Positions 1 through 64,000 of a stretch of 64,000 bases of DNA are shown here, one piece after another. A program made the position numbers and the translations under genes. The first letter of the stretch is position 1; each line of letters begins with the position of its first letter. Location of the stretch: positions 931 through 64,930 of the forward strand of contig JAYWBA010000187.1 of the NCBI GenBank assembly GCA_043781915.1. Reading direction: 5' to 3'. The stretch comes from Saprospiraceae bacterium (GTDB taxonomy: Bacteria; Bacteroidota; Bacteroidia; Chitinophagales; Saprospiraceae). The notes under the pieces were generated by a model. The model saw nothing but the letters and a program-made list of their open reading frames with translations, was not told the DNA's origin and did not search any database.

Positions 1-250
1 AAATTTGAACATTCGCACTGGCTAAAGAAAAAGCGTTATCGGCTGCTGTAAAGGACGTGTATGACCCTTTGCTGTTTGAACTGGCGCGATAATAAACATC
101 GACATACCCTGCAATTACTAACGGTACATCCTTTTTAGTTGTATCGGCAGCAGGTGCAGCAGCTACTGGAGCAGGCGTTTGTGCTAAAATTGAGGTGTTA
201 AAAAAAGACAGCGTTGTTATAACTGCCAACGATAAGAATACTTGTTTCAT
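1..250 (-). CDS. Outer-membrane beta-barrel/porin-like protein, N-terminal part (continues beyond the window)
   Basis: ATG at 250..248. Translation MKQVFLSLAVITTLSFFNTSILAQ has a signal peptide, followed by GYVDVYYRASSNSKG, typical of porin-like barrels. Confidence 0.45.
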   Translation of the reverse strand, partial: MKQVFLSLAVITTLSFFNTSILAQTPAPVAAAPAADTTKKDVPLVIAGYVDVYYRASSNSKGSYTSFTAADNAFSLASANVQI

Positions 251-475
251 AATTTAATTAATAATTGGTGTTCTAAAAATTTGACACTGCAAAAGTCCGT
301 CGAAATAAAATAGTTTTCAAACCGACTTAGTTTGTTTTCTAAACTCAGAATATAATATTTTGAAATTGTATTAATTTCGTTATAATTATTAAAACAATTA
401 TGTTTTCGAAAAATTAAAAATGCTAATAGCGTGTCGTAATTTTAGGTGTTTTTAAGAAAACAACATACACTTGAT

Positions 476-2524
476 ATGAGAAATTATTTTTTAATGCTTT
501 TGGTTTGGCTCTGTTCAAGCATTTTTGTACTGAAATCGCAAAATGTTTCTTACAGCGGCATAACTGATGGCTTAGAAAATGCGGCTTTCAAACAAGAAGA
601 TTTACTGATTCGCGACGATTTAGACAGCACGCTTGCCAACGCGCAAACCATAAAACTGCTCGATTTAAACATAGCAACGGTAAAGGATTTTGAATCGTTG
701 GGTATCATTTCAAAAACCGATATTTATAAAATAATTACGCACCGCGATAGTTTTGGCAATTTTATTTCTGAATACGAACTCCAAACTGTCTTAGATTTAC
801 CAACCGTTTTACGCCTCGTGCCTTTTGTGACAGTTTTTGTGTCGAGCGAAAAAACGCTATTACCATTTAAAAAATGGTTTACGTCGGGTAATTTTAAATT
901 AATGATGCGCAGTGCCCGCCGTTTAGAACTTGCAAACGGTTACGACACTTCGAAAACTAAAAAAGGTTATCTCGGCGACCCGTTGAACAATTATTTGCGT
1001 CTTAATTACACTTTTAAAGATTTGGTCTCGTATGGCGTTACGCTCAAAAAAGAATCGGGTGAACCGTTTAAAAATGGATTTGATTTTACGAGCGTGCATC
1101 TTCAGTCCCATAATATGTCACCTAAAATTAAATCTATTTGTCTCGGTGATTATGCCGTTTCGTTCGGGCAAGGTTTGGTTTTAAATTCTGGATTTTCTCT
1201 GAGTAAAAGCTCGGCAGTTTTGAGCATCGAAAAAAATAACGCACCCATTCAAGCGTATTCGGGTAGCGACGAAACGCATTTTATGCGCGGTGCTGCGATG
1301 CAATATAGATTGACTAATACTTTGGATTTGACTGTATTTGCTTCTTATCGTTTGCGTGATACAACAGTTTACGATTATACTAAATTTTTTACCCAACCTC
1401 GAAGCCCTATAGTCACAATGATTCGCACCACAGGATTTCATAGAACAGCTACAGAAATTGCGAGCAAAAATAATCTTGGATTAACTTCGATGGGCTTTCA
1501 ACTGAAGAAATCATATTTTTATGGCAGTATCGGATTAAATGTCGTTCGGCAAAATTTTAGCACAAACATAAATCCACCGACAGATGAATCTAACGCTTAC
1601 GATTTTGCAGGAAAATCGCTCGCAAATATTTCTCTAAACTACAACTATACGTATTATAACATGCATTTTTTTGGCGAAACGGCTTTGAGTGCGCCAGGTA
1701 CTTGGGCGACAATTAACGGAATGCTATTGAGTTTAGATAAAAAATTGGGTATTTCTGTTCTTCAGCGGTATTACGATAAAAATTATCAGTCGGAAGGTGC
1801 GCGCGCATTTGCTGAAAATACACGCACGCAAAACGAAAGCGGATTATACGTTGGTGCCGAGTACAGATTCAATCCCAATTTTATTCTTTCTGCTTATGCC
1901 GATATTTGGCAATATGCCGCGCCGAAATTCAATGTCAGCTCTCCATCATCAGGGCATGAATATTTTTTTAAAACCGAGTATAAACGCGATTTTGAAATAT
2001 GGACGTTTCAATTTAGAAACCATTTGAAGCAAGAAAATGCACCTTTGGTTTTGAATGAAAAAGTGCACAACTTGATTGATAAAACGCGCAGTACGTTTTC
2101 TTTTGTTTGGAGTAAAAAACATACCAAACAATTGTCCTTTCAAGAAAGACTCGATTTTTGTACCTATTCTGAACAGAACACAACAAATTTGGGGTTTGCT
2201 TTCAGTTCCGATGTGAACTACAAAGCCAATGAAAATAAATTCATTATCGGCGCACATGCTGCTTATTTCGACACACCCAATTACCAAACTGCTATTTTTG
2301 TCTTCGAAAATAATATTCAAAACGCCACACTCATTGAACCTTACTACTACAATGGTGTACGTTTCGCTTCAACTATACGCTGTAATTTTGTTCGTGGCAG
2401 CTCTTTAGAATTTCGCAGTGCTATTACAGAAGTTTTCAACAAAATTTCACTCGGAACAGGTTTGGAAGCCATTAATGCGAGCCATAAAACGGACATAGCC
2501 ATTCAATGGCAAATGGTTTTTTAG
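476..2524 (+). CDS. Large outer-membrane protein with an N-terminal helix-hairpin-helix (ComEA-like) segment
   Basis: Long ORF. ATG at 476 gives the signal-like start MRNYFLMLLVWLCSSIFVLKSQ. The segment LDLNIATVKDFESLGIISKTDIYKIITHRDSFGNF resembles HhH. The rest is rich in beta-strand Y/F/N/S patterns. Confidence 0.55.
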   Translation: MRNYFLMLLVWLCSSIFVLKSQNVSYSGITDGLENAAFKQEDLLIRDDLDSTLANAQTIKLLDLNIATVKDFESLGIISKTDIYKIITHRDSFGNFISEYELQTVLDLPTVLRLVPFVTVFVSSEKTLLPFKKWFTSGNFKLMMRSARRLELANGYDTSKTKKGYLGDPLNNYLRLNYTFKDLVSYGVTLKKESGEPFKNGFDFTSVHLQSHNMSPKIKSICLGDYAVSFGQGLVLNSGFSLSKSSAVLSIEKNNAPIQAYSGSDETHFMRGAAMQYRLTNTLDLTVFASYRLRDTTVYDYTKFFTQPRSPIVTMIRTTGFHRTATEIASKNNLGLTSMGFQLKKSYFYGSIGLNVVRQNFSTNINPPTDESNAYDFAGKSLANISLNYNYTYYNMHFFGETALSAPGTWATINGMLLSLDKKLGISVLQRYYDKNYQSEGARAFAENTRTQNESGLYVGAEYRFNPNFILSAYADIWQYAAPKFNVSSPSSGHEYFFKTEYKRDFEIWTFQFRNHLKQENAPLVLNEKVHNLIDKTRSTFSFVWSKKHTKQLSFQERLDFCTYSEQNTTNLGFAFSSDVNYKANENKFIIGAHAAYFDTPNYQTAIFVFENNIQNATLIEPYYYNGVRFASTIRCNFVRGSSLEFRSAITEVFNKISLGTGLEAINASHKTDIAIQWQMVF

Positions 2525-2545
2525 TGAAAACAATTGCCCTAACTC

Positions 2546-3997
2546 TTAGCGATTAATTTTATAATAGTAAGTATCTGCAAAATCTTCGTAAATACCTTCA
2601 AAAACAATTTTACTGCTAGCAGTTTGTAGTGCGTGTTGGAGTTCTTCGCTCGAATTAATGGGCGTATTGTTCAAATGGGTAATCACAAAACCGACATCCA
2701 TGTTGGTGCGGCTGACCAAACTACCTTGATCAATGCGAATCACTTTCACACCCGACGTTTTAAGTTTTTGAATTTCGTAGGCATTCAGAGTTCGCGCTTC
2801 GGAAATGCCATAATTTTTTAAAAATGCGTTGCTATTTTTATTTTCTGCGGGTAGAAGTGCTGTTGAGTTATTTTTGTTTTTAAGCACTAAACGTGCTTTA
2901 TCGGTTTTATTGTTTCTAAAAAACTCTACATCAAGGGCGTCACCTGGTTTTTGTTCAGCCACAAATTCCATGAGTTCCGCTTTATTTTTTATCTTTCTAC
3001 CCTGAATGGAGGTTATTATATCGTTGCGACGCAAGCCTACTTCTTCTGCCGATGAGCGCGGACTCACAAAAGTGATTTGAACGCCATTCATAGACGAAAA
3101 ATTGACCCGCTTCGCATTAACTGTTGTTAAATCAATGACTTCAACACCTAAAAATCCACGTTGAACAACACCAAAATGGATAATATCGCGTACAATTTTC
3201 ATCGCTAAATTGACAGGAATGGCAAAAGAATATCCTTCGTATTTGCCCGATTTTGTCATTATAGCTGTGTTAATGCCTACCAATTCACCATTTGTGTTCA
3301 CTAAGGCACCACCACTATTACCTGGATTGACAACCGCATCCGATTGTATGAATGCTTCAATGGCATATCTATCGTCTTCTAAAATATTAATACTCCGCGC
3401 TTTTGCCGATACAATACCTGCCGTAACTGTCGATTGTAAATTAAACGGATTACCGACGGCTAAAACCCATTCGCCAATATGCAAACTATCAGAATTTCCA
3501 AAACGTATAGCGGTTAAATCAGTTAATGGTATTTTCAAAACAGCGACATCAGTGTAAATATCTTTTCCAACAAGCGAAGCTTGAACCTCCCGTTTATCAT
3601 TTAGTGTTACATAAATCTCCGACGCATCCTGAATTACGTGGTTGTTCGTAATAATATAACCATCCGAAGAAATTATTACGCCTGAACCGTTTGAGGATGT
3701 GAGTGACACTTGGTCGCCAAAAATATCTGCTGCTTCGCGTTTATTGATAGCTTTAACATTTACAACGGCAGGTGTAGCTGCTGCTGCTGCTGCTGAAAAA
3801 TTTGTGGGAGCTGACGAAATAAATTCGCGCTGCAATTTTCCGCTGAGCATTAAATCGTTGTAAGCTGCTAAATGGGCATTATTTGATTCTCGAAAACCTG
3901 CATCAGTAGAGGTGTAAATCATCCGCATGACAAAAACAGTAATCACCGAACTACAAATTGAAATTAATGCCGTGTATATTATACTTTTGTGTGACAT
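2546..3997 (-). CDS. htrA: HtrA/DegP/DegQ family periplasmic serine protease (S1C) with C-terminal PDZ region
   Basis: TNNHV (His), DVAVLK (Asp) and GNSGGALVN (Ser) catalytic motifs. N-terminal TM/signal. PDZ-like GLRRNDIITSIQGRKI. Confidence 0.85.
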   Translation of the reverse strand: MSHKSIIYTALISICSSVITVFVMRMIYTSTDAGFRESNNAHLAAYNDLMLSGKLQREFISSAPTNFSAAAAAATPAVVNVKAINKREAADIFGDQVSLTSSNGSGVIISSDGYIITNNHVIQDASEIYVTLNDKREVQASLVGKDIYTDVAVLKIPLTDLTAIRFGNSDSLHIGEWVLAVGNPFNLQSTVTAGIVSAKARSINILEDDRYAIEAFIQSDAVVNPGNSGGALVNTNGELVGINTAIMTKSGKYEGYSFAIPVNLAMKIVRDIIHFGVVQRGFLGVEVIDLTTVNAKRVNFSSMNGVQITFVSPRSSAEEVGLRRNDIITSIQGRKIKNKAELMEFVAEQKPGDALDVEFFRNNKTDKARLVLKNKNNSTALLPAENKNSNAFLKNYGISEARTLNAYEIQKLKTSGVKVIRIDQGSLVSRTNMDVGFVITHLNNTPINSSEELQHALQTASSKIVFEGIYEDFADTYYYKINR

Positions 3998-4189
3998 AGT
4001 TTTAACGATGTACTTTAAATTTGCACAGGTTTTGATAAAAAAAATTAAAAGACTGCAATTTACTGATTTTTCGCGGATTGCTGTTAGCTTTATCCTGAAA
4101 ATCTGTTAATCTGATTTATCTTGGTCAAATTTAATACGCATTTACAAACGTATTGTTCAATATTTAATTATTTCAAATCAATAAATTTT

Positions 4190-4447
4190 ATGTGGGAAGA
4201 AACATCGGAAGCTTTAAAGCGTGAATTTATTTTTAAAAATTTTGTACAGGCTTTTTCATTCATGACCGAAGTAGCATTTTATGCCGAAAAACAAAATCAC
4301 CACCCCAATTGGTCGAACGTGTATAATAAAGTTAATATTCTGCTCACTTCACACGATGCGGGAAACACTGTTACTGAGAGAGATTTCAAATTAGCCCGCA
4401 AAATTGATGAAGTTTACGCTAAATATGACTCGAATTCAAAGAATTGA
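4190..4447 (+). CDS. phhB: Pterin-4-alpha-carbinolamine dehydratase
   Basis: [48 protein letters not shown], including the HHP motif of the PCD/DCoH family. ATG at 4190 preferred over the upstream alternative start at 4121. Confidence 0.8.
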
Positions 4448-4512
4448 AAGAATTTATGGAATTTTAAGTTTAAATTCGTCCATTCATTCAAATCACTAAT
4501 TTCGAGTCAATA

Positions 4513-4932
4513 ATGCATATTTTTTTACAACTTTTAAGCACGCCAGAAAGTGCCCGTTTTTTAATTAGAATGCTGATCCCAGCTTTTATGGCAATTCTGT
4601 TCATACAATCGGGACTCGATAAGGTTTTCGACTTTAAAGGAAATCTCGATTATTATAAATCGCATTTTAAAAACACATTTTTAGCATCGACAGTGACGCT
4701 TTTAACTTGTGTACTCACTTTTTTAGAGGTAGTTGCGGGGTTTTTGTGTGCTATAGGTACTGTAGTATTATATTTTGGAAACCCGACTTGGGCATTTTAT
4801 GGTCTCGTTGTTTGCGCCATAGATTTCTTGAGCTTGTTTTTTGGTCAGCGCGTTGCAAAAGATTATGGCGGTGCTGTCACTATTGCAACCTATTTTATTT
4901 TAAACATTACAGGATTGTTACTCCTCATCTAA
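4513..4932 (+). CDS. DoxX-family small membrane protein
   Basis: Four predicted TM helices, about 139 aa, FIQSGLDKVFDF motif typical of DoxX. Confidence 0.55.
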   Translation: MHIFLQLLSTPESARFLIRMLIPAFMAILFIQSGLDKVFDFKGNLDYYKSHFKNTFLASTVTLLTCVLTFLEVVAGFLCAIGTVVLYFGNPTWAFYGLVVCAIDFLSLFFGQRVAKDYGGAVTIATYFILNITGLLLLI

Positions 4933-5216
4933 TGAACATCTTCGTATGTTTTGCGCCAAACTTTAAAAACTCTACTGATAGCAGCAAATAATTTTTATTG
5001 TTATAGTATAATAATCAATGATTTACAGAAACTGTTATGGTACTGTTAAATTTATTATCTAAAAAAATGTTTCTTTTGAATTTTTCCTCGTCAATAGGTA
5101 TGTGAGTTGTAAAAACCAAAACTATGTTAATTAAACGCAAATTTATAGAATCAATACTTTATATTTGCGGCTTAAAGATTACACAAAAATTCTTTTAGCA
5201 CATTTAAGTATAGTTT

Positions 5217-5813
5217 TTGTCATCCACATCACAACATAAAGAGTTAACTGATGTAGAACTAATGCACTTGTATTTAGAAACGCAGAATAGTTCCTACTTC
5301 ACACAATTATACCGTCGGTATGCACCGAAGGTGTATGGTAAATGTATATCCATTTTAAAAGACCAAACTGAAGCACAAGACGCTGTACAAGATATTTTTG
5401 TTAAAGTCATGGTGAATCTTTCAGGCTTTAATGAAAAATCTCAGTTTTCGACTTGGGTTTATTCAATTACATTCAACTATTGTATGGATGTTGTTCGTAA
5501 AAGAAAGAAAAATAAACTCTTGTTTAGCGATGATATAGAACGTGCGCCCGATGTGGCAGAAGAAGAAATACCAGATTCATATTTTTTAGATTTATCCCTT
5601 CCCCAATTAAAAGGAATACTTGATGAATTACCGGAGGGTGATAGAATGGTTATTTTATACAAATATCAAGACGAGATGAGCATAAAAGAAATCGCTGAAA
5701 TTATAGACAAAACAGAAAGCGCGACTAAAATGAAAATTAAACGCGCGAAAATGAAAGCCGCTGAAATTTTTCAACGTAAATTCGGCACAGGCGAGGTGAT
5801 AAGAGGTAAGTGA
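5217..5813 (+). CDS. ECF-type RNA polymerase sigma-70 family factor (1 of 3 in the window)
   Basis: Region 2 (DAVQDIFVKV, FSTWVYSITFNYCMD) and region 4 (LPEGDRMVILYKYQDEMSIKEIAEIIDKTESATKMKIKRAKMK). Start uncertain: TTG at 5217 or ATG at 5262. Confidence 0.8.
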   Translation: MSSTSQHKELTDVELMHLYLETQNSSYFTQLYRRYAPKVYGKCISILKDQTEAQDAVQDIFVKVMVNLSGFNEKSQFSTWVYSITFNYCMDVVRKRKKNKLLFSDDIERAPDVAEEEIPDSYFLDLSLPQLKGILDELPEGDRMVILYKYQDEMSIKEIAEIIDKTESATKMKIKRAKMKAAEIFQRKFGTGEVIRGK

Positions 5814-5899
5814 GAAAGTTAGAAGGATTTAGGATTTTGTAGCCACAGGTTTTAATCTGTGGAAAAGTGATTATTTTTTACCGATTAATTTTAATTATT

Positions 5900-6154
5900 A
5901 TGGAAAATAAAAACAATGGTAGAGACCCGTTCAAATCTTTAGAAGATGAACACTCCAAAATGTTTGAGGAAGATGGCTTAGAGCGCGTTGCTCAAAATAT
6001 TGTAGATAGACATAATTCTGCGCGTTTTAGGGGCGATGTGACAGAACACTTCGTTTCGCGTGCATTTAAAACTTTAGTTGATTTTGTTGGGGGCGGAAAC
6101 GCTTCGGATACTACTAAAGACGACGATAGACCTAAAGCACCTACGGAGCGCTAA
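5900..6154 (+). CDS. Hypothetical small soluble protein downstream of the ECF sigma factor
   Basis: ORF with ATG at 5900 and no TM helix. Position suggests co-transcription with the sigma factor. No family recognised. Confidence 0.35.
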   Translation: MENKNNGRDPFKSLEDEHSKMFEEDGLERVAQNIVDRHNSARFRGDVTEHFVSRAFKTLVDFVGGGNASDTTKDDDRPKAPTER

Positions 6155-6195
6155 AATAATTTTCTCAGTTAGTTAAATGAAGAATCTAAAACGAT

Positions 6196-7020
6196 ATGGG
6201 ATTTGAAATACTTAGAAGTTTACTCTTCCAACTCACAAGCACCCTACCCAATGTTTTGGTGTCGTTGGTATTTATCATAGCAGGGTATTATATTGCAAAG
6301 TTAACCGCACGTTTTTTACAGGCTTTACTGAGTAAATTGGGTTTGGATTCTATAACTGAAAAAATAAACGATATAGACATAGTTCATAAAAGCAATTTAA
6401 AAATTCAGTTGAGTTCGATTATTGCCAATACTGTGTATTACTTAATTTTTTTGGTGTTTATAATTGCTGCCACCGATTCGTTGCGGATGCCCGCTATTTC
6501 TGACTTAGTGATGCGCGTTGTAAACTTTATTCCTAATGCGCTTGTAGCATTAATAGTATTGTTAGTTGGGCTATTAGCCGCAAATGGTTTAAAAAATATC
6601 ATTTACAGAACTTGTCGTTCGCTCAATATTGCGAGCGCAACCATCATATCGAATGCAGTTTTTTATTTTATATTTATATCAGTTGGTATCAGTGCGCTCA
6701 ATCAAGCTCAAATCGATACAACCTTTTTGAGAAATAACTTAACTGTTATTCTCGGCGGTGTAGTAGCAGCTTTTGCATTAGGTTATGGCTTAGCTTCGAA
6801 GGAAGTAATGCTTAATTTAATGGCATCATATTATTCGAAAGGCAACATAAATGTGGGTGACATAATACAAATTGGTAACCTTAAAGGCACAGTTATTTAT
6901 ATCGATAATTCATCCGTAAAACTCCAATCAGGCGAGCAACTTATTATTTTCCCTTTACATAAGTTGCTTTCAGAAGCTATAATTGTTAATCCAGGCGATA
7001 ATTTAAAAATTGATGCGTAA
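6196..7020 (+). CDS. Mechanosensitive-channel-like membrane protein (conserved TM-helix repeat, MscS-like beta domain)
   Basis: Repeated TM helices. C-terminal GDIIQIGNLKGTVIYIDNSSVKLQSGEQLIIFP resembles the MscS beta domain. Confidence 0.5.
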   Translation: MGFEILRSLLFQLTSTLPNVLVSLVFIIAGYYIAKLTARFLQALLSKLGLDSITEKINDIDIVHKSNLKIQLSSIIANTVYYLIFLVFIIAATDSLRMPAISDLVMRVVNFIPNALVALIVLLVGLLAANGLKNIIYRTCRSLNIASATIISNAVFYFIFISVGISALNQAQIDTTFLRNNLTVILGGVVAAFALGYGLASKEVMLNLMASYYSKGNINVGDIIQIGNLKGTVIYIDNSSVKLQSGEQLIIFPLHKLLSEAIIVNPGDNLKIDA

Positions 7021-7084
7021 CTTTTTTGTTGCCTGAGTGTATTTACATCGTCAGAAACAAAATTTTTTTTAAAAGTTTTCTATT

Positions 7085-8053
7085 ATGAAAATTAAAATAC
7101 TCCTCACAAGCATTTTATGCTCTCTGTTTTTATTTGCAAATGCCCAAAAAGTAGGTGATGCTAAAGATGATGTCAAAGTTCTTGAATCAAAAGATCCGAA
7201 CGGATGGAATAAAGTTGGCAGCATAGGTCTTGACTTAGCTCAACTATGGCTAATTAACCCAAGAGCTGGAGCTGGCGATAACCGTTTTGGATTTGGCGGC
7301 GGAATAACTTATTTAGCCAGCTATAAAGATACAAATGCTATCTGGACAAATCAATTCGGCGCTCAATTAGCAGTAGTGAGTGTTGCTGGAGGTCCGTTCA
7401 CAAAAGCAACAGATGCCATTCAGTTTACATCTAAAGCAGGTCGAAAAATTTCTTCTAAATGGTATTTTGGCGGTTTATTCGATTTCCAAACCCAATTGCT
7501 CAATACTTATGGTTCGAATTATTTGAGTAAAACCCCCGAAGGTGTTGATCCAACTATTGTTAAAGGACTATCTTTAACAAGCGCATTCTTTTCTCCTGCA
7601 AATATTAAATTTGCGCCTGGTTTTATTTATAAACACGACGCACATTTATCTGTATTTTTATCGCCTTTGGCTTTAAAAGCTATCATTGTTGCTGATCAAA
7701 ATTTGGCTAATTCTGGCACTTTTTTCCCAAATCCTAATAAGGATAAATCAATTGATTTCCAGTTGGGTTTTGATATACGTTTTGATTACAATAATAAATT
7801 TGCCAACGATAAAATCACTTATGTTGGTGCATTCGACTTATATTCAAACTATCTGCGTGAGCCACAAAATATGGCTGTCGAATTTTACCATACTTTGGAC
7901 TTTAACATTATTAAAAATCTTTCCATCGTTTTGAAAAGCGATTGGTTCTACGACCATAACCAATTGGTATTTATTGATGGAAATCCAAACACACCTGGCA
8001 GAAGAATGTTCTTCCGTAACGCTTTGAATTTGGCTTACAAGTATTCTTTTTAA
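7085..8053 (+). CDS. Outer-membrane beta-barrel protein (DUF3078-like)
   Basis: Signal peptide MKIKILLTSILCSLFLFANAQ, alternating beta-strand pattern, terminal aromatic YKYSF. Confidence 0.55.
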   Translation: MKIKILLTSILCSLFLFANAQKVGDAKDDVKVLESKDPNGWNKVGSIGLDLAQLWLINPRAGAGDNRFGFGGGITYLASYKDTNAIWTNQFGAQLAVVSVAGGPFTKATDAIQFTSKAGRKISSKWYFGGLFDFQTQLLNTYGSNYLSKTPEGVDPTIVKGLSLTSAFFSPANIKFAPGFIYKHDAHLSVFLSPLALKAIIVADQNLANSGTFFPNPNKDKSIDFQLGFDIRFDYNNKFANDKITYVGAFDLYSNYLREPQNMAVEFYHTLDFNIIKNLSIVLKSDWFYDHNQLVFIDGNPNTPGRRMFFRNALNLAYKYSF

Positions 8054-8074
8054 ACAAGTCTTAGATCGTTCAAT

Positions 8075-8112
8075 AAAAAAAACTGCTCCATTTTGAGCAG
8101 TTTTTTATTTAT
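8075..8112 (+). terminator. Rho-independent terminator
   Basis: AAAAAACTGCTC-loop-GAGCAGTTTTTT followed by a T-rich tract, directly after the stop at 8053. Confidence 0.7.
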
Positions 8113-8281
8113 TTTTTCGAAAGCAGCGAAACTTAAAAATTAGGCATCTAAATTGATAATTATTACATGTTACATAGTGCCTCATATTTTCTGTTAAAAA
8201 AAATATAATTTTTTAGAATTATTTGGTTTTTATGTAAACGCAAACTACTTTTATATACTTAATGATTAAACCGATACGATT

Positions 8282-8605
8282 TTGAAAAAAAACTTACTTT
8301 TACTTTCTTTTTTGTTGGTATTTTTTAGTTTTGTAGGGGCACAAAACACAACTGAACGCAAAGGCGGAACAGAACAAATCAGTATTTACCCCAATCCTGC
8401 TTCCGATTTTATTTCGGTAAGTAACGATGATAATCTGCGCGCTATTATTCTATACAATATTGTCGGAAGAAAAATCAGGCAATTCGATATTGAACACAGT
8501 GGCGCACAATACGATATTAGAGACCTGCCTGATGGCCTATATTCTGTGCATTTAATTGGTAAGAACAACAAAGTGATTAGTACACAACGTCTGACAGTTA
8601 GATAG
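8282..8605 (+). CDS. Mini T9SS substrate: signal peptide plus Por/T9SS C-terminal sorting domain only
   Basis: Signal peptide MKKNLLLLSFLLVFFSFVGAQ, then ISIYPNPASDFISVS...LPDGLYSVHLIGKNNKVISTQRLTV, typical of the T9SS CTD. TTG start. Confidence 0.6.
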   Translation: MKKNLLLLSFLLVFFSFVGAQNTTERKGGTEQISIYPNPASDFISVSNDDNLRAIILYNIVGRKIRQFDIEHSGAQYDIRDLPDGLYSVHLIGKNNKVISTQRLTVR

Positions 8606-8644
8606 TACTTGTTTTTTGTATCATTTAACCTCTGAAGGGAAATT

Positions 8645-8676
8645 AAAAAAGCACAAAGTTTACTTTGTGCTTTTTT
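8645..8676. terminator. Bidirectional terminator between convergent genes
   Basis: AAAAAAGCACAAAG-loop-CTTTGTGCTTTTTT: a symmetric A-run/T-run hairpin. Confidence 0.7.
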
Positions 8677-8725
8677 AATTTGTGGGCTTGTTTTTCTAAC
8701 TTTAACTTTTACAAAAAGGCTATGC

Positions 8726-9880
8726 TCACTTAAGTTGTAATCCACCATAATTTAGTTTCGCTTTAATCATGGCTTTCCCTTTTTCAGAAACATTGTAACC
8801 TGCAATAGTTTCGTGTGATCCATGAACATCATGTAATTTTTTAACAAAAGCCTTTGGCAAATTTACATCAGAATAATTGCCCGATATTTCGCCCTGGAAG
8901 TTTGAATTTTGTGCTATATCAATCACATAGCCCGTGTAATTGGCTATGATATCAATCATATTGAATTCTGATTCTACATTCGAAATATGCACATCGCCAT
9001 AATTTGTTGAGAAATTGCCATCTTTTACAAGACTTTTAATTTTAAAATCGGTATAACTCGAATTCACGCGAATATCGCTCACTTCACTAATTTCAAAATC
9101 GCCATACCGACTATTAATGGTAATGTTTTTTGTATCGTCTAAAAAATATTGGTCATAGGCGGATTCAATCATGACATTTTTTGATTTACTGATATGGAAT
9201 TCCGAATACTTCGATTTAAGTTGAATATCTTTCATGAAGTTTGGAATATTTAAATGTGAATAGGATATATTTCCTGTCATTCCTCCTACATCATTGAGCG
9301 TTCCTTCACCATAACCTAAAGAAACATTGGCGTATTTAGCAGTCTCTAATTTAAAATTGCCGTAGTGTTGCTCAATTTTTACATAATTGTTTAACGCACC
9401 AATATTCGTGTCGCCATATTTGTTTGTTATATCTGCGTTACAATTTTTGGGCATCGATACATCGTAATCAATGGTAAAATCCTGATTATTATCTGAACCG
9501 AAAAACCAACCGCCTTTTAATTCACTAATAACCGTTTCTGCTTTTACATACGTATCGCTGTTGCTGAATTGAATATTAATTCTACTAAAAATTTTATCGG
9601 CATTAGCTTGTGAATTTGTATTTGCTGTTACGCGAACTTTAATGACTACTTTATTTTCATTGCTTGGCATAACTTTAATTTTGCCGTGCTTATTTATTAA
9701 GAATACGGCTCCATTATCATTAAGCGTATAAGTAGCGTCGAAATTTTTTACGAACTCGCCACATAAAGTTGAATCGCAAGGCGTATTATTAGCATGAATT
9801 TCGGAGCTTACGGCTATTATCCCGAACACTGTGATAAGCGTTAAAATGCTATTCTTGATTTTTTTATTAAATACCTTCAT
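8726..9880 (-). CDS. DUF4097-like putative adhesin / beta-helical protein, last gene of an ECF sigma operon
   Basis: TM/signal at the N-terminus. Repetitive beta-strand units (NISYSHLNIP, SRYGDFEISEV, TNYGDVHISNV). Overlaps the upstream anti-sigma-like gene. ATG at 9880 preferred. Confidence 0.55.
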   Translation of the reverse strand: MKVFNKKIKNSILTLITVFGIIAVSSEIHANNTPCDSTLCGEFVKNFDATYTLNDNGAVFLINKHGKIKVMPSNENKVVIKVRVTANTNSQANADKIFSRINIQFSNSDTYVKAETVISELKGGWFFGSDNNQDFTIDYDVSMPKNCNADITNKYGDTNIGALNNYVKIEQHYGNFKLETAKYANVSLGYGEGTLNDVGGMTGNISYSHLNIPNFMKDIQLKSKYSEFHISKSKNVMIESAYDQYFLDDTKNITINSRYGDFEISEVSDIRVNSSYTDFKIKSLVKDGNFSTNYGDVHISNVESEFNMIDIIANYTGYVIDIAQNSNFQGEISGNYSDVNLPKAFVKKLHDVHGSHETIAGYNVSEKGKAMIKAKLNYGGLQLK

Positions 9881-10415
9881 GATTATTAATTTTTTTTGCT
9901 TCAGTAGCGCGTGTTGCATTGTTTTGTACGCGCTCTAAAACGTGATCTAAAATACCGAGTTTAATTTGATATGAGTGTATAATGCGTTTAATAATTTCTT
10001 CTCGCGACGATTCGGGTGCATTGCGTAACTCCTCAAATAACTCGCGTTGGAAACTATCAACTTCTTGCACATCGTTTAATACCGTTGAATCACCATTATA
10101 TGACACAAGTTGCGTCATTGATTGGTTAATTTTATTGATATAGAATGTCTTTGCTTCTTCAAAATCAGGAGAAACAGCATCGGCGGCTACATCAACTTTT
10201 TTAGAGGACATCCAATTATTCACAAAAATACCTAAACCTGCACCAATAACTAATAAAGCTACGGCCGCAGCAAAGCGTAAAAGATTAAATGCAGGTTTAA
10301 TCTTTTTTTGCGGTGAAGGCAATTGTCGCTCGATGTTTTTCCAAACCGATAACGGTGGCATTTCGGCATCGAATGCTTCTCTGTTTGTTTCGACAAATTT
10401 TCTAAAATTATCCAT
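9867..10415 (-). CDS. Anti-sigma-factor-like single-pass membrane protein
   Basis: Located between the ECF sigma and DUF4097 genes. Short cytoplasmic N-terminus, TM helix FAAAVALLVIGAGLGIFV, periplasmic helical tail. Confidence 0.5.
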   Translation of the reverse strand: MDNFRKFVETNREAFDAEMPPLSVWKNIERQLPSPQKKIKPAFNLLRFAAAVALLVIGAGLGIFVNNWMSSKKVDVAADAVSPDFEEAKTFYINKINQSMTQLVSYNGDSTVLNDVQEVDSFQRELFEELRNAPESSREEIIKRIIHSYQIKLGILDHVLERVQNNATRATEAKKINNHEGI

Positions 10416-10420
10416 ATTTT

Positions 10421-10502
10421 TAGTTGATGGTTGACAGTTGACAGTTGATAGTTTTAAGAGCGATTAGCATCTGTCAACTATCAACCGTCAACTGTCAACT
10501 AA
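10421..10502. repeat. Heptamer-word hairpin (GTTGAYA words) between the sigma and anti-sigma genes
   Basis: GGTTGACAGTTGACAGTTGATAGTT at 10429-10453 pairs with the TCAAC-rich arm at about 10471-10498 with about 2 mismatches in 25. Confidence 0.8.
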
Positions 10503-11106
10503 ATAACAACGTTTTTAATTTATTTTTTGCGCGTAAATATTGCGATTTAGAAGTCGATTCTGTAATACCCAGAATAGACGCAATTTCTTCGTGATCGTAA
10601 CCTTCAAACGCATACAATGTTAAAACTACTCTATAACCTTCGGGTAAAATGTTAACCGCTTTGCGCACGCGCTCGACATTATACATCGTGAAACTTGAAT
10701 CATCCGTTTCATCAACATCGACCACTTGGTGGGCGGTGTCATTTAATTCCTGGAAATATAATTTCCGCTTTTTTATATGATTCAAACAGTTGTTTATCAC
10801 AATCCGTTTTATCCAAGTACCGACTGACGATTCAAATCTAAACGATTCCAAATTTTGAAACACATCAATAAACGCATTTTGCAAAACGTCTTGTGCAGTA
10901 TCAGCATTGTTAACCATCCGCAAGCACGTGTTGTACATAGCGCGCGCATACAAGTTGTACAACTTAAACTGTGCGTTACGGTCGCCGTGCAAACAAGCCT
11001 CCACTATGTCGTAATGAACTGCCACCTTTTCGTTGTTCGTTGTTCGTTGTTCGTTGTTCGTTGTTCGTTTAAAAGCGCTCGTAAACGAACAACGAACAAC
11101 TACCAA
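10495..11106 (-). CDS. ECF-type sigma-70 family factor (2 of 3)
   Basis: Region 2 (QDVLQNAFIDVF, VGTWIKRIVINNCLNHIKKRK) and region 4 (LPEGYRVVLTLYAFEGYDHEEIASILGITESTSKSQYLRAKNKL). The first ~27 codons are encoded by a repeat hairpin, so the true start may be GTG near 11025. Confidence 0.8.
   Translation of the reverse strand: MVVVRCSFTSAFKRTTNNEQRTTNNEKVAVHYDIVEACLHGDRNAQFKLYNLYARAMYNTCLRMVNNADTAQDVLQNAFIDVFQNLESFRFESSVGTWIKRIVINNCLNHIKKRKLYFQELNDTAHQVVDVDETDDSSFTMYNVERVRKAVNILPEGYRVVLTLYAFEGYDHEEIASILGITESTSKSQYLRAKNKLKTLLFS
11029..11100. repeat. Heptamer-word hairpin (CGTTGTT words)
   Basis: GTTGTTCGTTGTTCGTTT (11053-11070) pairs perfectly with AAACGAACAACGAACAAC (11083-11100). The left arm is extended by further CGTTGTT repeats. 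Confidence 0.85.
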
Positions 11107-11627
11107 CTATCAACTAAATGCGTTTCGTATTTTCTTATTACACTGACAATAGTGTTTTAAAATAGTTGCACCACTGCAATAAAAAATATATTTTTATAAG
11201 CTGTTTAAAATTTTAAATGAATCAAAATAGTAATCGAATTTTTTCTATCCCTACCAGGTAGGGATAGAAATTTACACAGCTTCATAGAAATATTTCAGTA
11301 AAAATACAATATTTTCAACTTAAAACAGAATCTCCAAACAGCTTCTGACAAATTTAATAAAATCATAAAAAGCCCCATTTTGTTTGAAAATTCAATTGCC
11401 TACAGGTCTTTAGCTCTAGCAATTGAAAAAAATCATATATCAATTGCAATTTCATAGCTGTTGCTAAAAAATAGGAAATTGATACGCACCTAATTAAATA
11501 CAATCAATTTTGGTTCTCAAAAAACAAAACGTTACAGGTAAGTTAAACTATTATTAAATTGGTTTTCAAATCGTATTGATGCCGAGTAATAGCTTATTTT
11601 TATATGATTATCAAACTTAAATCATAC

Positions 11628-12230
11628 ATGATAAAATTACTTACGAAAATTCAGCTTCTCTTTTTGGCATTTTTATGCTTCCCATCATTTTTGCAAGCTC
11701 AAGCTACAGACACCACTGTTGTAAAAGATACTATTGGTGTATTTAAAAACTCATTCTATGTACGCTCTATGCCACTCGGTGTTTACACAGGCGCAGGTTT
11801 TGCGGGCGATAAAATCACCCAAAATATTGAGTTTGGTAAATCATTTGGCGTAATTGATATTGGCTTAGCAGTTGGAAGAACAAGTTTAAGACCCGATACC
11901 ACAAATTATTTGCAAATGCGTGTGACAATGGATGCGTGTCAATACGGTATTTTTAGCAACGAATTAGCTATCGGCGCTGGTTATGTTTTCAATTCATCAA
12001 CACCATTAATGTTGGAACTATCTTCAACCATTTTCGCCCAACTCGGCGAAAATTGGGGATTAGGTCTCATCGCCGGTGTTACTGACCAAAGTGGTATATA
12101 CAACGATAATAGCAGAAACTTCTACGGACTTTTTTTCAGATATGGTTTAATGCGAAACGAGAACGGTGCGCTCATTGGCTCACATAAATCGCATAGAGCG
12201 CGTGGACATCATGCTAAACATGGCAAATAG
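11628..12230 (+). CDS. Hypothetical secreted/outer-membrane protein with His-rich C-terminus
   Basis: Signal peptide MIKLLTKIQLLFLAFLCFPSFLQAQ, Gly/aromatic beta pattern, tail SHKSHRARGHHAKHGK. Confidence 0.45.
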   Translation: MIKLLTKIQLLFLAFLCFPSFLQAQATDTTVVKDTIGVFKNSFYVRSMPLGVYTGAGFAGDKITQNIEFGKSFGVIDIGLAVGRTSLRPDTTNYLQMRVTMDACQYGIFSNELAIGAGYVFNSSTPLMLELSSTIFAQLGENWGLGLIAGVTDQSGIYNDNSRNFYGLFFRYGLMRNENGALIGSHKSHRARGHHAKHGK

Positions 12231-12365
12231 CAAATAGAAAAAGGCAAAGGGCAAAGCGCAAATAGTAAAATTTAATTGGCTAATTCCAAAATTAACCCTT
12301 TTGCCCTTTGCTATTTGCCCTTTGCTATTTGCTATTTGCCCTTTGCTATTTGCCCTTTGCTATTT
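12222..12365. repeat. Heptamer-word hairpin with tandem TTGCTAT/TTGCCCT array
   Basis: Left arm GGCAAATAGCAAATAG...GGCAAAGGGCAAAG. Right arm is about 9 consecutive heptamers TTGCCCT/TTGCTAT (12301-12365). The arms overlap the stop codons of both convergent genes. Confidence 0.85.
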
Positions 12366-12764
12366 AGATACTGGTTCAATCAAATCCCATAAGTTGCCGT
12401 ACAAATCAGCAAACACGGCTACTGTGCCGTACGACTCAGTGATGGGCTCGCGTACAATTTTAATATTATTTTCGAGCAGGTTTTGATAATCGCTTTGAAA
12501 ATTATCGGTGTACATAAATAAAAAAACACGCCCACCCGTTTGGTTACCAACACGACTTCGTTGTTCTTCGTTGGCTGCTTTTGCTAAAAGCAAATTACAA
12601 CCTGTTGAATGGCTCGAATTGGGCGGTGCTATAATCACCCAACGTTTTTTTGCATCGAGTTTTGTATCTTCAATGAGTGTGAAATGCAGTTTTTGTGTGT
12701 AAAATGCTATCGCTTCATCGTAATCATTTACTACTAATGCCAAGTGTGCCATGTGCTGCTGCAT
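12360..12764 (-). CDS. VOC/glyoxalase-bleomycin-resistance family protein
   Basis: MAHLALVVNDYDEAIAFYTQKLHF...GTVAVFADLYGNLWDLIE, typical of the VOC fold. Confidence 0.7.
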   Translation of the reverse strand: MQQHMAHLALVVNDYDEAIAFYTQKLHFTLIEDTKLDAKKRWVIIAPPNSSHSTGCNLLLAKAANEEQRSRVGNQTGGRVFLFMYTDNFQSDYQNLLENNIKIVREPITESYGTVAVFADLYGNLWDLIEPVSK

Positions 12765-12995
12765 AAATTTGACGCTATTTTAGAGATTCATTGATCATTG
12801 ATTGTCGTCAGTTTAATATCAACCGATACGTATTTCTGTGCAAATTTCTATAAATTTCAGCGAGAAAATTAATCTTACCCCTTAATAATAAAAATTTAAC
12901 ACTTTCTAAAATATAAAATATCATAATACCAAATTGAAAGCTGTAAATTTGATTCTTATTTAAGAATTAGTTTTATGGTATTTTTATTTGCTAAC

Positions 12996-14666
12996 ATGCG
13001 ATTAGGATTCTACCCCGTATTTAAAGTTTTTTTAAGCTTACTACTTTGCGGTATGTTGTTATTTTCTGTTGATAAAATATCGGCGCAGAGTTTTGAAAAT
13101 AAATACAAAATAGAAAAACTGCCATCTTCGATAAATACTTATAATGCAGATGAAATTTCGCCTGTTATAAGTATGGACGGCAAAACCTTATTTTTTACGC
13201 GCGCCAAAAGTGAAGAGTTTAATCAAACGATTTGGATTGATGGTGAGGATGCTTCGGAGGCGATGCAATATAAAGATATTGTACGCAATATGGCTAAAAT
13301 TTATTCTCAAATAGCGGGTTATACTATTTTTGACCCTGTTCATTCCGAGTTTAATCAGGATATTTGGTACGCCGAAAGCAAGGAGTCTATTTTTGACCAC
13401 GTCGTGCATCCAACAAAGCCATTAAATAATATTCTACCGAATAGCATTTGTTCAACTACTCCCAAACCCAACGAATACGTTGTCATCAATCAGTTTTCGC
13501 GTGAAGGTGGTATGAAACGCGGATTTAGCATCGTAACCAAAAATGAAGACCATTCTTGGAGTGACCCGCAACCCATAATTATAAAAAATTTCGACGCTAC
13601 CTCCGACATCAGCCTTACAATGAGCATTGATGGCAATGTCATCATTATTTCTATACCAGGTAAAGACAGTTACGGCGACAACGATTTGTATATCTGTTTC
13701 AAAGAGAGCGATAATACTTTTTCGGAACCCAAAAATATGGGACCTGCCATTAACACAAGATACAGAGAAGCAACGCCTAATTTAAGTGCTGATGGTAAGG
13801 AATTGTACTTTGCATCGAACAGGCCGGGCAAAGGCGGTTTGGATTTGTTTTTTGTCTCGCGCATAGGCGAAAATTGGAATGAATGGTCGGATGTGCGCCA
13901 TTTTCAATATCCCATCAATACTTCTGCCGATGAAGCACAACCCAATTTCAGTCCGAGTACAGGGAATTTATATTTTTCTTCGCGACGTGACGGTACGAGC
14001 GATATATACTCTGTCAATATCGCGCCACCGCAACCCATTGAAGTTTTAATTATGGGACGAGTTATTAATTCAAAATCGAAAAACGCTATTGATGGGCGCA
14101 TTCTTTATGGCGATGCGGATAGCAGCGAGTATCAAAATTATGTTGAAACGAATGATGGGCGTTTTTTCATAAAAGTGCCGCGTGGCAAAAAAATAAAAAT
14201 GCTCGCAATGCGCCCTGGTTATATTGACCATGAAATTGGTGTAAAATACGAATTCAACACTTTTTACCCGACACAAGAAATTACCCTGCAACTCGATTCA
14301 GTCACAGTAGGTTCAACCATCGCTTTGAATCCAATTTTTTTTGAGCAATCGAAAGCGTACATAAAAAAAGAATCGTACGAAGAATTAGAGTACCTTGCCA
14401 GTGTTTTGAAAAAATTTCCCGAAATTTGTGTCCGTATAGAAGGTCATACCGACAATCAAGGAAAATCGGATGAATTGCAAAAACTTTCTGAAACGCGCGC
14501 CGCAGAAGTCAGGAAATTTTTGGTGCGGAATAAAATAAATCCGAAACGATTAGAGTCGATCGGTTTTGGTGCTTCACACCCACTTCAAGATAATTCTTCC
14601 GAAACAAACCGCAGTAAAAATCGCCGCGTGGAGGTTAAAATTGTGCGGATACAATATGGCTTGTGA
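12996..14666 (+). CDS. OmpA-family protein with TolB-like (WD40-like) beta-propeller repeats
   Basis: Repeated SPxxSxDGKxLYFxS motifs (ISPVISMDGKTLFFTR, TPNLSADGKELYFASNR, PNFSPSTGNLYFSSRR). C-terminal OmpA domain IEGHTDNQG...LSETRAAEV...NRRVEVKI. Confidence 0.8.
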   Translation: MRLGFYPVFKVFLSLLLCGMLLFSVDKISAQSFENKYKIEKLPSSINTYNADEISPVISMDGKTLFFTRAKSEEFNQTIWIDGEDASEAMQYKDIVRNMAKIYSQIAGYTIFDPVHSEFNQDIWYAESKESIFDHVVHPTKPLNNILPNSICSTTPKPNEYVVINQFSREGGMKRGFSIVTKNEDHSWSDPQPIIIKNFDATSDISLTMSIDGNVIIISIPGKDSYGDNDLYICFKESDNTFSEPKNMGPAINTRYREATPNLSADGKELYFASNRPGKGGLDLFFVSRIGENWNEWSDVRHFQYPINTSADEAQPNFSPSTGNLYFSSRRDGTSDIYSVNIAPPQPIEVLIMGRVINSKSKNAIDGRILYGDADSSEYQNYVETNDGRFFIKVPRGKKIKMLAMRPGYIDHEIGVKYEFNTFYPTQEITLQLDSVTVGSTIALNPIFFEQSKAYIKKESYEELEYLASVLKKFPEICVRIEGHTDNQGKSDELQKLSETRAAEVRKFLVRNKINPKRLESIGFGASHPLQDNSSETNRSKNRRVEVKIVRIQYGL

Positions 14667-14673
14667 TAAAATT

Positions 14674-14728
14674 TCTCGCAGAGCCGCAAAGGCGCAAGAA
14701 AAAAATTGCGTCTTGCGGCTCTGCGAGA
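14674..14728 (+). terminator. Long terminator hairpin
   Basis: TCTCGCAGAGCCGCAA...TTGCGGCTCTGCGAGA followed by a T-run. Confidence 0.65.
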
Positions 14729-14796
14729 GATTTTTTGAAGTCGTAAATTATTGTTAACTTTGTGGTGAAAGTTATCTAAGTTCTCGAAAAAACTCT

Positions 14797-16617
14797 ATGA
14801 CCACTGCTGACTACCAAGAACTCGCCGCTACTTTACCGATTGATCCAGGTGTTTATAAATTTATAGGCGCTAAAGAAGTTATATTGTATGTCGGCAAAGC
14901 CAAAAATTTAAAAAGCAGACTAAGTTCTTATTTCGGAGAGCGCAAAGACAGACAGATTAAAACGCAAGTACTGGTAAATTTAGCCATTCGATTAGAATAT
15001 ACCATTGTCGATAGTGAACAAGATGCACTTTTATTAGAGTGTCAACTCATAAAACAGCATCAACCGCGCTACAATGTCATGCTAAAAGACGGCAAAACGT
15101 ATCCGTATATTTGCATAAAAAACGAACATTTCCCACGTGTTTTCACCACACGGCGCGTTATTCGCGATGGTTCAACGTATTTTGGTCCATATACTTCTGG
15201 CAATCGCGTTTATGTTTTGATGGATTTAATCAAACAACTTTTTCCATTGCGCACTTGCGTTCATGCGCTTTCGCCAGAAAATATACAGAAAGGAAAATTT
15301 AAAGTTTGTTTGGAATACCATATCAAAAATTGTTTAGGTGGCTGCGTTGGATTTGAAAAAGAAGCAGATTATAACGAAAAAATTGCCCAAATAAAAAACA
15401 TCTTGAAAGGTCATTTCAGCGAAGTGCGACAACACATTAAGCGCGAAATGGCAACGGCAGCTGAAAACTTAGATTTTGAAGGTGCTCAGGCAAACAAAGA
15501 AAAACTTACCGCTTTCGACGATTACCAATTTAAATCGACAATAGTTTCAACCACAATTACCAATATCGATGTGTTTGGAATCGCCACCGACGATAAAAAA
15601 GCCTACGTTAATTATTTAAAAATTGCGAACGGTGCCGTTATTCAAGCATTCACTTTAGAGCTTGTAAAAAATTTGGATGAAGAGGAAGATACGATTTTAG
15701 CTTTCGCGATTCCATACCTGCGTGATAAATACAGTAGCAAAAACACCGAAATTTTAGTCCCATTCGAAGTCGTTTTAGAAGATGAATGGATAAATGTCAT
15801 CGTGCCTAAAATTGGCGATAAGAAAAAACTACTCGACCTTTCTGTAAAAAATGCAGAATTTTATGTTTTGCAACAGCGCAAAGAAGAAGCATTGCGCGCG
15901 CAAAAACAAACATCAAGCGAGCGCATACTGAGCACTTTGCAAAAAGATTTGCGCATGCAAGAGTTACCAATGCTCATCGAATGTTTCGATAACTCGAATC
16001 TGCAAGGCACTAATCCCGTCTCCGCGTGTGTTGTTTTCAGAAATGCCAAACCTGCCAAGCGCGATTATCGTTATTACAATGTCAAAACGGTTGAAGGTCC
16101 GAACGATTTTGCGACGATGGAAGAAGTCGTTTTCCGTCGTTACAAACGGTTACTTGCTGAGGGTTCTGAGTTACCGCAACTCATTATTATCGACGGCGGT
16201 AAAGGGCAACTTTCTGCTGCGATGAAAAGTTTGGAAGCTTTGGGTTTAGCTGGAGCGATGACCGTTGTTGGTATTGCAAAAAACCTCGAAGAAATTTTCT
16301 TCCCAAACGATGGTATACCACTCTACATTGACAAAAAATCGGAATCGCTAAAACTCATTCAACAATGTCGCGATGAAGCGCACCGATTTGGCATTACTTT
16401 TCACCGCAATCAACGCTCTAAAAACTTTCTCACTACCGAGCTTGAAGGCATTGAAGGTGTGGGTGATAAAACGATTGAAAAATTGCTCACACATTTTGGC
16501 TCTGTTGCGCGCATTAAAGAAGCAAGTGCCGAAGATTTACAAGCTATAATTGGTAAAGCCACGACAAAACAAGTTATTACTTTTTTTGCGAAAGATAAAG
16601 TGAAGGATGAAGCGTAA
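14797..16617 (+). CDS. uvrC: Excinuclease ABC subunit C
   Basis: GIY-YIG N-terminus (PGVYKFIGAKEVILYVGKAKNLKSRLSSYF), UVR domain, RNase H-like endonuclease domain (ECFDNSN), C-terminal HhH2 (LEGIEGVGDKTIEKLL). Confidence 0.95.
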   Translation: MTTADYQELAATLPIDPGVYKFIGAKEVILYVGKAKNLKSRLSSYFGERKDRQIKTQVLVNLAIRLEYTIVDSEQDALLLECQLIKQHQPRYNVMLKDGKTYPYICIKNEHFPRVFTTRRVIRDGSTYFGPYTSGNRVYVLMDLIKQLFPLRTCVHALSPENIQKGKFKVCLEYHIKNCLGGCVGFEKEADYNEKIAQIKNILKGHFSEVRQHIKREMATAAENLDFEGAQANKEKLTAFDDYQFKSTIVSTTITNIDVFGIATDDKKAYVNYLKIANGAVIQAFTLELVKNLDEEEDTILAFAIPYLRDKYSSKNTEILVPFEVVLEDEWINVIVPKIGDKKKLLDLSVKNAEFYVLQQRKEEALRAQKQTSSERILSTLQKDLRMQELPMLIECFDNSNLQGTNPVSACVVFRNAKPAKRDYRYYNVKTVEGPNDFATMEEVVFRRYKRLLAEGSELPQLIIIDGGKGQLSAAMKSLEALGLAGAMTVVGIAKNLEEIFFPNDGIPLYIDKKSESLKLIQQCRDEAHRFGITFHRNQRSKNFLTTELEGIEGVGDKTIEKLLTHFGSVARIKEASAEDLQAIIGKATTKQVITFFAKDKVKDEA

Positions 16618-16864
16618 AATTTAGATTTCCAATAAGATGAAGATATCATTATTTCAAAGGCTTTGTATTTCTCCAACAAAAGCACTTTTGAAAGCGGTAT
16701 TCAAAGATTAGAAAATATCTACACTTTTTCACAAATTATATTACAGCTCAAAAGCACAAAAGAATTGATTAGTAATGACGTTTGCGAATTAGCGGCTCTG
16801 GATATTCAATACCTAAATTTCAAAGATTCACTAAAAAGTAGTTTATCTAAAGCACCCAATTTTA

Positions 16865-17359
16865 ATGATTAAGCACTGTTTTTTAATTCTTCTTTTTATT
16901 CTTACAACGCAACTTCAGGCTCAGATAATATATTCCTTGAAATGGAAAGCAGAAATTGCAAACACAGATGCCAAAACTTATAAAATAATTTTGGAGCTTA
17001 TTCCTGATACTGCCTTTTATACTGTGTCAATGTTTGATGATACTAAAGCACTTTTACCCATTACAATTGATTTGAAAGAAGATAAAAATTTATTGCTAAT
17101 GGGCGAATGGATTGAAAATCCAAGATCAATTTTGTCACATCATGATGCTTTACATATTGATGGTAAGTTTATAAAAGAACGAACTACTTATACAAGAGCG
17201 TTTAAGCTAAAAAGAGGTGGTATCTTTGTTACTAAATTTCAACTTTCATTTTGGGAAATAAGTGACAACATTGCTTTACCACCCAGAGACATCAACTTTG
17301 AGATTTATAGATTGAAGGGATTATTGAAAATTAGACAATTAAAGAAAAACTCTCAATAA
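16865..17359 (+). CDS. Hypothetical secreted protein (first gene of the islet downstream of uvrC)
   Basis: Signal peptide MIKHCFLILLFILTTQLQAQ. No family recognised. Confidence 0.45.
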   Translation: MIKHCFLILLFILTTQLQAQIIYSLKWKAEIANTDAKTYKIILELIPDTAFYTVSMFDDTKALLPITIDLKEDKNLLLMGEWIENPRSILSHHDALHIDGKFIKERTTYTRAFKLKRGGIFVTKFQLSFWEISDNIALPPRDINFEIYRLKGLLKIRQLKKNSQ

Positions 17360-17445
17360 AAATGAATCCTAAAGCCTAAGTTGTTTTTTCACATTGAAAT
17401 TTGTTAGTAAAAAATTATTGCGTAAATTTGGATAAAATTTGCAAA

Positions 17446-17769
17446 ATGACAGTAACCAATCTTCATATAACGGATTTAATAAAAGAGGTTATACAGCGTA
17501 AAAACCCTGAAGCTGAGGTTATTTTATTTGGCTCTCAAGCACGCGAAGATTCAAAGAACGATTCTGATTGGGATATTTTAATTTTGCTCAATATGCCAAC
17601 TGTTTCTCGAGTCGTAGAAAAAGAATACAAAGATGCACTTTACGATATTGAACTTGAGATTGGACAACCAATTTCTACATTTGTGTTTTCAAAAATGGAC
17701 TGGGAAGGCAAACATAAATTTACGCCACTTTACAACAACGTGAAAAGGGAAGGTATCTTTTTATCATGA
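17446..17769 (+). CDS. Minimal nucleotidyltransferase (MNT) antitoxin-type protein
   Basis: ILFGSQAREDSKNDSDWDILIL matches the GS...D.D pol-beta-like NTase motif. 4-nt ATGA overlap with the HEPN gene. Confidence 0.75.
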   Translation: MTVTNLHITDLIKEVIQRKNPEAEVILFGSQAREDSKNDSDWDILILLNMPTVSRVVEKEYKDALYDIELEIGQPISTFVFSKMDWEGKHKFTPLYNNVKREGIFLS

Positions 17770-18152
17770 ACGGAAATAGAGAAGACTATATCAATTACAG
17801 AATTAGCAAATCGTTTGAAATATTTCTCGATGCTAAATTACTATCTGAGAATAAACGCTGGAATTCTTGCGTAAATCGTCTTTACTATTCTGCATTCTAC
17901 TTAGTGAGTGCTTTAATTCATAAAAACGGGAACAAAGCCGAATCTCATAATGGAACGAAAATACAGTTTAATCTACATTTTATCAAAACTGGTTTAATCC
18001 CAATCGAATCTGGAAAACTGTATGCAAATTTATTCGATTGGCGTCAAGAAAGTGATTATGCCGATTTTATAGATTTTGAAGAAGGTTTTGTTCTTGACTT
18101 AATACCCAAAGTTGAGAAGTTCAATTTCCAGATATTAGAATTGATTGATTAG
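17766..18152 (+). CDS. HEPN-domain protein (toxin-type partner of MNT)
   Basis: About 128 aa, all-helical. Contains RLYYSAFYLVSAL and WRQESDY, which match the R-x4-6-H/D HEPN region. Gene order and overlap are typical of MNT-HEPN pairs. Confidence 0.7.
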   Translation: MNGNREDYINYRISKSFEIFLDAKLLSENKRWNSCVNRLYYSAFYLVSALIHKNGNKAESHNGTKIQFNLHFIKTGLIPIESGKLYANLFDWRQESDYADFIDFEEGFVLDLIPKVEKFNFQILELID

Positions 18153-18301
18153 TGAGTAGTAAAAAGCCTGTATTACAAATAATTAATTGCCTTCAGTTAT
18201 TTATATCCTCATTACATTTTGAGTTGTTGACGGATTAGCTTAACTTTCTGGTTCATTATCTTTATGGGATAACCGGTTAACAATGCATTCAATATACTAC
18301 T

Positions 18302-19207
18302 ATGGAAAAAAAAGACATACTGATTGTTCAAAACCTTGCAGCTTTTGAAAAGCTAATTAATAAGGACAACCGTCCTTACGATATTAATATGATGGTAATG
18401 CCAGGTACTTTGCAGGATAAACATAAAGATGTTGACCCTGAAAAAGGTATTCGGGCATTGCGCAGAGAATTTAATCTGATTTATATTTTGTTAGAGGGTG
18501 TGCACGATGTTCATCTCGGTGCAGACTATCGTTGGTTAAAGCCGAATGACTTGGTGATAGTTCCCGAATCATTTTTGTATGCTTCATCCCATATTAGCAA
18601 TTGTGTCGGCTATTGCATTCACTTCAAAACTGAATTTGTTCAAATGCTGCTGAAAGGCGCACTGAGTGAAGAGTTTTCGTTCTTCGATATGGAAGCAGAG
18701 CATATTATCAACGTTACAAATGAAGAAAGTGAATTAATACAACAGGCTTTTAAAGATATTATTGCTGAGTATGAACGGTTCTCTCCGGAAAAGGATTATT
18801 TGCTGCGTAATTACATTTATATTCTGTTGCTTCGCATCCGTGACATATATCGCCCTTATGCAAAAAAGTTAAACGATTCGACTACTCGGTCAATGAAAAT
18901 CACTAACGAGTTTAAGCACCTCGTTGAAAAAAAATTTATCACTATGCGCTCCGTGCATCAATATGCAAAATTGTTGCACATCACCCCAAAACATTTATCA
19001 GAAGTTATAAAAGAGAGTACAGGTAAATCGCCCCGCGATCTTATTAATAATATGCTTTTGCTCGAATCAAAAGTGCTTTTAGGTGCAACAGATAAAACTG
19101 TCACTGAAATTGCACACACACTTTGTTTTGAAGACCAATCTCACTTCAGCCATTTTATAAAAAATCATACGGGCTGCACACCGCTTGAATTGAGAAAGAA
19201 ACTCTGA
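18302..19207 (+). CDS. AraC-family transcriptional regulator
   Basis: C-terminal double HTH (HQYAKLLHITPKHLSEVIKESTGKSPRDLINN..., EIAHTLCFEDQSHFSHFIKNHTGCTPLELRK). Confidence 0.85.
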   Translation: MEKKDILIVQNLAAFEKLINKDNRPYDINMMVMPGTLQDKHKDVDPEKGIRALRREFNLIYILLEGVHDVHLGADYRWLKPNDLVIVPESFLYASSHISNCVGYCIHFKTEFVQMLLKGALSEEFSFFDMEAEHIINVTNEESELIQQAFKDIIAEYERFSPEKDYLLRNYIYILLLRIRDIYRPYAKKLNDSTTRSMKITNEFKHLVEKKFITMRSVHQYAKLLHITPKHLSEVIKESTGKSPRDLINNMLLLESKVLLGATDKTVTEIAHTLCFEDQSHFSHFIKNHTGCTPLELRKKL

Positions 19208-19305
19208 TTTGTACATTCTTTGCCGAACTATTTACAATTTTATCGCTTCCTCGCACCATCATCTTTGCAGTGTTAATTATTTATTCACATTTAAATCAAA
19301 GAAAG

Positions 19306-19749
19306 ATGAAAAAGTTTTCGTTTCTTCTCATTATTTTAGTAAGCACATTACTAATTGCTTTTTCTTTAAAGCCGCAAACAAATAATTTGTTGGATAAAGC
19401 AGAATTAAAAGGTTTTGATAAGCCCGATGAAGTGCGTGAATTTCCGCTCGGCAAGGTAGAGCTTGTAAAAATTGGTGGCGGAATGATCGGACGTGCTACC
19501 TTTCAGCCTGGCTGGCGGTGGTTAACATCGGTGCAACCACTTGCAAAAACAAAAAGTTGCGAAGCTCCGCATTTTCAATACCATATTTCCGGCATACTTA
19601 AAGTTAAAATGGATGACGGAACTATTCTTGAATGCAAGCCGGGCGATATTTCTCTGCTTCCTCAAGGTCATGATGCATGGGTAGTTGGCAATGAACCCGT
19701 AGTGGTTGTAGATTTTCAGGGAATGTTAGATTATGCAAAAGCTAAGTAG
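19306..19749 (+). CDS. Cupin-domain protein with signal peptide
   Basis: MKKFSFLLIILVSTLLIAFS, then the cupin-like HFQYHISGILKVKMDDGTILECKPGDISLLPQGHDAWVVG. Confidence 0.6.
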   Translation: MKKFSFLLIILVSTLLIAFSLKPQTNNLLDKAELKGFDKPDEVREFPLGKVELVKIGGGMIGRATFQPGWRWLTSVQPLAKTKSCEAPHFQYHISGILKVKMDDGTILECKPGDISLLPQGHDAWVVGNEPVVVVDFQGMLDYAKAK

Positions 19750-19774
19750 TGCAGCACCGATTTGTTTTATAGTT

Positions 19775-19935
19775 AGGAAAGAGAAATAAATAAACCTCAC
19801 CATTATGCTTATTCTTTTTCGGTGATAACGACTATCTTTTTCGTTAAATATTACCCGATATTCGCCTTAAAAGATAGTCGTTCTGACCAAAAAATAATTA
19901 ATCCTACTGGCAGAGTTTATTTATTTCTCTTTCCT
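19775..19935. repeat. Nested inverted-repeat element (MITE-like or structured RNA)
   Basis: A perfect 21-bp inverted repeat, AGGAAAGAGAAATAAATAAAC (19775-19795) with 19915-19935, encloses a perfect 14-bp inverted repeat (19827-19840 with 19869-19882). Confidence 0.7.
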
Positions 19936-19974
19936 TATTGAATGGTTTATTTCAAATTTTTAAATCCATAGATT

Positions 19975-20271
19975 ATGTACATTATTCGGGATATTTTTCA
20001 ACTCCGCTTCGGGCAATACAAAGAAGCCAAAGCATTACTTGATGACGCTTACAGCAAAGGTTTATTACCCGACGCCAAATCGTCAAGAATATTATCAGAT
20101 TTTACAGGAGATTCTTATCGTTTAATTTTTGAAGAGGGCTACGATTCATTATCCGATTATGAAAAATCATTAATGAAAAGCATGGATAAAGTTGAATGGA
20201 AAAAATGGTATACTAAATTCAAGGAGCATGTCCAATCATCGCACCGAGAGATATTAAAAGTAATAAATTAA
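19975..20271 (+). CDS. Hypothetical small protein (NIPSNAP/Dabb-like guess)
   Basis: 98-aa ORF followed by hairpin CCCTGCAT...ATGCAGGG (20288-20321). Family assignment is weak. Confidence 0.4.
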   Translation: MYIIRDIFQLRFGQYKEAKALLDDAYSKGLLPDAKSSRILSDFTGDSYRLIFEEGYDSLSDYEKSLMKSMDKVEWKKWYTKFKEHVQSSHREILKVIN

Positions 20272-20359
20272 TGCTATAAAATAAGTGCCCTGCATCGCCT
20301 TTTACTAAAGTCAATGCAGGGTATTTATTTGAAATCAACACCATTTTTGAAGTGCTGTC

Positions 20360-20440
20360 GAAGATTTATAAGCTATTATTGGCAAAGCAGCGACCAAAAA
20401 AGTGATTACTTTTTTTGCAATAGATAAAATAAATGTGTAA
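20360..20440 (+). pseudogene. Decayed duplicate of the uvrC 3' end
   Basis: Aligns to 16531-16617. It translates EDL*AIIGKAATKKVITFFAIDKINV*, against the live uvrC EDLQAIIGKATTKQVITFFAKDKVKDEA*. There is an in-frame stop at the fourth codon. Confidence 0.8.
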
Positions 20441-20449
20441 ATTTGATTA

Positions 20450-20653
20450 ATGGAAAAGAACATTTTATACAATGATTCAACTGATATTTTGGGAGCTAAA
20501 CGAATTGATGAAATAAAAAAACTGTCATTTCTGGAAAGATTAGAGAGACTCATGGCTATTTTAGAAATTTCATACATGCTAAGTGAGGCATTTAAAGTTC
20601 AAAAAATTAAGAAAGAAAAAGTAAGAGAACCCAGGCAATACAATTTGAAATAA
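20450..20653 (+). CDS. Hypothetical small protein (uncertain)
   Basis: 67-aa ORF immediately after the uvrC remnant. No family recognised. Confidence 0.2.
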   Translation: MEKNILYNDSTDILGAKRIDEIKKLSFLERLERLMAILEISYMLSEAFKVQKIKKEKVREPRQYNLK

Positions 20654-20719
20654 TACCGTGTGCGACGAAAGTGCAGCAAAATAGATACTAAATATCCAAA
20701 CCTTTAAACAGCTTCCATC

Positions 20720-22465
20720 ATGAAATACTTTTTGTTTATCACCTCTTTTTTATTTCAAAGCATTATTCCAACTTCAGCACAGGATATCGATATTTTATCA
20801 GGTATTAAAATTAAACTGCGCGATGGTGTACAACTCAATGCTACTGTTTATAAACCCCACGAACAAAAAGAGGCACTGCCCGTTATTTTCACACTGACAC
20901 CTTACATCAGCGACAGTTATCATCCGAGAGGGACTTATTTTGCGAAACATGGTTATGTTTATGCCATTGTTGATGTGCGCGGCAGAGGTAGTAGTGAAGG
21001 TATTTTCGATCCATTTATGCAAGAAGCCAAAGATGGATACGATATTGTGGAGTGGTTGGCAACACAAAAATTCTGCAATGGTAAAGTAACGATGTGGGGT
21101 GGCTCGTATGCAGGTTACGACCAGTGGGCAACTGCCAAAGAATTACCACCGCATTTGAAAACCATTGTGCCCGTAGCATCCGCTAAACCTGGTGTCGATT
21201 TCCCGATGTCGTATAATATTGGGTATTCTTATTCTATTCAATGGCGCACGTTTACGAACGAAAAAACTGGAAACGCTAATCTTTTTGGCGACCAAAAATT
21301 TTGGATTAGCAAGTTTACAGAACGCTACAATAAAGATTTGGCTTTTAGCAGTTTAGATTCCATAGCAGGCAACCCCAATAAAACTTTTCAAACTTGGGTA
21401 GCACATCCTTTGGTAGATGATTATATCAAAAGCATGAGTCCGACACAATTGCAATATAGCCATCTCGACATGCCTATTTTAACCATTACGGGTTCTTACG
21501 ATGCAGATCAACCGGGTGCTTTAACCCTTTACAAAGAGTTTATGCAATTTGCTTCACCCATCGCTAAAAGCAATCACTACTTGATAATCGGTCCTTGGGA
21601 TCATCCAGGAACAAGAACACCCAAAAAAGAAGTGGGCGGGTTGGTTTTTGGCGATTCTTGTATGCTCGATATGAATGATCTGCACAGACAGTGGTACAAT
21701 TACACTTTAAAGGATAGCGTAAAGCCTGCGTTTTTAAAAAATAAAGTAGCTTATTACATCACAAACAAAGACAAGTGGAAATATGTAGCTTCTTTAGAAG
21801 ATATTGGTAAAGAAAAACAAAATTTTTATCTGAATGCTACAAATACTGAAAACGATGTGATGCATTCGGCTTTTCTACAACCCAATTTACCTGCGAGCAA
21901 TAAACCAGCCGAATATATTTATGACCCTTTAGACAAAAGATTTGCAGCTTTAGAGCAAAATCCTTCAGACAATAATTTGACCGACCAAACTTTTGCGTTT
22001 TCTTTGGGCAAAAATGGCGTAGTGTATCATTCAAATGCTTTCGAAAATGAAACAGAAGTATCTGGATTTTTTGAACTCAACGCCTTTATTGAAACGGATG
22101 TTAAAGACCTTGATGTAGATGCCAGTATTTATGAAATAAAAGCGGATGGTTCGAGTGTGTTTTTAACAAGTCAAGCCATCAGAGCCAGATATAGAGAAAG
22201 TCTTGAGCAAGAAAAACTGCTGACACCAAACGAAATAAACCTATTCCATTTCAACAAATTTACTTTTATTTCAAGGATGATTGAAAAGGGAAGCCGCCTG
22301 CGTTTGGTCATCTCGTCCCCTAATTCAATCTACACACAAAAAAATTATTGCAGCGGCGGTGTTGTTGCTACCGAAACAGCCAAAGATGCTCATACGGCGC
22401 ACATAAAAATTTATAACGACAGCAAGCATCCAAGTGTTTTAATTGTGCCTGTTGTTAAAAATTAA
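20720..22465 (+). CDS. CocE/NonD-family hydrolase (S15 X-Pro dipeptidyl-peptidase-like)
   Basis: Signal peptide. TLTPY...VDVRGRGSSEG...GKVTMWGGSYAGYDQW matches the nucleophile elbow GxSYxG. C-terminal beta-sandwich region. Confidence 0.8.
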   Translation: MKYFLFITSFLFQSIIPTSAQDIDILSGIKIKLRDGVQLNATVYKPHEQKEALPVIFTLTPYISDSYHPRGTYFAKHGYVYAIVDVRGRGSSEGIFDPFMQEAKDGYDIVEWLATQKFCNGKVTMWGGSYAGYDQWATAKELPPHLKTIVPVASAKPGVDFPMSYNIGYSYSIQWRTFTNEKTGNANLFGDQKFWISKFTERYNKDLAFSSLDSIAGNPNKTFQTWVAHPLVDDYIKSMSPTQLQYSHLDMPILTITGSYDADQPGALTLYKEFMQFASPIAKSNHYLIIGPWDHPGTRTPKKEVGGLVFGDSCMLDMNDLHRQWYNYTLKDSVKPAFLKNKVAYYITNKDKWKYVASLEDIGKEKQNFYLNATNTENDVMHSAFLQPNLPASNKPAEYIYDPLDKRFAALEQNPSDNNLTDQTFAFSLGKNGVVYHSNAFENETEVSGFFELNAFIETDVKDLDVDASIYEIKADGSSVFLTSQAIRARYRESLEQEKLLTPNEINLFHFNKFTFISRMIEKGSRLRLVISSPNSIYTQKNYCSGGVVATETAKDAHTAHIKIYNDSKHPSVLIVPVVKN

Positions 22466-22787
22466 AACATTTCAAAAGAGATTAATTATCGGCAAACCTA
22501 AAAACCTAAAAATTTTCTGAGCTTCGACAATGCGTTTAGAATTTCAAAATAAATAATTTTGCTAAACAGAACAAATTTTGCTCTGTTTTCACAATATAGT
22601 TGAACAGCCAAAACATAACAAATTTTGTTCTGTTTTACTGGCTCAATTTCAAAAAAACTTTGTAGCGAATAAAATTAATTAAAAATACAGTTTTTACAAA
22701 TCTTAGCTGATAAGGAACATCAACGAAAACTTTACCGAATATTTCCGTTAAACAAACGATTATAAAATTCTGAATTAACTTTGCTTC

Positions 22788-23555
22788 ATGAAAATTTTGT
22801 GCTACAATTTAAACGGCATTCGCTCTGCTATGTCAAAAGGTTTAACCGATTTTTTGCAAACTGATACGTTCGATATTGTGTGCGTTCAAGAAACCAAAGC
22901 ACAACCCGACCAAGTTGATGTGGCAGCTTTCGAAGCGCTGGGGTATCATTATCATTTTTTTTCTGCCGAAAAAAAAGGATATTCGGGTGTGGCAACTTTT
23001 TCAAAACAAAAACCGACAAACGTTATTTATGGCATGAACATTCCTGAATTTGATTTTGAAGGCAGGGTGTTGCGCACTGATTTCGACGATTTTACGCTCG
23101 TTAATATTTATTTTCCTTCTGGCACGTCGGGTGATGAGCGACAAGGTGTAAAATATAAATTTCTCGACGCTATTTACCTGCATATAGAAGAGATTTTAAA
23201 AGATAGACCTAAAACAATCATTGTCGGCGATTATAATATTGCGCACACTGAAATGGATATTCATAATGCCAAAAGCAACGAGAAAAGTAGTGGTTTTTTG
23301 CCTAAAGAGCGCGAGTGGATGTCACATTGGTTAACCGATTTAAACTTGACGGATGCGTTTAGACATAAAAATCCAGAGTTAAAGCAATATTCTTGGTGGT
23401 CGGCGCGATTTAATTCACGCGCACAGAACAAGGGCTGGCGAATAGATTATCACTCAGTCAGTGAAGCTTTGAAAAATAAGATTGTGCATTGCTATCAACT
23501 CAACGATATTATACATTCCGATCATTGCCCTGTTTTATTGGAAATTGAATTGTGA
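22788..23555 (+). CDS. xth: Exodeoxyribonuclease III
   Basis: MKILCYNLNGIRSA...VCVQETK...GDYNIAHTEMD...RIDYHSVS...SDHCPV: EEP-family AP endonuclease motifs. Confidence 0.9.
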   Translation: MKILCYNLNGIRSAMSKGLTDFLQTDTFDIVCVQETKAQPDQVDVAAFEALGYHYHFFSAEKKGYSGVATFSKQKPTNVIYGMNIPEFDFEGRVLRTDFDDFTLVNIYFPSGTSGDERQGVKYKFLDAIYLHIEEILKDRPKTIIVGDYNIAHTEMDIHNAKSNEKSSGFLPKEREWMSHWLTDLNLTDAFRHKNPELKQYSWWSARFNSRAQNKGWRIDYHSVSEALKNKIVHCYQLNDIIHSDHCPVLLEIEL

Positions 23556-23576
23556 TAAAAATTTAGCAGTAAGGTT

Positions 23577-23647
23577 ATTTTCCCTTGACTTCGCTGACTT
23601 TCGCAGAATTAATAATAACTACTCCGAGAGTCAGCGAGGTCAGCTGG
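23577..23647. repeat. Imperfect intergenic hairpin
   Basis: TTGACTTCGCTGACTTTCG pairs with CGAGAGTCAGCGAGGTCAGC (about 22 of 27 positions). Confidence 0.6.
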
Positions 23648-23690
23648 AAATTTGATTAAAAAATTAACCACTAACAATTACCCTTATAAA

Positions 23691-24620
23691 ATGGCTTTTT
23701 ACAAATCGGCAAATGGCAAGCTTCTTATAACGGGAGAATATTTTATTCTCGATGGTGCAAAAGCTTTAGCTATGCCGACAAATTATGGTCAACAAATTCA
23801 AATAGAGGAAAATAAAATTGCTAAAACTTTTTCGTGGCGCAGTAACGATGCATTCGGTGAAAATTGGTTTGATGCCGCTTTTGAACCAAAAACTTTTAAA
23901 ATACTCCACACAAGCAACAAAGAACTGGCTAAAACGCTGCAAAATATTTTGGTTCATGCTGCTGCAATGAGTCTTAATGAAGATTTAAAAATGGGCAACT
24001 ACAATGTTCAAACGTGGTTAACTTATCCTCGTGAATGGGGTTTGGGTTCAAGCTCAACACTAATTTATTTGATTTCTGATTTGTTTAGTGTTGACCCGTA
24101 CGACCTTTTAGATAAAACTTTTGGCGGTTCGGGTTATGATATTGCTTGTGCTGACCAAATTTCTCCCATTATTTACAAACTTAGAAACAAAAACACACGC
24201 GATATAAGCCCTGTCGATTGGCAACCACCTTTTAGTAATAATTTATATTTTTTGTATCTGAACAAAAAGCAAAAATCGAGCGAAGGGATAGCTTTATACC
24301 GAACCAATACAGAAAATAAAAATGCCGCGATACAAGAAATTTCTGAAATTACGGAAGCTGTTTTAACTATAAAAACTTTGCACGATTTTGAACGCCTGAT
24401 TACTGACCATGAACGCATTGTTCAGAGTTTTGTACCGCTTGTACGTGCCAAATTTTTGTATTTTTCCGATTATTGGGGAGAGATAAAATCGCTCGGCGCT
24501 TGGGGTGGCGATTTTGTGCTCGTTACCTCCGATAGAAACGAGGATGCTACGCGATTGTATTTTTCAAAAAAAGGTTTCGATACGCTTATTCCTTTTGATG
24601 AAATGAAGTTTGCGTTATAA
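23691..24620 (+). CDS. GYDIA-family GHMP kinase (mevalonate-pathway-associated in Bacteroidota)
   Basis: GLGSSSTLIYLISDLF (GHMP motif II) and the literal GGSGYDIACAD signature. ATG at 23691 preferred over TTG at 23652. Confidence 0.75.
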   Translation: MAFYKSANGKLLITGEYFILDGAKALAMPTNYGQQIQIEENKIAKTFSWRSNDAFGENWFDAAFEPKTFKILHTSNKELAKTLQNILVHAAAMSLNEDLKMGNYNVQTWLTYPREWGLGSSSTLIYLISDLFSVDPYDLLDKTFGGSGYDIACADQISPIIYKLRNKNTRDISPVDWQPPFSNNLYFLYLNKKQKSSEGIALYRTNTENKNAAIQEISEITEAVLTIKTLHDFERLITDHERIVQSFVPLVRAKFLYFSDYWGEIKSLGAWGGDFVLVTSDRNEDATRLYFSKKGFDTLIPFDEMKFAL

Positions 24621-24651
24621 ACCTCGTAGGTTTTTAAAACCTACGAGGTTT
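24619..24651. terminator. Perfect 15-bp hairpin AAACCTCGTAGGTTT-TTA-AAACCTACGAGGTTT
   Basis: Overlaps the GHMP kinase stop codon. A near-identical copy sits at 37288-37320. Confidence 0.6.
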
Positions 24652-24787
24652 ACTTTCTCTACTCTTAAAAAAATCTTAAAATATCCTGATACTTGGGCAA
24701 CGAAAGTGTTAAGTGGGGTATCATAGCAATAATTCAGAATTTTTTTCGTCTTGAAAAGATTGGAACAAATTTTTAAAATTAATAATT

Positions 24788-25324
24788 GTGACAGACGAAG
24801 AACTCGTAAAAGCGTGTGTACAGGAAAACGCTTCGGCACAACGGATATTATTTGATCGCTATGCGGGCAAAATGATGACGGTATGTCTGCGTTATGCGCG
24901 TCACAGAATGGAAGCGGAGGATATTTTGCAAGATGCTTTTATTAAGGTGTTCGATAACCTGAAAAATTTTGAGTTTAAAGGCTCGTTCGAAGGTTGGATT
25001 CGTCGTATTGTAGTGAATACAGCATTGAAAGGAATCCAGAGAATGAGTTTTAGCCACGAAAGCATTGGTCTGGAAAATTCGCCCGAAAACTTTGAAGAAG
25101 CCAATGCCATTTCATTGCTTTCAGAAAAAGAATTACTACGTCTCATTTCCGAATTGCCTGAAGGTTACCGTGCTGTGTTTAATATGTATGTTTTCGACGA
25201 TTTTAGTCACCGCGAAATTGGTAACACTTTAAACATAGAAGAAAGTACGTCGCGTTCGCAATTAGCCAAAGCGCGCAATTGGTTGAAAGTAAGAATTATA
25301 GATGCTCAAAGAGTAACGATATGA
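24788..25324 (+). CDS. ECF-type sigma-70 family factor (3 of 3)
   Basis: Region 2 (EDILQDAFIKVF, FEGWIRRIVVNTALK) and region 4 (LPEGYRAVFNMYVFDDFSHREIGNTLNIEESTSRSQLAKARNWL). GTG start. Confidence 0.85.
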   Translation: MTDEELVKACVQENASAQRILFDRYAGKMMTVCLRYARHRMEAEDILQDAFIKVFDNLKNFEFKGSFEGWIRRIVVNTALKGIQRMSFSHESIGLENSPENFEEANAISLLSEKELLRLISELPEGYRAVFNMYVFDDFSHREIGNTLNIEESTSRSQLAKARNWLKVRIIDAQRVTI

Positions 25325-27315
25325 CAGAAAAATTTACACCATTCGACGAAGCGCTCCGTGAAAAACTGGACGGTTACAACGACGTTGTAAATGATTCTGT
25401 TTTTGCGAAATTGCAAGCCAAACGTGCGTTACAACAAAAATTGAACGATGCTTCAAGTGTTGTGAATGCAGATTCTGTTTTTGCAAAATTGCAAGCCAAA
25501 CGCGCTTATCAACACCAATTGAGCGACGCGAGTAGCGAACTGCCCACTGCTGCTCTATTCGAAAACATCCAATTTAAACGCAATATTCAACAGAAATTAA
25601 ATAATACCACAACCGATGTGCCAAGTGGCATATTTGAAGACGTAGAATATCAGAAAGCTTTACAATCGAAAATAGACAGTGCAATGCCACCTGTTCGCAG
25701 CGTTTTGTTCGACCGTATGCAAGGAAAGCGCGTGCTTCAAAACAAACTCAACGATTATGAATCGCCAGTGAGTGCCAATTTATTCAACAAAATTCAAGTT
25801 GCTCGTAAAGAAAGGAAACCTAAATTTACTATTTACTATTGGGCAGCAGCGTGTGTTGCAGCTTGTTTGGTTTTATGGTTGCTGAGTACACAAATACAAG
25901 TCGGAAAAAATATAAAATCTGATAATAACACAAGCGCAAGCAATACGCATTCTCAAATACAAAACGGTAATACAATTTCTAAAGAAATTACTATACCAAA
26001 TACCGATTTAAAGCCTAATACCGAAACTCAAAAGCAAACACAAACTGACAATCAAATTTCTGACTCAGAAGGAAAAAATAACTTATCAAAACCAGAAGTA
26101 ACAAAAAATAGTAATAATTTTGAGCAGAAAGACAATTTAGCAACTGCTCAAAAACTCAATAGTGAAATTAAAGCGCCATCTAAAAAATTATCTGTTTTGG
26201 CAGGTCATGGAGCAATTTCGAGAATCGAAAGATCTAAAACTAAGACATCGGAAGAACAAATTGTTCGTTCGAATGACGGATTTGCCGCGCAATCTTTATC
26301 GACTAAGGAAGAAAAAACTATTCTAGAAGCATCTAAATCCTCTAAAAAATTAATTGTCGATAGCTCTGAAAATGCTGCGACTGTTGTAGATATAACAAAG
26401 CAACCAGAAATGGTTTCTCCATCTGAAATTCTAAATTCTCAGAATCCAAATTCACAAGTAAAAGGTGGTTCAAAAGGATTAGGATCAACTTCACTTGCAG
26501 CGCAGGAGTTGAATACGCAGCTTTATAAACGTGGCATTAAATCTTTAAAACCTAATAGTTTGTGCGGGGGACCTGGCGACGAATGTCCAACATTTGCTGG
26601 TGCGCGCTTACGCAATTATGTGCGTCCAGGCGTATTTTTTGAACCTTTTATGGGTGGTGCATTGATTAAGCGCACATTAACAGAAACCTCAACAGATTAC
26701 ACAGCTTATCGTCAAAAACGCGATTCCACAGAATCGTCTCAATATGCCATTCAAGCTGGTCTCATGTTGGGTTATCAATTCCGCAATGGATTTCATGCTT
26801 CAACTGGTATTCGCTACGAGCGTATTTCTGAAAAAGCAACTTATGATAGCATAGGTGTTGGTCAAATTTCCTATATTATTACCTTAACAGTACCACCTGA
26901 TACGTCGGCAAAAGTGCTTACTGATGGTATATTTAGAAAAACGCGTTTTAATACAGTTACGAGTTTTGAAATCCCGATCAGGTTGGGTTATACAATGGTT
27001 TTAAACAGATATTGGGCACTCGATTTAACGGCTTCTGCCGGTTTTAATTTTGCTACAACAACAAAGCAATCTGTTTATAATCCAGAAGGTGCATTAGTTG
27101 ATAACACGGATGTTTCAAATAATTATTTTAAGAAAACTTACGGTTGGTCAGGTGGTTTATCTGTGGGTGTAAGTCGTGCGTTGAGTGCCAACACACAACT
27201 CGTTTTGAGTGCTTATGGTAATTATAAAGTATCACCTGTTACAACAACTGATTACGTCTTAACACAGAAATATAGTACTTATGGTATTAATGCAGCATGG
27301 CGCTATCAATTTTAA
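25321..27315 (+). CDS. Sigma-coupled membrane protein: N-terminal ~25-aa repeats, one TM helix, low-complexity linker, C-terminal OM beta-barrel-like domain
   Basis: ATGA overlap with the sigma stop codon. About 6 repeats of F-x2-(L/I)Q-x-KR-x-(L/Y)Q-x-KLN. TM helix YYWAAACVAACLVLWLLS. The C-terminus ends in AAWRYQF. Confidence 0.6.
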   Translation: MTEKFTPFDEALREKLDGYNDVVNDSVFAKLQAKRALQQKLNDASSVVNADSVFAKLQAKRAYQHQLSDASSELPTAALFENIQFKRNIQQKLNNTTTDVPSGIFEDVEYQKALQSKIDSAMPPVRSVLFDRMQGKRVLQNKLNDYESPVSANLFNKIQVARKERKPKFTIYYWAAACVAACLVLWLLSTQIQVGKNIKSDNNTSASNTHSQIQNGNTISKEITIPNTDLKPNTETQKQTQTDNQISDSEGKNNLSKPEVTKNSNNFEQKDNLATAQKLNSEIKAPSKKLSVLAGHGAISRIERSKTKTSEEQIVRSNDGFAAQSLSTKEEKTILEASKSSKKLIVDSSENAATVVDITKQPEMVSPSEILNSQNPNSQVKGGSKGLGSTSLAAQELNTQLYKRGIKSLKPNSLCGGPGDECPTFAGARLRNYVRPGVFFEPFMGGALIKRTLTETSTDYTAYRQKRDSTESSQYAIQAGLMLGYQFRNGFHASTGIRYERISEKATYDSIGVGQISYIITLTVPPDTSAKVLTDGIFRKTRFNTVTSFEIPIRLGYTMVLNRYWALDLTASAGFNFATTTKQSVYNPEGALVDNTDVSNNYFKKTYGWSGGLSVGVSRALSANTQLVLSAYGNYKVSPVTTTDYVLTQKYSTYGINAAWRYQF

Positions 27316-27444
27316 TTTTTTAAAGTTCGAAGCAGCGTTTTTAACCCATTTTGCCTCTATAGAGTTAAATAGAAGTTAAAATTCAAAGTCTGTTTTTATC
27401 CCAAATTTTTAAAATATATAGACTATCGTGTTAAAATTATCGAC

Positions 27445-28536
27445 ATGTTAACTACATCAACATTTAAAAAATATTTCGGACTCCTTCAAATAATCGCAGT
27501 TATTGCACTGTGTGTTAGTTTAAATGCTTGTCAAAAAGATTCAAACGAGTTTATTCCAACAGGCACAAGAACAGAGAATACTGTTTACAAACCTGTTGAT
27601 ACCGCATTTGTTGAAGAAAGTAAACTCGGACCATTAGATACAACCAAACCACTTTCTGTTGAAAAATGTCAAAATGCTATTCCTAATATTGCACCATTTA
27701 CTGATACATTGACGGCTGAAAAAGGAAAAACGATTACCTTCCCTGACGGCACAATTGTTGAAATTCCTGCCAATGTTTGTACTAACAGCCCTGACGGAAA
27801 TAAAAACGGTGCTTGTAAAGGTCAGTTACGTGTTTTCATTTTAGTTTTAAAAACGCGTGGCGAGCTTATCACTTATAATGTTCCAACGGTTTCAGAAGGT
27901 GCTTTATTACAATCGGGTGGTGTGGTGTTTTTACAAGTCACTCAAAATGGCAAACCTGTATTTTTGCAAACAGGAAGTTATGTAAAAGTGCGTTATAAAA
28001 TGCCTGTTGTCTATACCGATATGAAATACTTTGAAGGTGATAATGATATAAATACGCGCCTTAATTTCGATTGGAAACTCATTGACGATAACAGAGGCGG
28101 CGGAAGCAATATGGATTCGGTTCGATTAAAAGCCTTTGATTATACAACTTATCAATTGTTGATTACGCGTTTTACGTGGGTTAATTGCGATCGTTTTTAT
28201 GCTGACAATACGCCCCTTTCAAAAAAATTAGCCGTTGCATTGCCCGATAGCTTTTCGAATCAAAACACATCTGTGTTTGTCGCTTTTACCGATGCGCTCA
28301 GTGTAGTGCGTTTGGTTGGCGATCCGAGTAAAAGAGCTTTTGTTATTCCAGGTAGCTATAAAGGCTTGCCAACGGGTAAACTAGGTATAGTAGTGACTAT
28401 TAGTTTATTGACTGTAAAAAATACGGATAGATATTATTTCAGCGCAACGCCTATTACTATTGGTGATAATACTGTAAAACCCCAACCTGGACTAATAACG
28501 CTTGATGGTATTCGACAAAAGCTATTGGCTTTATAA
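27445..28536 (+). CDS. Hypothetical lipoprotein
   Basis: Lipobox ALCVSLNAC. No family recognised. Confidence 0.45.
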   Translation: MLTTSTFKKYFGLLQIIAVIALCVSLNACQKDSNEFIPTGTRTENTVYKPVDTAFVEESKLGPLDTTKPLSVEKCQNAIPNIAPFTDTLTAEKGKTITFPDGTIVEIPANVCTNSPDGNKNGACKGQLRVFILVLKTRGELITYNVPTVSEGALLQSGGVVFLQVTQNGKPVFLQTGSYVKVRYKMPVVYTDMKYFEGDNDINTRLNFDWKLIDDNRGGGSNMDSVRLKAFDYTTYQLLITRFTWVNCDRFYADNTPLSKKLAVALPDSFSNQNTSVFVAFTDALSVVRLVGDPSKRAFVIPGSYKGLPTGKLGIVVTISLLTVKNTDRYYFSATPITIGDNTVKPQPGLITLDGIRQKLLAL

Positions 28537-28603
28537 AATAAATGTGTTTGTTTTAGTTTTTCATAATTCTGAGTTTAGTATAGTTTAGTAATCCCATGAA
28601 TAG

Positions 28604-28638
28604 ACTGCCCCCTACTTGTAGGGGGCAGTTTTTATTTT
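28604..28638 (+). terminator. Rho-independent terminator
   Basis: ACTGCCCCCTA-CTTG-TAGGGGGCAGT followed by TTTTATTTT. Confidence 0.75.
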
Positions 28639-30221
28639 GGCCTCACTTTAAGTCGCTCTTTTCTATCTGCAATTTCCCACGCCGTTAAAAAAGCAAATTG
28701 CGCACGTTTAACTAAAGCGTCGAAATTAATTTTATCAATAGTATCAGTCGGCTGATGATAGTCAGCATGTGTGCCATTAAATAAAAACATGACGGGGATA
28801 CCACGCTCGGCAAAATTGTAGTGGTCACTGCGGTAATAATAACGGTTCGGGTCGTTTTCATCGTTGTAAGTATAATCGAGTTTCAGTTTAGTGTAGCGTG
28901 CGTTCACTTCTTTATGAATGCGCTCCATGTCATCGCTCAATTTATCAGCGCCAATAACATACACATAATCGGCAGTATCTTTGTGCTGCGGGTCAATTCT
29001 ACCAATCATGTCGATATTAATATCAGCCACCGTTTTTTCAATCGGTATTTTCGGATGATTGACGTAATATTTTGAACCGAGCAAACCTTTTTCTTCACCC
29101 GTCATAAATAAGCACAGAATACTGCGTTTCGGCATTTTATGTTCTCTTTCGGCAGCACTAAACGCTTCGCACATCGCCATTAAACCCGATGAACCCGAAC
29201 CATTATCATCCGCCCCGTGATAAATGGTAGTGCCACGTTTACCCAGATGATCTAAATGACACGATACGATAACAATTTCTTTTTTCAAAAGGGGGTCAGA
29301 ACCTTCAAAAAACCCGAGAACGTTGCGACTAATTAATTGCGTCAGTAAGCGCGAAGTAGTGAAATTTATTTTCAATGGCAATTCAAACTTCGATTCAATC
29401 TTACCTCTTGCAGCTTGTTTAGAGTAGCTTTCTATTCTTTTTGAAAATCTTTTAAGCACAGAATCTGTCGCCGAAGGCGATAAATAAATATTAGGAATCA
29501 GAAATTGCGTCGGTGGCACATCGTCCATAGATGAGTTATAGTATAAACTCTTATCTGTTCGCGCATCTCTAGCAAAATTTTTATTTAAAAATATAACTCC
29601 CCGCGCACCATGTGCATAAGCGATACGAATTTTCATGGTCTTATCTTTCGACCAAACAGTGGCGCCTTTTTTACCCGTAGTCTGATTGATAGAATCTTTC
29701 GAAAACGGCTCGCCCGTTAAAATTAAAACAACTTTATCTTTCAAATTATTGCCGCGATAATCATTAAATTTTGGCGTTTCTATGCCATAACCTAAAAACA
29801 AAACCGAATCAGTGTTAATTGTATTTTCTTCTTCTGGATTTGCCTGCGTATAAGCAAAAAAATCGACCATATTGCGCAGCGGTTTATCATTCAATGAAGC
29901 AGTAAGTTTATTCCAAGAATCGTTTGTAAAAACAATGCGTTGAAAATACGAACCTGAATCGCCAATAGATGTAGCTTTTACATTTTGCATGTGGGCAGCA
30001 ATAAAATTAGCCGTTCGTTCATTGCCCACTTTACCTGTTTCGCGTCCTTCCAGCGAATCACTCGTCAGAACTTCTAAGAAACCATGTGTGTTTTGGGTTG
30101 TGATTAATTGAGAATATGGAAAACCGTCGGTTTGTGCTTGAATATAAATGGGGGAAAACAAAAATAAAGCTGCACAAAAAAATTTAATAATAAGTCTTTT
30201 GGTGGATAAAAGCCCGAGCAT
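28632..30221 (-). CDS. M28-family aminopeptidase with PA domain
   Basis: SCHLDHLG...GADDNGSGSSGLMAMCEAF...FMTGEEKGLLGSKYY...HYHQPTD: M28 zinc ligands. ATG at 30221 preferred. Confidence 0.8.
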   Translation of the reverse strand: MLGLLSTKRLIIKFFCAALFLFSPIYIQAQTDGFPYSQLITTQNTHGFLEVLTSDSLEGRETGKVGNERTANFIAAHMQNVKATSIGDSGSYFQRIVFTNDSWNKLTASLNDKPLRNMVDFFAYTQANPEEENTINTDSVLFLGYGIETPKFNDYRGNNLKDKVVLILTGEPFSKDSINQTTGKKGATVWSKDKTMKIRIAYAHGARGVIFLNKNFARDARTDKSLYYNSSMDDVPPTQFLIPNIYLSPSATDSVLKRFSKRIESYSKQAARGKIESKFELPLKINFTTSRLLTQLISRNVLGFFEGSDPLLKKEIVIVSCHLDHLGKRGTTIYHGADDNGSGSSGLMAMCEAFSAAEREHKMPKRSILCLFMTGEEKGLLGSKYYVNHPKIPIEKTVADINIDMIGRIDPQHKDTADYVYVIGADKLSDDMERIHKEVNARYTKLKLDYTYNDENDPNRYYYRSDHYNFAERGIPVMFLFNGTHADYHQPTDTIDKINFDALVKRAQFAFLTAWEIADRKERLKVRPK

Positions 30222-30494
30222 AGTCGTAAGTTTTAAATAAATATTCAACAAATGTAATCTTGTTGAATATAATTGTGTAGATATTAGACAGCTTGGTGGG
30301 AATTATTTTTGGAAAGATGTGTAATAAAAAACTTAAAACTCAAAATTGAATGTAATACCTTTACCGAAATTGCACGACTTTCAGTTTTTCAGTTTAAACT
30401 TTTTGCACCGAAACAGGTTATTTACCGTTATACATTGCAACTATGAAAGAATTCTTTCATTCCTTCATTTTTCATTCTTTCATTTTTTAAAAAT

Positions 30495-31505
30495 ATGGAT
30501 TCAGCTTTTCCTTCTTCCGAAAACAATCATGATGCGAACAGCATAGCGCACGCGCCAGAATTTACGGCTGTTGCTGATTTCAAAAATGCTATTGCGCAAG
30601 AGCTACAAAAAATAATTGTGGGTCAAGAAAACGCGATTCAATTTTTAGTCATTGCCCTTTTGTGCGATGGACATGTACTATTAGAAGGCGTTCCAGGCAT
30701 TGCTAAAACTTTAACGGCAAAACTATTGGCGCAATCTCTCGATTTGCCTTTTGCGCGCCTACAATTTACACCCGATTTAATGCCGAGCGATATTTTGGGT
30801 ACTATGGTGTATAATGTTCAAAACGCGACGTTTTCGTTTAATAAAGGACCGATTTTTAAATCTGTTGTCTTGATTGATGAAATAAATCGTGCGCCCGCCA
30901 AAACGCAATCTGCTTTGTTTGAAGTGATGGAAGAGCGACAAATCACGGTTGAAGGCACAACGCATAAAATGCAGCCGCCATTTTTTGTCATAGCTACTCA
31001 AAATCCAATTGAGCAAGAAGGCACATATCGTTTGCCCGAGGCGCAACTCGATAGATTTATGTTTAAAATTGTGATGCCCTATCCGAGTTTAAGCGAAGAG
31101 CAAGCCATTTTAACGCGCTTTAAAGACGATTTCAAACAGCATCAAATATCGAATGTGCAGTCTATTTTTACGCTGGTCGATATTGAAAAAGCGCGCGCAG
31201 AAGTGCAAACAGTGGCTATTCACGATGATATTATTAAATATATTGCCAGTATTGTTGAAGCTACGCGCCGCAATGCCGACATTATGCTCGGCGCTTCTCC
31301 GCGCGCATCGCTCAATATTCTAAAAGGTGCAAAGGTTGTTGCTGCGCTACGGGATAGAAACTTTGTTACGCCCGACGATGTTCAAACCGTTTTGCAACCT
31401 GTGTTAAATCACCGCGTCATACTCACACCCGAAGCAGAAATGGATGGCATTACGATTCAAGAAATTTTGAAAAATATAATCGAGACAATAGAGGTACCGA
31501 GATAG
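30495..31505 (+). CDS. MoxR-family AAA+ ATPase
   Basis: VLLEGVPGIAKT (Walker A), VLIDEINRAPAKTQSALFEVMEE (Walker B/sensor), ATQNPIEQEGTYRLPEAQLDRF. Confidence 0.9.
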   Translation: MDSAFPSSENNHDANSIAHAPEFTAVADFKNAIAQELQKIIVGQENAIQFLVIALLCDGHVLLEGVPGIAKTLTAKLLAQSLDLPFARLQFTPDLMPSDILGTMVYNVQNATFSFNKGPIFKSVVLIDEINRAPAKTQSALFEVMEERQITVEGTTHKMQPPFFVIATQNPIEQEGTYRLPEAQLDRFMFKIVMPYPSLSEEQAILTRFKDDFKQHQISNVQSIFTLVDIEKARAEVQTVAIHDDIIKYIASIVEATRRNADIMLGASPRASLNILKGAKVVAALRDRNFVTPDDVQTVLQPVLNHRVILTPEAEMDGITIQEILKNIIETIEVPR

Positions 31506-31516
31506 AAATTTGTGAT

Positions 31517-32173
31517 TTAAATATTTTCAAGCGTTGAAATCCAGTTATTAAAGCGAGGCGCTTTGGCACGAATATTATCTAAGCCTATCTCTTCCGCTAT
31601 AAGTGGTCCTAAAACAGTTTTCTTATAACCGTTTATAAGTTTCAATAATCGTTTTGAAGGAGCAGTATTTGGGTTATCGTTAATTAATTCTGGATTTGGA
31701 TAATCTTCAATAATTTTTTCAAGTTCTCCCAAATTTTTAAATTCATTAGCATTTATCTGATTTTTGAAAGATAAAATATTATTGAATAATAAGCCCTCAA
31801 ACTCGTGCAATTGAACGTAAGGAATAAAACGGTGGTTCAAATCTTCAGATATATCATTCTTCATTGAAAATTCGATGAAATCCATCTTTTTATTTTTATC
31901 AACCAATTTTATTTTATCCTTCCAATTAGGAAAATTATGTTTCGATTGTATTCCATAATAATCAATTAATGTTGTGACATAAGCATCTTTATTTTGTTTC
32001 AGATATGTTTCAATTTCGTTTTTTAAACTATTCCAATGCACTATTCCACCATTTGATTTCCCAATGAGTTTCCTTTTTAAAATTATACCTTTGTTGGAGA
32101 AATGGGGATATAATAGAATTTTACAAAATTCTTGCTCGGTTTCACCCTCGCATATAATTATAATGAGCTTCAT
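31517..32173 (-). CDS. DUF4276-like (Toprim-like) protein, module 1
   Basis: MKLIIIICEGETEQEF (EG-TE motif), LIDYYG, FIPYVQLHEFEGLLF, NPELINDNPNTAPSKRL, PRFNNWISTL. Starts 2 nt after the ATPase stop codon. Confidence 0.7.
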   Translation of the reverse strand: MKLIIIICEGETEQEFCKILLYPHFSNKGIILKRKLIGKSNGGIVHWNSLKNEIETYLKQNKDAYVTTLIDYYGIQSKHNFPNWKDKIKLVDKNKKMDFIEFSMKNDISEDLNHRFIPYVQLHEFEGLLFNNILSFKNQINANEFKNLGELEKIIEDYPNPELINDNPNTAPSKRLLKLINGYKKTVLGPLIAEEIGLDNIRAKAPRFNNWISTLENI

Positions 32174-32175
32174 TT

Positions 32176-33243
32176 TTAGTTGGGTTGACCAGTTTCAATA
32201 ATACTCCTTTTCCATAAATCGTCAATGGTATGGTTGTCTAACCAAATCGCTAATTCATTTGATTCAAGTCTTTTAAATTGGGTTTCACCATTTATTTGAT
32301 CAACTGTAATAACATCTTCGGGCTTAAAGTGACTTATGAGATCTGCTGATTGTGTAGCTACTATAATTTGGCAATCTCTCGAAGCGGCTGATTGAATCAT
32401 GCCTGCTAATTTTGCAATGGCAAACGGATGTAAACCTAGTTCTGGTTCATCAATAATAATTGCGGAAGGTAAATCGGGTTGCATAAATAAAACTGTCAGG
32501 GCAATAAAACGCAAAGTTCCATCTGACAGGTCATTAACTCCATAGATAGTTGAACTCAATTTATCTCTCCATTGTAACGCAATGGAGTCAACTCCGTTAG
32601 GGTGTAAATAAAATTCGAAGAAATATGGTGCAACACTTTGGACAATCTGTACGATTCTTCTGAATGTTTTAGGATTTCTTTCACGTAACATAAATAAAAA
32701 AGCTGCGATATTTTTGCCATTTTCATAAAGAGAATACACATCGTTTCTAATATTAGATTCAATCCCGAAGGGAGAAGTCGGTCCAGTATCCTGAAAGTGA
32801 TATTTCCTCACTGAACTTAAATATTGCTTTATATCTTCAACTTTATATTCTGGATTAAATCTTAGTTTGGTTTCTTTGCCTAAATACTGATTATTATCTT
32901 TCCCAAGAATGACCTCATTTCTAAAATATGTAGTTTCAGAATTAATAAAATAAAAATTTGAATCCCCTCTTTTAATTTCAACTTCATAAGCATTATCACC
33001 AAAACCTAGCTTTAAATTAATGGCTTGTGTCACTTTGCTTCCTTTGTGAAGCATTTTTTCAAATGAACCTTTTCGTGCTATATATTCATCAAGCCTTGTT
33101 TCATACATGGCATTTAAAAATTCGAAAAAAGAGAGAAAATTTGTTTTGCCACTGCCATTTGCACCAATAAGAATATTAATAGGCTGTAGCTCAACGCGTG
33201 CATCCTTAATTGATTTATAGCCTTTTATTTCTATATAGTCCAT
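32176..33243 (-). CDS. ABC/SMC-type AAA ATPase (AAA_15/21-like), module 1
   Basis: Walker A ILIGANGSGKTNF, signature-like LSDGTLRF, Walker B AIIIDEPELGLHP, H-loop-like IVATQS. ATG at 33243 preferred over TTG at 33252. Confidence 0.8.
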   Translation of the reverse strand: MDYIEIKGYKSIKDARVELQPINILIGANGSGKTNFLSFFEFLNAMYETRLDEYIARKGSFEKMLHKGSKVTQAINLKLGFGDNAYEVEIKRGDSNFYFINSETTYFRNEVILGKDNNQYLGKETKLRFNPEYKVEDIKQYLSSVRKYHFQDTGPTSPFGIESNIRNDVYSLYENGKNIAAFLFMLRERNPKTFRRIVQIVQSVAPYFFEFYLHPNGVDSIALQWRDKLSSTIYGVNDLSDGTLRFIALTVLFMQPDLPSAIIIDEPELGLHPFAIAKLAGMIQSAASRDCQIIVATQSADLISHFKPEDVITVDQINGETQFKRLESNELAIWLDNHTIDDLWKRSIIETGQPN

Positions 33244-33381
33244 ATTGAGCAAAATAATTTCTAAAACTATACAAATTTAAAACACTTCACTCAAAAAATA
33301 CTAATTCTTTTATAAATCCCTACTTTTGCGTCTTAAACTTTGAATCAGTAAGATTGTTTAAGTTTAAATCACTCGCTCTGC

Positions 33382-35247
33382 ATGTCAATTATTTCTATAA
33401 ATTTAAGTACAGGTAATGTCGATACTACAAAACCTTTGGTTGTCGGCATCGACTTGGGTACAACCAATTCTTTAGTGGCTTATATCAAAAACGGCGCACC
33501 CGTTTGTGTTGCTGATGCATTGGGTAAAAATACCCTTTTGCCTTCGGTTGTTCATTTTGCTAAAAATGGAGAGATTGTAGTAGGTGATGTTGCCAAAAAG
33601 TTTTTTGAAACAGAACCCGAACGGACAATTTATTCAGCCAAGAGATTGATGGGTAAATCGTACAACGATGTAAAAGCCTACGAAAATTATTTAGCGTATA
33701 AAGTTATTGAAAACGCAGATGAAAACGCACTCGTGAAAGTGCGTGTGGGTGATACGTTTTACTCGCCGATTGAGCTTTCAGCATTGATTTTAAAAGAATT
33801 AAAAGCGCGGATCGAAAAAGAACTCGGCGCAGAAGTTTCGAAAGTTGTGATTACAGTTCCCGCTTATTTTAACGATGCACAGCGACAAGCCACGCGTGAT
33901 GCAGGTAAATTGGCAGGTTTGGAAGTCTTACGCATTCTAAACGAACCTACTGCTGCTGCATTGGCGTATGGTATTGGTTCGGCAGAAGAACAAACGAATG
34001 AAGTGATTGCGGTTTACGATTTGGGTGGCGGCACGTTTGATGTCTCCATTTTGCAAATCAGTGAAGGCATTTTTGAAGTGCTTTCAACCAATGGCGATAC
34101 TTTTTTGGGTGGAGACGATTTTGATAGAAAAATTATAGATTTTTGGCTTTCAAAAATTTACGCGCATGTCGATTCAAAAAATCATCCGCAGCCTGAATTA
34201 ATGCAACAATTACGCCTCGAAGCAGAGCATGCTAAAAAACATCTCTCAAACCATGAAAGTTTTAATACACTTTACAGGGACATCGAATTAAGCATAACAC
34301 GCGCAGAGTTTGAAGAATTGATTCGCCCATTGGTAGAAAAAACGATCCAAAGTTGCTTTAAAGCACTTGCTGATGCAAAACTTTCTGTTTCTGATATTGA
34401 AAAGGTTGTAATGGTAGGTGGTTCAACGCGTGTGCCATTAGTCAAACAAATGGTGAGTGATTTTTTTAAAGGTAAAATATTCGATAGCCTCAATCCCGAT
34501 GAAGTCGTAGCGCTCGGCGCAGCAGTTCAAGCAGATATTTTAGCAGGCAACAAACGCGACACACTCCTCATTGATGTTACGCCTCTTTCGATGGGAATCG
34601 AAACTGTGGGGGGATTGATGGATACAATTATTCCGAGAAACTCAAAAATACCGATTAAAGCCGGCAGACAATATACGACGAGCATTGATGGGCAGAAAAA
34701 TTTGAAAATTGCCGTTTATCAAGGTGAGCGCGATTTGGTTGCCCACAATCGCAAATTAAGTGAATTTATTTTGCGCAATATTCCGCCCATGCCCGCAGGT
34801 TTGCCGAAAATTGATATTCAGTTTTATCTCGATGCCGACGGAATTTTACAGGTTAAAGCCTCTGAATTGCGTTCGGGTACGGTTCAAGAAATTACGATTC
34901 GCGCAGCGTATAGTTTAAGTGAAGAAGAAATGGCGTTGATGTTGATTGATTCGATGCAAAATGCGCAAACGGATATGCAAACGCGTGCGCTTTTAGAAGC
35001 GCGAAACGAAGCGAATAATATTGTTTTAGCAGCTGAAAAGTTTTTGATTCAGAACACTCATATTCTAAGTTCCTACGAAAAAAATAAAACTAAGAGACTC
35101 AGTAAAGCGCTTAAAACTTCTACTCAAGGCGATGATAAAGATGCGATTTTGGCAGCAATAGAGACGCTAAATCAATACACCGAACCGCTCGCGCATCGAG
35201 CGCTTGATGTGAATATTGCTGTTGCAATGAAAGGAAAACAAATTTAG
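33382..35247 (+). CDS. hscA: HscA-like Hsp70 chaperone
   Basis: [60 protein letters not shown]. Its length and N-terminus resemble HscA rather than DnaK. Confidence 0.7.
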
Positions 35248-35322
35248 GGAATAATTTATAGAGAATAGGGAATAATGAAGAGAGGAAATTATTCCCTATC
35301 ACTTATTCCTTATTCCCTATTA
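35245..35322. repeat. Word hairpin (AGGGAAT/AATAGGG words) between convergent genes
   Basis: ATAGGGAATAAT (35265-35276) pairs perfectly with ATTATTCCCTAT (35288-35299). Outer arms are imperfect. Overlaps both stop codons. Confidence 0.7.
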
Positions 35323-35796
35323 TACTACCTTATCTGCACAATTCGACGATGCAAACGCATCGGGTTTGGCTTTGAATGTAAACCCCATTCCCATAATATA
35401 ACCCATTGCTTCTTTCAAAGCCACATTCGATTGGAAATAAGGGTCAGTATTAATATCGGCATGTACTTCAAGCTCTACGTCGTATTTGTCGAGTAAATCG
35501 CACAAACCGTATGCAATTTCCACCGACTTACCCACTTCCGTAATCATGCGTTCGCGCAATGACATTGGTTTGGTTGACATATCGGGTTGAATGAACATAA
35601 AACCGCCTTTGCGTTCGCGCAAAAAAACGATAACCGATGCAAAATGGATTTCCTCGCCGCGCACCTGAGAGTCGGTGCCGATACAAACTTTGAGTTTGTT
35701 TCCGAGTTCGTGTTCTCTAATAATTGTTTGTTCTACGGCCGCTTTAATTGGTAATTCAATTTTTTGGCCGTTTAATCGTCGCCACATTTTCTCCAT
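35320..35796 (-). CDS. YkuK-like (DUF458) RNase H-fold protein
   Basis: CIGTDSQVRGEEIHFASVIVFLRERKGGFMF and HADINTD resemble the YkuK family. Confidence 0.5.
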   Translation of the reverse strand: MEKMWRRLNGQKIELPIKAAVEQTIIREHELGNKLKVCIGTDSQVRGEEIHFASVIVFLRERKGGFMFIQPDMSTKPMSLRERMITEVGKSVEIAYGLCDLLDKYDVELEVHADINTDPYFQSNVALKEAMGYIMGMGFTFKAKPDAFASSNCADKVV

Positions 35797-36239
35797 GTCT
35801 TATTTCTTTTAAAAAACAATAAATTTAACAAAATAGTTCAAATGCAAATACGTCAACAAATTTAATGTTTTTTATCAAATTTTATAATTTTAGCTACATT
35901 AAATCAATATTAATGTTTGAACAGTGTGTTGATAGTCATTAAGAATTAAGAATTAGCGGCAGCATAGTAATAGGCTCAAAACTCCTTAATTTTTAATTTT
36001 TAATTCTTCATTGAAAAATTGTTCATCCAATTTTTCAGCCTGTTGAAGCTTATAAAATGCACGTTTGTCGAAACACGTTAATTTTCATTTTTTTTTCGGT
36101 AGAAGTTTCCTTACTTTTGTAATGTAAATAGAGTTGAAATAGAAACTCGAAAGATTTTTTTCAGCCTTTTGCACTGTATTCAATTTAAAAATTTATTTAA
36201 AATTAATTAGAATTTCTTAAAAAGAAAAAACCAAGTTCT

Positions 36240-37265
36240 ATGGCTAATATCACTCCAGTTTCAACACCTTCAATGGATATTAAACCGAAAAGCTTTTGGC
36301 AAAGACCCGAAGGCACTACAGGTAGAATTTTTATGCTCGGCATTCTCGGCGGTGGTGCTTATTTATTGTATCGTGCCTTACCAACGCTGATTAAATTGGC
36401 TGAGAACACCCTTTACTTAGGGTTATTGCTCGTTGGCTTGGCTGCGCTTATTTATATGATTCTCGACCCAAAAGTGCGCAACATCGTTGGATTTATGTAC
36501 AAAAGCATTATGCGCTCAATTACAGGCATGTTTGTTCAAATCGACCCCATTGGAATTTTAAAAAGCTATGTAGAAAGTTTGCAAGAAAATCTGGCTAAAA
36601 TGAGTCGGCAGATTGGCATTTTGAAAGGACAAAAACGCCAACTCGAACAGTTAATGGATTCGAATACTAAAGAAATTGATTCGAATATGAAATTAGCGGA
36701 TCAAGCTAAAAAAACGGGACAAGATTCGCAAGTGGTTTTGTTTACGCGCAAAGCAGCTCGTATGCAAGATAGCAACGAAAAATACAGTGTGCTGTCGCGT
36801 AAAATTGAGATTTTAGAGCGCGTTCTCAATAAAATGTACGAAAATTCACAGATTTTGATGGAAGACACCAAAGATCAAGTGAAGATTAAAGAACAAGAAA
36901 GTCAAATTATCAGAACAAGTCATAGTGCTATGCGCTCCGCGATGAGTGTTTTAAGCGGCGATCCGGATAAACGCGCTATGTTCGATATGGCGATGGATAA
37001 TATTAATAACGACGTCGCTACTAAAGTCGGCGAAATGGAGCGCTTCATGGATATGTCTTCGAATTTGATGAAGTCGATTGATTTACAAAACGGCGTGTTC
37101 GAAGAAGAAGGCATGAAGATGCTGGAAGAGTGGGAGAAGAACTCAACCCTTATTTTATCGGGGGGGAAAATTGAAGAAAAAATGACACTTGCTCCACTTT
37201 CGAACACGAACATCGCACCAACTTCAACGGAATTGCGCAACGATTACGATAATTTGTTTAAGTAA
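36240..37265 (+). CDS. Membrane-anchored coiled-coil protein (PspA/IM30-like guess)
   Basis: Two N-terminal TM helices followed by about 230 aa of heptad-rich helical sequence. Confidence 0.4.
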   Translation: MANITPVSTPSMDIKPKSFWQRPEGTTGRIFMLGILGGGAYLLYRALPTLIKLAENTLYLGLLLVGLAALIYMILDPKVRNIVGFMYKSIMRSITGMFVQIDPIGILKSYVESLQENLAKMSRQIGILKGQKRQLEQLMDSNTKEIDSNMKLADQAKKTGQDSQVVLFTRKAARMQDSNEKYSVLSRKIEILERVLNKMYENSQILMEDTKDQVKIKEQESQIIRTSHSAMRSAMSVLSGDPDKRAMFDMAMDNINNDVATKVGEMERFMDMSSNLMKSIDLQNGVFEEEGMKMLEEWEKNSTLILSGGKIEEKMTLAPLSNTNIAPTSTELRNDYDNLFK

Positions 37266-37287
37266 TAAGGAATAGATAATAAGTAAC

Positions 37288-37320
37288 AAACCTCGTAAGT
37301 TTTTAAAACTTACGAGGTTT
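37288..37320. terminator. Perfect 15-bp hairpin AAACCTCGTAAGTTT-TTA-AAACTTACGAGGTTT
   Basis: A copy of the 24619-24651 hairpin with one compensated base pair. Confidence 0.6.
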
Positions 37321-37334
37321 AATAATTTATAATT

Positions 37335-37865
37335 ATGCAAACCACCGATATCATCTGGCTTCAAAACGTTCGCGATGCCGTTAATAGTTCGAGTATTTCT
37401 GAGCTTCCCGATCATGCGCGTGTTTGGGTGTATCAAAGCAGTCGCGTTTTTACAGCGCATGAAGTACAGCAATTAAATCCCATTTTGGCTGAATTTGCAG
37501 ATAATTGGGCAGCACACGGCAGTGCCATGGTATCAGCAGCCGAAATAATTTTGAATCGTTTTATTGTTTTTGCCATCGATGAAATGGCACAAGCTGCGAG
37601 CGGTTGTTCAATTGATACGTCTATAAATCTTTTAAAAGAAATCGAAAAAGCTTACGACATTAATTTATACGACCGCATGGCGACGGCTTTTATTACGCCG
37701 CAACACAATATCGAAATGCAGCCCGTGCAATCGCTTTCTCAAAACGAAAGTGTAACTGCCGAGACTTTGGTTTTCGATAATCTCACGAACACTGTGGGCG
37801 ATTTAAAAACAAATTGGTTGAAACCTATTGCACAGAGTTGGCATAAGCGTTTTGTGAAAAAATAA
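37335..37865 (+). CDS. Conserved hypothetical protein
   Basis: 176-aa ORF with VWVYQSSRVF...WAAHGS...ASGCSIDTS. I remember similar Bacteroidota proteins but no known function. Confidence 0.5.
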   Translation: MQTTDIIWLQNVRDAVNSSSISELPDHARVWVYQSSRVFTAHEVQQLNPILAEFADNWAAHGSAMVSAAEIILNRFIVFAIDEMAQAASGCSIDTSINLLKEIEKAYDINLYDRMATAFITPQHNIEMQPVQSLSQNESVTAETLVFDNLTNTVGDLKTNWLKPIAQSWHKRFVKK

Positions 37866-37871
37866 AAAGCT

Positions 37872-38465
37872 ATGGATGCAAACACTGGCTATTTAGAAAG
37901 CGTAAAAAAACAATTCGCTTATTATAAAATGCTCGCAGAAAAAACATTCGAGCAACTCAGCGAAGAGCAATTATTTTGGCAATACAATGCTGAAAGTAAT
38001 AGCGTTGCAAACATTGTAAAACATCTTTCGGGTAATATGCTTTCGCGTTGGACAGATATTTTCAACTCGGATGGAGAAAAAACTTGGCGCGATCGAGACG
38101 CGGAATTTGAAAATGATATCACTTCACGCGCTGAATTATTAATAGTATGGCAGGAAGGTTGGCGCTGTTTTTTAGAAACACTCGATACTTTAACGGATCG
38201 TGATTTGCAAAAAGAGGTTTTCATTCGTAATCAAGGACATACAGTTTTAGAAGCCATAAATAGACAATTAGCGCATTATCCTTATCATATTGGGCAAATT
38301 GTATTTATTGGTAAAATGATGTGCGATTCAAATTGGAATTCGCTCTCCATCCCAAAAGGAAATTCGGCAAAATATAACCACACAAAGTTCTCACAACCCA
38401 AACATAAAGCACATTTTACAGATGAATTTTTAGAATCGTCTAAAAATAAAGACTCTAAGCAGTAA
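37872..38465 (+). CDS. DinB-like (DUF1572) family protein
   Basis: NIVKHLSGNMLSRWTDIF...WRDRDAEFE...LAHYPYHIGQIVFIGK: four-helix DinB-type histidines. Confidence 0.65.
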   Translation: MDANTGYLESVKKQFAYYKMLAEKTFEQLSEEQLFWQYNAESNSVANIVKHLSGNMLSRWTDIFNSDGEKTWRDRDAEFENDITSRAELLIVWQEGWRCFLETLDTLTDRDLQKEVFIRNQGHTVLEAINRQLAHYPYHIGQIVFIGKMMCDSNWNSLSIPKGNSAKYNHTKFSQPKHKAHFTDEFLESSKNKDSKQ

Positions 38466-38484
38466 ATTTGCCTAAATTTTAAAC

Positions 38485-39372
38485 ATGTCCCCTAAACAAC
38501 GTGCTTTTTTAGAGCTTCACTGCGCCGTTTTGTTGTGGGGATTTACAGCTATTCTCGGTCAGAAAATACAATTAGTGGCTTTTATTTTAGTGTGGTGGAG
38601 ATTAGCCATTACATGTGGTGTTATTGCCTCCATCGTGAATTTAAGAAAAACTATTAGCGCACTACCTCGTGATTTAATTAAAAAATATTTTTTTGTCGGT
38701 TGTATAGTAACAGCGCATTGGTTGCTTTTTTACGGTGCAATTAAACTTGCCAACGCTTCGGTAGCACTCATTTGTTTATCAACAACCTCATTCATGTCAT
38801 CTATTGCTGAACCATTAATGACAGGTAAAAAAATTAAATTGTATGAACTATCACTCGGAATAATAATCATTCCTGCTATGATTTTTATTGCTGGCACATT
38901 GCCTTCATCCATGAATTTAGGCATAATCATTGGGCTAATTTCAGCAGTTTTAGTCGTTTTCTTTTCCATACTCAATAAAGAGCTCGTTTCTCAAGCTGAT
39001 GCCATGACGATTACTTTTTTAGAACTCGGTGGTGGATTAATCATGCTTAGTTTATTAATGCCTTTTTATTTTATGTTTGATACATCGGCAACGTTTATGC
39101 CACAATCTGTAAGCGATTGGGTGTGTCTGGTGCTACTCTCAGTTTTATGTACAAATATTGCTTATTGGCTCGGTGTGAGGTCATTGAGGCAGCTTTCTGC
39201 CTTTGCAACATCGCTCACTGTTAATTTAGAGCCTTTATATGGCATTGCATTGGCTGTGATTTTATTGAAAGAAAATAAACAATTACCCACTTCTTTTTAT
39301 TATGGTGGTGGAATAATTGTATTCGCCGTACTTTTATACCCGTTTTTGCGCAGCAAATACGAAATCAGTTGA
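38485..39372 (+). CDS. EamA/DMT-family transporter
   Basis: About 10 TM helices in two repeated halves, 295 aa. Confidence 0.65.
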   Translation: MSPKQRAFLELHCAVLLWGFTAILGQKIQLVAFILVWWRLAITCGVIASIVNLRKTISALPRDLIKKYFFVGCIVTAHWLLFYGAIKLANASVALICLSTTSFMSSIAEPLMTGKKIKLYELSLGIIIIPAMIFIAGTLPSSMNLGIIIGLISAVLVVFFSILNKELVSQADAMTITFLELGGGLIMLSLLMPFYFMFDTSATFMPQSVSDWVCLVLLSVLCTNIAYWLGVRSLRQLSAFATSLTVNLEPLYGIALAVILLKENKQLPTSFYYGGGIIVFAVLLYPFLRSKYEIS

Positions 39373-39465
39373 TAGTTGTTAGTTGATTGTTGTTAGTTTG
39401 CGAACGCTCTAAAACTAACAACAATCAACTAACAACTAACAACTAACAACTAACGACTAACAACT
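39367..39465. repeat. Heptamer-word hairpin (TAACAAC words)
   Basis: Perfect 25-bp stem (39375-39399 with 39411-39435). The right arm continues as TAACAAC x5 up to the panD ATG. Confidence 0.9.
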
Positions 39466-39819
39466 ATGTTTGTAGAACTTTTAAAAGCAAAAATTCATCG
39501 CGTTCGTGTTACCGAGGCGAATTTAAATTATGTTGGTAGTGTTACTATTGACACGGCTCTAATGGAAGCGGCGGGTATTTTGCCCAACGAAAAAGTTTTA
39601 GTCGTTAATATCAATACAGGTGATAGATTTGAAACCTACGCTATACGCGGCGAACGCACGTCGGGAATTATTTGTTTGAATGGCGCTGCAGCACGCTTGG
39701 TTCAACCCGATGATATGGTAATTATTATGACATTCGCTTGGTTTAAGCCCGAAGAAGCCGAACTCCACAAACCCAAAGTTATTTTTTGCGATGAACATAA
39801 TAGATTGGTTAATGGATAA
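39466..39819 (+). CDS. panD: Aspartate 1-decarboxylase
   Basis: [29 protein letters not shown] includes the G-S self-cleavage site. Confidence 0.92.
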
Positions 39820-40639
39820 CAAAAGCGCTGAAAGCGCGACCTATGTCAGCGACGGGCACAAGTCCATCGAAAAAAATGAAATACGAGAAATTTTAGACGA
39901 ATACGTGGCAAAATACGAAAGCCTTGAGTTTATTGAGAACGATCCAATTCTAATTCCGCACGAATACAGCTTGTTGCAAGATATTGAAATCACAGCTTTT
40001 TGGACAAGTATGTTGTCATGGGGGCAACGCAAAACAATTATCAATAATGCGCGAAAGCTTTTTAACCTGATGGATAATGCACCCTACGAATTTATAACGC
40101 AGCACACCGAACAAGACCGCGCGCGATTTGAGCGCTTTGTGCACCGCACGTTTCAAGCAACCGATGCGCTTTATTTTTTAGAATTCTTTCAGAACTATTA
40201 TAAAACCCATCATTCTTTAGAAGAAGCTTTTACTTCGGGCATGAAAAGTGATGATACACATACTGAAAATGCACTTCTAAATTTCCATAAAACTTTTTTT
40301 GATTCAGATTTTGCGCCTCACCGCACACGCAAACACGTATCAACACCACCAAAAAGCACGTGCAAACGTTTGAATATGTTTTTGCGTTGGATGGTGCGCG
40401 ATTCAAAACGCGGTGTTGACTTTGGACTATGGAAAAATATTGGCTCGCACCAACTGCTCATTCCGCTTGATGTTCACGTTGAACGCACTGCTCGCGAATT
40501 AGGTCTACTCACTACACCGCAACGCAATTGGAAATCTGTTTTAGAACTGACAGAAAATTTGCGGCAATTCGATGGGGGTGATCCAGTGAAATACGACTTT
40601 GCGCTGTTTGGGTTAAGTGTGAATAAATGGGAGATATAA
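39812..40639 (+). CDS. TIGR02757/DUF2400-family protein
   Basis: [10 protein letters not shown]...[15 protein letters not shown]...LIPLDVHV are motifs I associate with that family. Confidence 0.55.
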
Positions 40640-40718
40640 ACTTGAAAAGTTGAGCTAATTGAAGTGAATCAACTGCTGCATTTCAATGTAACGATTCGAA
40701 AGAAAAAATATTTGAAAC

Positions 40719-41261
40719 CTATTTATCAAGTTTAAATTTTATAGGTATTGTGTAAGCGACTCTGACTATTTTTCCATTCTGAGTACCTGGTATCCATTTT
40801 GGCATACTTTGTATTACCCTCACAGCTTCTTCTGAGCAACCCGCTCCTACTCCTCCCTTTACAGTAACATCGGTAAGAGACCCATCTAAATTAATGACAA
40901 CCCCTACGTAAACTGTTCCCTGAACTCCGTTTTCTCGAGCAATCGAAGGATAAACTAAATTTTTAGCTATAAATTTGAACATTTCAATCTCACCACCAGG
41001 AAAAATTGGTTTTTGCTCATTATACTTTTGAAATTCAGTGATTGAGTCATTTTGATTGCTTTGGATTTTTTTTCTGTGGTAATAATAAACTGTCGTGCGA
41101 ATATCAGTATGAACAATTGAGTCATACATTATTGAATCAATCTTCCCGTCCTCTCTTTTTAAAATAATATAGGGACTTTGAGCAAAGGAATTTACTGAAA
41201 TAAATAGATTGACAAAGAAACTCGCTGCAACAAATAAATTAGTTTTGAAGAAATATGTCAT
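40719..41261 (-). CDS. TonB C-terminal-domain (energy transducer-like) protein
   Basis: C-terminal PIFPGGEIEMFKFIAKNLVYPSIARENGVQGTVYVGVVINLDGSLTDV. Confidence 0.65.
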   Translation of the reverse strand: MTYFFKTNLFVAASFFVNLFISVNSFAQSPYIILKREDGKIDSIMYDSIVHTDIRTTVYYYHRKKIQSNQNDSITEFQKYNEQKPIFPGGEIEMFKFIAKNLVYPSIARENGVQGTVYVGVVINLDGSLTDVTVKGGVGAGCSEEAVRVIQSMPKWIPGTQNGKIVRVAYTIPIKFKLDK

Positions 41262-41264
41262 GAC

Positions 41265-43145
41265 TTACTTTTTTGAATTCCAAGAATTATTCGACGTATC
41301 TGCATCCATATAAATACCACCTTCAAGCGTAAGTGATTTAATTTTTTTCTTCGTCGTTACTTTCACAACCGTTTGCACCTGATTTTTTTCCCAAATTGCA
41401 GGGGTTTGGTGTATTTTTTCGGATGTGCCATCTTCGTATTGAATCAAAAAATTGGTTGGCGATGCAAATCCGCCGATATTATCAATCGTTACATTATAAC
41501 CACCTTTAGTTGTTTCAACTTTATTGATGCCGAGATCCAGATAATTACGACTAAAAAACCAATTATTCCAAAACCAATCAAGGTTTTTTCCAGCTGCATC
41601 GTTAAAACTGTAAAACATATCCCAAGGAAGCGGGTGTTTTTCGTGCCATCTATCGATAAAAGTGTGCAAACATTTTCTGAACAGCGCGTCGCCGAGCAAA
41701 TCTTTAACAGCTAAATATGCCAATGCAGGTTTGCCATATTCATTATCGCCCAAGCCTTGTCCACTCAACATATTACCTGGCGTAATAATCGGCACTTGGT
41801 GTTCTTCTGAATTATTTAATGTCCAACGCGCCACGCGAAATTGCTGAAAAAATCGGGTAGCAGTTTCTTCACCTAAATCTTCCAAACCAATAAGATATTC
41901 GTTGGCAGTCGTCCAGCCTTCATCCATAAATCCGTAACGATGTTCGTTAATTCCCATATAGAACGGAAACCACGAGTGTGCAATCTCGTGTTCAGCTACA
42001 AAGCGCGCAAAAACGGGTTCTTCTTCGGTGTTGTCGTTCACCATCATCGGGTATTCCATATCGGCAAAACCTTGAAACACCGTTGTTTTTGGATAAGGAT
42101 ATGAAACCCCAGGCCATTTTGTAGAAAACCACGCCAATGAATGTTTGCCGTATTCCACCATTTTTTCAAAATCTTTCGATGTGTAAGCATACGCTGCTTG
42201 CACACTCGCTCTGCGTTTGGTGATAGTATCGACGATAACGCTTCCTGCATCCCATAAATAAGAATTACTCACGCCAAGCGCCATATCGCTCACGTTTGTT
42301 GCTTCCCAACGCCATGTGTTTATTTCGTTTTGAAGCGTAACGACTTTATTTGAAACATCCTGTAGTGTTGTAATGCGAATAATGGAATCACTCGAAAAAG
42401 AGGTTTTTAATTTTTCAGCAACAGACGTTTGCAAAACATCTGAAGCATTTGTCAGTGTTCCTGTTGACCAAACGATATAGTTTTTCGGAACAGAAACGTT
42501 GAGTGTATAATCGTTAAAGTCGTTATAAAATTCTTGTGAGCCATTAAACGGCATATTATCCCAATGATTTACATCGTCGAAAACAGCAATGCGCGGATAA
42601 AAATAAGCGATAAAAAATGTTGTTGAATCTATAACACCATCGCGTGCTCTTTCGAAAGATAAATCGTAATTCCATTCAAAGTTGAGCGTCACAGAATCGT
42701 GCGGAACAAGTGGTTTTGTGAATTTAAATGATTGATAAGTTATTGGTCCGCCATCATCCCAAGGTTTTGCTACACCATTTTCTTTGTATCCTGTAATATG
42801 CAACCCCGAAGTTAGTTCTTTGGGGTCGCTCGCATTACCTCTGGTTGCACCCACTGCATGCTGATTCATGATGAGTTTTAAACCCGGATTCCTCAATGTA
42901 TCTTGACTGTTGTTGTAATAAACAATTTTTTCTGAACCTTGAATATTCCTATTCGGTGGACTAACTTTTATTGAAATATCGTAGCGACCAAAATTTTGAA
43001 AATAATTTTTGCCAGGTTTTCCATCTTTACTGCGCGTACCATTTTTGTAAGCCGCTTGAACATCGCGTGGAATAAATAAATTTTGTGCTGAGGTTTGAAT
43101 TGCGAACGCCAACGCAAAAAAGAAGGGTAATGCCTTAATTTTCAT
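41265..43145 (-). CDS. M1-family metallopeptidase
   Basis: Signal peptide. HEIAHSWF followed by a downstream glutamate (FMDEGW), matching HExxH-x18-E. Confidence 0.8.
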   Translation of the reverse strand: MKIKALPFFFALAFAIQTSAQNLFIPRDVQAAYKNGTRSKDGKPGKNYFQNFGRYDISIKVSPPNRNIQGSEKIVYYNNSQDTLRNPGLKLIMNQHAVGATRGNASDPKELTSGLHITGYKENGVAKPWDDGGPITYQSFKFTKPLVPHDSVTLNFEWNYDLSFERARDGVIDSTTFFIAYFYPRIAVFDDVNHWDNMPFNGSQEFYNDFNDYTLNVSVPKNYIVWSTGTLTNASDVLQTSVAEKLKTSFSSDSIIRITTLQDVSNKVVTLQNEINTWRWEATNVSDMALGVSNSYLWDAGSVIVDTITKRRASVQAAYAYTSKDFEKMVEYGKHSLAWFSTKWPGVSYPYPKTTVFQGFADMEYPMMVNDNTEEEPVFARFVAEHEIAHSWFPFYMGINEHRYGFMDEGWTTANEYLIGLEDLGEETATRFFQQFRVARWTLNNSEEHQVPIITPGNMLSGQGLGDNEYGKPALAYLAVKDLLGDALFRKCLHTFIDRWHEKHPLPWDMFYSFNDAAGKNLDWFWNNWFFSRNYLDLGINKVETTKGGYNVTIDNIGGFASPTNFLIQYEDGTSEKIHQTPAIWEKNQVQTVVKVTTKKKIKSLTLEGGIYMDADTSNNSWNSKK

Positions 43146-43200
43146 ACTTTAATTTTATGATCTGACTTAAAACTATAACGCAACCTTTTAGGATAGGTTT

Positions 43201-43236
43201 AAAAAGGGCAATGCTTGATAGACAATTGCCCTTTTT
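43201..43236 (-). terminator. Terminator hairpin after the SPFH gene
   Basis: AAAAAGGGCAAT...ATTGCCCTTTTT. Confidence 0.65.
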
Positions 43237-43310
43237 AAAGGTTGCAAGGTTTTCGCTTAAAGGAATAAAACCCATGGTTAAGTAGATTACTCAAGCAGCT
43301 TCTAAGTATT

Positions 43311-44216
43311 TTAATTAGAAAGCAACATCTGCGGTGATGTTTTGCCATTCATAATTATCACTTTGCTATTAGGCGAAAGTGCCACTTCTTTTTGTGCTTT
43401 AATAGATTCGTATTGAAGCAATTTATCGCTCAAACCCGTTGAAAGAATTTTTTGGTAATCAGCAATACCTTGCGCTTCAACGCGTTTGCGATCTGCTTCT
43501 TGTTTTTCTTTTTGCAAAACATATTGCATTTTTTGTGCGTCTTGTTCGGCGTTAATTTTCGATTCTATCGCTAATTTGACAGATTCAGGTAATGTGATAT
43601 TGCGCACTAAAATTTGTTCGAGTTGAATGCCGCGCGCTGAAAAAAGCGAATCTATATCGTGATAGATGCGCGCCTGAAATTCGTTTCTATGCGTCGAATA
43701 CAATTCGATTGCCGTAAAGTTGACAGCGTTATCGCGAATTTTTGTTCTTGCAATCGGTCGAACAATCACTTCTTCAACATTGGGTCCTATTTCGCGTACA
43801 ATTTTGGGTGTTGCCGATTTGTTCAAGTGATACAATACCGTTAAGTCAATAATAAGTTCCAAACCATCCGTACTGAGTACGCGAATAGCATCGTCGCCTT
43901 TAACTTTGCCTTCATTTGTCAGAGCTGACATCGTATAGTTTTGCGTACGTGTGTTGAGCTTAACCAATTCTACCAATGGATTGACGACGTGTAAGCCAGA
44001 TTCTAAATAACCATCTTTAACATCTCCAAAAAGTTTCTGAACACCAACTTCGCCCGCGTCAATTTGTCGAACACAAGCTGAAAAAAAACCGAGTACCAAT
44101 AAGCCAATGCCGAGTCCACGTACTGTTGGCGCGAATCGAGTAGCACCCAAATTGGGATTTGTTGGTAAAAAATATGACGCTAAATAAGCGATTATTCCAA
44201 GAAAGATGAATAGCAT
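43311..44216 (-). CDS. SPFH/band-7 (prohibitin/HflC-like) membrane protein
   Basis: N-terminal TM helix, then the SPFH core (VQKLFGDV..., LSTDGLELIIDLTVLY) and a coiled-coil tail. Confidence 0.8.
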   Translation of the reverse strand: MLFIFLGIIAYLASYFLPTNPNLGATRFAPTVRGLGIGLLVLGFFSACVRQIDAGEVGVQKLFGDVKDGYLESGLHVVNPLVELVKLNTRTQNYTMSALTNEGKVKGDDAIRVLSTDGLELIIDLTVLYHLNKSATPKIVREIGPNVEEVIVRPIARTKIRDNAVNFTAIELYSTHRNEFQARIYHDIDSLFSARGIQLEQILVRNITLPESVKLAIESKINAEQDAQKMQYVLQKEKQEADRKRVEAQGIADYQKILSTGLSDKLLQYESIKAQKEVALSPNSKVIIMNGKTSPQMLLSN

Positions 44217-44409
44217 AATGAATTTTCTTATAAAGTTACGATACTTTTGGTTGTGGGCATCTATTTATTTCGACAAAATGAACACAGATTCCGATGAATG
44301 TGTTTTTAGTTTTCACCACAAAGTCCACAATAGGTTTTTTCACAAAAGACACAATAGAAAATTATAACTTTTGTATCTTTTGTGGTAAGACTTTTGTGTT
44401 GAAAAGCAA

Positions 44410-47058
44410 TCAAAAATCAAACTCTATCGTCTCACCCGCTTTGAATTTAGTTTCCGGTGCTGGTTTGGTTTCTTCTTTTACAGATTCTGTATCAGTACTC
44501 ACTTCTTCGGGTTTAATAATCTCTTTAACCTCAATCAATTTTTGGTCGCTCACTTTATTGCCCAGGGCTTTCCAACCTTTTATATCAATCAGTTTGGCTA
44601 ATTCTATTTCGCCGCCCAACATTTTTTTCGCTCCCATTTTAATAGTGTAAGTAATAAAAGGTCGTAGTAGAGTAGTGACATACATCAAGCTCGATTTTTT
44701 ATGTTCGGTAATAAATAAAAATTTCTCGTTTGTTTTTGTCGTCTCAACTTTAAAGCGTTTTACGAGCGTTACTTCTTTATTGCCTTCAAAATAAACAGCT
44801 GTAATAACAGTTTCGGGTGTGAATTTTTCGAGCAGAAGAATATTATTATTGTCGAAATGACGTGATGTGTCTAATTCGCTGAGTTCGTAGGTTGCATCTT
44901 TATAAATTACCAAAACCGTTTCGCCTGTATCGAAAGTGCCGAGATATTTGCCCCGCTCGTTATCGTTCAATCTGCCAACAATGTCATCGAAATACCATTT
45001 TTTTGCACCGAGCGACGACATGCCTACTTCGCGCGCTTTTATTTGACGAACAGGATATTTAGTAACTATATTTCCTTGCGATGAACGCCCTTTAATGGCG
45101 AGTTCACCAAAATCAAAATCGAACATTTTAATTTTGGCAGTGCATTGTGGTGTGAGTTGCAAATTCACTACTTCCGATTCCCCATTAGCGCGCGCAGCAA
45201 AATACAACAACTTAGAATTCGGCGAGCCTTGTGTGATATCGTATTCTGTTTGGCGCGTTACAGCAGGCACATTGAAACGCTTCGCATAGGTTATACCTGT
45301 TTTACCATCCAAATAAATGGCATTATAGGTAGTGCGCTCGTCTGCTTTTTGCCAAACGGCGCCGTGAATAATTTCTTTCCCAACAAAAACTTTATCAGCG
45401 ACTTTAACTACTTGATATTTTCCATCTCGCCGAAAAACAATGACATCGTCGATATCGCTACAATCTTGAACAAATTCATCTTTCTTTAAACCCGTTCCGA
45501 TGAAACCTTCTTTTTTATTGATGTAAAGTTTGGCGTTGTTGGCTACAACTTCTGTGGCTTGAATGGTATCGAAAACTTTGATTTCTGTTTTGCGCTCCCG
45601 ACCTTTGCCATAGCGTTTGAGTAAATCTTCATAAAAAGAAATAGCAAATGCAATCAGGTTTTCGAGGTGATTTTTCGTTTGAGAAATGTCTTCAAGCAAT
45701 TTTTTAACTAAATCGTCTGCTTCAAAGGTGTTGTATTTTGAGATTCGCTTGATTCTAATTTCTGTCAAACGCGTAATATCTTCTTCGCTAATTGCCCGAT
45801 TAAGCACCAAACGCATATCGTTTGCAATAATTTTATCTTCTGGCTGGCGAACATATTTATAGAGTTCAGTCGGAATAATTTTCAAAACTTCTTCCCAACT
45901 CTCGGCTTCTTCAATATTATGGTAAATACGTTTTTCGATGAATATTTTCTCTAAACTCGCGAAATGCCATTTTTCTTCAAGGTCGTGTTTTTTAATTTCG
46001 AGTTCACGGCGCAACAGTTCTTTGGTTTGCTCGGTACAAACTTTCAAAATTTCGTGCACATCGGTGAAAAGTGGTTTGTTATTGACGATGATACACGCAT
46101 TGACGGAAATCGAATATTCGCAATCGGAAAAAGCGTAGAGCGCATCCATCGTAACATCAGGTGAAACGCCAGGCTGTAACTCGATATAAATTTCAACGTC
46201 TTTAGCTGTATTATCCGATACTTTTTTGATTTTAATTTTGCCTTTATCCGCTGCTTTTAAAATGCTTTCAATCAAATCGCCTGTAGTGATGCCAAACGGA
46301 ATCTCTTTTATCAGTATCGCTTTTTTATCTTTCGATATTTCCATCCGCGCTCGCACGCGCACTTTGCCACCACGTTTGCCGGCGTTGTAATTGGTTACAT
46401 CAACAAAACCGCCTGTGAAAAAATCGGGAAAAATCTGAATCGGTTTACCTTTCAGAATATCGAGACTCGCTTTAATCAGTTCAATGAAATTGTGTGGCAG
46501 AATTTTTGTCGAAAGTCCAACGGCAATACCTTCAACGCCTTGCGCTAAGACCAACGGGAATTTAGATGGTAATGCAACGGGTTCTTTTTTTCTACCATCA
46601 TACGTGAGTTGCCACTCTGTCGTTTGCGGATTATACAACACATCGAGCGCAAATTTGGTTAAACGCGCTTCAATATAACGCGCAGCCGCAGCCGCATCAC
46701 CTGTGCGCGCATCACCCCAGTTGCCTTGGCAATCAATCAATAAATCTTTTTGACCCAAATTAACGAGCGCATCGCCGATAGATGCGTCGCCATGCGGGTG
46801 GTATTGCATGGTTTGACCAATCACGTTCGCAACTTTGTGGTAACGCCCATCATCCATAATATTGATGGCGTGCAATAAGCGGCGTTGAACGGGTTTTAAA
46901 CCATCAACTATACCAGGCACTGCGCGTTCGAGAATGACATAACTGGCGTAATCCAAGAAATAATCTTGGTACATATCGCCCAGCGTGATGATGTGCGCTT
47001 CGCCATTTACGCCATTCGGCGGCGTGGTTTGATCGGATGTATCTTTAGTATCGGGCAT
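44410..47058 (-). CDS. parC: DNA topoisomerase IV subunit A (type IIA topoisomerase A subunit)
   Basis: LKPVQRRLLHA, YHPHGDASIGDALVNLGQ, AAARYIEARL (catalytic Tyr region). At 882 aa, with Bacteroidota-type ParC features rather than GyrA. Confidence 0.75.
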   Translation of the reverse strand: MPDTKDTSDQTTPPNGVNGEAHIITLGDMYQDYFLDYASYVILERAVPGIVDGLKPVQRRLLHAINIMDDGRYHKVANVIGQTMQYHPHGDASIGDALVNLGQKDLLIDCQGNWGDARTGDAAAAARYIEARLTKFALDVLYNPQTTEWQLTYDGRKKEPVALPSKFPLVLAQGVEGIAVGLSTKILPHNFIELIKASLDILKGKPIQIFPDFFTGGFVDVTNYNAGKRGGKVRVRARMEISKDKKAILIKEIPFGITTGDLIESILKAADKGKIKIKKVSDNTAKDVEIYIELQPGVSPDVTMDALYAFSDCEYSISVNACIIVNNKPLFTDVHEILKVCTEQTKELLRRELEIKKHDLEEKWHFASLEKIFIEKRIYHNIEEAESWEEVLKIIPTELYKYVRQPEDKIIANDMRLVLNRAISEEDITRLTEIRIKRISKYNTFEADDLVKKLLEDISQTKNHLENLIAFAISFYEDLLKRYGKGRERKTEIKVFDTIQATEVVANNAKLYINKKEGFIGTGLKKDEFVQDCSDIDDVIVFRRDGKYQVVKVADKVFVGKEIIHGAVWQKADERTTYNAIYLDGKTGITYAKRFNVPAVTRQTEYDITQGSPNSKLLYFAARANGESEVVNLQLTPQCTAKIKMFDFDFGELAIKGRSSQGNIVTKYPVRQIKAREVGMSSLGAKKWYFDDIVGRLNDNERGKYLGTFDTGETVLVIYKDATYELSELDTSRHFDNNNILLLEKFTPETVITAVYFEGNKEVTLVKRFKVETTKTNEKFLFITEHKKSSLMYVTTLLRPFITYTIKMGAKKMLGGEIELAKLIDIKGWKALGNKVSDQKLIEVKEIIKPEEVSTDTESVKEETKPAPETKFKAGETIEFDF

Positions 47059-47193
47059 AAGGCTTTGAATTAATCTGCAATTTTACTACAAATTTTATTA
47101 ATTCCAATCATATTTCAAAATAAAAAACTTTTTGTTTTTTATTTTGAAAGGAAACTATTCAGGAATTGCTAAAAAGTTTTGAGCCTTAACTTA

Positions 47194-47353
47194 AGTTTGG
47201 ATTAGGAATGAATTATGTTCGGGATCAACAACCCAATACTTGCGCACACCTGATTCAGCATAGAGGTCTTTTTAGTTTTCATTTCGCGTTTTGAATTGTC
47301 GGATGAAAGAATTTCTACTATCAAATTTGGTGTACCCAAACAATCACACCTAT
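47194..47353 (-). pseudogene. Decayed Uma2-family (DUF820) endonuclease remnant
   Basis: Minus-strand translation GTPNLIVEILSSDNSKREMKTK, then a frameshift in the T-run at 47269-47273, then KDLYAESGVRKYWVVDPEHNSFLIQT*. The N-terminal half is missing. Confidence 0.65.
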
Positions 47354-47438
47354 CTATTTTTTTAAATCACAATATTAGGTTGGATATTGGCAAAACATCT
47401 TATCAGGTTAAAGCAGACAAAAGCGGTTCGTTGAAAAT

Positions 47439-47717
47439 TTACCTGTGCAATTTCAATATCATCTCATCGGTAATCGCATCGCTCGAAATGCCATAACCAT
47501 TAACTACTATGCCTTTTCTATTTAATTTATCAGAGCTGATGGCATACAAAACACTTTCATCATCTGAGCTGCTCATGCCTTCGAATCTAAAAACTTTGTC
47601 AATCTTATAATCGTCAATATTTTCAACGAGATGGTTCGTGATGAGATTGAAATCTTCTATATAGCCCTCAGCGCGAAGTGTATTTATAACCGTTGAAAGT
47701 GAATCAGGGTGTATCAT
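47439..47717 (-). CDS. Hypothetical small protein
   Basis: ATG at 47717 (MIHPDSLSTVINTLRAEGYIEDF...). The longer ORF upstream runs through a repeat hairpin. Confidence 0.4.
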   Translation of the reverse strand: MIHPDSLSTVINTLRAEGYIEDFNLITNHLVENIDDYKIDKVFRFEGMSSSDDESVLYAISSDKLNRKGIVVNGYGISSDAITDEMILKLHR

Positions 47718-47876
47718 AATATTAGTTTGGATTTGAAAAATCAAGCTTTGTGAAATCTTTGAGCCTTCGTTTCTTTGTGCTAAAGAAATTCGCGGTTTTT
47801 TTTCAGCACAAAGTTCACAAAGGAACAAAGATTCACAAAGACTAAACTCATTTTCAATTTTTATAAGAAACCTCTT

Positions 47877-48683
47877 TTACTTAACCAAATTATAATTAAC
47901 GGCATTAAAACTTGTGAAAGTAGAATCGGGTAAACTTTTATATACACCCATGGGTGTTAAAACTCGGTTATCGCCGCGACTCACTGAAAGAAGAATATTG
48001 CCTAAACCCCGATAATCTTGAAAAGGTAAAACCATATTCGGTTTTGCATTGGCAGATTTTTCAAAATAGTTGAGTTGCGTGACCAAATGACTCGAAGGGT
48101 TTATAAATGCCTCGTATTTATTCTGCGGTGTATCGCCCACAGCTTTAAATGTGAGTTCAACTACGTCGCACTCGGTACCCAAATTATTTTTTTGTTTGCC
48201 TTTATCTTTCAAAGTTACGCCGCTGTCTTTCATTTTAAATGGCATCACTAACCAATAACTATCATTAATCCAAATTGATTTTCCACGCGCCAAATATTTT
48301 TTTATGGTATCAGCGTTTGTTTGAACAACGCCATTCATTTTAACCGAACCCGTCATATCGTTCATATTGAGGTGAATTTTCAAATCCCGGTCGATGAAAT
48401 CAATCCTAACTTTGTTTTGCCATTTATCCCAAACCAGTTCGCGTTTGCCTAAAAACGTCCAACGAATAAATCGCGTTTGATCCCAAGCGTAACGTCCACC
48501 ACTTGCGAGCATGACTGAATCGGCTAAATCAACTGCGCGTTTATCAGAACCAGCCAAATCGAAACCTGGTGCGGGTGTATTTGGTACTTTTTTGTTAACA
48601 AATCCACGCGGGCCGGTACAAGCGGTGATAAGGAAAAGGGAAAAGGTAATAAGGAAAAAGGAAAAAGGAATACTTTTTTTCAT
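47877..48683 (-). CDS. Hypothetical lipoprotein
   Basis: MKKSIPFSFFLITFSLFLITAC lipobox. No family recognised. Confidence 0.5.
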   Translation of the reverse strand: MKKSIPFSFFLITFSLFLITACTGPRGFVNKKVPNTPAPGFDLAGSDKRAVDLADSVMLASGGRYAWDQTRFIRWTFLGKRELVWDKWQNKVRIDFIDRDLKIHLNMNDMTGSVKMNGVVQTNADTIKKYLARGKSIWINDSYWLVMPFKMKDSGVTLKDKGKQKNNLGTECDVVELTFKAVGDTPQNKYEAFINPSSHLVTQLNYFEKSANAKPNMVLPFQDYRGLGNILLSVSRGDNRVLTPMGVYKSLPDSTFTSFNAVNYNLVK

Positions 48684-48746
48684 AATGAATATTTTTTTGC
48701 ATAAAATTAATACAGCGCATGACAAATAAGTCATGCGCTGCAAATT

Positions 48747-48828
48747 AATTTAGTTGATAGTTGACAGTTGATAGTTGATAGTCGTAGTTTGAGTCCCAAA
48801 TTGTCGACTGACAACCGTCAACTAAATT
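48747..48828. repeat. Heptamer-word hairpin (GTTGAYA words, same word family as 10421-10502)
   Basis: AATTTAGTTGATAGTTGACAGTTGATAGTTGATAGTCG pairs imperfectly with CGACTGACAACCGTCAACTAAATT. Confidence 0.75.
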
Positions 48829-51580
48829 ATGGTTTAGCCGTTTTCTTATCGAAATCGCCTGCATAAAAATAACTAATTTTAGCTGGCACGATGTACTTTT
48901 TAATCGCTGCATTCACATCGTTCAAAGTCGTTTTATTTAGCTTTTCTTCAAAATCAGCATCGTATTTCATTGTGCGATTTAAAAACTGATAGCTATTGAG
49001 CTTGCCAACAAGTTGTTTATCGGTAGCGCGAGACAACAAGCGCGATTCAATAAGCGCCTTTTTAGCAGCAGCAAATTCATCGGCTGTTAAACCCTCAGCA
49101 TAAAATTTTTCAATTTCATCTTTAAATGCAGCCTCCAAACGCTTGGCATTTTCGGGTGCATAAAAAGCATAAGCACCAAAACTACCCGTTTTATCTAAGG
49201 CATCGGCATTAAAATAAGAACCTACGCCATAACTTAAACCTTCTTTCTGACGAATGCGATTGGCTAAACGTGAACTGATGGCGCCACCGCCTAATACATA
49301 GTTTCCAATCATCAATTGCGCATATTCTGGGTCATTTTCGTTTACAGGCAAATTAAGTTGTGCTACGAAAACAGCATTTGCTTTATCGGGCGTTTTTATA
49401 TCTTCGCGTTTTGAAGCGACATCAAAAAACTTTCCCTCCAAACGCTTATAACCTTTTGGCGATTTCCAATTGGCTAAATTATCGTCTAAAATTTTCTTTG
49501 CCTCTGCTTCATCGAAATCACCAACTACTGAAGCCGTTGCATCGCTTGCACCTACAAAGTTTTTATAGAAACTCTTAACGTCGTCTAATTTAACAGCTTT
49601 AAGACTTTCAATTTCTTCTTGCAAAGTCGGCGTATAACGTATATCCGTTTTAGGATACGGTTTTGAGTAGCGCTGCATAGCGTTAAATGCTATACTCTGT
49701 GGCTCAGAAAGACCTTGCTCTTTTTCAGCAAGTTGTTGCTGACGCAATTCTTCAAACTCTTTTGCTGGAAAACTTGGATTACGCAGTAAATCGCACACCA
49801 TTTTTAATGTAGCGGGGAAATTATCGCGTACTGTTTCAATATTGATAAAAGTTTTATCAGCACTTGAACCGAAAGTAACTGTCGCTTTAAGCTCGTCGAG
49901 TTTATCTTTTATTTGTTGCTCAGTCATGGTAGCTGTGCCTTTTTTAAACATAGCACCTACTAATTCTGAGGGCATATTCAAGTTTTGAAGGTTATTGACA
50001 TCGCCATAGCGCAAAGTAATAGTTGCACTGACTGTATTTCCGCGCGTTTTTTTACTCAGCAGGGCATATTTCATTGTACCTGCTTTTCCTGCTTTTGTAC
50101 GCGCATCAATATTGGTTGTTGATGGATCAAAAACTTCACCTTCTGCCATCGCCGCACGACCTTTGTACCCTTCAACCAATGCAGAAACATCGGGTGTTGC
50201 TGGAATTTCTGCGCGAATAGGTTTTGCCTCCGGATAAAATAAACCTATTGTACGGTTAGATGGAAGAAAATAAGCTTTGAAAACGCGATTAACATCCGCA
50301 GCAGTTACTTTTTCTAATTTATCGCGTAAAAGGAAAAAAGTTCTCCAATCCCCGAGCGCAATAAATTCGCTCATCAAAGTGCCTGTGCGCTCTGAATTAC
50401 GGTATAATTGCTCTAACTGTTTTATATTTTGAACTCTAACGCGCTTTACTTCATCTTCTGTAATCGGATTATTAGCAACATCATCAATAGTTTGAAGCAG
50501 AATGGTTTTTGCAGAATCTAAGTTGCCTTCTTTTCGCACTTGCGTTTCAAAATAGGTAAAACCAGGTTCTTTGGTTGGGTTTGTTCCACCCGATACATCC
50601 GATGCTTTTTGAGTAACAACTAATTTTTTATACAATCTACCCGAAGGATTTTCAACGAGTAAATCAGTCAATAACGACACCGCAGGATAATCGGCGTGTG
50701 TAGCAGCCGGAACGTGATAACCCACCGACGCAATTTGCACATCGCCAACACGACGCAATGTTACACTGCGCTCACCATCTTGTGTAGGCTCAACAGTATA
50801 ACTTGGTTGCAAAACCCGAGTAGGCATTGGAATTGCTGAAAAATATTTATCAACTAAGTTGAGTGCGGTTTCTTCATTGATTTTACCTGCAATCAATAGA
50901 ATAGCATTATCGGGTTGATAAAATTTCCGATAGAATGCCTGCAAGTTTTCAATCGGCACGTTTTCAATATCGCTTTTGTTGCCAATTGTCGATTTGCCAT
51001 AGTTATGCCATAAAAACGCTGTACTCTGAACGCGCTCTTGCAAAATACTGCTCGGGTCGTTTTCACCGATTTCAAACTCATTGCGCACTACAGAGAACTC
51101 TGTTTCCAAATCTTTTTTAGCGATGAATGAGTTAATCATACAATCGCTTTTCAAATCGAGCGACCAATCTAAATTGGCGTCCGATGCAGGAAATGTTTCA
51201 AAATAGTTCGTTCTATCGAGCCAAGTTGACCCATTAAAACGAGCGCCATGCAATTTAAATTCGGCAGGCACATCCTTATGTCGCGGTGAACCTTTGAACA
51301 CCATGTGCTCTAACAAATGCGCCATACCTGTTTCTCCACCACCTTCGTGTCGGGAACCAACCATATAAGTGACATTCACTGTTATGGTTTGTTTAGAAGC
51401 ATCGGGGAAAAGTAAAACTCTGAGCTTATTGCTTTTTAAACGGTATTCCGTCATACCTTCTACCGATGTATATTTTTCGATATTGGCAGGTAATTTTTGC
51501 GCATAAGCGCCTGAAATGATAAAACTAAGTACTACTGGAAGAAAAAAATGGACGATTTGAAAGCGTCGGGTACTTTTCAT
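48827..51580 (-). CDS. M16-family (pitrilysin/insulinase-like) zinc peptidase, double-module
   Basis: Signal peptide. HLLEHMVFKG matches the inverted HxxEH zinc motif. At 917 aa it is consistent with two M16 halves. Confidence 0.85.
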   Translation of the reverse strand: MKSTRRFQIVHFFLPVVLSFIISGAYAQKLPANIEKYTSVEGMTEYRLKSNKLRVLLFPDASKQTITVNVTYMVGSRHEGGGETGMAHLLEHMVFKGSPRHKDVPAEFKLHGARFNGSTWLDRTNYFETFPASDANLDWSLDLKSDCMINSFIAKKDLETEFSVVRNEFEIGENDPSSILQERVQSTAFLWHNYGKSTIGNKSDIENVPIENLQAFYRKFYQPDNAILLIAGKINEETALNLVDKYFSAIPMPTRVLQPSYTVEPTQDGERSVTLRRVGDVQIASVGYHVPAATHADYPAVSLLTDLLVENPSGRLYKKLVVTQKASDVSGGTNPTKEPGFTYFETQVRKEGNLDSAKTILLQTIDDVANNPITEDEVKRVRVQNIKQLEQLYRNSERTGTLMSEFIALGDWRTFFLLRDKLEKVTAADVNRVFKAYFLPSNRTIGLFYPEAKPIRAEIPATPDVSALVEGYKGRAAMAEGEVFDPSTTNIDARTKAGKAGTMKYALLSKKTRGNTVSATITLRYGDVNNLQNLNMPSELVGAMFKKGTATMTEQQIKDKLDELKATVTFGSSADKTFINIETVRDNFPATLKMVCDLLRNPSFPAKEFEELRQQQLAEKEQGLSEPQSIAFNAMQRYSKPYPKTDIRYTPTLQEEIESLKAVKLDDVKSFYKNFVGASDATASVVGDFDEAEAKKILDDNLANWKSPKGYKRLEGKFFDVASKREDIKTPDKANAVFVAQLNLPVNENDPEYAQLMIGNYVLGGGAISSRLANRIRQKEGLSYGVGSYFNADALDKTGSFGAYAFYAPENAKRLEAAFKDEIEKFYAEGLTADEFAAAKKALIESRLLSRATDKQLVGKLNSYQFLNRTMKYDADFEEKLNKTTLNDVNAAIKKYIVPAKISYFYAGDFDKKTAKP

Positions 51581-51701
51581 GCTGATTACGTTAAATTGGA
51601 TGATTTAAAAAAAAAGTGGATAACTCCACAATAATAAGATGAAATTATTAACGAAAGGTTGCATTTACTTATTTTTTCGACGAAAATAAATATTCACTCG
51701 A

Positions 51702-52382
51702 TTAAAAACCAATTCCAAAAGATTGGAACACCCCCATTATAACCAAAACACCACCTGTAAGTAAACCTGCATTGTGTTCTATACTGTGCCAATTTATTTT
51801 TTTCAATCCATGCTGTACCAAATTCACCCAAAGCAACATTCCTGAAACAGAAATGATTGAATATACAGCCACTAATGTTGCCACTGCCGACAATCCAAAC
51901 TTACCCGCGCTAAAAAAAACGGCAACCACTTCAAGGCAAGGCGAAAAAAACATTAACACTAATAATTGAACCAATAACGCTCTAAAAGTATTGTTTTGTG
52001 TATTCAAATTTTCGGCAGAAAAGTGAAAATGATGGTGTGTATAATGTCGAAAAATAAAAAAAAATCCATATAAAATTAAAAACACACCCGAGACTTTGTC
52101 AAATGAATTTGAATATTTTTCGAACAGCGTTTGACCGATTAAACTAATTGCACAACAAAGCAGAACAGTGCTGAGAACGTGTGCTAAACCGAGATAGAGT
52201 GTAGCACGCATGGTTAATGCCTTCGACCAACCTGCATTTTTGGAAATAACCGTAATGGGCAACCAATGACTGGGTATCAAGGCATGAAAAAAACTGATGA
52301 GACTAACTGAAATCAAGAGTGCGGTCATGAAGGCAATAATACTGCTTTTGCCTGATTTTTTTATTTGAATTAGAAAAATCAT
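51702..52382 (-). CDS. Metal-transporter-like membrane protein (NicO/RcnA-like guess)
   Basis: Six TM helices, FFHALIPSHW (HA-x-P-x-H) and the His-rich loop HYTHHHFHF. Confidence 0.4.
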   Translation of the reverse strand: MIFLIQIKKSGKSSIIAFMTALLISVSLISFFHALIPSHWLPITVISKNAGWSKALTMRATLYLGLAHVLSTVLLCCAISLIGQTLFEKYSNSFDKVSGVFLILYGFFFIFRHYTHHHFHFSAENLNTQNNTFRALLVQLLVLMFFSPCLEVVAVFFSAGKFGLSAVATLVAVYSIISVSGMLLWVNLVQHGLKKINWHSIEHNAGLLTGGVLVIMGVFQSFGIGF

Positions 52383-52417
52383 TTCAAATTATAGGTAATA
52401 TGAAATCATATATTCTA

Positions 52418-52558
52418 AGCAGTTGCAAAACCAGTATATGGGCGAACTTTTTCAGATTGAAAACCTAAAACAATATTGGATGCAGGAACGCCACGTTTCA
52501 TTAATTCATCGGCTACTAAAATTTCGGAGTTATTAATGAGTAACCAGATTTTGCCGTT
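52418..52558 (-). pseudogene. XisI-family protein, C-terminal fragment only
   Basis: Minus-strand translation NGKIWLLINNSEILVADELMKRGVPASNIVLGFQSEKVRPYTGFATA* matches the XisI C-terminal consensus. A stop codon lies immediately upstream and there is no N-terminal half. Confidence 0.7.
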
Positions 52559-52570
52559 TTAGGATATCAT

Positions 52571-53263
52571 TTAGTAGACAAAATAGTTTTTTTCATTTTT
52601 CAATTCAGCAATTAAAGTCTCAATCCAATTTTTAAATCTAGGACATTTTTTCATAGTTGTTGCTAAAGTATTTTCGATTGCTATTATTGGTCCATCAATA
52701 GATTTATCATAAGCAGGAATTAAATCATTTAATCTTTTAGATGGTGCTGTTTGTAACCCATCATTTAATAATTCGGGGTTAGGATTTTCTCTTACAATAC
52801 TGTACAATTTTTCTCTTCCGTCATCATCTATTTTATCAAGATAATCAAATCCTTTTGTGTCGGAAAAAAGCAAACCTTCAAATTCGTGTAATTGGATGTA
52901 AGGAATGAATCGTTCACTATTTATATTCTCGGCAATTGCTTTTTCTAAAAAATCAACACGTTGAACTTTATCTTTATCATTTATCTTTTTACTCTCTTCA
53001 AACTTTGGGAAGCTAGTATCGAGTTTAAAAAAATCAATCAACGAAGTAACGATTATATCTTTTTCACTCTTGAGTTTAGATTCGATGTTGTATTTGAATC
53101 GGTCATAATTAAGACCACCGCCTTTTTGTTTATGTTTTGAACCTGTACTAAGCAATAAGGGGCTCACATTATGTATTCCAATCGATGTGAAAAACGGAAT
53201 TAATAAAGAGTTGACGAATTCCTCCTCTGTTTGCCCTTCTACAATTATGTATAATCTTTTCAT
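52571..53263 (-). CDS. DUF4276-like (Toprim-like) protein, module 2
   Basis: MKRLYIIVEGQTEEEF, LIDFFK, FIPYIQLHEFEGLLF, NPELLNDGLQTAPSKRL, PRFKNWIETL. ATGA start/stop overlap with the ATPase gene. Confidence 0.7.
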   Translation of the reverse strand: MKRLYIIVEGQTEEEFVNSLLIPFFTSIGIHNVSPLLLSTGSKHKQKGGGLNYDRFKYNIESKLKSEKDIIVTSLIDFFKLDTSFPKFEESKKINDKDKVQRVDFLEKAIAENINSERFIPYIQLHEFEGLLFSDTKGFDYLDKIDDDGREKLYSIVRENPNPELLNDGLQTAPSKRLNDLIPAYDKSIDGPIIAIENTLATTMKKCPRFKNWIETLIAELKNEKNYFVY

Positions 53264-54375
53264 TTTGGTCGCCCTCCTATTACGTTTTTCTCCCACAATT
53301 CACCCAATGAATAATCTTCGAGCCAATGCTTTAGATTTTCTTCCGATTGACGCGTGAATACAGATTGATTGTCTTTTCTATCAACAACAATTATATCATC
53401 AGCCGAAAACTCATTCACTAAATTAACAGATTGTGTTGAAACAATTAACTGTGACTTATGTGATGCTATTCTTAATAGACCTGCCAATTTTGAAATCGCA
53501 AATGGATGTAAACCCAATTCTGGTTCATCTATAATTATTATTTCTGGTAATTCGGGTTGCAATAATAAAGTTGCTAAGCATATAAACCGTAGCGTTCCGT
53601 CCGATAGATTGTGCGCGGCAAATAATTTATCTGATCCTTTTTCTAACCACCTCAGAAAAATTTGTTGATTATTAATTTCGTCGGGTTTCAAAATAAACTT
53701 ATCCAAAAATGGCGCAACTGATTGAACAACTCTTTCAATCAATTTAAAATTTTTAGGCGATGCTTCTTGTAGTCTGTATAAAAATGCAGCGATATTGCTT
53801 GCATCTTCGCGTAAATAGGAATAATCTGTTGAAGAAGCAGGCTGTTTGATTCTTGCTTCAAAACTTGTGTCATTAAGATGAAAAGGTTTTATAGTTGAAA
53901 AGAAAGCCTTGATATCTTCATATTGATTATTTAACATACCAAGCCTTGCTTTCAAGATACTTTCAGTAGAACCTGAAATGCTGGTGTGACCTACAAACCT
54001 CAAATCTACCCATTTATCAACTTTAAAATTATCATTATTTAAATTAAACCGATCATCTGAAAAAATAAAATTTCCATTTATATCAGGCTCCAGTTTAAAA
54101 TGAAATTGGCTTTTGAAACTATTATTTAAGATGACTTCACCCGATAAAAATTTTGATTTTTTAGAACCAAAGTATAAAAAATCCTCAGCACCTCCGTTTT
54201 TTCTTACGTAAAAACTTAAATTTTCATCATAGAGATTTTTCAAAAACTTAAAAAACCCAATAAAATTACTCTTACCCGCACCATTAGCACCAATCAGAAT
54301 ATTCAACTTGCCCAGTTCAATATCTGCTTCGCGAATAGATTTAAAGTTCTGTATTTTTATTGATGCAATACCCAT
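53260..54375 (-). CDS. ABC/SMC-type AAA ATPase (AAA_15/21-like), module 2
   Basis: Walker A ILIGANGAGKSNF, LSDGTLRF, Walker B IIIIDEPELGLHP, IVSTQS. Alignable end to end with the 32176-33243 product. Confidence 0.8.
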   Translation of the reverse strand: MGIASIKIQNFKSIREADIELGKLNILIGANGAGKSNFIGFFKFLKNLYDENLSFYVRKNGGAEDFLYFGSKKSKFLSGEVILNNSFKSQFHFKLEPDINGNFIFSDDRFNLNNDNFKVDKWVDLRFVGHTSISGSTESILKARLGMLNNQYEDIKAFFSTIKPFHLNDTSFEARIKQPASSTDYSYLREDASNIAAFLYRLQEASPKNFKLIERVVQSVAPFLDKFILKPDEINNQQIFLRWLEKGSDKLFAAHNLSDGTLRFICLATLLLQPELPEIIIIDEPELGLHPFAISKLAGLLRIASHKSQLIVSTQSVNLVNEFSADDIIVVDRKDNQSVFTRQSEENLKHWLEDYSLGELWEKNVIGGRPK

Positions 54376-54501
54376 CTAAGATTTTATGTCTAAAAATTTA
54401 GTCAAAGTTAGTTTGAATAAGTTTATTTAACAAAGATTCAGAGTAGTAGAAATTTGTTTTTCAAAATATTCTTATTAAGAGAAAAAATTACCCAAACGAA
54501 T

Positions 54502-55194
54502 TTACTTATCAGGGAAACATTGCGGACCAATTGCACCACCATAATATTCGAGCAAAATATTTTTTGTAAAATTTCTAAAATTGCATTGCGCATCAAGTTG
54601 TTTCTGATAATTAGAATTAATCAACTTGTCAAAAATATTGTAAAAATACATTCCCATTCCACTTCTTTTAAAACCAATTTGAGTTGGCTCACCATTTGTA
54701 ACTGATATGCAATTTGCTCTTAAAAGTTTTTCTTTTATAGTTTTGAAAGTGTTGAAATTCCATTTTAAAGTGGTGATTACTTTTTCAAAACTTAATGTTT
54801 GTATTAATCCGCCAGGACTTGGGACATCTGAGTTAGGCTCTTTTTTATAATTGAAAGGGTCTATGTCCCATTCGGCAAACAACCCTTCTTTTCTTCGAGA
54901 GTTTTCATTCCATTCTGTTATTCTCAAATCAATCCGATTATTTTCTTTAAATTCGATATAAACCTCATAACCAATTGGAACAACTCTATTAATATATCTT
55001 TTGAGTTCAAAAATTTCAATAGTATTGAGTGTGAAATTTTCTTTTAATTCTTTCTCACTCGACATGGGCATATCATTAAAAAAATCTGAGAAAATCTTTG
55101 TTAAATCTTTTTGGCTAAAAATCTTGGAGTTAATTGCTATAAAAAAGAGAAAGCATAATACCAGTCGAGTCCTATTTAACTTTATTAGTTTCAT
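54502..55194 (-). CDS. Hypothetical secreted protein (A+T-rich, accessory)
   Basis: Signal-like N-terminus MKLIKLNRTRLVLCFLFFIAINSKIFSQ. No family recognised. Confidence 0.4.
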   Translation of the reverse strand: MKLIKLNRTRLVLCFLFFIAINSKIFSQKDLTKIFSDFFNDMPMSSEKELKENFTLNTIEIFELKRYINRVVPIGYEVYIEFKENNRIDLRITEWNENSRRKEGLFAEWDIDPFNYKKEPNSDVPSPGGLIQTLSFEKVITTLKWNFNTFKTIKEKLLRANCISVTNGEPTQIGFKRSGMGMYFYNIFDKLINSNYQKQLDAQCNFRNFTKNILLEYYGGAIGPQCFPDK

Positions 55195-55315
55195 AAATGA
55201 CTAAATTTTACTTTTTTCTATTGAAATTTTGGTTAGAATATATCTCCATAATTATTAAAACCTCGCAGCATCCGAAAATATCACGAGGTTTTTTTTAACT
55301 TTTAATTTTTAACTC

Positions 55316-56416
55316 TTAACTTTTCACTGCTTCAGTCGCAGGCGCAACAACTTCATCTTTCGCATTCATAATCAAAGTTTGATGGCGAATAGATTCTTGG
55401 TGAATAGACGTGAGTAGACCAATAATAAATTCGTCGCTCAGTTCGCGTTTGCGACCGCGTTCAACAGCTGCATTCAAAATTTCATTCCAGCGCGTAGCTT
55501 GCAAAATGCTGATATTGTTTTTCTTTTTATAAGTACCAATATCTTTAGCGAGTTGCATGCGATTACCCAATAAAGTCAACACTTCATCGTCAATTTGGTC
55601 GATGCGCACACGCAAAGCTTCGATAGAGTTTAAAAATCCTGCGTCTTTCTCTGCGCGAATGTTTAAACCTGCTATCAATTCTTTATAAACTTCTGGTACA
55701 ATTTGTTGTTTAGCATCGCTCCACGCTTCATCGGGATTGCAATGCACTTCTGTGATAAGACCATCGTAGTTCAAATCCATCATTTGTTGCGCTACTTCAG
55801 CCAACATGTGGCGATTGCCACAAATGTGCGAGTTATCGCCAATTATTGTCATTTCGGGCATACGGCGTTGCAATTCGATCGCAATTTCCCAATGCGGCAC
55901 GTTGCGGTAACGCGTTTTTGCCGCTGTCGAAAATCCGCGATGAATAGCTGCCATGCGCGTGATGCCTGCTTTATTTAAACGCTCGAAAGCACCCAACCAC
56001 AATTCTAAATCCGGATTAATCGGATTTTTCACCATCACAGGAATATCAACGCCGCGCAAAGCGTCCGCAATTTCTTGCACACTGAATGGATTAACTGTTG
56101 TGCGTGCGCCAATCCACAAAACATCAATGCCAAATTTAAGCGACTCATACACGTGGTGTGCATTAGCCACTTCAACTGTGGTTTTTAAACCCGTTTCTTC
56201 TTTCACGCGTTTCAACCAGCCCAAACCTTCAGAGCCTACACCTTCGAATGCGCCAGGGCGCGTGCGGGGTTTCCAAATTCCTGAGCGGAATAAATCAATT
56301 TTTTGCGCTGCTAAATCGCGTGCAATACTCATTACTTGTCCTTCTGTTTCTGCCGAGCATGGTCCTGCAATGAGGAAAGGACGTTTTTTGTCAACTAGAA
56401 AAGGTTTTAAATTCAT
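55316..56416 (-). CDS. aroG: Bifunctional 3-deoxy-7-phosphoheptulonate (DAHP) synthase / chorismate mutase
   Basis: Class I-beta DAHPS/KDO8PS-like core (LIAGPCSAE, KPRTRPGAFEG, MVKNP, DNSH). C-terminal chorismate mutase type II (RIDQIDDEVLTLLGNRMQLAKDIGTYKK). ATG at 56416 preferred. Confidence 0.85.
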   Translation of the reverse strand: MNLKPFLVDKKRPFLIAGPCSAETEGQVMSIARDLAAQKIDLFRSGIWKPRTRPGAFEGVGSEGLGWLKRVKEETGLKTTVEVANAHHVYESLKFGIDVLWIGARTTVNPFSVQEIADALRGVDIPVMVKNPINPDLELWLGAFERLNKAGITRMAAIHRGFSTAAKTRYRNVPHWEIAIELQRRMPEMTIIGDNSHICGNRHMLAEVAQQMMDLNYDGLITEVHCNPDEAWSDAKQQIVPEVYKELIAGLNIRAEKDAGFLNSIEALRVRIDQIDDEVLTLLGNRMQLAKDIGTYKKKNNISILQATRWNEILNAAVERGRKRELSDEFIIGLLTSIHQESIRHQTLIMNAKDEVVAPATEAVKS

Positions 56417-56537
56417 ACTTTTGAAATTTAGAAAATTTAAATTATCAGAATTATTCTGATAGAATTGATATTTTTTATTGTTAGACCTTAATTCCACGGA
56501 TTACATCCGTGGCTGCAATTAGGGTCGTCCTACTGAC

Positions 56538-56572
56538 TATCACTTATCACTTATCACCTATCACTTGTCACT
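56538..56572. repeat. Tandem heptamer array TATCACT x5 (no clear partner arm)
   Basis: TATCACTTATCACTTATCACCTATCACTTGTCACT, overlapping the tyrA stop codon. A separate small hairpin CCACGGA-TTACA-TCCGTGG lies at 56494-56512. Confidence 0.8.
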
Positions 56573-57419
56573 TTAGTATGCGATTTATATCGTTTGCACG
56601 TACCATCATATCGTTCAGTTCGCCAAACTTTTTCTTTATTAAACACGAACGCATAATACTGAGTACGTGTATGTGCTCGTCTAAAACATCGAGCAAATTA
56701 TCGCGATTTTGCTCAAAAATTGGTAGCCATGTATCTGGATTACTTTTTGCCAAACGCACGGTACTTCTAAATCCACCACTTGCTAAATCGAAAATGGCTT
56801 CTTCGTCTTGCTCTTTTTCTAAAACAGTTAACGCCAGTGCAAAACTCGAAAGGTGCGAAATATGACTGATATACGCCGTGTGAACATCGTGCGCATCGGC
56901 TTCCATATATGTTAATTGCATCTTAATGGCTTTGAAAAAATCCTCGCAAATTTTCAATGCATGAGCAGAACTTTCTTCTTTATTACAAATAACGCATACT
57001 TTATTGACAAATAAATCTTCTAACGCTGCATCAGGTCCAGAAAATTCTGTTCCTGCCATTGGGTGTGCTGCTACAAATTGCGATCTGTTTTTATGATTTT
57101 GCACAGCTTGCACTAACGTCGATTTAGTTGAACCTGCATCCATTAATACTTGATGCGGTACCATTTTATCCAGAATATGCGGTGCTAAATTTAAAAGTGT
57201 TTGAACGGGTGTTGCGAGAATAATTAAATCGGCGTATTCAACAGCAATATCTAATTTAAGCACTTCATCAACCAAACCTAATTCTAAAGCGCGCGCTGAA
57301 TGCTGCGGATTTCTATCGACACCAATTAAATGCGTTGCAAATTTATTTTTGCGCGCAGCGAGTGCCAACGAACCCCCAATTAATCCCAAACCGACTATTG
57401 CGATCTTCATAAAATTCAA
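56568..57419 (-). CDS. tyrA: Prephenate dehydrogenase
   Basis: Rossmann motif IAIVGLGLIGGSLA, then HPMAGTE. Confidence 0.85.
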   Translation of the reverse strand: MNFMKIAIVGLGLIGGSLALAARKNKFATHLIGVDRNPQHSARALELGLVDEVLKLDIAVEYADLIILATPVQTLLNLAPHILDKMVPHQVLMDAGSTKSTLVQAVQNHKNRSQFVAAHPMAGTEFSGPDAALEDLFVNKVCVICNKEESSAHALKICEDFFKAIKMQLTYMEADAHDVHTAYISHISHLSSFALALTVLEKEQDEEAIFDLASGGFRSTVRLAKSNPDTWLPIFEQNRDNLLDVLDEHIHVLSIMRSCLIKKKFGELNDMMVRANDINRILK

Positions 57420-57488
57420 TTACGAATTACGAATTACGAATTACGCACGAACAACGAACCGTAATTCGTAATTCGTAATTCGTAATTG
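57417..57488. repeat. Heptamer-word hairpin (CGAATTA words), perfect 29-bp stem
   Basis: CAATTACGAATTACGAATTACGAATTACG (57417-57445) pairs perfectly with 57460-57488. It fills the gap between the aminotransferase stop and the tyrA start. Confidence 0.92.
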
Positions 57489-57490
57489 AT

Positions 57491-58693
57491 TTATTGCGCA
57501 ATACGCGCTTCACTATTTACAAGTTCAAAATATTTATCGAAATCATCTAAACGCGCCATCGCTTTTTCAATCATTGTTTCTGTGCAACACAAACTCACGC
57601 GCACAAATCGTTCACCTGCTGACCCAAAAATACCGCCAGGTGTAATGAATACGCGCGCAGTATCTAAAACGGCATCAGCTAAATCAAACCCCGATGCGAA
57701 GTTATTCGGAACTTCTGCCCAAACAAACATGCCTTGTTGTGCCGAATTATATTTACATTTCAATCTATCGAGAAATTTAAAAACCAATTTTTGGCGTTTT
57801 TCGTACACTTCGTTCACACTGTCGTACCAAGATTTTGGCAATGCCAATGCTTCGGCTGCTGCGAGTTGCAACGGCAAAAACATACCTGAATCCATATTCG
57901 ATTTGAAGCGAATCACATCCGAAATAATTTTCGCATCACCGACTAACCAACCTATTCGCCAACCCGCCATATTGTGACTTTTAGACAGCGAGTTCAACTC
58001 AACTGCATTTTTGCGCCATTCAGGCGAACTACAAATTGAAAGTGGTTTATCGTTGAGAATAAAACTGTATGGATTATCATTGATGATTAAGATATGGTGT
58101 TTCTGTGCGAAAGATAATAATTTTTCGAAAAGTGCTTCTGTTGCAGGCGCACCTGTCGGCATATTCGGATAATTGACGAACATCAATTTAGCTTTGCTCA
58201 AATCGTTTTTCTCCAATCCATCAAAATCAATATCCCAATTTTTATTTTCGTCTAAAGTATATTCTAAAATAGTTGCACCCGTTAATTGCGCAGCTGCCCG
58301 ATAGGTCGGATAACCCGGGTTCGGAACCAAAACCACATCACCCGCTTCCAAATACGTCATGCACAAGTGCATAATACCTTCTTTCGAACCGATGAGGGGC
58401 AAAATTTCAGTGTCGGGATTTACGCCCGCTTTAAAATGTTCAAGATAAAAATTGGAAATCGCTTTGCGCAAAACGGGCGAACCTTGATAACTTTGGTAAC
58501 CGTGCGTATTGTGCGCGTTGGCTTTTTCTGACAGGGTTTCTACCACTTTTAAATGCGGCGGTAAATCGGGCGAACCGATACCAAGATTGATAATATCGGC
58601 ACCTTGCGCGTTGCGTTGCGCAATATCGCGTAGCTTCATCGAAAAATAATATTCGTTGACGCTGTTTAACCGACTTGATGTTGAAATATCCAT
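57491..58693 (-). CDS. Class I/II pyridoxal-phosphate-dependent aminotransferase (aromatic-pathway context)
   Basis: NLGIGSPD, NPGYPTY, NYPNMPTG, SLSKSHNMAGWRIGW (PLP lysine). Confidence 0.8.
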   Translation of the reverse strand: MDISTSSRLNSVNEYYFSMKLRDIAQRNAQGADIINLGIGSPDLPPHLKVVETLSEKANAHNTHGYQSYQGSPVLRKAISNFYLEHFKAGVNPDTEILPLIGSKEGIMHLCMTYLEAGDVVLVPNPGYPTYRAAAQLTGATILEYTLDENKNWDIDFDGLEKNDLSKAKLMFVNYPNMPTGAPATEALFEKLLSFAQKHHILIINDNPYSFILNDKPLSICSSPEWRKNAVELNSLSKSHNMAGWRIGWLVGDAKIISDVIRFKSNMDSGMFLPLQLAAAEALALPKSWYDSVNEVYEKRQKLVFKFLDRLKCKYNSAQQGMFVWAEVPNNFASGFDLADAVLDTARVFITPGGIFGSAGERFVRVSLCCTETMIEKAMARLDDFDKYFELVNSEARIAQ

Positions 58694-58699
58694 AATTTT

Positions 58700-58783
58700 T
58701 TAATGGTTAATGGTTAATTATTAATGGTTAATCTTAGTGTTAATCTTGTTCATTAACCATTAACCATTAGAAATTAACCATTA
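58700..58783. repeat. Heptamer-word hairpin (AATGGTT/TTAACCA words)
   Basis: TTAATGGTTAATGGTTAATTATTAATGGTTAATC pairs with CATTAACCATTAACCATTAGAAATTAACCATTA. Lies between pheA and the aminotransferase. Confidence 0.85.
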
Positions 58784-59668
58784 TGAAAACGCTTTATAAA
58801 CTCCTAAAACTTCCAATGAAACCGTTTCAGCGTGTAATAATTTCAAAATATCGTTCAAACCATCCATATTATCAAGCGTAAAATCGCAAAAGAACATATA
58901 GTTCCAAGGGTTATCCATCACTGGAACGGATTGTATTTTTGTCAAGTTGCACGCGTTATCGGCTAAAATAGCGAGCACTTTGTGCAAGCTGCCACTTGTG
59001 TGTTGGGTTGTAAAAACAATAGAGGCTTTATTAGCCGAACTTAAATCTGTTTTAATACCTGAATCGCTGCGCGCAATGAGTAAAAAGCGTGTGAAGTTTT
59101 TCTTGTAGGTTTCAATGCTTTCTGCCAAAATGTGTAAACCATACAATCGCGCTGCTTCTTCCGATGCAATCGCAGCTATATGACTCAAATTGCCTTGCTT
59201 TATATTGCGCGCAGCCAAAGCCGTATCAGTTGTAGTGACCACCTGTATGAAAGGATATTTTTTTAGGAAATCGGTGCATTGCTCAATCGCAATCGGGTGG
59301 GAGTGTACCTCTTCGAGTTCAAAAATACTGACTCCAGGCAAAGCCATTAAATTTTGGCGAATGCGCAAAAAGTATTCGCCATAAATTTTTAATTCCGAAT
59401 TGAAAAGCAAATTGTAATTTCTAAGCAAGCTACCAGCAATCGTGTTTTCAATTGCCATCACCGCGCAATCTGCTTCTCCGCGTTCTACATTGCCAATTAA
59501 ATCGTCGAAAGTAGGTGATTCCACAATTTCAGCATGGTCAGCATCGACAAAATGCAGCGCTGCTTCGTGGTGAAATGCACCTTCCACGCCTTGAATGGCG
59601 ATACGTACTTTTTTATCCTGTCCGCTTTTGTGCTGCTGCGCCGCAGCAATGCGTTCTGTTAAGAGCAT
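58781..59668 (-). CDS. pheA: Prephenate dehydratase
   Basis: IAIQGVEGAFH, ENTIAGS, C-terminal ACT domain (SIVFTTQHTSGSLHKVLAILA, ESRP-like region). Confidence 0.85.
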   Translation of the reverse strand: MLLTERIAAAQQHKSGQDKKVRIAIQGVEGAFHHEAALHFVDADHAEIVESPTFDDLIGNVERGEADCAVMAIENTIAGSLLRNYNLLFNSELKIYGEYFLRIRQNLMALPGVSIFELEEVHSHPIAIEQCTDFLKKYPFIQVVTTTDTALAARNIKQGNLSHIAAIASEEAARLYGLHILAESIETYKKNFTRFLLIARSDSGIKTDLSSANKASIVFTTQHTSGSLHKVLAILADNACNLTKIQSVPVMDNPWNYMFFCDFTLDNMDGLNDILKLLHAETVSLEVLGVYKAFS

Positions 59669-59681
59669 AGTTAAAATAAAA

Positions 59682-59707
59682 AAAGAGTTCCAGTTGAGGA
59701 ACTCTTT
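59682..59707 (-). terminator. Attenuator-type intrinsic terminator in the pheA leader
   Basis: Minus strand AAAGAGTTCC-TCAACT-GGAACTCTTT followed by TTTTATTTT. It ends about 14 nt before the pheA ATG. Confidence 0.55.
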
Positions 59708-59760
59708 GTGTTAGCTGAATATATTTTTCCATTCACAATGCACGAATCCTCTATTACAAG

Positions 59761-59808
59761 TTAGGTTGTATAATAGAAGAAACTAAATCGAGAAGCAGTG
59801 TGAAACAT
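59761..59808 (-). CDS. Candidate leader peptide MFHTASRFSFFYYTT
   Basis: 15-codon ORF with consecutive Phe-Phe-Tyr-Tyr codons, located between a promoter-like element and the terminator hairpin. Confidence 0.45.
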   Translation of the reverse strand: MFHTASRFSFFYYTT

Positions 59809-59827
59809 TATTTTATTATTTATGGTG

Positions 59828-59858
59828 CAAAGGTAATAGGTTAGTTTAAATTTCCAAA
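59828..59858 (-). promoter_or_regulatory. Bacteroidota-type promoter (TTTG-N19-TACCTTTG)
   Basis: Minus strand: TTTG at 59858-59855 and TACCTTTG at 59835-59828, with a 19-nt spacer. It sits about 20 nt upstream of the leader ATG. Confidence 0.45.
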
Positions 59859-59970
59859 TAAAATTACATTCTCGAATTATTTTAGCTATAAAAATATTAT
59901 GTTGATTTTTTTTAGCTATATTTGTAAGAGTTTAAAAAAGAGAAAAACTTTTTAAAAATCGGCAAATTGT

Positions 59971-62397
59971 ATGAACAAAGAATATGAAGAAGGCAGGAAA
60001 AAACTTGAAGAACTTATTGTTTGGAATAAGAAATTCGTTAATATAGATAGGAATGAAGATACAACTAGACTTCATTTAATTGACAGTCTCCTTTTTGATT
60101 GCCTAAACTGGAAAAAAGAAGATGTGATTACAGAAGAATCATTTGATGCAGAGTTCACCGACTACACTCTTCGTCTCCCACGCCCTTCAATTATTGTCGA
60201 AGCTAAAAGAGAGGGAAATTATTTTGAACTTCCTTCAGGTAAGAATAGAACTGAATATAATCTTTCAAATTTATGCAGGGATAATCCTGATTTAAAAAAA
60301 GCAGTCGAACAAGTTTCTGCATATTGCCAAAAAAGGGGTACCGAAATTGCAATTATTTCTAATGGTTGGCAATTAGTCTCGTTTGTTGCTGTTAGACTTG
60401 ATGGAATACCTCCTATCGAAGGTAAAGCTCTAGTTTATGACTCTTTAGAAAATATGTTAAGTAGGTTTACAGAATTTTGGAATCATTTATCATACGATGG
60501 TATAAGTAAAAAAATTCTAAAAACTCGATTATGTGGTACAATTATACCAGAATTGCCTACAAAACTATCTAGTATTATCTCAAATTACCCAGGTATCAAG
60601 AATAGAAATTCAAATCAAGCGGATTTACAAGTTTTAAGCGAAATAGTTTTTGAAGATGTTATAAAAACAGGGGAATTAGAGACAATATTTCTAGAAGAAT
60701 GCTACTGTAATGCTGGCGCTTTATCAAATTATTCTTCTCTTAGTAAAGATATTTTAAAACTAAGATATGAAAACTTTTTTGATACAGACTCTGAGAGTTT
60801 AGCCTTATCACCCGCATCAGGAAAAAAAGGTATTAATGAAGAACTAGTTAATGTTACCGCACAAAGCTTAAGCAGAAGACCAATTTTACTAATAGGTGAC
60901 GTTGGAGTTGGCAAATCGACTTTCATTAATTATTTAATAAAAGTCGAAGCTAAAGAAATTTTTGAAAACTGCATCACTTTTAAAATTGATTTAGGAAGTC
61001 AAGCTATTCTAGCTTCTAACTTGAATGAAGCTATTGTAGAAGAAATAATTAAGCAACTTTTAGACAATTACGATATAGATATTTTTGAAAACCACTTTGT
61101 TAGAGGTATTTATCATGGTGATTTTGAAAGATTTAAAAGGGGGGTTTACAAACCTTATTTCGAAAATAATCATGAAAAATCAATAGAAATTTCGATAGAA
61201 TTTTTTATTGAAAAGCAAAGAAATAAAGTAGAACATTTAAAAAACGCACTATTTCATCTCGCTAAAGGAAGAAAAAAACAAATTGTAATTTTTATAGACA
61301 ATTGCGATCAAAGAGAATATGACATTCAGCAGAAAGCTTTTTTAATTTCCAACGAAATAGCTGAACATTGGCAACCAGTAACTATTTTTTTAGCTTTACG
61401 TCCAGAAAGTTTTCATAATTCATTAAAAAAAGGATCTTTAACAGGATATCATCCCAAGGCATTTACGATTGCTCCGCCGAGAATTGATTTGGTAATTGAA
61501 AAAAGATTGGATTTTGCTAGAAAAATAGCAGAGGGAGAAATTCCATTGTCCCAATTCAATAAATCCGAAAATAAAGTTGGTATTCAATTATCGAATTTAA
61601 GTACTCTAATTCACGTTCTTATTTTTTCTTTGGAGAAGAATAAAGAACTACACAAATTTATTGAAGATATTTCTTGCGGAAATGTTCGGAAAGCTGTTGG
61701 GATGATTACTAATTTTTTGGGGAGTGGACATGTTGACACTAAAAAAATTATTCAAATTCAAGGAAATGGGGATAATTACATAATACCTCTGCATGAATTT
61801 TTTAACGCGGTAATTTATGGAGACAATATTCATTTTGACCCTAACAGTTCGCAAGTTTCAAATATTTTTGACATAAAATTTGACGATCCTAAGGAACATT
61901 TTTTAACACCAATTGTTTTAAGTATACTTGAATCACAATTGCAAGCTGTTAATAATAATGGATTTTTTGAAACATCTATTCTATCTAATCATTTGCAAAG
62001 TTTAGGATTTACAATCGATCAAATTGATATTGTATTAAGCGATTTAATTGAGAAGAATTTAATCGAGACCTCGGCTAGGGGTAGAGCCTTCACAAAAATT
62101 AATTTACCTCCGATGTTAAGACTCACTTCAACTGGCTCATATCATATCAATAATCTTTGTTCTTATTTCCCATATATTGATGCTATAATTGTCGATACTC
62201 CGATTTTCAAAGAAGCAAAAAATGAAATTAAAGATATTCATGGGATTATAAACAGGCTAGAAAGAGTTATTGTTTTCAAAAACTATCTCGATGAAATTTG
62301 GAAAAAATTTGATTCTCAGAAAACTTTTTTTAATTGGTCATCTAAATCAATTGAACTCCAAGCTGATATAAATAAAATTAAAGCAAAGCAATCTTAA
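59971..62397 (+). CDS. Fusion protein: HsdR-N/Mrr-like PD-(D/E)xK nuclease domain + P-loop NTPase + uncharacterised C-terminal region
   Basis: N-terminus NEDTTRLHLIDSLLFDCLNWKKEDVITEESFDAEFTDYTLRLPRPSIIVEAKREG...AVEQVSAYCQKRGTEIAIISNGWQLVSF. Walker A LLIGDVGVGKSTF. Walker B VIFIDNCDQRE. Visibly A+T-rich. Confidence 0.7.
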   Translation: MNKEYEEGRKKLEELIVWNKKFVNIDRNEDTTRLHLIDSLLFDCLNWKKEDVITEESFDAEFTDYTLRLPRPSIIVEAKREGNYFELPSGKNRTEYNLSNLCRDNPDLKKAVEQVSAYCQKRGTEIAIISNGWQLVSFVAVRLDGIPPIEGKALVYDSLENMLSRFTEFWNHLSYDGISKKILKTRLCGTIIPELPTKLSSIISNYPGIKNRNSNQADLQVLSEIVFEDVIKTGELETIFLEECYCNAGALSNYSSLSKDILKLRYENFFDTDSESLALSPASGKKGINEELVNVTAQSLSRRPILLIGDVGVGKSTFINYLIKVEAKEIFENCITFKIDLGSQAILASNLNEAIVEEIIKQLLDNYDIDIFENHFVRGIYHGDFERFKRGVYKPYFENNHEKSIEISIEFFIEKQRNKVEHLKNALFHLAKGRKKQIVIFIDNCDQREYDIQQKAFLISNEIAEHWQPVTIFLALRPESFHNSLKKGSLTGYHPKAFTIAPPRIDLVIEKRLDFARKIAEGEIPLSQFNKSENKVGIQLSNLSTLIHVLIFSLEKNKELHKFIEDISCGNVRKAVGMITNFLGSGHVDTKKIIQIQGNGDNYIIPLHEFFNAVIYGDNIHFDPNSSQVSNIFDIKFDDPKEHFLTPIVLSILESQLQAVNNNGFFETSILSNHLQSLGFTIDQIDIVLSDLIEKNLIETSARGRAFTKINLPPMLRLTSTGSYHINNLCSYFPYIDAIIVDTPIFKEAKNEIKDIHGIINRLERVIVFKNYLDEIWKKFDSQKTFFNWSSKSIELQADINKIKAKQS

Positions 62398-62419
62398 ATT
62401 AGTTTCTAATTCTTGGAAT

Positions 62420-63037
62420 TTAAAACTCAATATTCTCATAAATATCTTCCAGCGCGATTTCGATGCCGAGCGAGCGTAAAGCTATGGTTTTATTCAAATC
62501 ATTTACAATTTCAGTTTCCCAACGATTATTGCTAACTATTAGTCTTGACTCAACTTGTGGTTTATTTTGCTCTATTAAAACATATTCTTTGAAAGAAGCT
62601 AATGTTTTATAGGCTTCAAATTTTTCGTCTCTGTCAAAATTTCGCGTGCCTTTCGATGCGACTTCAACAATTAAAATAGGGTTTGTAAGCAAACTTTTAG
62701 AACCGAATTTATACTCCAACTTTTCAAAGACGACTAAAACATCTGCATAAAATACAGCGTCAATTTCTGAAATATAAATACCCAAATTGCTATCAAAAAC
62801 TCTAAATTTCTTATTTGCGTTTTTGATAGCGTTTTTAATAGCAAATCCTGTGTTTATAGTTATTTCGCTGTGGCTACTTGTTCCTCCTGCCATAAGTTTG
62901 ATTTCTCCGTTATAGTATTCGTGTTTGTGTTTTGATTTTTCTTCGCGTGCGAGGTACTCCTCTAACGTGTAACGTTTCGGTTCTGAAACTTTCTTTTTTT
63001 CTGGCAATGATGCAATCGCAGATGTCATACGGTTCAA
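62420..63037 (-). CDS. Uma2-family (DUF820) endonuclease
   Basis: EYYNGEIKLMAGGTSSHSEI, ADVLVVF, PILIVEVASKGTRNFDRDEKFEAYKTLASFKEYVLIEQ. Confidence 0.75.
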   Translation of the reverse strand: MNRMTSAIASLPEKKKVSEPKRYTLEEYLAREEKSKHKHEYYNGEIKLMAGGTSSHSEITINTGFAIKNAIKNANKKFRVFDSNLGIYISEIDAVFYADVLVVFEKLEYKFGSKSLLTNPILIVEVASKGTRNFDRDEKFEAYKTLASFKEYVLIEQNKPQVESRLIVSNNRWETEIVNDLNKTIALRSLGIEIALEDIYENIEF

Positions 63038-63191
63038 ATTTTATTCAAAATTACGGTTAAAATATTTAATCGCCAAATGGGAAATAAATATCAACCTCTT
63101 ATTGCGTTTGAGAGCGTTTGAGCGAGAGATTGAAACTTTCAATTCCTTTAATTTTTTCATTTGGATTTTAAATGAGAGAAAAAACGTTTTG

Positions 63192-63314
63192 TTAAACGTA
63201 ACTTTTGTTTTTATGTTTAAATTTGCAAGTCGAATCCATTAAACGTAACTTTTATTGTTATGTTTTCGGTTATCATTTACATTTTCAAAACATAACAACG
63301 TAAGTTACGTTTAA
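63192..63314. promoter_or_regulatory. Three copies of a ~27-bp box upstream of the Rrf2 regulator (candidate operators)
   Basis: TTAAACGTAACTTTTGTTTTTATGTTT (63192-63218), TTAAACGTAACTTTTATTGTTATGTTT (63239-63265), and an inverted copy at 63287-63314 containing the palindrome AACGTAA-G-TTACGTT. Confidence 0.5.
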
Positions 63315-63335
63315 TGAAATCAAAACATTTTTTCA

Positions 63336-63752
63336 ATGAATAGTAATTTCATTACAGCAACACACATTATGTGTTGTTTAGCTTCTGCACAAAAAGAAGG
63401 CGTTTTAGGTGTTTCACCAAAAATAGCAAGAACATTATCCATCAATGTGGTAGTCGTTCGCAAATTAGCCGCTCTTTTGGTAAATAAAGAATTGGTTATC
63501 GCGCTTAGCGGATCGGGCGGCGGATATAGACTGGCAAAAAAAGCCGAACTCATAACGTTGAAAGATATATTCGAGGCAGTTGAAGAGCCTGATGCTGATT
63601 TTTGGGGACAAAAAAAGATATCACTCAAAGCAAAAATGGCAAATTCTACCATTGGTAGTTTGCAATCAACTGTAGAATCTAAACTCGCAAAAGCAAAAGA
63701 AGATATGTTGCATTCATTGAGTTTAGTTTCGTTAGGTGAAATTGCGAACTAA
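63336..63752 (+). CDS. Rrf2-family transcriptional regulator
   Basis: Winged-HTH region SPKIARTLSINVVVVRKLAALLVNKELVIALSGSGGGYRLAK. Confidence 0.75.
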   Translation: MNSNFITATHIMCCLASAQKEGVLGVSPKIARTLSINVVVVRKLAALLVNKELVIALSGSGGGYRLAKKAELITLKDIFEAVEEPDADFWGQKKISLKAKMANSTIGSLQSTVESKLAKAKEDMLHSLSLVSLGEIAN

Positions 63753-63764
63753 GCGCGTAGATTA

Positions 63765-63844
63765 ATTTTCCCGCAAATTACTCAGATTATGCAGATTTTT
63801 TTTAGCGAAAATCTGCATAATCTGAGTAATCTGCGGAAAATTCC
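63765..63844. terminator. Long hairpin between convergent genes
   Basis: ATTACTCAGATTATGCAGATTTT pairs perfectly (23 bp) with AAAATCTGCATAATCTGAGTAAT. The stem extends further with mismatches. Confidence 0.75.
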
Positions 63845-63848
63845 TTAA

Positions 63849-64000
63849 CTACAACTCCGAAAAATTCAAAACTAATTCAGAGATAGGTTTGCGCGAACGG
63901 GACACTAACTCGCGGTCTTTCAATGGCTCACCCAATTGTTCAGGACTACCCAAATAACCAAGCGCAATACACGCAATCGGTTCAAAACCTTCGGGCAAAT
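63849..64000 (-). CDS. Nitroreductase-family protein, C-terminal part (continues beyond the window)
   Basis: Minus-strand translation LPEGFEPIACIALGYLGSPEQLGEPLKDRELVSRSRKPISELVLNFSEL*. Confidence 0.55.
   Translation of the reverse strand, partial: LPEGFEPIACIALGYLGSPEQLGEPLKDRELVSRSRKPISELVLNFSEL

Follow-up and report, generated by a model that had tools for sequence, protein, structure and literature searches.

Genes and features of the locus

The window, i.e., the whole 64,000-nt stretch of DNA that was analysed, is from a Saprospiraceae bacterium (assembly GCA_043781915.1, contig JAYWBA010000187.1, positions 931-64,930 of the forward strand) and includes two pairs of genes for an ATPase (HEC-01A) and a DUF4276 protein (HEC-01B), the first of which is the main subject here (Table 1). 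The HEC-01A gene of the first pair is read from an ATG that metagenome gene callers also picked; a TTG at 33252 is an alternative start (32176..33252, 358 aa). The HEC-01B gene follows on the same strand, and the junction (...AAC TAA AA ATG AAG...) has the 2 nt between stop and start that an earlier note on this DNA had described, a spacer that is consistent with translational coupling of the two genes. The pair is convergent with moxR and divergent from an hsp70 gene (hscA-like in the earlier note), as had also been noted, with the hsp70 ATG ~130 nt away from the HEC-01A start. Bacteroidetes promoters share the consensus TAnnTTTG, and by comparison with this consensus TAAATTTG is a candidate promoter element of the pair.

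No coding DNA of the window is richer in A+T than the cassette that holds the pair (~31508-33318). The DUF4276 gene, at a GC content of 0.288 (z = -2.3), is the lowest among the 53 ORFs tallied in the window, and the HEC-01A gene (0.333) is also below the flanking moxR (0.420) and hsp70 (0.404), in agreement with the earlier claim that the pair is more A+T-rich than its neighbours. The genes around the two pairs of the window are moxR, hsp70, an RNaseH-like gene and an M28 peptidase. PADLOC gives no matches among the neighbours of either pair, none of the other six mad genes, the methyltransferase included, is found beside them, and tRNA genes that could serve as integration sites are absent from the window.

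Table 1. Coordinates (window numbering) of the two HEC-01 pairs and of associated features.
Feature	Position	Strand	Description
HEC-01A ATPase	32176..33243	minus	355 aa from ATG at 33243
HEC-01B DUF4276 protein	31517..32173	minus	218 aa
Stop/start junction TAA-AA-ATG	32171..32178	minus	2-nt spacer, read directly from the sequence
Spacer between moxR stop and DUF4276 stop (convergent)	31506..31516		11 nt, read from the sequence
Cassette-specific upstream DNA, ~75 nt	33244..33318	minus	Ends on the right at the sequence block shared with L020 and L021
Candidate Bacteroidota-type -7 box TAAATTTG	33279..33272	minus	29 nt before the HEC-01A ATG; read by eye
Lineage-specific cassette, ~1.81 kb	31508..33318		Missing from Saprospiraceae relatives at both flanks
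Second HEC-01A ATPase, 371 aa	53260..54375	minus	PADLOC PDLC04175 1.8e-138; Pfam AAA_21 1.1e-33
Second HEC-01B, probably 230 aa	52571..53263	minus	Pfam DUF4276 4.9e-48; PADLOC PDLC04188 5.5e-76

The second pair is a separate, diverged HEC-01 module that is paralogous to the first. Its junction, read directly, is an ATGA in which the probable HEC-01B start (ATG at 53263) and the ATPase stop overlap; as called mechanically, the ORF of this HEC-01B begins at GTG 53296. The two DUF4276 copies of the window are 42% identical, and the ATPase of the second pair has 38% identity with the first ATPase compared to 47% with a phage-borne ATPase (L023).

Acquisition and genomic context

In the relatives L007 and L008, which encode MoxR proteins 94% and 92% identical to that of the window, synteny runs from position 24.7 kb to position 31505 and the DNA is different thereafter. 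The 11-nt spacer is the left boundary of the cassette, and similarity in the alignment is lost a few nt past the moxR stop. In the relatives L020 and L021 (Hsp70 89% and 86% identical), icd is upstream of hsp70 and the pair is absent. The earlier view of an insertion in a housekeeping region stands in that the pair is absent from relatives at both flanks, but the site is a synteny breakpoint rather than a clean insertion, because in none of the relatives examined do moxR and hsp70 lie side by side. A model in which the pair simply inserted between neighbouring moxR and hsp70 genes was rejected for the same reason. No convincing direct repeats were found at the cassette flanks as an insertion signature. 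A perfect 10-nt inverted repeat (31512-31521 / 33363-33372) was rejected as an insertion mark and is considered a coincidence, since about five such repeats are estimated to occur by chance in this AT-rich stretch and since its right arm resides within the hsp70 leader, parts of which are conserved in relatives. The pair is, overall, a self-contained two-gene operon that was gained horizontally by a Saprospiraceae bacterium.

Related pairs are widespread and are not fixed in position. The closest DUF4276 homolog of HEC-01B is only 62% identical. Besides the window, stand-alone pairs outside Hma occur in 10 contexts, while an eleventh context (L013) is an IS-disrupted locus that retains the DUF4276 gene alone. 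The junctions read in 10 other pairs have the ATPase gene first and the DUF4276 gene second, on the same strand and with a gap of -4 to +9 nt. The analysis shows cassette-like mobility. In each genome examined the pair occupies another locus, one relative (L023) is located in a phage between tail genes and a methyltransferase, some relatives adjoin integrases, and one is directly behind an RM methylase and specificity subunit. Five of the 11 independent relatives are alone among housekeeping genes and have no defence neighbours.

The HEC-01A ATPase

The compact ABC ATPase HEC-01A is of the OLD/AAA_21 type, with Pfam matches to AAA_21 (1.1e-26) and AAA_15 (3.2e-16). The Pfam entry for AAA_21 carries the text 'putative AbiEii toxin, Type IV TA system'. 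The PADLOC profile PDLC04175 (HEC-01A) matches residues 1-354 of the 355 to profile positions 6-362 of 363 (1.2e-125). All motifs listed in the earlier note are present and intact: the Walker A (G27-K33, GANGSGKTN), the signature (S240-D-G-T243, LSDGTLRF), the Walker B (D265-E266, IIIDEPELGLHP) and T297-Q-S299 (ATQS) at the H-loop position, the key residues of which are invariant in 48 HEC-01A homologs. Based on an AF2 model (pLDDT 90.4), the predicted fold is that of the Rad50, OLD, PtuA and GajA ABC ATPases; Foldseek finds Rad50, TsOLD, PtuA, SMC and GajA at ~1e-13 to 1e-11, with RecN likewise among the structural neighbours. The best PDB sequence match is TsOLD (6p74, 1.7e-6). Weaker profile matches include the PADLOC mad3 (1.1e-27) and AbiLi (7e-22) profiles, the NCBIfam MAD3 equivalog NF047739 (1.4e-31, 110.1 bits vs a cut-off of 420) and, for the N-terminal 34 residues only, TIGR00611 (recF; 3e-07, 29.9 bits vs a cut-off of 172).

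The DUF4276 protein and its relationship to Toprim

The second protein was recognised in the earlier note as DUF4276, and the Pfam search bears this out over the full length of the family model (PF14103, 1.3e-58, 198.9 bits vs a cut-off of 30.2, positions 1-192 of 192). Together with the AAA_21 and AAA_15 matches of HEC-01A, this shows that the two reading frames are genuine genes and did not arise by chance. The PADLOC profile PDLC04188 (HEC-01B) aligns residues 1-217 with profile positions 12-225 of 230 (2.8e-79). Among PADLOC and Pfam profiles, this protein matches those of HEC-01B and DUF4276 alone; no DUF4435, AriB or RloB profile is matched. The motifs MKLIIIICEGETEQEF, LIDYYG, QLHEFEGLLF and TAPSKRL are present, with key residues that are invariant in sets of 57 and 117 DUF4276 homologs. 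In the AF2 model (pLDDT 93.5), a predicted N-terminal Toprim-like core (b1 2-8, a1, b2 30-36, a2, b3 64-71, b4 ~117-121) is joined to a helical C-terminal half. Five acidic residues (E9, E13, D71, E124 and E126) are invariant among 117 diverse DUF4276 members and fall after b1, b3 and b4 of the beta-alpha-beta core.

The Toprim first-strand glutamate is present as E9 after b1 in 117/117 members and aligns with E398 of P2 Old, in which E398-G-K-T-E402 opens the Pfam OLD-like_TOPRIM domain; the EGxTE motif is common to P2 Old and DUF4276. The resemblance of this E-G-x-T-E start to the OLD first Toprim strand, as first proposed from the letters, is reproduced by hhalign, which superposes the two EGxTE motifs at p = 0.0088 and a probability of 4.6% in a comparison of the DUF4276 profile to the single P2 Old sequence rather than of two profiles. 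A homolog search with P2 Old residues 385-586 for an OLD-Toprim profile returned just 4 near-identical fragments. OLD-like_TOPRIM (PF20469) is the sole recurrent secondary Pfam family across the 117 members, with sub-threshold matches in 14 (best E 1.4e-4). The canonical Toprim DxD, by contrast, is absent: D71 is invariant, whereas position 73 is Tyr in 102 of the 117 members and Phe in the other 15. The catalytic geometry of DUF4276 is thus predicted to be non-canonical, and HEC-01B is classified as Toprim-like (DUF4276) rather than as a canonical Toprim because the second Asp of the DxD is missing. The invariant E124-x-E126 after b4 may provide the missing metal ligands.

In a structural comparison of the small protein with Toprim folds, which had been put forward as a check, Foldseek of the DUF4276 model against the PDB gives no significant match to any solved Toprim. 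Against BFVD, the top match is an RloB-like protein (prob 0.97, TM 0.44-0.45) with an E-value of 0.018, which is not significant. Searches of PDB sequences with DUF4276 alignment profiles return noise only (RecT, E 0.07; RNase HII, E 1.7). In the tests run here, the link of DUF4276 to the OLD-type Toprim is weak yet consistent. DUF4276 and RloB have been published together as new members of the Toprim superfamily. As to the earlier statement that DUF4276 is functionally uncharacterised, biochemistry of DUF4276 was not found in the literature searched; the family is published as a Toprim and as Mad4, and HEC-01 representatives have been tested twice.

Classification as HEC-01 and comparison with other systems

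The pair almost certainly belongs to HEC-01, a candidate type of defence system. HEC-01 (Hma-embedded candidate 01, an ABC ATPase with a TOPRIM-like protein) was set up by Payne et al. (bioRxiv 10.1101/2024.01.29.577857) and is included in PADLOC-DB v2. It was found embedded in Hma defence loci, has a metal site in common with BpOLD, and was selected on the criterion that the pair also exists self-contained outside Hma loci (10.1101/2024.01.29.577857). The HEC-01A profile match, the adjacent and co-oriented HEC-01B profile match and the occurrence outside Hma are all found here, with the same gene order and a full-length match to both profiles. The PADLOC search advised in the earlier note reveals that the system type is already catalogued; the locus is a new example, not a new kind. 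The pair differs from the founding HEC-01 loci in that it lies outside Hma and outside any recognisable defence system, is from an uncultured Saprospiraceae lineage, and has a second, diverged copy in the same genome region.

HEC-01/DUF4276 is a very large family (4,137 clusters at 50% identity) for which reports of phenotype conflict. The representative tested by its discoverers gave protection against none of the phages tried (10.1101/2024.01.29.577857), whereas another gave E. coli B protection from one or more of the phages T4, T5 and T7. To this family, the locus adds evidence for a sharply bounded, minimal and self-contained cassette, an example of two diverged copies within a single genome region, and a family Toprim site without the second Asp of the DxD. 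[quoted passage not shown]

The parallel drawn earlier with OLD, PARIS and AbiL matches the published view. PARIS is likewise a split two-gene system of an AAA_15/21 ABC ATPase (AriA) and a small Toprim-family effector (AriB), in which the nuclease is sequestered and is released upon a trigger. AriB differs in being a DUF4435 protein, where the partner here is DUF4276, and AriA is 55 kDa compared to the 355 aa (~40 kDa) of HEC-01A and is not among the significant PDB sequence matches of the latter. OLD enzymes are similar in that the solved protein nearest to HEC-01A by sequence is an OLD nuclease, HEC-01A structurally resembles TsOLD and GajA, and the class 1 enzyme P2 Old has the EGxTE first Toprim motif in common with DUF4276. 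By contrast, the ATPase and Toprim of OLD and of GajA (class 2, from Gabija) are fused, whereas here they are two ORFs with a stop between, with a D-x-Y/F in place of the DxD and no UvrD-like partner. In AbiL and RloA-RloB, an AAA_21 ATPase is combined with a small partner that is Toprim-like, and the top BFVD structural match is RloB-like; however, the AbiLi profile is far weaker than the HEC-01A profile, and there is no RloB match in Pfam. In Mad3-Mad4 of MADS, too, the partner of an AAA_21-type ATPase is a DUF4276 protein, but membership in MADS is ruled out by the MAD3 score, well below its cut-off, and by the missing partner mad genes. MANTIS, described in a preprint, has neither a Toprim nor an ABC ATPase and is unrelated.

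Proposed function

The most likely function of the pair is in defence, as an ATPase sensor that governs a Toprim nuclease effector in the manner of PARIS and OLD, with PARIS as the best mechanistic model. HEC-01A would act as the ATP-dependent sensor or regulator, and the Toprim-like metal-binding core of HEC-01B would form the nuclease effector. Translational coupling may fix the A:B ratio in a complex that keeps the nuclease inactive, until a phage- or MGE-derived cue is sensed by HEC-01A and the nuclease is licensed. The licensed nuclease is predicted to cut nucleic acid (DNA as for OLD/GajA, or tRNA as for AriB) and, in doing so, to stop the infection. This mechanism, taken as a whole, is given a somewhat better than even chance of being right. 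Points against this reading are the negative test by the discoverers, the lack of a significant match to a solved Toprim, the non-canonical DxD, the five relatives with no defence neighbours, and the lack of PADLOC matches beside either pair of the window.

The pair might, though this is unlikely, differ mechanistically from OLD and PARIS in view of its odd active site, its mostly non-island cassette and its two diverged copies. On this reading, the large DUF4276 clade with the non-canonical site (E-G-x-T-E, D-x-aromatic and E-x-E), carried as a 1.8-kb cassette, would be a distinct branch of ATPase-gated nucleases. The difference might be in metal geometry, in substrate (a specific RNA) or in a separate trigger for each paralog. 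If this is correct, a first biochemical characterisation of the DUF4276 clade would be new.

Of the explanations outside dedicated defence, a selfish addiction (toxin-antitoxin-like) cassette fares best, although it too is improbable. DUF4276 would be the toxin and the ATPase its neutraliser, with no dedicated anti-phage role, and the pair would persist and spread since its loss kills the cell. A tiny, tightly coupled two-gene cassette that has no mobility genes and appears in many unrelated housekeeping contexts is what such an element would resemble, and the Pfam wording for AAA_21 as well as the lack of a phenotype in the hands of the discoverers point the same way. The IS-disrupted locus at L013, where DUF4276 alone is left, counts both for and against this explanation: an orphan DUF4276 speaks against a lethal unguarded toxin, unless the gene is inactivated. 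The protection against phage by one HEC-01 representative and the relatives located beside RM genes or within the accessory region of a phage instead favour defence, with which TA-like behaviour is not mutually exclusive when defence is by abortive infection.

Less probable still is that the pair was left over or split off from a larger methylation-associated system (Mad3-Mad4 of MADS, RM or Hma) and is inactive here without its partners. DUF4276 is Mad4, MADS3-4 is listed among the ABC ATPase + TOPRIM systems, HEC-01A matches both the mad3 and MAD3 profiles, HEC-01 was discovered inside Hma, and one relative is located behind RM genes. However, the HEC-01 profiles score far higher than MAD3, which remains below its cut-off, and neither pair of the window is flanked by a methyltransferase or a PADLOC match. 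In most relatives the pair stands alone, both genes are intact and all motifs are conserved, which implies an autonomous function under selection, and the phenotype of one HEC-01 representative was reported in a heterologous host.

RecR is a Toprim protein, and the weakest of the explanations, a repair or recombination accessory that acts on host lesions like RecF (ABC-type ATPase, ~360 aa) with RecR (~200 aa), draws on the similar sizes and domain pairing, the weak N-terminal match to TIGR00611, the Rad50, RecN and SMC heads among the structural neighbours of HEC-01A and the housekeeping surroundings of both pairs, but is very unlikely given a recF score far short of the equivalog cut-off. 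The pair instead looks accessory rather than like a core repair gene, as it is absent in close relatives, compositionally foreign, at a different locus in each genome examined, and present as two diverged copies in the window, one of which is nearer to a phage copy.

Identity of the pair

The minus-strand gene pair between moxR and an hsp70-like gene almost certainly belongs to HEC-01 (Hma-embedded candidate 01, a PADLOC system type). The PADLOC profiles PDLC04175 (HEC-01A) and PDLC04188 (HEC-01B) match, over their full length, the ATPase (1.2e-125) and the DUF4276 protein (2.8e-79), and other ATPase-based systems are far weaker (mad3 1e-27, AriA 6e-27, AbiLi 7e-22, Old 1e-20 and GajA 2e-18). 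HEC-01 was defined by Payne et al. [quoted passage not shown] A cold-seep study reports that one HEC-01 representative shielded E. coli B from one or more of T4, T5 and T7. A 2025 NAR paper adds DUF4276 and RloB to the Toprim superfamily and identifies Mad4 of MADS as a DUF4276 protein. The PARIS Nature paper counts both MADS3-4 and AbiL as ABC ATPase and TOPRIM systems. The ABC-type ATPase and DUF4276 architecture, proposed in the earlier note as a split OLD-like defence module, is consistent with this literature and with the profile matches. The system type is already catalogued as a candidate, and the locus is a fresh example, not a fresh type; the remaining interest lies in the non-canonical Toprim motif across the DUF4276 family, a minimal cassette with sharp boundaries and two diverged HEC-01 copies within one region. 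A further PADLOC profile, PDLC04144 (395 positions), is labelled HEC-01B and matches the ATPases of both pairs in the window (1e-30), not the DUF4276 proteins, which suggests that this label is inconsistent within the library.

Judged by their Pfam matches, both ORFs are real genes: the small protein is matched by DUF4276 (1.3e-58, whole domain covered) and the ATPase by AAA_21 (1.1e-26) and AAA_15 (3.2e-16). The ATPase length of 355 aa is the choice of metagenome gene callers. The earlier note had read correctly both ORF lengths, all quoted motifs and the 2 nt between ATPase stop and DUF4276 start (TAA-AA-ATG), as well as the placement of the pair, convergent to moxR (11 nt between the stops) and divergent from the hsp70-like (hscA-like) gene, which lies ~130 nt from the ATPase start. 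Its description of the pair as A+T-rich also holds, with the DUF4276 gene having the lowest GC among the 53 window ORFs tallied (0.288, z = -2.3) and the ATPase gene at 0.333, compared to 0.420 for moxR and 0.404 for hsp70.

HEC-01 features in the window and selected contexts outside it
Feature	Coordinates	Strand	Description	Basis
First HEC-01A ATPase	32176..33252	minus	From TTG start; ATG at 33243 gives 355 aa	ORF reading
First HEC-01B DUF4276 protein	31517..32173	minus	218 aa	ORF reading
Lineage-specific cassette	~31508-33318		1.81 kb; two genes and ~75 nt of upstream DNA	Flank comparison
Second HEC-01A ATPase	53260-54375	minus	371 aa
Second HEC-01B DUF4276 gene	52571-53263	minus	~230 aa
L009			TIR response regulator, RadC and four integrases near pair
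L027			Integrase-bearing element directly upstream of pair
L032	5545-10838		Pair directly after N6_Mtase/Eco57I-type methylase (694 aa) and Methylase_S specificity protein; Peptidase_M78 gene beyond
L030			Small-gene island with HEPN protein
L023 (IMG/VR UViG_3300033402_000750)	6883-8663		Phage; pair flanked by baseplate and tail genes and, opposite these, by a DNA methyltransferase
L013 (Segetibacter MAG GCA_037718855.1)	8772-10657		Orphan DUF4276; two DDE transposase genes in the usual place of the ATPase; HEC-01 locus apparently disrupted by an IS

The ATPase and DUF4276 proteins

The ATPase motifs are intact, with Walker A (G27..K33), the signature S240-D-G-T243, Walker B (D265-E266) and T297-Q-S299 invariant in 48 homologs. 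Its confident AF2 model (pLDDT 90.4) matches Rad50, Thermus OLD, retron and Septu PtuA, SMC heads and GajA (~1e-13 to 1e-11), and the nearest solved chain by sequence belongs to the OLD nuclease of Thermus scotoductus (1.7e-6).

The DUF4276 model is likewise confident (pLDDT 93.5), with the topology b1(2-8)-a1-b2(30-36)-a2-b3(64-71)-helices-b4(~117-121), after which the C-terminal half is helical. Among 117 members sampled from clusters at 50% identity, E9, G10, E13, D71, E124, E126, E162, P172, K185, F208 and W211 are invariant (117/117), and acidic invariant residues are placed by the model directly after b1, b3 and b4. Toprim enzymes of the DnaG type have their metal ligands at those same places. 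Structure comparison gave a mixed answer: the best BFVD match, an RloB-like phage protein whose alignment runs from end to end, is suggestive (prob 0.97, TM 0.44-0.45, E 0.018), but Foldseek returned no significant solved-structure match (OLD nuclease at rank 18, E 0.21). Profile searches of PDB sequences with DUF4276 found nothing. The E-G-x-T-E start, likened in the earlier note to the first OLD Toprim strand, is partly borne out by hhalign against phage P2 Old, with one match per run (residues 3-25 or 5-54 onto Old 392-410 or 394-444; p-values 0.19 and 0.0088). The matched region is the first strand of the Pfam OLD-like_TOPRIM domain of P2 Old, such that E9-G-x-T-E13 corresponds to E398-G-K-T-E402. 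OLD-like_TOPRIM is also the sole recurrent secondary family among the 117 members in a Pfam scan at permissive threshold (14/117, best E 1.4e-4; next family 5 members). By contrast, D453-x-D455 of P2 Old is matched by D71-x-Y73, with only Tyr or Phe at position 73 across the 117 members; thus, the canonical Toprim DxD is lacking. The invariant E124-x-E126 may instead complete the metal site. Based on these direct tests, mixed in result, together with the two published assignments, a Toprim-like core is accepted for DUF4276.

Relatives and genomic contexts

At E <= 0.001, the large DUF4276 family falls into 4,137 clusters at the 50% identity level, and almost all of these are stand-alone proteins of ~205-245 aa. 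Gene order is constant, ATPase first and DUF4276 second with -4 to +9 nt between them, in the nine contexts with a junction read and in both pairs of the window. Mobile or defence genes are linked to HEC-01 in five of 11 independent contexts outside the window (L009, L027, L032, L030 and L023), and another five hold solitary pairs among housekeeping genes, in this small sample inspected without statistical control. The L032 locus resembles the RM-adjacent arrangement of PrrC and RloAB modules. Pairs also occur on two more viral contigs (L024 and L025). Across these contexts, uncontrolled as they are, the pair behaves as a mobile accessory cassette and not as a core operon.

Boundaries of the first cassette

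The exact first-pair protein is found on several metagenome contigs, always in the order moxR, pair, hsp70 and RNaseH-like gene, and the nearest genomes are Saprospiraceae MAGs. On the left, two such MAGs (MoxR 94% and 92% identity) are syntenic with the window from position ~24.7 kb up to the moxR stop, and similarity stops within a few nt past it; beyond moxR, the genes in both are those for a response regulator, alanine dehydrogenase, tsaE, Rieske proteins and a murE-like product, and neither HEC-01 nor hsp70 is present. On the right, in two metagenome relatives (Hsp70 89% and 86% identity), the gene upstream of hsp70 encodes isocitrate dehydrogenase and the HEC-01 pair is lacking. Similarity to these resumes at ~33320-33330, in the hsp70 leader, with a conserved CTACTTTTGC / TACTTTTG box. 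The Bacteroidota -7 consensus is TAnnTTTG, with which the CTACTTTTGC block agrees as a putative promoter box; the cassette upstream DNA holds a candidate -7 box of its own, TAAATTTG. Since the moxR and hsp70 flanks are not neighbours in relatives, the pair is at a synteny breakpoint rather than a simple insertion site; of the insertion into a housekeeping region suggested earlier, the absence of the pair from relatives of both flanks stands. Neither direct repeats flanking the cassette nor tRNA genes were found.

In the right-flank relatives, an icd terminator-like hairpin (CAACGCAAC...GTTGCGTTG) with a T-run is present (L020, ~5930-6000); it is missing in the window, where the cassette abuts. 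Adjoining hsp70 at 35320-37265 are genes for a 158-aa RNaseH_like protein (PF04308) and a 341-aa protein unmatched in Pfam, a block that accompanies hsp70 on every metagenome contig with the pair.

Proposed function

An ATPase-gated nuclease for defence is the best-supported reading and, as a full mechanism, is considered somewhat probable. The ATPase would serve as an ATP-dependent sensor and the DUF4276 protein as a metal-dependent nuclease effector, with translational coupling predicted to yield both in a fixed ratio and infection to activate the effector in a PARIS-like manner. In PARIS, AriA sequesters AriB and releases it upon detecting a phage protein; for HEC-01, the complex, trigger, substrate and defence outcome are presumed, whereas domain identities, intact motifs, operon structure, mobility and relatives associated with phage and RM genes are directly seen. 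A selfish toxin-antitoxin-like cassette is an improbable alternative. A sub-module detached from a methylation-associated system, of which MADS is the example with a DUF4276 protein, is very unlikely, as the ATPase scores 110 bits against a MAD3 equivalog cut-off of 420. Slightly less likely still is a RecF/RecR-like repair pair, with the ATPase at 30 bits against the RecF cut-off of 172.

A second HEC-01 pair

The second pair, ~20 kb from the first, spans 52571-54375 with a stop/start overlap (ATGA). It lies between an operon for aromatic amino-acid biosynthesis and an M16 peptidase gene, and a small unknown ORF flanks it at either end. Identity between the two pairs is 38% for the ATPases and 42% for the DUF4276 proteins. 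The second ATPase is nearer to the phage-borne copy on L023 (47%) than to that of the first pair, which points to probable independent acquisition of the two pairs, not local duplication. All four HEC-01 genes are within the ten lowest-GC ORFs of the 53.

The flanking minus-strand ORFs (230 aa, 54502-55194; 226 aa, 51702-52382) have no Pfam or PADLOC match; the upstream one is as AT-rich as the HEC-01 genes (GC 0.294) and may have come in with the second cassette. Elsewhere in the window, an 808-aa plus-strand ORF with no Pfam match (59971-62397) has the lowest GC3 (0.198) and may be another foreign gene.

Follow-up and report, generated by a model that had tools for sequence, protein, structure and literature searches.

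HEC-01 (Hma-embedded candidate 01) was catalogued in PADLOC-DB v2 as an ABC ATPase accompanied by a TOPRIM protein with an OLD-like metal site, and the sole homologue that its discoverers tried gave no protection to E. coli MG1655 (10.1101/2024.01.29.577857). Another HEC-01 homologue was challenged with T4, T5, and T7 in a single heterologous test in E. coli B and gave protection from at least one of the three phages (10.1101/2024.09.26.614923). DUF4276, the Pfam family of the TOPRIM component, has been assigned to the Toprim superfamily with its catalytic residues present, and it includes the homologue Mad4 (PMC12065111). The mechanism of a comparable ATPase-nuclease pair has been described for AriA/AriB of PARIS (PMC11464382). 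HEC-01 is abundant yet little studied; embedding in Hma or another defence system was the context of its discovery, but the PADLOC model does not demand it.

Two gene pairs of this kind lie about 20 kb apart in the window, by which we mean the entire stretch of 64,000 nucleotides analysed here from an uncultured Saprospiraceae bacterium (Table 1). Judged by their profile matches, both pairs are further members of the PADLOC candidate system HEC-01; since each matches HEC-01A and HEC-01B, their kind is already catalogued, and the locus adds nothing categorically new. Both pairs combine AAA_21/AAA_15 with DUF4276 in Pfam, and the catalytic motifs are intact in both genes of both modules. The HEC-01A profile scores 460 bits against the module 2 ATPase (residues 3-370 of 371) and 419 bits against that of module 1, with the next-best PADLOC profiles far below (AriA 109, mad3 105, NsnB 90, and AbiLi 80 bits). 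The initial annotation had reported a second two-gene ATPase-DUF4276 module, and its open reading frames, their sizes, and the overlap of the two genes are exactly as described: the module 2 DUF4276 frame spans 52571-53296 on the minus strand (241 aa from GTG, 230 aa from the ATG at 53263), and this ATG overlaps the ATPase TGA by 4 nt as ATGA. In module 1, the DUF4276 start codon abuts the ATPase stop codon. Module 2 is probably best explained as an intact two-gene HEC-01 defence candidate, a split OLD-like ATPase/Toprim nuclease belonging to one of two old subclades with separate histories.

Table 1. Coordinates of the two HEC-01 modules and of the elements surrounding module 2 (positions within the window)
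Feature	Position	Strand	Details
HEC-01B / DUF4276 protein, module 1	31517..32173	-	218 aa; PADLOC PDLC04188 3e-79
HEC-01A-type ABC ATPase, module 1	32176..33243	-	355 aa from ATG; mechanical ORF starts 33252; subclade B
xisI C-terminal remnant	52415..52558	-	47 codons (52418-52558) plus stop; Pfam XisI 65-110 of 110, E 3e-14
HEC-01B / DUF4276 protein, module 2	52571..53263	-	230 aa from ATG; Pfam DUF4276 4e-48; PADLOC HEC-01B PDLC04188 2e-74
HEC-01A-type ABC ATPase, module 2	53260..54375	-	371 aa; Pfam AAA_21 1e-33; PADLOC HEC-01A PDLC04175
Variable insert of module 2 ATPase	53881..54270	-	residues 36-165
Promoter-like element, Bacteroidota type TTTG-N20-TAACTTTG	54403..54434	-	28 nt upstream of ATPase start
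Orphan protein	54502..55194	-	230 aa; signal-peptide-like N-terminus
Hairpin + T-run, aro operon terminator	55257..55290	-	3' of DAHP synthase/chorismate mutase gene; visible inverted repeat

All of 240 ATPase homologues share the Walker A, ABC signature, and Walker B/D-loop motifs without variation; both window ATPases have them too, and in module 2 they are intact as G29..GK35S, S258-D-G-T, and I280-IIDEPELGLHP, respectively; the H-loop position is occupied by TQS, with Gln there in all 240 homologues. The AlphaFold2 model of the module 2 ATPase has a pLDDT of 92.9, with low values at residues 118-126, and its best Foldseek matches are the heads of SMC, Rad50, and RecN proteins, retron PtuA, GajA, and OLD (E down to 7e-16). 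On the strength of these motifs and of the predicted ABC head fold, the protein is an SMC/Rad50-head-like ABC ATPase of the AAA_15/21 group, and its model contains no long coiled coil. Column entropy in the insert peaks at residues 106-165, and this distal part is hypervariable across the subclade to which the protein belongs.

The second protein of module 2 is a candidate OLD-like Toprim nuclease, as suggested by its predicted Toprim fold together with invariant acidic residues. Its AlphaFold2 model (pLDDT 93.1) gives as its top five Foldseek matches in the PDB the C-terminal regions of OLD proteins (E 5e-4 to 2e-3, probability 1.0, TM 0.41-0.55), the foremost being the Toprim-containing regions of the Burkholderia and Xanthomonas enzymes (6NK8, 6NJW), while a search of PDB sequences with the DUF4276 family profile returned nothing meaningful. 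Seven residues are invariant among 113 diverse homologues (E9, G10, E13, D77, E127, E164, and K187). E9 stands in a VEG context, and a literal DxD is absent from the module 2 protein (LID77FF), so the canonical Toprim DxD is not obvious; D77 is the only invariant Asp in this segment, and E127/E129 may supply the other ligands. Grouped at 50% identity, the proteins found in the DUF4276 search form 3,018 clusters.

The two modules align from end to end, with 38% identity between the full-length ATPases (E 2e-82) and 42% between the DUF4276 proteins (E 2e-51); every identical block quoted in the initial annotation is visible in these alignments, and the similarity extends well beyond the P-loop motifs. 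One explanation of this likeness is a duplication within the lineage followed by fast divergence under diversifying selection, as the same architecture recurs 20 kb away on one contig and can be aligned throughout. Such an origin is extremely improbable, however, because other Bacteroidota orders contain, for each window ATPase, more than 120 clusters of database sequences that are 55-84% identical to it, far above the mutual 38%. The earlier statement that the duplication is not recent is upheld. ATPase identity is at least 52% within each subclade and at most 48% between subclades A and B, the A|B split was recovered in 40 of 40 neighbour-joining bootstrap trees, and the DUF4276 partners split in the same way, indicating that the partner proteins co-diverge. 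In the sister genome GCA_965192945.1 (lineage L088), types A and B are likewise represented by one module each, type B being located elsewhere than in the window, and type B inserts show no resemblance to the variable insert of module 2. Pairwise alignment and phylogeny thus favour two old subclades: on this sequence evidence, module 2 (A) and module 1 (B) represent widespread HEC-01 subclades with separate histories.

The intervening 20 kb holds mostly ordinary cellular genes (a topoisomerase IV/gyrase A-type subunit, M16 and M1 peptidases, TonB, SPFH, and HscA), and the modules are therefore separate insertions rather than parts of a shared defence island. Together with the bootstrap support for A|B, this speaks against the proposal that the pairs are diversifying paralogs within one locus range. 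Module 1 is flanked by moxR and hscA, and module 2 by the DAHP synthase gene, the orphan gene, the xisI remnant, and a membrane protein gene. No recognisable defence system surrounds or adjoins either module in the window, and the neighbours have no PADLOC match; the window also contains no tRNA genes, and flanking repeats, direct or inverted, do not go beyond short matches at chance level.

A module of type A lies directly after the aro operon in at least three lineages of the genus, among them that of the window and the sister lineages L084 and L088, whose aro-operon proteins are 85-97% identical to those in the window and in which the module immediately follows the DAHP synthase gene. In this Saprospiraceae genus, type A is a long-term resident next to the aro operon, and the site of type B differs by genome. 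Among 80 GTDB species loci compared around the DAHP synthase gene, none of the 59 informative ones from other species (at least 3 kb of downstream sequence) has HEC-01 within 10 kb of this gene, and these 59 species include 15 closer Saprospiraceae. The closest representative says nothing about the presence of the module, since its sequence extends for only 591 bp past the DAHP synthase gene and has a different small lipoprotein gene there. For module 1, the genes upstream of the HscA orthologues were compared in three sister lineages and are different ones, so that the module is absent at hscA there, with no clean junction; a metagenome scan with MoxR found a single relative in which synteny is broken on both sides and no HEC-01 lies beside moxR. 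Neither module is universally conserved in the family Saprospiraceae. Comparison with related genomes, which had been suggested as a check, bears out the absence of the modules at these sites elsewhere but provides no clean empty site for module 2, because synteny downstream of the DAHP synthase gene is lost outside the genus.

The sequence around module 2 separates it from the aro operon. The hairpin with its T-run is kept in the sister lineages and parts the two; it is missing from the consensus terminator scan, and its identification relies on the inverted repeat seen in the sequence and on the conservation of this repeat. The promoter-like element sits in a stretch of about 75 bp that is conserved in the sister lineages. 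A scan of the window for the same pattern, which we take to be the consensus of Bacteroides and Flavobacterium promoters, gave 9 matches against 3.0 expected, including one shortly upstream of a Uma2 gene and another that precedes the first gene of the aro operon by about 160 nt. Scans for sigma-70 promoters and terminators returned counts at chance level, as expected for a Bacteroidota genome, and the Bacteroidota-type pattern was the more informative of the two promoter searches.

The orphan protein was correctly described as secreted in type, with a signal-peptide-like N-terminus, and has no match in Pfam, NCBIfam, or PADLOC, and a His-rich membrane protein of 226 aa near module 2 likewise matches no family, so that its earlier description as metal-transporter-like finds no support there. 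The orphan gene, placed between the terminator of the aro operon and the promoter of the module, is peculiar to the window lineage and is missing from the locus in L084 and L088, where the gap between DAHP synthase and ATPase is 126-128 bp; the orphan is probably not part of the HEC-01 system. The xisI truncation noted earlier is likewise borne out by the Pfam match, and the remnant, which lies at the downstream edge of the module and occurs only in contigs of the same organism, is a rearrangement scar. The description of the surroundings as an A+T-rich islet holds for composition (52-55 kb has a G+C of 28-34%, whereas most of the window is at 35-40% within a total range of 28-44%, and the orphan gene is lowest in the region at 28%). 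The islet is not fresh, however, as the same module type occupies the site in two sister lineages, and what is specific to the window lineage is not module 2 itself but just the orphan gene together with the xisI scar.

This neighbourhood also bears on the idea that module 2 is a housekeeping pair for DNA repair or RNA processing (SbcCD/RecF-like) that is functionally tied to the conserved genes beside it. The position kept after the aro operon in three lineages, the purifying selection on the ATPase core, and a fold nearest to SMC/Rad50/RecN heads are in its favour. Yet the pair is missing at this locus in the 59 other species, a terminator and a separate promoter-like element stand between it and the aro genes, the HEC-01 family is patchily distributed across phyla and on plasmids, the ATPase has no long coiled coil, and replacement by very divergent alleles would be unexpected for a core repair gene. 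A housekeeping role is accordingly very unlikely, and the defence candidate remains the preferred reading.

Such allele replacement is evident within the genus. Between the window and L088, sliding identity of the ATPases is 13-63% in the insert and 77-100% in the C-terminal half, with dN 0.51 and dS 1.28 in the insert against dN 0.046 and dS 0.54 in the conserved part; between P0003 and L084, identity is 97% in the C-terminal half and 50% in the insert. Elsewhere in the ATPase, divergence follows that of the housekeeping flanks or is smaller, and the conserved parts are under purifying selection (omega about 0.08, Nei-Gojobori). The module 2 locus is, on these sequence comparisons, a mosaic in which divergent alleles have replaced the ATPase insert and the nuclease gene, each in different lineages, the insert being the replaced part in L088. 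Segment-wise Nei-Gojobori dN/dS stayed below 1 everywhere and so gave no sign of positive selection, in a test of low power because the swapped segments are nearly saturated at synonymous sites. Gene conversion with module 1 as the donor of the divergent insert was also considered and rejected, as the inserts match type A sequences only.

A tentative interpretation, which we consider possible but by no means the likelier outcome, is that HEC-01 undergoes cassette exchange: the insert would read the trigger, the insert and the nuclease gene would be swapped through homologous recombination, and types A and B would be functionally complementary, non-interchangeable, and for that reason kept together in this genus. 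The insert sits where SMC and Rad50 proteins carry their coiled coil, and recombination would be anchored in the 5' end, which is nearly identical, and in the C-terminal half, which is conserved. If this is true, the lineages provide naturally occurring chimeras with which specificity could be mapped in the ATPase-Toprim defence family. The locus in any case represents a natural experiment in which a module stays at the same site in three lineages with its insert and nuclease swapped independently, while a second, non-exchanging subtype resides in the same genomes, and the natural chimeras indicate the part of the ATPase that probably sets specificity.

As to function, we infer by analogy an ATP-dependent sensor controlling a Toprim nuclease. 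The ATPase, translationally coupled to the separate DUF4276 protein, would form an oligomer that keeps the nuclease inactive, as in PARIS AriA/AriB; a variable surface, here the insert, would sense a phage-derived trigger in an ATP-dependent manner; and the metal-dependent Toprim nuclease would then be released or activated to cut nucleic acid (tRNA or DNA) and thereby stop the infection. The same parts might instead constitute a selfish addiction module resembling a toxin-antitoxin pair, in which the nuclease acts as toxin under the restraint of the ATPase, and which persists without phage defence. The Pfam label of AAA_21 ('putative AbiEii toxin, type IV TA'), the lack of defence by the first HEC-01 tested, the presence of the pair on plasmids (13 carry the DUF4276-ATPase pair), and the tight coupling of the two genes all agree with this alternative. 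It is nevertheless unlikely, given the stable vertical inheritance at a single place in the chromosome, purifying selection that equals in strength that on the neighbouring housekeeping genes, a hypervariable and swappable insert better suited to target recognition, the protection conferred by one HEC-01 against phage, and the proven defence function of related ATPase-Toprim pairs such as PARIS. Addiction and defence are also compatible roles, as abortive-infection systems often act like toxin-antitoxin pairs.

Compared with the systems described so far, the modules agree with HEC-01 in their two-gene organization of an ABC ATPase and a separate TOPRIM (DUF4276) protein and in full-length profile matches, but they stand alone among housekeeping genes rather than inside Hma, and their host is an uncultured Saprospiraceae bacterium with two subclades in one genome. 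In effect, each is a split OLD-family ATPase/nuclease related to PARIS, AbiL, and the Mad3-Mad4 pair of MADS. The OLD nucleases (P2 Old, the class 2 enzymes of Burkholderia and Xanthomonas, and GajA of Gabija) share the ATPase class and, by fold, the Toprim-plus-helical region; their two parts are fused, however, whereas here they are two open reading frames with their own start and stop codons, there is no UvrD-like partner, and similarity between DUF4276 and OLD is undetectable in sequence. MADS resembles the modules in having an AAA_21-type ATPase (Mad3) and a DUF4276 homologue (Mad4), and the mad3 profile matches weakly; yet the two ATPases reach 107.5 and 110.3 bits with the NCBIfam MAD3 model (NF047739), whose cut-off is 420, and the genes adjoining the modules are unrelated to the further mad genes (a methyltransferase and others). 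Menshen offers a similar parallel through NsnB with NsnC-DUF4276 variants, its NsnB profile matching the window ATPase weakly, but no adjacent gene matches a further component of any defence system (the orphan and the membrane protein by PADLOC search, the others being ordinary Pfam families). PARIS differs in that its nuclease AriB is a DUF4435 protein, whereas the nuclease candidates here match DUF4276 alone in Pfam and not AriB in PADLOC; the module 2 ATPase falls short of the length of AriA (55 kDa) by about 100 residues and is matched by the AriA profile at 109 bits versus 460 for HEC-01A; and PARIS is often phage-borne, in contrast to DUF4276, which occurs in 0 of 50,697 phage genomes. 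Nevertheless, PARIS, as OLD class 4, is likewise split into co-evolving genes for an AAA_15/21 ABC ATPase (AriA) and a Toprim nuclease (AriB), and its variable ATPase surfaces have been proposed as readers of different triggers, making it the best mechanistic model for the HEC-01 modules described here.

The ORFs of the two-gene architecture are as proposed in the initial annotation, and both modules are present (table below); in module 2 the ATPase stop codon TGA and the downstream ATG share ATGA as described. The ATPases of modules 1 and 2 are 38% identical over their entire length (E 2e-82) and the small proteins 42% identical (E 2e-51), far beyond P-loop motifs, and every identical block quoted initially was found in the alignments. 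Pfam assigns AAA_21/AAA_15/SMC_N to both large proteins and DUF4276 to both small ones. At full length, the PADLOC profile HEC-01A, the ABC ATPase of candidate defence type HEC-01, scores 460 bits for module 2 and 419 bits for module 1, and HEC-01B, its DUF4276/TOPRIM protein, reaches E 2e-74 and 3e-79, respectively. PADLOC scores of other named relatives are far lower (AriA 109, mad3 105, NsnB 90, AbiLi 80 bits), and with NCBIfam MAD3, whose cut-off is 420, the window ATPases reach 107-110 bits. Both pairs match HEC-01 in textbook fashion, and module 2 belongs to an already catalogued candidate defence type. Payne et al. defined HEC-01 as an ABC ATPase paired with a distinct TOPRIM protein, and E. 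coli carrying their tested homologue was unprotected (10.1101/2024.01.29.577857); in a later study another HEC-01 is reported to have protected E. coli B from one or more of phages T4, T5 and T7 (10.1101/2024.09.26.614923).

Coordinates of the two modules, their neighbours and features of sister loci (window positions unless L084 or L088 is named)
Feature	Position	Strand	Size or note
Module 1 ATPase ORF	32176-33252	-	
Module 1 DUF4276 ORF	31517-32173	-	
RNaseH_like gene	35320-35796	-	158 aa
Polytopic membrane protein	51702-52382	-	226 aa
xisI C-terminal remnant	52418-52558		47 codons
Module 2 DUF4276 ORF	52571-53296	-	241 aa from GTG, 230 aa from ATG at 53263
Module 2 ATPase ORF	53260-54375	-	371 aa
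H-loop-position residues, module 2	53428-53439		residues 313-316, S/A-T-Q-S
H-loop-position residues, module 1			residues 296-299, S/A-T-Q-S
First 35 ATPase codons	54271-54375		low dS
Conserved upstream region	54376-54450		~75 bp
Promoter-like match	54403-54434		28 nt before HEC-01 ATPase start
Orphan protein	54502-55194		230 aa
Promoter-like match	59828-59858		~160 nt before first aro-operon gene
P-loop NTPase-like protein	59971-62397	+	808 aa
Uma2-family gene	62420-63037	-	
Promoter-like match	63046-63077		9 nt before Uma2 gene
UvrD-like helicase, L084	2227-4608	-	upstream of aro operon
EAD11 protein and UvrD-like helicase, L084	19901-21116	+	helicase 1086 aa
Second ABC ATPase, L088	13656-15599	+	647 aa

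For each ATPase, the databases contain more than 120 clusters that share 55-84% identity with it, with sources including Pedobacter, Dyadobacter, Flavobacterium, Mucilaginibacter, Bacteroidales and Chitinophagaceae, among others. Identity is at least 52-54% inside each set of matches and 36-48% across them, a neighbour-joining tree separates the sets in all 40 bootstraps and assigns the two window ATPases to different subclades with 40 of 40 support for each, and the DUF4276 partners split alike (62-87% within a type, 42-45% between types). The modules therefore represent two old subfamilies, with module 2 in A and module 1 in B, and the alternative that they arose by duplication inside the lineage is contradicted by the phylogeny. 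The earlier reading as diversifying paralogs in one locus is borne out only in part: the second, diverged copy stands, but the subfamilies are old and the 20 kb between the modules hold mostly ordinary cellular genes.

The source organism is uncultured, with relatives from glacier-fed stream and similar metagenomes. In two sister lineages whose aro-operon proteins are 85-97% identical to those of the window (L084, from metagenomes, and L088, in GCA_965192945.1), the next gene unit after that for DAHP synthase/chorismate mutase is a type A module, at a distance of 126-128 bp; type A is therefore a genus-level resident of this site. Outside the genus, no HEC-01 gene occurs in the retrieved flank of any of the 59 species loci whose downstream sequence runs to at least 3 kb. 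The aro-operon terminator hairpin is kept in the window, L084 and L088, and the region upstream of the ATPase, conserved across lineages, contains TTTG-N20-TAACTTTG, which we take to be a Bacteroidota promoter pattern. TTTG-N19-21-TAnnTTTG occurs nine times in the whole window versus 3.0 expected, and three of these matches precede a gene in the same orientation. The A+T-rich islet described initially is borne out, with G+C reduced to 28-34% around module 2. Its truncated xisI spans positions 65-110 of the 110-position Pfam XisI profile (E 3e-14), a scar confined to the window lineage, and its putatively secreted orphan protein has a signal-peptide-like N-terminus and is family-less in Pfam, PADLOC and NCBIfam; in the window lineage the orphan gene is inserted between the aro terminator and the ATPase upstream element. 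The downstream flanks are unlike in the window, L084 and L088.

Several neighbours deserve mention. The HEC-01 module of L088 is followed, 1.9 kb downstream, by a second ABC ATPase with PtuA/AriAB/GajA/Old-like matches (about 70 bits), giving that lineage a small group of ATPase-type defence candidates beyond the aro operon. In L084 an EAD11 (effector-associated domain) protein and, after it, a UvrD-like helicase lie 9 kb downstream of the module, and a further such helicase precedes the operon. Just upstream of the window's aro operon, the 808-aa protein has only weak P-loop NTPase matches (AAA_22, AAA_16, KAP; E about 1e-4) and none in PADLOC, and could be an uncharacterised STAND/KAP-like NTPase. 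Beside it, the Uma2-family putative restriction endonuclease (Pfam 2e-26) matches PADLOC single-gene candidate PDC-S03 (2e-19), with a 73% identical copy near the aro operon in L088. The 226-aa membrane protein has a His-rich loop (HYTHHHFHF) and no match in Pfam, NCBIfam or PADLOC; its initial, putative label as metal-transporter-like is plausible.

Module 1 homologues of sister genomes are just 62-67% identical (tblastn) and lie in unrelated contexts (L090 in GCA_043758385.1, L093 in GCA_965192945.1), and hscA and moxR, its flanks in the window, have different neighbours in sister lineages. Type B thus moves around or is repeatedly acquired. The RNaseH_like (PF04308) gene directly downstream of hscA keeps this arrangement in another sister locus, L097, and therefore belongs to the conserved backbone rather than to module 1. 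As in the window, both types are represented by one module each in at least one sister genome (GCA_965192945.1).

Within module 2, divergence is distributed as a mosaic. ATPase residues 1-35 are identical in the window, L084 and L088; residues 36-165 (the insert) are 78% identical to L084 and 13-63% to L088 in 30-residue windows, with indels; residues 166-371 are 86% and 93% identical, and the DUF4276 protein 65% and 87%. The same pattern is seen in the synonymous and non-synonymous distances: dS is 0.7-1.2 (omega 0.03-0.09) in flanking housekeeping genes and 0.54-0.91 (omega 0.08) in the ATPase C-half, dN is 0.51 and dS 1.28 in the L088 insert, and in the L084 candidate nuclease gene dN is 0.28 and dS, at 2.6, is saturated. 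Another homologue, P0003, shares 97% identity with L084 over the C-half and only 50% over the insert. The simplest reading is that segments have been replaced by divergent alleles at a fixed locus. Immune genes typically show such replacement in the parts that determine specificity. No segment compared has an omega of 1 or above, and these values give no indication of positive selection. The first 35 codons have a dS of 0.13-0.19, versus 0.5-1.2 elsewhere, and adjoin the conserved upstream region, which points either to constraint acting on the 5' end or the mRNA leader or to an anchor for recombination. In both subclades the most variable columns fall in the distal insert (~106-165 in type A, ~76-135 in type B), where the sole low-confidence stretch of the ATPase model also falls; on the predicted fold, this region would separate the N-terminal lobe of the ATPase head from the C-terminal one, at the SMC/Rad50 coiled-coil position.

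The module 2 ATPase model (pLDDT 92.9) matches SMC, Rad50 and RecN heads, as well as retron and Septu PtuA, GajA and OLD. None of 240 homologues departs from the Walker A, LSDGT signature or IIIDEPELGLHP Walker B/D-loop motifs, all of which both window ATPases retain intact, and Gln replaces the usual H-loop His in all 240 HEC-01A homologues examined, which may slow or alter ATP hydrolysis across the family. Among 113 diverse DUF4276 proteins, from a family of 3,018 clusters at the 50% level, E9, G10, E13, D77, E127, E164, P174, K187, F210 and W213 are invariant (module 2 numbering). Both modules are accordingly predicted to be catalytically competent. For the AlphaFold model of the module 2 DUF4276 protein (pLDDT 93.1), the top five matches in the PDB all come from OLD nucleases of Burkholderia and Xanthomonas, in their Toprim-containing C-terminal regions (E 5e-4 to 2e-3, probability 1.0, TM 0.41-0.55); at the sequence level no solved structure matches. 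DUF4276, the family of MADS Mad4, has been classed within the Toprim superfamily (PMC12065111), and DUF4276 is among the AAA_15/21 ATPase partners listed with PARIS (PMC11464382).

What the analysis shows is gene coupling, intact motifs, predicted folds and the variability pattern. By analogy with PARIS, the HEC-01 ATPase would act as sensor and restraint, its variable insert as the trigger-reading surface, and the DUF4276 protein as a metal-dependent nuclease effector using E9, D77, E127 and E164. A purely selfish addiction module is a rival reading that does not exclude abortive-infection defence, whereas a housekeeping repair role is unlikely because of the patchy distribution, separate transcription unit and allele replacement. 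Although the type itself is known, the fixed position with independently swapped insert and nuclease, and the presence side by side of two insulated subtypes, offer useful starting points in a mechanistically uncharted family, if unsurprising to a specialist. The closest understood system is PARIS, in which AriA, an ABC ATPase, is the scaffold that keeps the Toprim nuclease AriB sequestered; once AriA has detected a phage protein in an ATP-dependent manner, AriB is freed and cleaves host tRNA-Lys, and AriA surfaces of low conservation are proposed to read different triggers (PMC11464382). The two modules of the window amount to split enzymes of the OLD family.

Follow-up and report, generated by a model that had tools for sequence, protein, structure and literature searches.

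A nuclease joined to an ORC-like ATPase in a Saprospiraceae bacterium, with distant homology to the anti-phage protein DS-14

DS-14 is an anti-phage gene of E. coli from the DefensePredictor work (DeWeirdt, Mahoney & Laub, Science 2026, PMC13092281), a single coding sequence (WP_040091717.1, 816 aa, working identifier RMOR; PMC13092281) that is marked as defensive and replicated in the supplementary tables of that paper, and it is from these tables that the DS-14 data used here come, the main text making no mention of it. Expressed alone it protects E. coli MG1655 (Tables S6-S8, PMC13092281), with -log10 EOP values of 4.7 for Bas50, 3.7 for Candy and 1.1 for RB69 (PMC13092281). In its authors' HHpred analysis aa 27-167 matched BpuSI_N and aa 270-569 matched Orc1, and by their HHblits its nearest neighbour, over 54% of length, is the NLR-like bNACHT09 (PMC13092281). 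How does it act? No published mechanism for it was found in the literature, nor a description of the architecture of the protein dealt with below, P0001.

Other described systems have parts of that architecture. In bNACHT25 an Mrr-like restriction endonuclease is fused to NACHT, and a hyperactive allele is toxic only with the nuclease intact (Kibby et al., bioRxiv 10.1101/2022.07.19.500537). The conflict systems of the Aravind group in which ORC/Cdc6-clade ATPases go together with restriction endonucleases, namely BrxC, SspC, HerA-capture and CR-effector relatives (PMC10853773, PMC12839542), resemble P0001 in having an ORC/Cdc6 AAA+ with wHTH and restriction-fold nucleases in mobile defence loci, but they are multi-gene, or their REase is C-terminal, or it is inactive and placed ahead of the wHTH, and none of them is an N-terminal HsdR-N nuclease in a lone gene of ~800 aa. 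Tiamat, described as a GHL (GHKL-type) ATPase (10.64898/2026.09.30.754977), was rejected on that description, P0001 having a P-loop AAA+ and giving no PADLOC TmtA match.

The gene for P0001 lies in a 64-kb stretch of DNA that was analysed as a whole (the window), and its features are collected in Table 1. The initial annotation had proposed an 808-aa protein with a series of nuclease and NTPase motifs; the frame is intact, all of these motifs can be read in the translation, and the start is at the same position as that of the homologues (alignment A1). Could the motifs be chance resemblances? They are not, because the key residues are invariant in 211 of 211 full-length homologues, with identity down to 26%: D64, Y65, E77, K79, Q114, Y118 and N131, and likewise G309, G314, K315, D443, N444 and D446. 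From the geometry, with pheA divergent 302 bp upstream and the Uma2 gene convergent 22 bp downstream, the gene is its own transcription unit, as had been thought when it was called monocistronic with a Uma2 flank, and the octamer TATATTTG at 59917-59924 is a candidate -7 box, judged by the consensus TAnnTTTG. Its A+T-richness, also remarked on earlier, is borne out by a GC content of 30.2%, the four pheA operon genes having 38.6-42.1% and the whole window 36.3%; among all 2.4-kb segments of the window it ranks within the bottom 1.6%.

Table 1. Features of the P0001 gene and its surroundings; nucleotide positions are those of the window
Feature	P0001 (aa)	Window (nt)	Strand	Basis
Complete, intact P0001 gene, 808 codons + stop		59971-62397	+	ORF list
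Candidate own promoter, Bacteroidota-type -7 box TATATTTG, 47 nt 5' of ATG		59917-59924	+	sequence reading
Left edge of variable segment (end of DNA homology to L007, L056)		59863-59865	.	blastn
Uma2 gene		62420-63037	-	PF05685, E 2.3e-26
HsdR-N/BpuSI-type PD-(D/E)xK nuclease domain	28-156	60052-60438	+	Pfam of homologues, Foldseek, conservation
Motif TTRLHLIDSLLFDCLNW	31-47		+	translation
DYTL	64-67		+	translation
IIVEAK	74-79		+	translation
QVSAY	114-118		+	translation
ISNGWQ	129-134		+	translation
Predicted catalytic D64	64	60160-60162	+	
Predicted catalytic E77	77	60199-60201	+	
Predicted catalytic K79	79	60205-60207	+	
QxxxY of nuclease domain	Q114..Y118		+	conservation
Conserved helical linker	157-289	60439-60837	+	alignment, model, conservation
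AAA+ nucleotide-binding base	290-500	60838-61470	+	alignment, model, fold search, conservation
Walker A	309-316	60895-60918	+	
Walker A GDVGVGKST	309-317		+	translation
Walker B hhhhD443-N444-x-D446-Q-R	439-448	61285-61314	+	
Walker B VIFIDNCDQ	439-447		+	translation
AAA+ lid, helical bundle	501-598	61471-61764	+	alignment, model, fold search, conservation
Winged-helix-like region	599-720	61765-62130	+	model secondary structure, fold alignment, conservation
C-terminal helical tail (Y735, D737, D742, R762, Y772)	721-808	62131-62394	+	model, conservation

That the N-terminus would be a PD-(D/E)xK nuclease of HsdR-N type was a sound reading: its D...ExK is present and invariant on alignment, Pfam HSDR_N_2 matches 13 of 20 homologues and HSDR_N 9 of 20, and the best Foldseek matches of the domain, modest at E ~0.03, are HsdR 3h1t, BpuSI 3s1s and EcoR124I HsdR. 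To Pfam the nuclease is visible at the level of the family only, P0001 by itself giving no match above cutoff in Pfam, NCBIfam or PADLOC. With HsdR (PF04313/PF13588; 3h1t, 2w00) and BpuSI (3s1s) P0001 has in common the nuclease fold and D...ExK plus QxxxY, but in place of the SF2 helicase motor of HsdR it has an AAA+ switch. Membership of type I HsdR was rejected: the nuclease domain is of the right kind, but Pfam ResIII, DEAD and helicase matches are absent from P0001, and HsdM/HsdS-type genes from the adjacent positions. The linker that follows, in which P196, K198, Y206-P207-G208, R212-N213 and C244-Y245 are invariant or nearly so, has low pLDDT when modelled alone and could serve in regulation or docking.

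The P-loop NTPase of the initial annotation is by fold search an AAA+ module, with Cdc6/ORC first and NLR/STAND second. In Foldseek with the P0001 model, the first 17 places are taken by Cdc6/Orc chains (E 2e-6 to 7e-5), with TM-scores that are modest, 0.4-0.5 against whole Cdc6 and 0.33-0.49 when normalised by target; the significant matches to the STAND proteins NRC2/3, NOD2 and Dark come behind these. From the AAA+ base through the lid to the C-terminal winged helix, P0001 is most similar to Cdc6/Orc structures, and whole chains, winged helix included, align to the model, the best being archaeal Cdc6/Orc1 and eukaryotic ORC subunits (1fnn, 1w5s, 2qby, 7tji, 7jpq; E 2e-6 to 1e-4). However, a sequence-level match to these initiators was not detectable, PDB searches with the single P0001 sequence and with the family profile giving P-loop noise only (a search of a viral structure library gave only generic AAA+ and clamp-loader matches), and P0001 differs from them by the N-terminal nuclease, the 130-aa linker and an Arg after strand 4, R477, as well as in being encoded by an accessory gene rather than a replication gene. 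Between strands 2 and 3 of the base there is a helical insert of ~95 aa. The lid has P502-P503, the invariant R512 and a sensor-2-like G570-N571-x-R573, motifs that may correspond to those of ORC/Cdc6. Beyond it are H608 (conserved in 199 of 211 homologues), N631, a helix-turn-helix at ~668-694 and a beta wing at ~698-718. The last ~330 aa had at first been left as unrecognised, perhaps a sensor or wHTH; of this the winged helix stood, in the form of a winged-helix-like region, whereas a repeat sensor did not, Pfam finding neither TPR nor other repeat families in P0001, and the remainder is AAA+ lid and helical tail. Lid, winged-helix-like region and tail together come to ~300 aa, with ~200 aa past the lid in the model. 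The Walker B of initiators carries Glu where P0001 has Asn, and throughout the family the motif is always D-N-x-D-Q, which suggests a slow-hydrolysing switch and not a translocating motor, though it could alternatively reflect an unusual catalytic arrangement.

How close, then, is P0001 to DS-14? DS-14 itself was compared over aa 1-399 (Table S8), for which BLASTP with P0001 gives E 2e-27 and hhalign with the family profile a probability of 99.8%; the C-terminal half was compared through a full-length Klebsiella plasmid orthologue, 87.5% identical to DS-14, whose match to P0001 is colinear, E 1e-49 over 779 aa (aa 28-777), and whose hhalign match to the family profile has a probability of 100% (E 2.6e-50, 712 columns). 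Both are single genes of the same length class (808 and 816 aa), with no obligatory partner seen for P0001, and have the same order of parts: a PD-(D/E)xK domain of BpuSI_N/HSDR_N type, linker, ORC-like AAA+ and C-terminal region. Their Pfam patterns are identical, and the Walker B D-N-x-D-Q, LR after strand 4, lid G-x-x-R, P-x-HE and N-x-FD are common to the two. On the other hand, identity is 24-27%, DS-14 is from Enterobacteriaceae, in prophage and plasmid contexts, whereas the clade of P0001 is environmental and spread over several phyla, and the activity that has been shown is that of DS-14 in E. coli. By these comparisons P0001 is taken to be a new, distant member of the DS-14 family and not a new kind of defence gene. 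The supposition that the family was unexplored did not survive, as it contains DS-14, published in 2026, and the novelty is therefore below what had been assumed; the proposal of a stand-alone nuclease-NTPase defence candidate was upheld on all points that could be tested, there being no partner and the homologue DS-14 protecting E. coli.

P0001 is probably, then, a distant single-protein anti-phage system of the DS-14 family that protects its Saprospiraceae host from phages or other invading DNA, and it is so regarded because it unites a nuclease with an ATP switch and a winged helix and because of its distant kinship with phage-blocking DS-14. The invariance of both active sites, the low GC, the defence and mobile surroundings of homologues, the absence from relatives at this locus and the analogy with bNACHT25 speak for it as well. 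Counting against a defence role are the modest structural matches, the housekeeping neighbourhoods of some homologues, and that phage protection has been shown, in E. coli, for a single enterobacterial member with which P0001 shares 24% identity. With P0001, a defence family validated so far in E. coli only gains a distant branch from environmental bacteria; the DS-14 architecture spans many phyla, with both active sites and the odd Walker B (D-N-x-D) strictly conserved, and the 'hypothetical proteins' of the family can now be annotated as DS-14-like.

Is it a receptor of the NLR/Avs kind, whose C-terminus would bind a conserved phage protein, with oligomerisation as in Avs3/4 or bNACHT25 and degradation of all cell DNA by the nuclease, so that the host is sacrificed? 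An Avs/STAND logic had been suggested at the outset, and the part of it that held is the order of effector, NTPase and C-terminal region, P0001 being, like bNACHT25 (with its nuclease-dependent toxicity), Avs3, Avs4 and Avs7, a one-protein sensor-effector with an N-terminal PD-(D/E)xK effector and an NTPase of the ORC/STAND superclade. The STAND matches in the fold search, the narrow phage range of DS-14 and the conserved R477 and H608, which may correspond to the NLR sensor-1 Arg and the NLR winged-helix His, point the same way; D443-N-x-D446 is conserved as well and may be a counterpart of the extended Walker B of NLRs. The part that did not hold is that P0001 would be an Avs. Neither P0001 nor DS-14 matches the Avs or NLR_like models of PADLOC v2.0.0 (2023), P0001 giving no match to the Avs models even at E <= 1, so that the PADLOC check initially proposed came out without a match above cutoff; Avs membership was rejected on this and on the lack of a large TPR-like C-terminal sensor. 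Avs proteins are also much longer than P0001. Membership of bNACHT was rejected too, Pfam NACHT (PF05729) meeting P0001 in the P-loop only, below cutoff (E 0.2; 11.9 bits, cutoff 26.7), in addition to the missing NLR_like match. P0001 has neither TPR, LRR nor WD40 sensor, its top folds are Cdc6/ORC and not NLRs, and its C-terminus is strongly conserved in hosts with unrelated phages; a receptor for a phage protein is possible but, on balance, unlikely.

A second alternative, for which some tentative room has likewise to be left, is that P0001 acts as an ATP-dependent restriction enzyme with direct sensing of DNA, Type IV-like or an 'ORC-loader'. Its AAA+ ring and winged helix would be loaded on DNA with a feature that the host lacks, for instance a modified base, a free end or an intermediate of replication, and the protein would cleave that DNA with no cell killing and no protein trigger. 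The nearest folds are DNA-loading initiators, Cdc6 and Orc1/4, winged helix included; sensor-2-like and Cdc6-like lid motifs occur in the family; the C-terminal part, at ~200 aa, is small, has no repeats and shows even conservation; the contexts examined are devoid of a methyltransferase partner; and homologues are labelled 'predicted type IV restriction endonuclease' by JGI and in one plasmid record. Of the phages in the DS-14 rows (Bas50, Candy and RB69), the latter two group with T4 in the rows of other systems. Yet a T4 row for DS-14 is missing from Table S7, which is seemingly restricted to phages with a visible effect, and simple modified-cytosine recognition is therefore doubtful, while the Walker B Asn speaks against a processive motor and the HHblits proximity of DS-14 to bNACHT09 against direct DNA sensing.

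The family, which forms about 1,880 clusters when grouped at 50% identity, is patchy over phyla, among them Bacteroidota, Cyanobacteria, Planctomycetota and Desulfobacterota. Conservation is high and even along the protein, with ~50% identity between phyla and an entropy of 1.8-2.4 bits in each domain; this is atypical of a fast-evolving immune sensor and counts against the defence reading. Its genes are often carried by plasmids or as prophage cargo, or lie in defence islands: neighbours include an integrase with OLD nuclease, MmeI, an integrase with AbiE, and a prophage repressor with type I R-M and GmrSD, one homologue sits in the cargo slot of a lambdoid prophage between Q antiterminator and terminase, and homologues are present in 30 plasmid records, of which 14 are conjugative. 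Homologues were found in 4 of 2.9 million IMG/VR contigs, one of the four being a lambdoid prophage, and in none of 50,697 records of sequenced phage genomes. Ten homologue contexts were without a recurring partner gene, and a conserved partner was rejected, downstream ORFs in two loci being unrelated and no neighbour repeating; Uma2 too was rejected as a partner, as among the contexts examined it adjoins the gene in this population only. Plain housekeeping neighbourhoods account for 3 of the 10. Might the gene have nothing to do with immunity? Solitary copies among housekeeping genes, carriage on plasmids and prophages, and the ORC/Cdc6-like ATPase and winged helix would suit a function that serves mobile DNA itself, selfish or for maintenance (addiction, competitor exclusion, ORC-like initiation of replication or segregation) or a DNA-repair nuclease. 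However, DS-14 protects E. coli MG1655 from phage when expressed alone, no tie to one element type or to replication or partition genes is seen, and the gene is missing from close relatives, and such a function is very unlikely.

Domain anatomy, active-site conservation, kinship with DS-14, the stand-alone and mobile distribution and the absence from close relatives are observations, whereas the cue, oligomerisation, substrate and outcome for the cell are things that we infer, as follows. At rest P0001 would be an autoinhibited monomer, with nucleotide held by the ORC/NLR-type AAA+ module and the N-terminal nuclease kept apart or occluded by the linker and the winged-helix region. The compact C-terminal winged-helix/helical part would read the infection cue, somewhat more likely a feature of invading nucleic acid than a phage protein; even conservation and a small winged-helix C-terminus narrow the possible triggers. 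The cue would lead to ATP-dependent self-assembly via AAA+ interfaces (R477, R512, R573), and this would bring HsdR-type PD-(D/E)xK domains together to cut phage dsDNA and perhaps host dsDNA as well. A more specific version, unlikely as it stands though worth stating, is that the whole family, DS-14 included, would be an origin-recognition-like immune nuclease in which an ORC/Cdc6 switch, slowed by the invariant Glu-to-Asn of Walker B, would let the winged helix load on a generic structural feature of foreign DNA, invading or replicating, where the HsdR-type nucleases would assemble; if true, DNA structure would be what innate immunity senses here, with neither methylation marks nor a protein trigger. 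Targets for mutagenesis are mapped: D64/E77/K79, K315, D443/N444/D446, R477, R512, R573, H608 and N631.

That the gene is non-core and non-syntenic is clear from its absence from 37 pheA loci, those of the two nearest relatives (L007 and L056) included. The blastn identity to these two, 82.5% and 80.6%, runs to 59865 and 59863 respectively and breaks there. The relatives' uvrD gene lies outside the window. At the same spot one of them has an Imm33 gene and a ParE-like gene and the other nothing, and the locus is a small accessory-gene hotspot beside pheA in this Saprospiraceae lineage.

What kind of gene is the intact 808-codon ORF beside pheA? Judged by sequence, its product (P0001) is a distant member of the family of DS-14, an E. 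coli single-gene anti-phage system consisting of one 816-aa ‘hypothetical protein’ CDS scored defensive (working id RMOR, WP_040091717.1; Table S6, PMC13092281). DS-14 gives -log10 EOP values of 4.70 for Bas50, 3.70 for Candy and 1.15 for RB69 (Table S7, PMC13092281), is marked replicated, has bNACHT09 as its nearest known defence protein (54% coverage), and by its authors’ HHpred carries PD-(D/E)xK (BpuSI_N) at aa 27–167 and AAA+ (Orc1, 7MCA_A) at aa 270–569 (Table S8, PMC13092281). The assignment comes from fragment, orthologue and profile matches. The first 399 residues of DS-14, the part printed in Table S8 (PMC13092281) and the part used here, align to N28–E332 of P0001 (BLASTP E 2e-27), match 236 of 269 P0001-family proteins, and reach an hhalign probability of 99.8% with the family profile. 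On Klebsiella pneumoniae plasmid NZ_CP129845.1, a full-length DS-14 orthologue (87.5% identity), annotated ‘P-loop NTPase fold protein’, is colinear with P0001 over aa 28–777 (E 1e-49, 24% identity) and aligns to 712 columns of the profile (hhalign probability 100%, E 2.6e-50). Common to orthologue and P0001 are the D-N-x-D-Q of Walker B, LR after strand 4, a G-x-x-R lid motif, P-x-HE, N-x-FD, and the C-terminal T-x-x-G-x-Y and D-T; the Pfam pattern is also that of P0001, with HSDR_N_2 and KAP just above cutoff, and PADLOC v2.0.0 returns no match for the orthologue, as for P0001. The orthologue’s plasmid is IncFIB, and its phage-like neighbours there (N6-adenine methyltransferase, 3′-5′ exonuclease, RNase HI, ASCH protein) suggest a phage-plasmid or prophage-derived region.

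The initial annotation proposed an HsdR-N-type PD-(D/E)xK nuclease joined to a P-loop, and all its motifs are found in the translation (TTRLHLIDSLLFDCLNW, DYTL, IIVEAK, QVSAY, ISNGWQ, GDVGVGKST, VIFIDNCDQ). P0001 alone has no match above threshold in Pfam, NCBIfam or PADLOC, its P-loop matches (AAA_22, AAA_16, ATPase_2, KAP) being weak, and PDB sequence searches with it or with the family profile gave no informative match. At the family level, HSDR_N_2 is matched by 13/20 homologues (best E 6e-5) and HSDR_N by 9/20. An AlphaFold model of aa 1–290 alone has a confident core (pLDDT > 85 over aa 1–190) and is nearest in the PDB to the nuclease domains of a Vibrio HsdR (3h1t), BpuSI (3s1s) and EcoR124I HsdR, matches that are each weak (E about 0.03, probability 0.97–0.98) and mutually consistent. 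In the secondary structure of the full-length model, D64 and E77-x-K79 lie on central strands and Q114..Y118 on the next helix. Fifteen residues are invariant in 211/211 full-length members, namely D64, Y65, E77, K79, Q114, Y118 and N131, then G309, G314, K315, D443, N444, D446, R512 and N631, with R477 (209), R573 (208) and H608 (199) close behind. The catalytic D...E-x-K is among them, and family-level Pfam matches, structural neighbours and invariant residues together bear out the nuclease reading; both nuclease and nucleotide sites are thus under strict selection.

The nearest structures to the full-length model (mean pLDDT 80.6, pTM 0.73) are archaeal Cdc6 (1fnn, E 2e-6), Orc4, Orc1, Cdc6 and Aeropyrum ORC2, and next come the NLR/STAND proteins NRC3, NRC2, NOD2 and Dark (E 7e-5 to 1e-3). 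R477 stands directly after strand 4; the lid motifs P-P-x-x-x-x-x-x-x-R512 and G-G-N-x-R573 we take to be counterparts of Cdc6 ‘F-x-P-Y...R’ and sensor-2 ‘G-D-x-R’, and the R477-P and D-x-x-D features are like those of NACHT proteins, so the ATPase module belongs to the ORC/Cdc6-STAND superclade with mixed features. Walker B is hhhhD-N-x-D-Q-R in all 211 homologues. In AAA+ ATPases the usual residue where this Asn stands is the catalytic Glu; its invariant replacement suggests a slow switch, not a motor, and slow or deficient hydrolysis could be native to it. Of the last ~330 aa, for which a sensor or winged-helix region had been considered, the winged-helix-like part stood, alongside lid and helical tail; a hypervariable or repeat sensor did not, as there are no repeats in the C-terminal part and conservation is even along the chain (mean entropy 1.8–2.4 bits in every domain).

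We infer that resting P0001 would be autoinhibited, that its C-terminal part, on reading a cue, would permit ATP-dependent assembly, and that assembly would bring nuclease domains side by side for cutting of DNA, in either direct restriction or abortive infection. What would the cue be? The Cdc6-like fold and the small, evenly conserved winged-helix C-terminus favour nucleic acid, and an ORC-type loader sensing foreign DNA directly is a possibility. Analogy with the one-protein systems bNACHT25 and Avs favours a phage protein, as does the narrow phage range of DS-14. A non-immune role, e.g., element maintenance or repair, is unlikely since the DS-14 phenotype is phage protection and the family is not tied to a single element. 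Genes of this kind are known already, one-protein nuclease-NTPase systems (Avs, bNACHT25) being established. As to membership of a well-known characterised family, DS-14 was validated in 2026, but the main text of PMC13092281 offers no mechanism for it. Of interest still are that mechanism, the strict conservation of D-N-x-D in Walker B and possible direct sensing of foreign DNA.

At least 983 proteins of ~800 aa are 47–63% identical to P0001, and relatives form 1,880 clusters (50% identity) at E <= 1e-3 and 520 at E <= 1e-30, with constant length and with full-length architecture kept down to 26–28% identity. Members occur in Flexithrix, Neolewinella, Gracilimonas, Microcoleus, Syntrophobacteraceae, Phycisphaerae and Omnitrophota; Neolewinella too belongs to the Saprospiraceae, and its copy, at 50% identity to P0001, is no closer than those of Planctomycetota or Desulfobacterota, which points to horizontal spread. 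Relatives are on 30 plasmid records, 14 of them conjugative (closest, a Shewanella plasmid, 41% identity), on only 4 IMG/VR contigs and in none of 50,697 sequenced phage genomes. One of the four contigs is a lambdoid prophage with the homologue between Q-like antiterminator and terminase, a classic prophage cargo slot. Ten independent homologue contexts yielded no recurring partner gene: neighbours include integrase and OLD/TOPRIM ATPase (L001, Flexithrix), MmeI-type R-M (L005), a cI-like repressor, type I R-M and GmrSD (L053, at the edge of a prophage), IS200 transposase and DUF559 (L054), and integrase, deaminase and AbiEii/AbiEi (L055), while L003, L006 and L052 are among housekeeping genes. 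The downstream same-strand ORF was rejected as partner, those of L001 and L005 being unrelated to one another. With conserved sites, a lone, mobile and patchy distribution, and phage protection by DS-14, the proposal of a stand-alone nuclease-NTPase defence gene is upheld. At L053 the R-M operon, interrupted by GmrSD, is a compact defence island.

Coordinates of features in the window, in P0001 and at other loci
Sequence	Position	Strand	Feature
Window	59669-59970		spacer between pheA and DS-14-like gene, 302 bp
Window	59858-59917		tandem imperfect 30-nt direct repeat, 73% identity; units each end in TTTTAGCT(ATA)
Window	59863-59865		end of DNA homology to L007 and L056
Window	59896-59916		21-nt direct repeat, ATTATGTTGATTTTTTTTAGC
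Window	59971-62397	+	DS-14-like gene
Window	61285-61314	+	Walker B (aa 439-448)
Window	62420-63037	-	Uma2
Window	63187-63321		direct and inverted copies of ~27-35-nt box (TTAAACGTAAC...)
Window	63767-63840		33-nt inverted repeat, 94% complementary, 8-nt loop
Window	63786-63806		21-nt direct repeat, ATTATGCAGATTTTTTTTAGC
P0001	aa 501-598		AAA+ lid
P0001	aa 599-720		winged-helix-like region (helix-turn-helix + beta wing)
P0001	aa 721-808		helical tail
L007	1677-2002		pheA-uvrD spacer, essentially empty
L053	10782-18415		HsdR, HsdS, HsdM operon with GmrSD type IV enzyme, beside homologue
L056	300-2072		pheA-uvrD spacer with accessory genes
L082 (NZ_CP129845.1)	26510-28954		DS-14 orthologue

Is the gene core in the lineage of its source organism, a Saprospiraceae bacterium? 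It is absent from 37 pheA loci of species-representative genomes, and at 0/37 is it, Uma2 or Rrf2 within reach. The two nearest relatives, L007 (PheA 88% identical) and L056 (operon proteins 85–92% identical), match the window at DNA level only up to a point about 105 bp short of the ATG; on the far side each has a uvrD-type helicase gene, of which the window has none. The L056 spacer holds an Imm33 immunity gene (PF09951, E 1.5e-25) and an overlapping 81-aa/101-aa pair, the second gene ParE-like toxin (E 1.4e-4, at Pfam cutoff); the same site in the window carries the DS-14-like gene and Uma2, and with L007 essentially empty, this Saprospiraceae lineage thus has at the site a small hotspot of accessory conflict genes. 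Four other metagenome contigs have an identical protein and the same order (pheA, P0001 gene, Uma2, Rrf2, nitroreductase, YceI).

The described monocistronic, A+T-rich gene with a Uma2 flank is what was found: pheA is divergent and Uma2 (PF05685, E 2.3e-26) convergent, with stop codons 22 bp apart, so the gene must be its own transcription unit, and its GC is 30.2% against 38.6–42.1% in four pheA-operon genes and a window mean of 36.3%, in the lowest 1.6% of 2.4-kb windows across the 64 kb. As homologues elsewhere are not linked to Uma2, it was rejected as partner, and the two are neighbours only; in PADLOC, Uma2 itself matches PDC-S03, a candidate single-gene system (E 2.3e-19). Read from the sequence, TATATTTG, 47 nt upstream of the ATG, is a candidate Bacteroidota-type -7 box by what we take to be the consensus. 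The 30-nt tandem repeat, which begins exactly where homology to relatives ends and extends into that box, could be an operator or insertion scar. The 21-nt repeat (19/21 matching) flanks a 3.9-kb block with the DS-14-like gene, Uma2 and Rrf2; its two copies may be the termini of an islet that was inserted, or may resemble each other by chance, the sequence being T-rich. Just past the Rrf2 gene, the near-perfect inverted repeat is probably a strong terminator or repeat element, and the boxes upstream of that gene are probably its operator.
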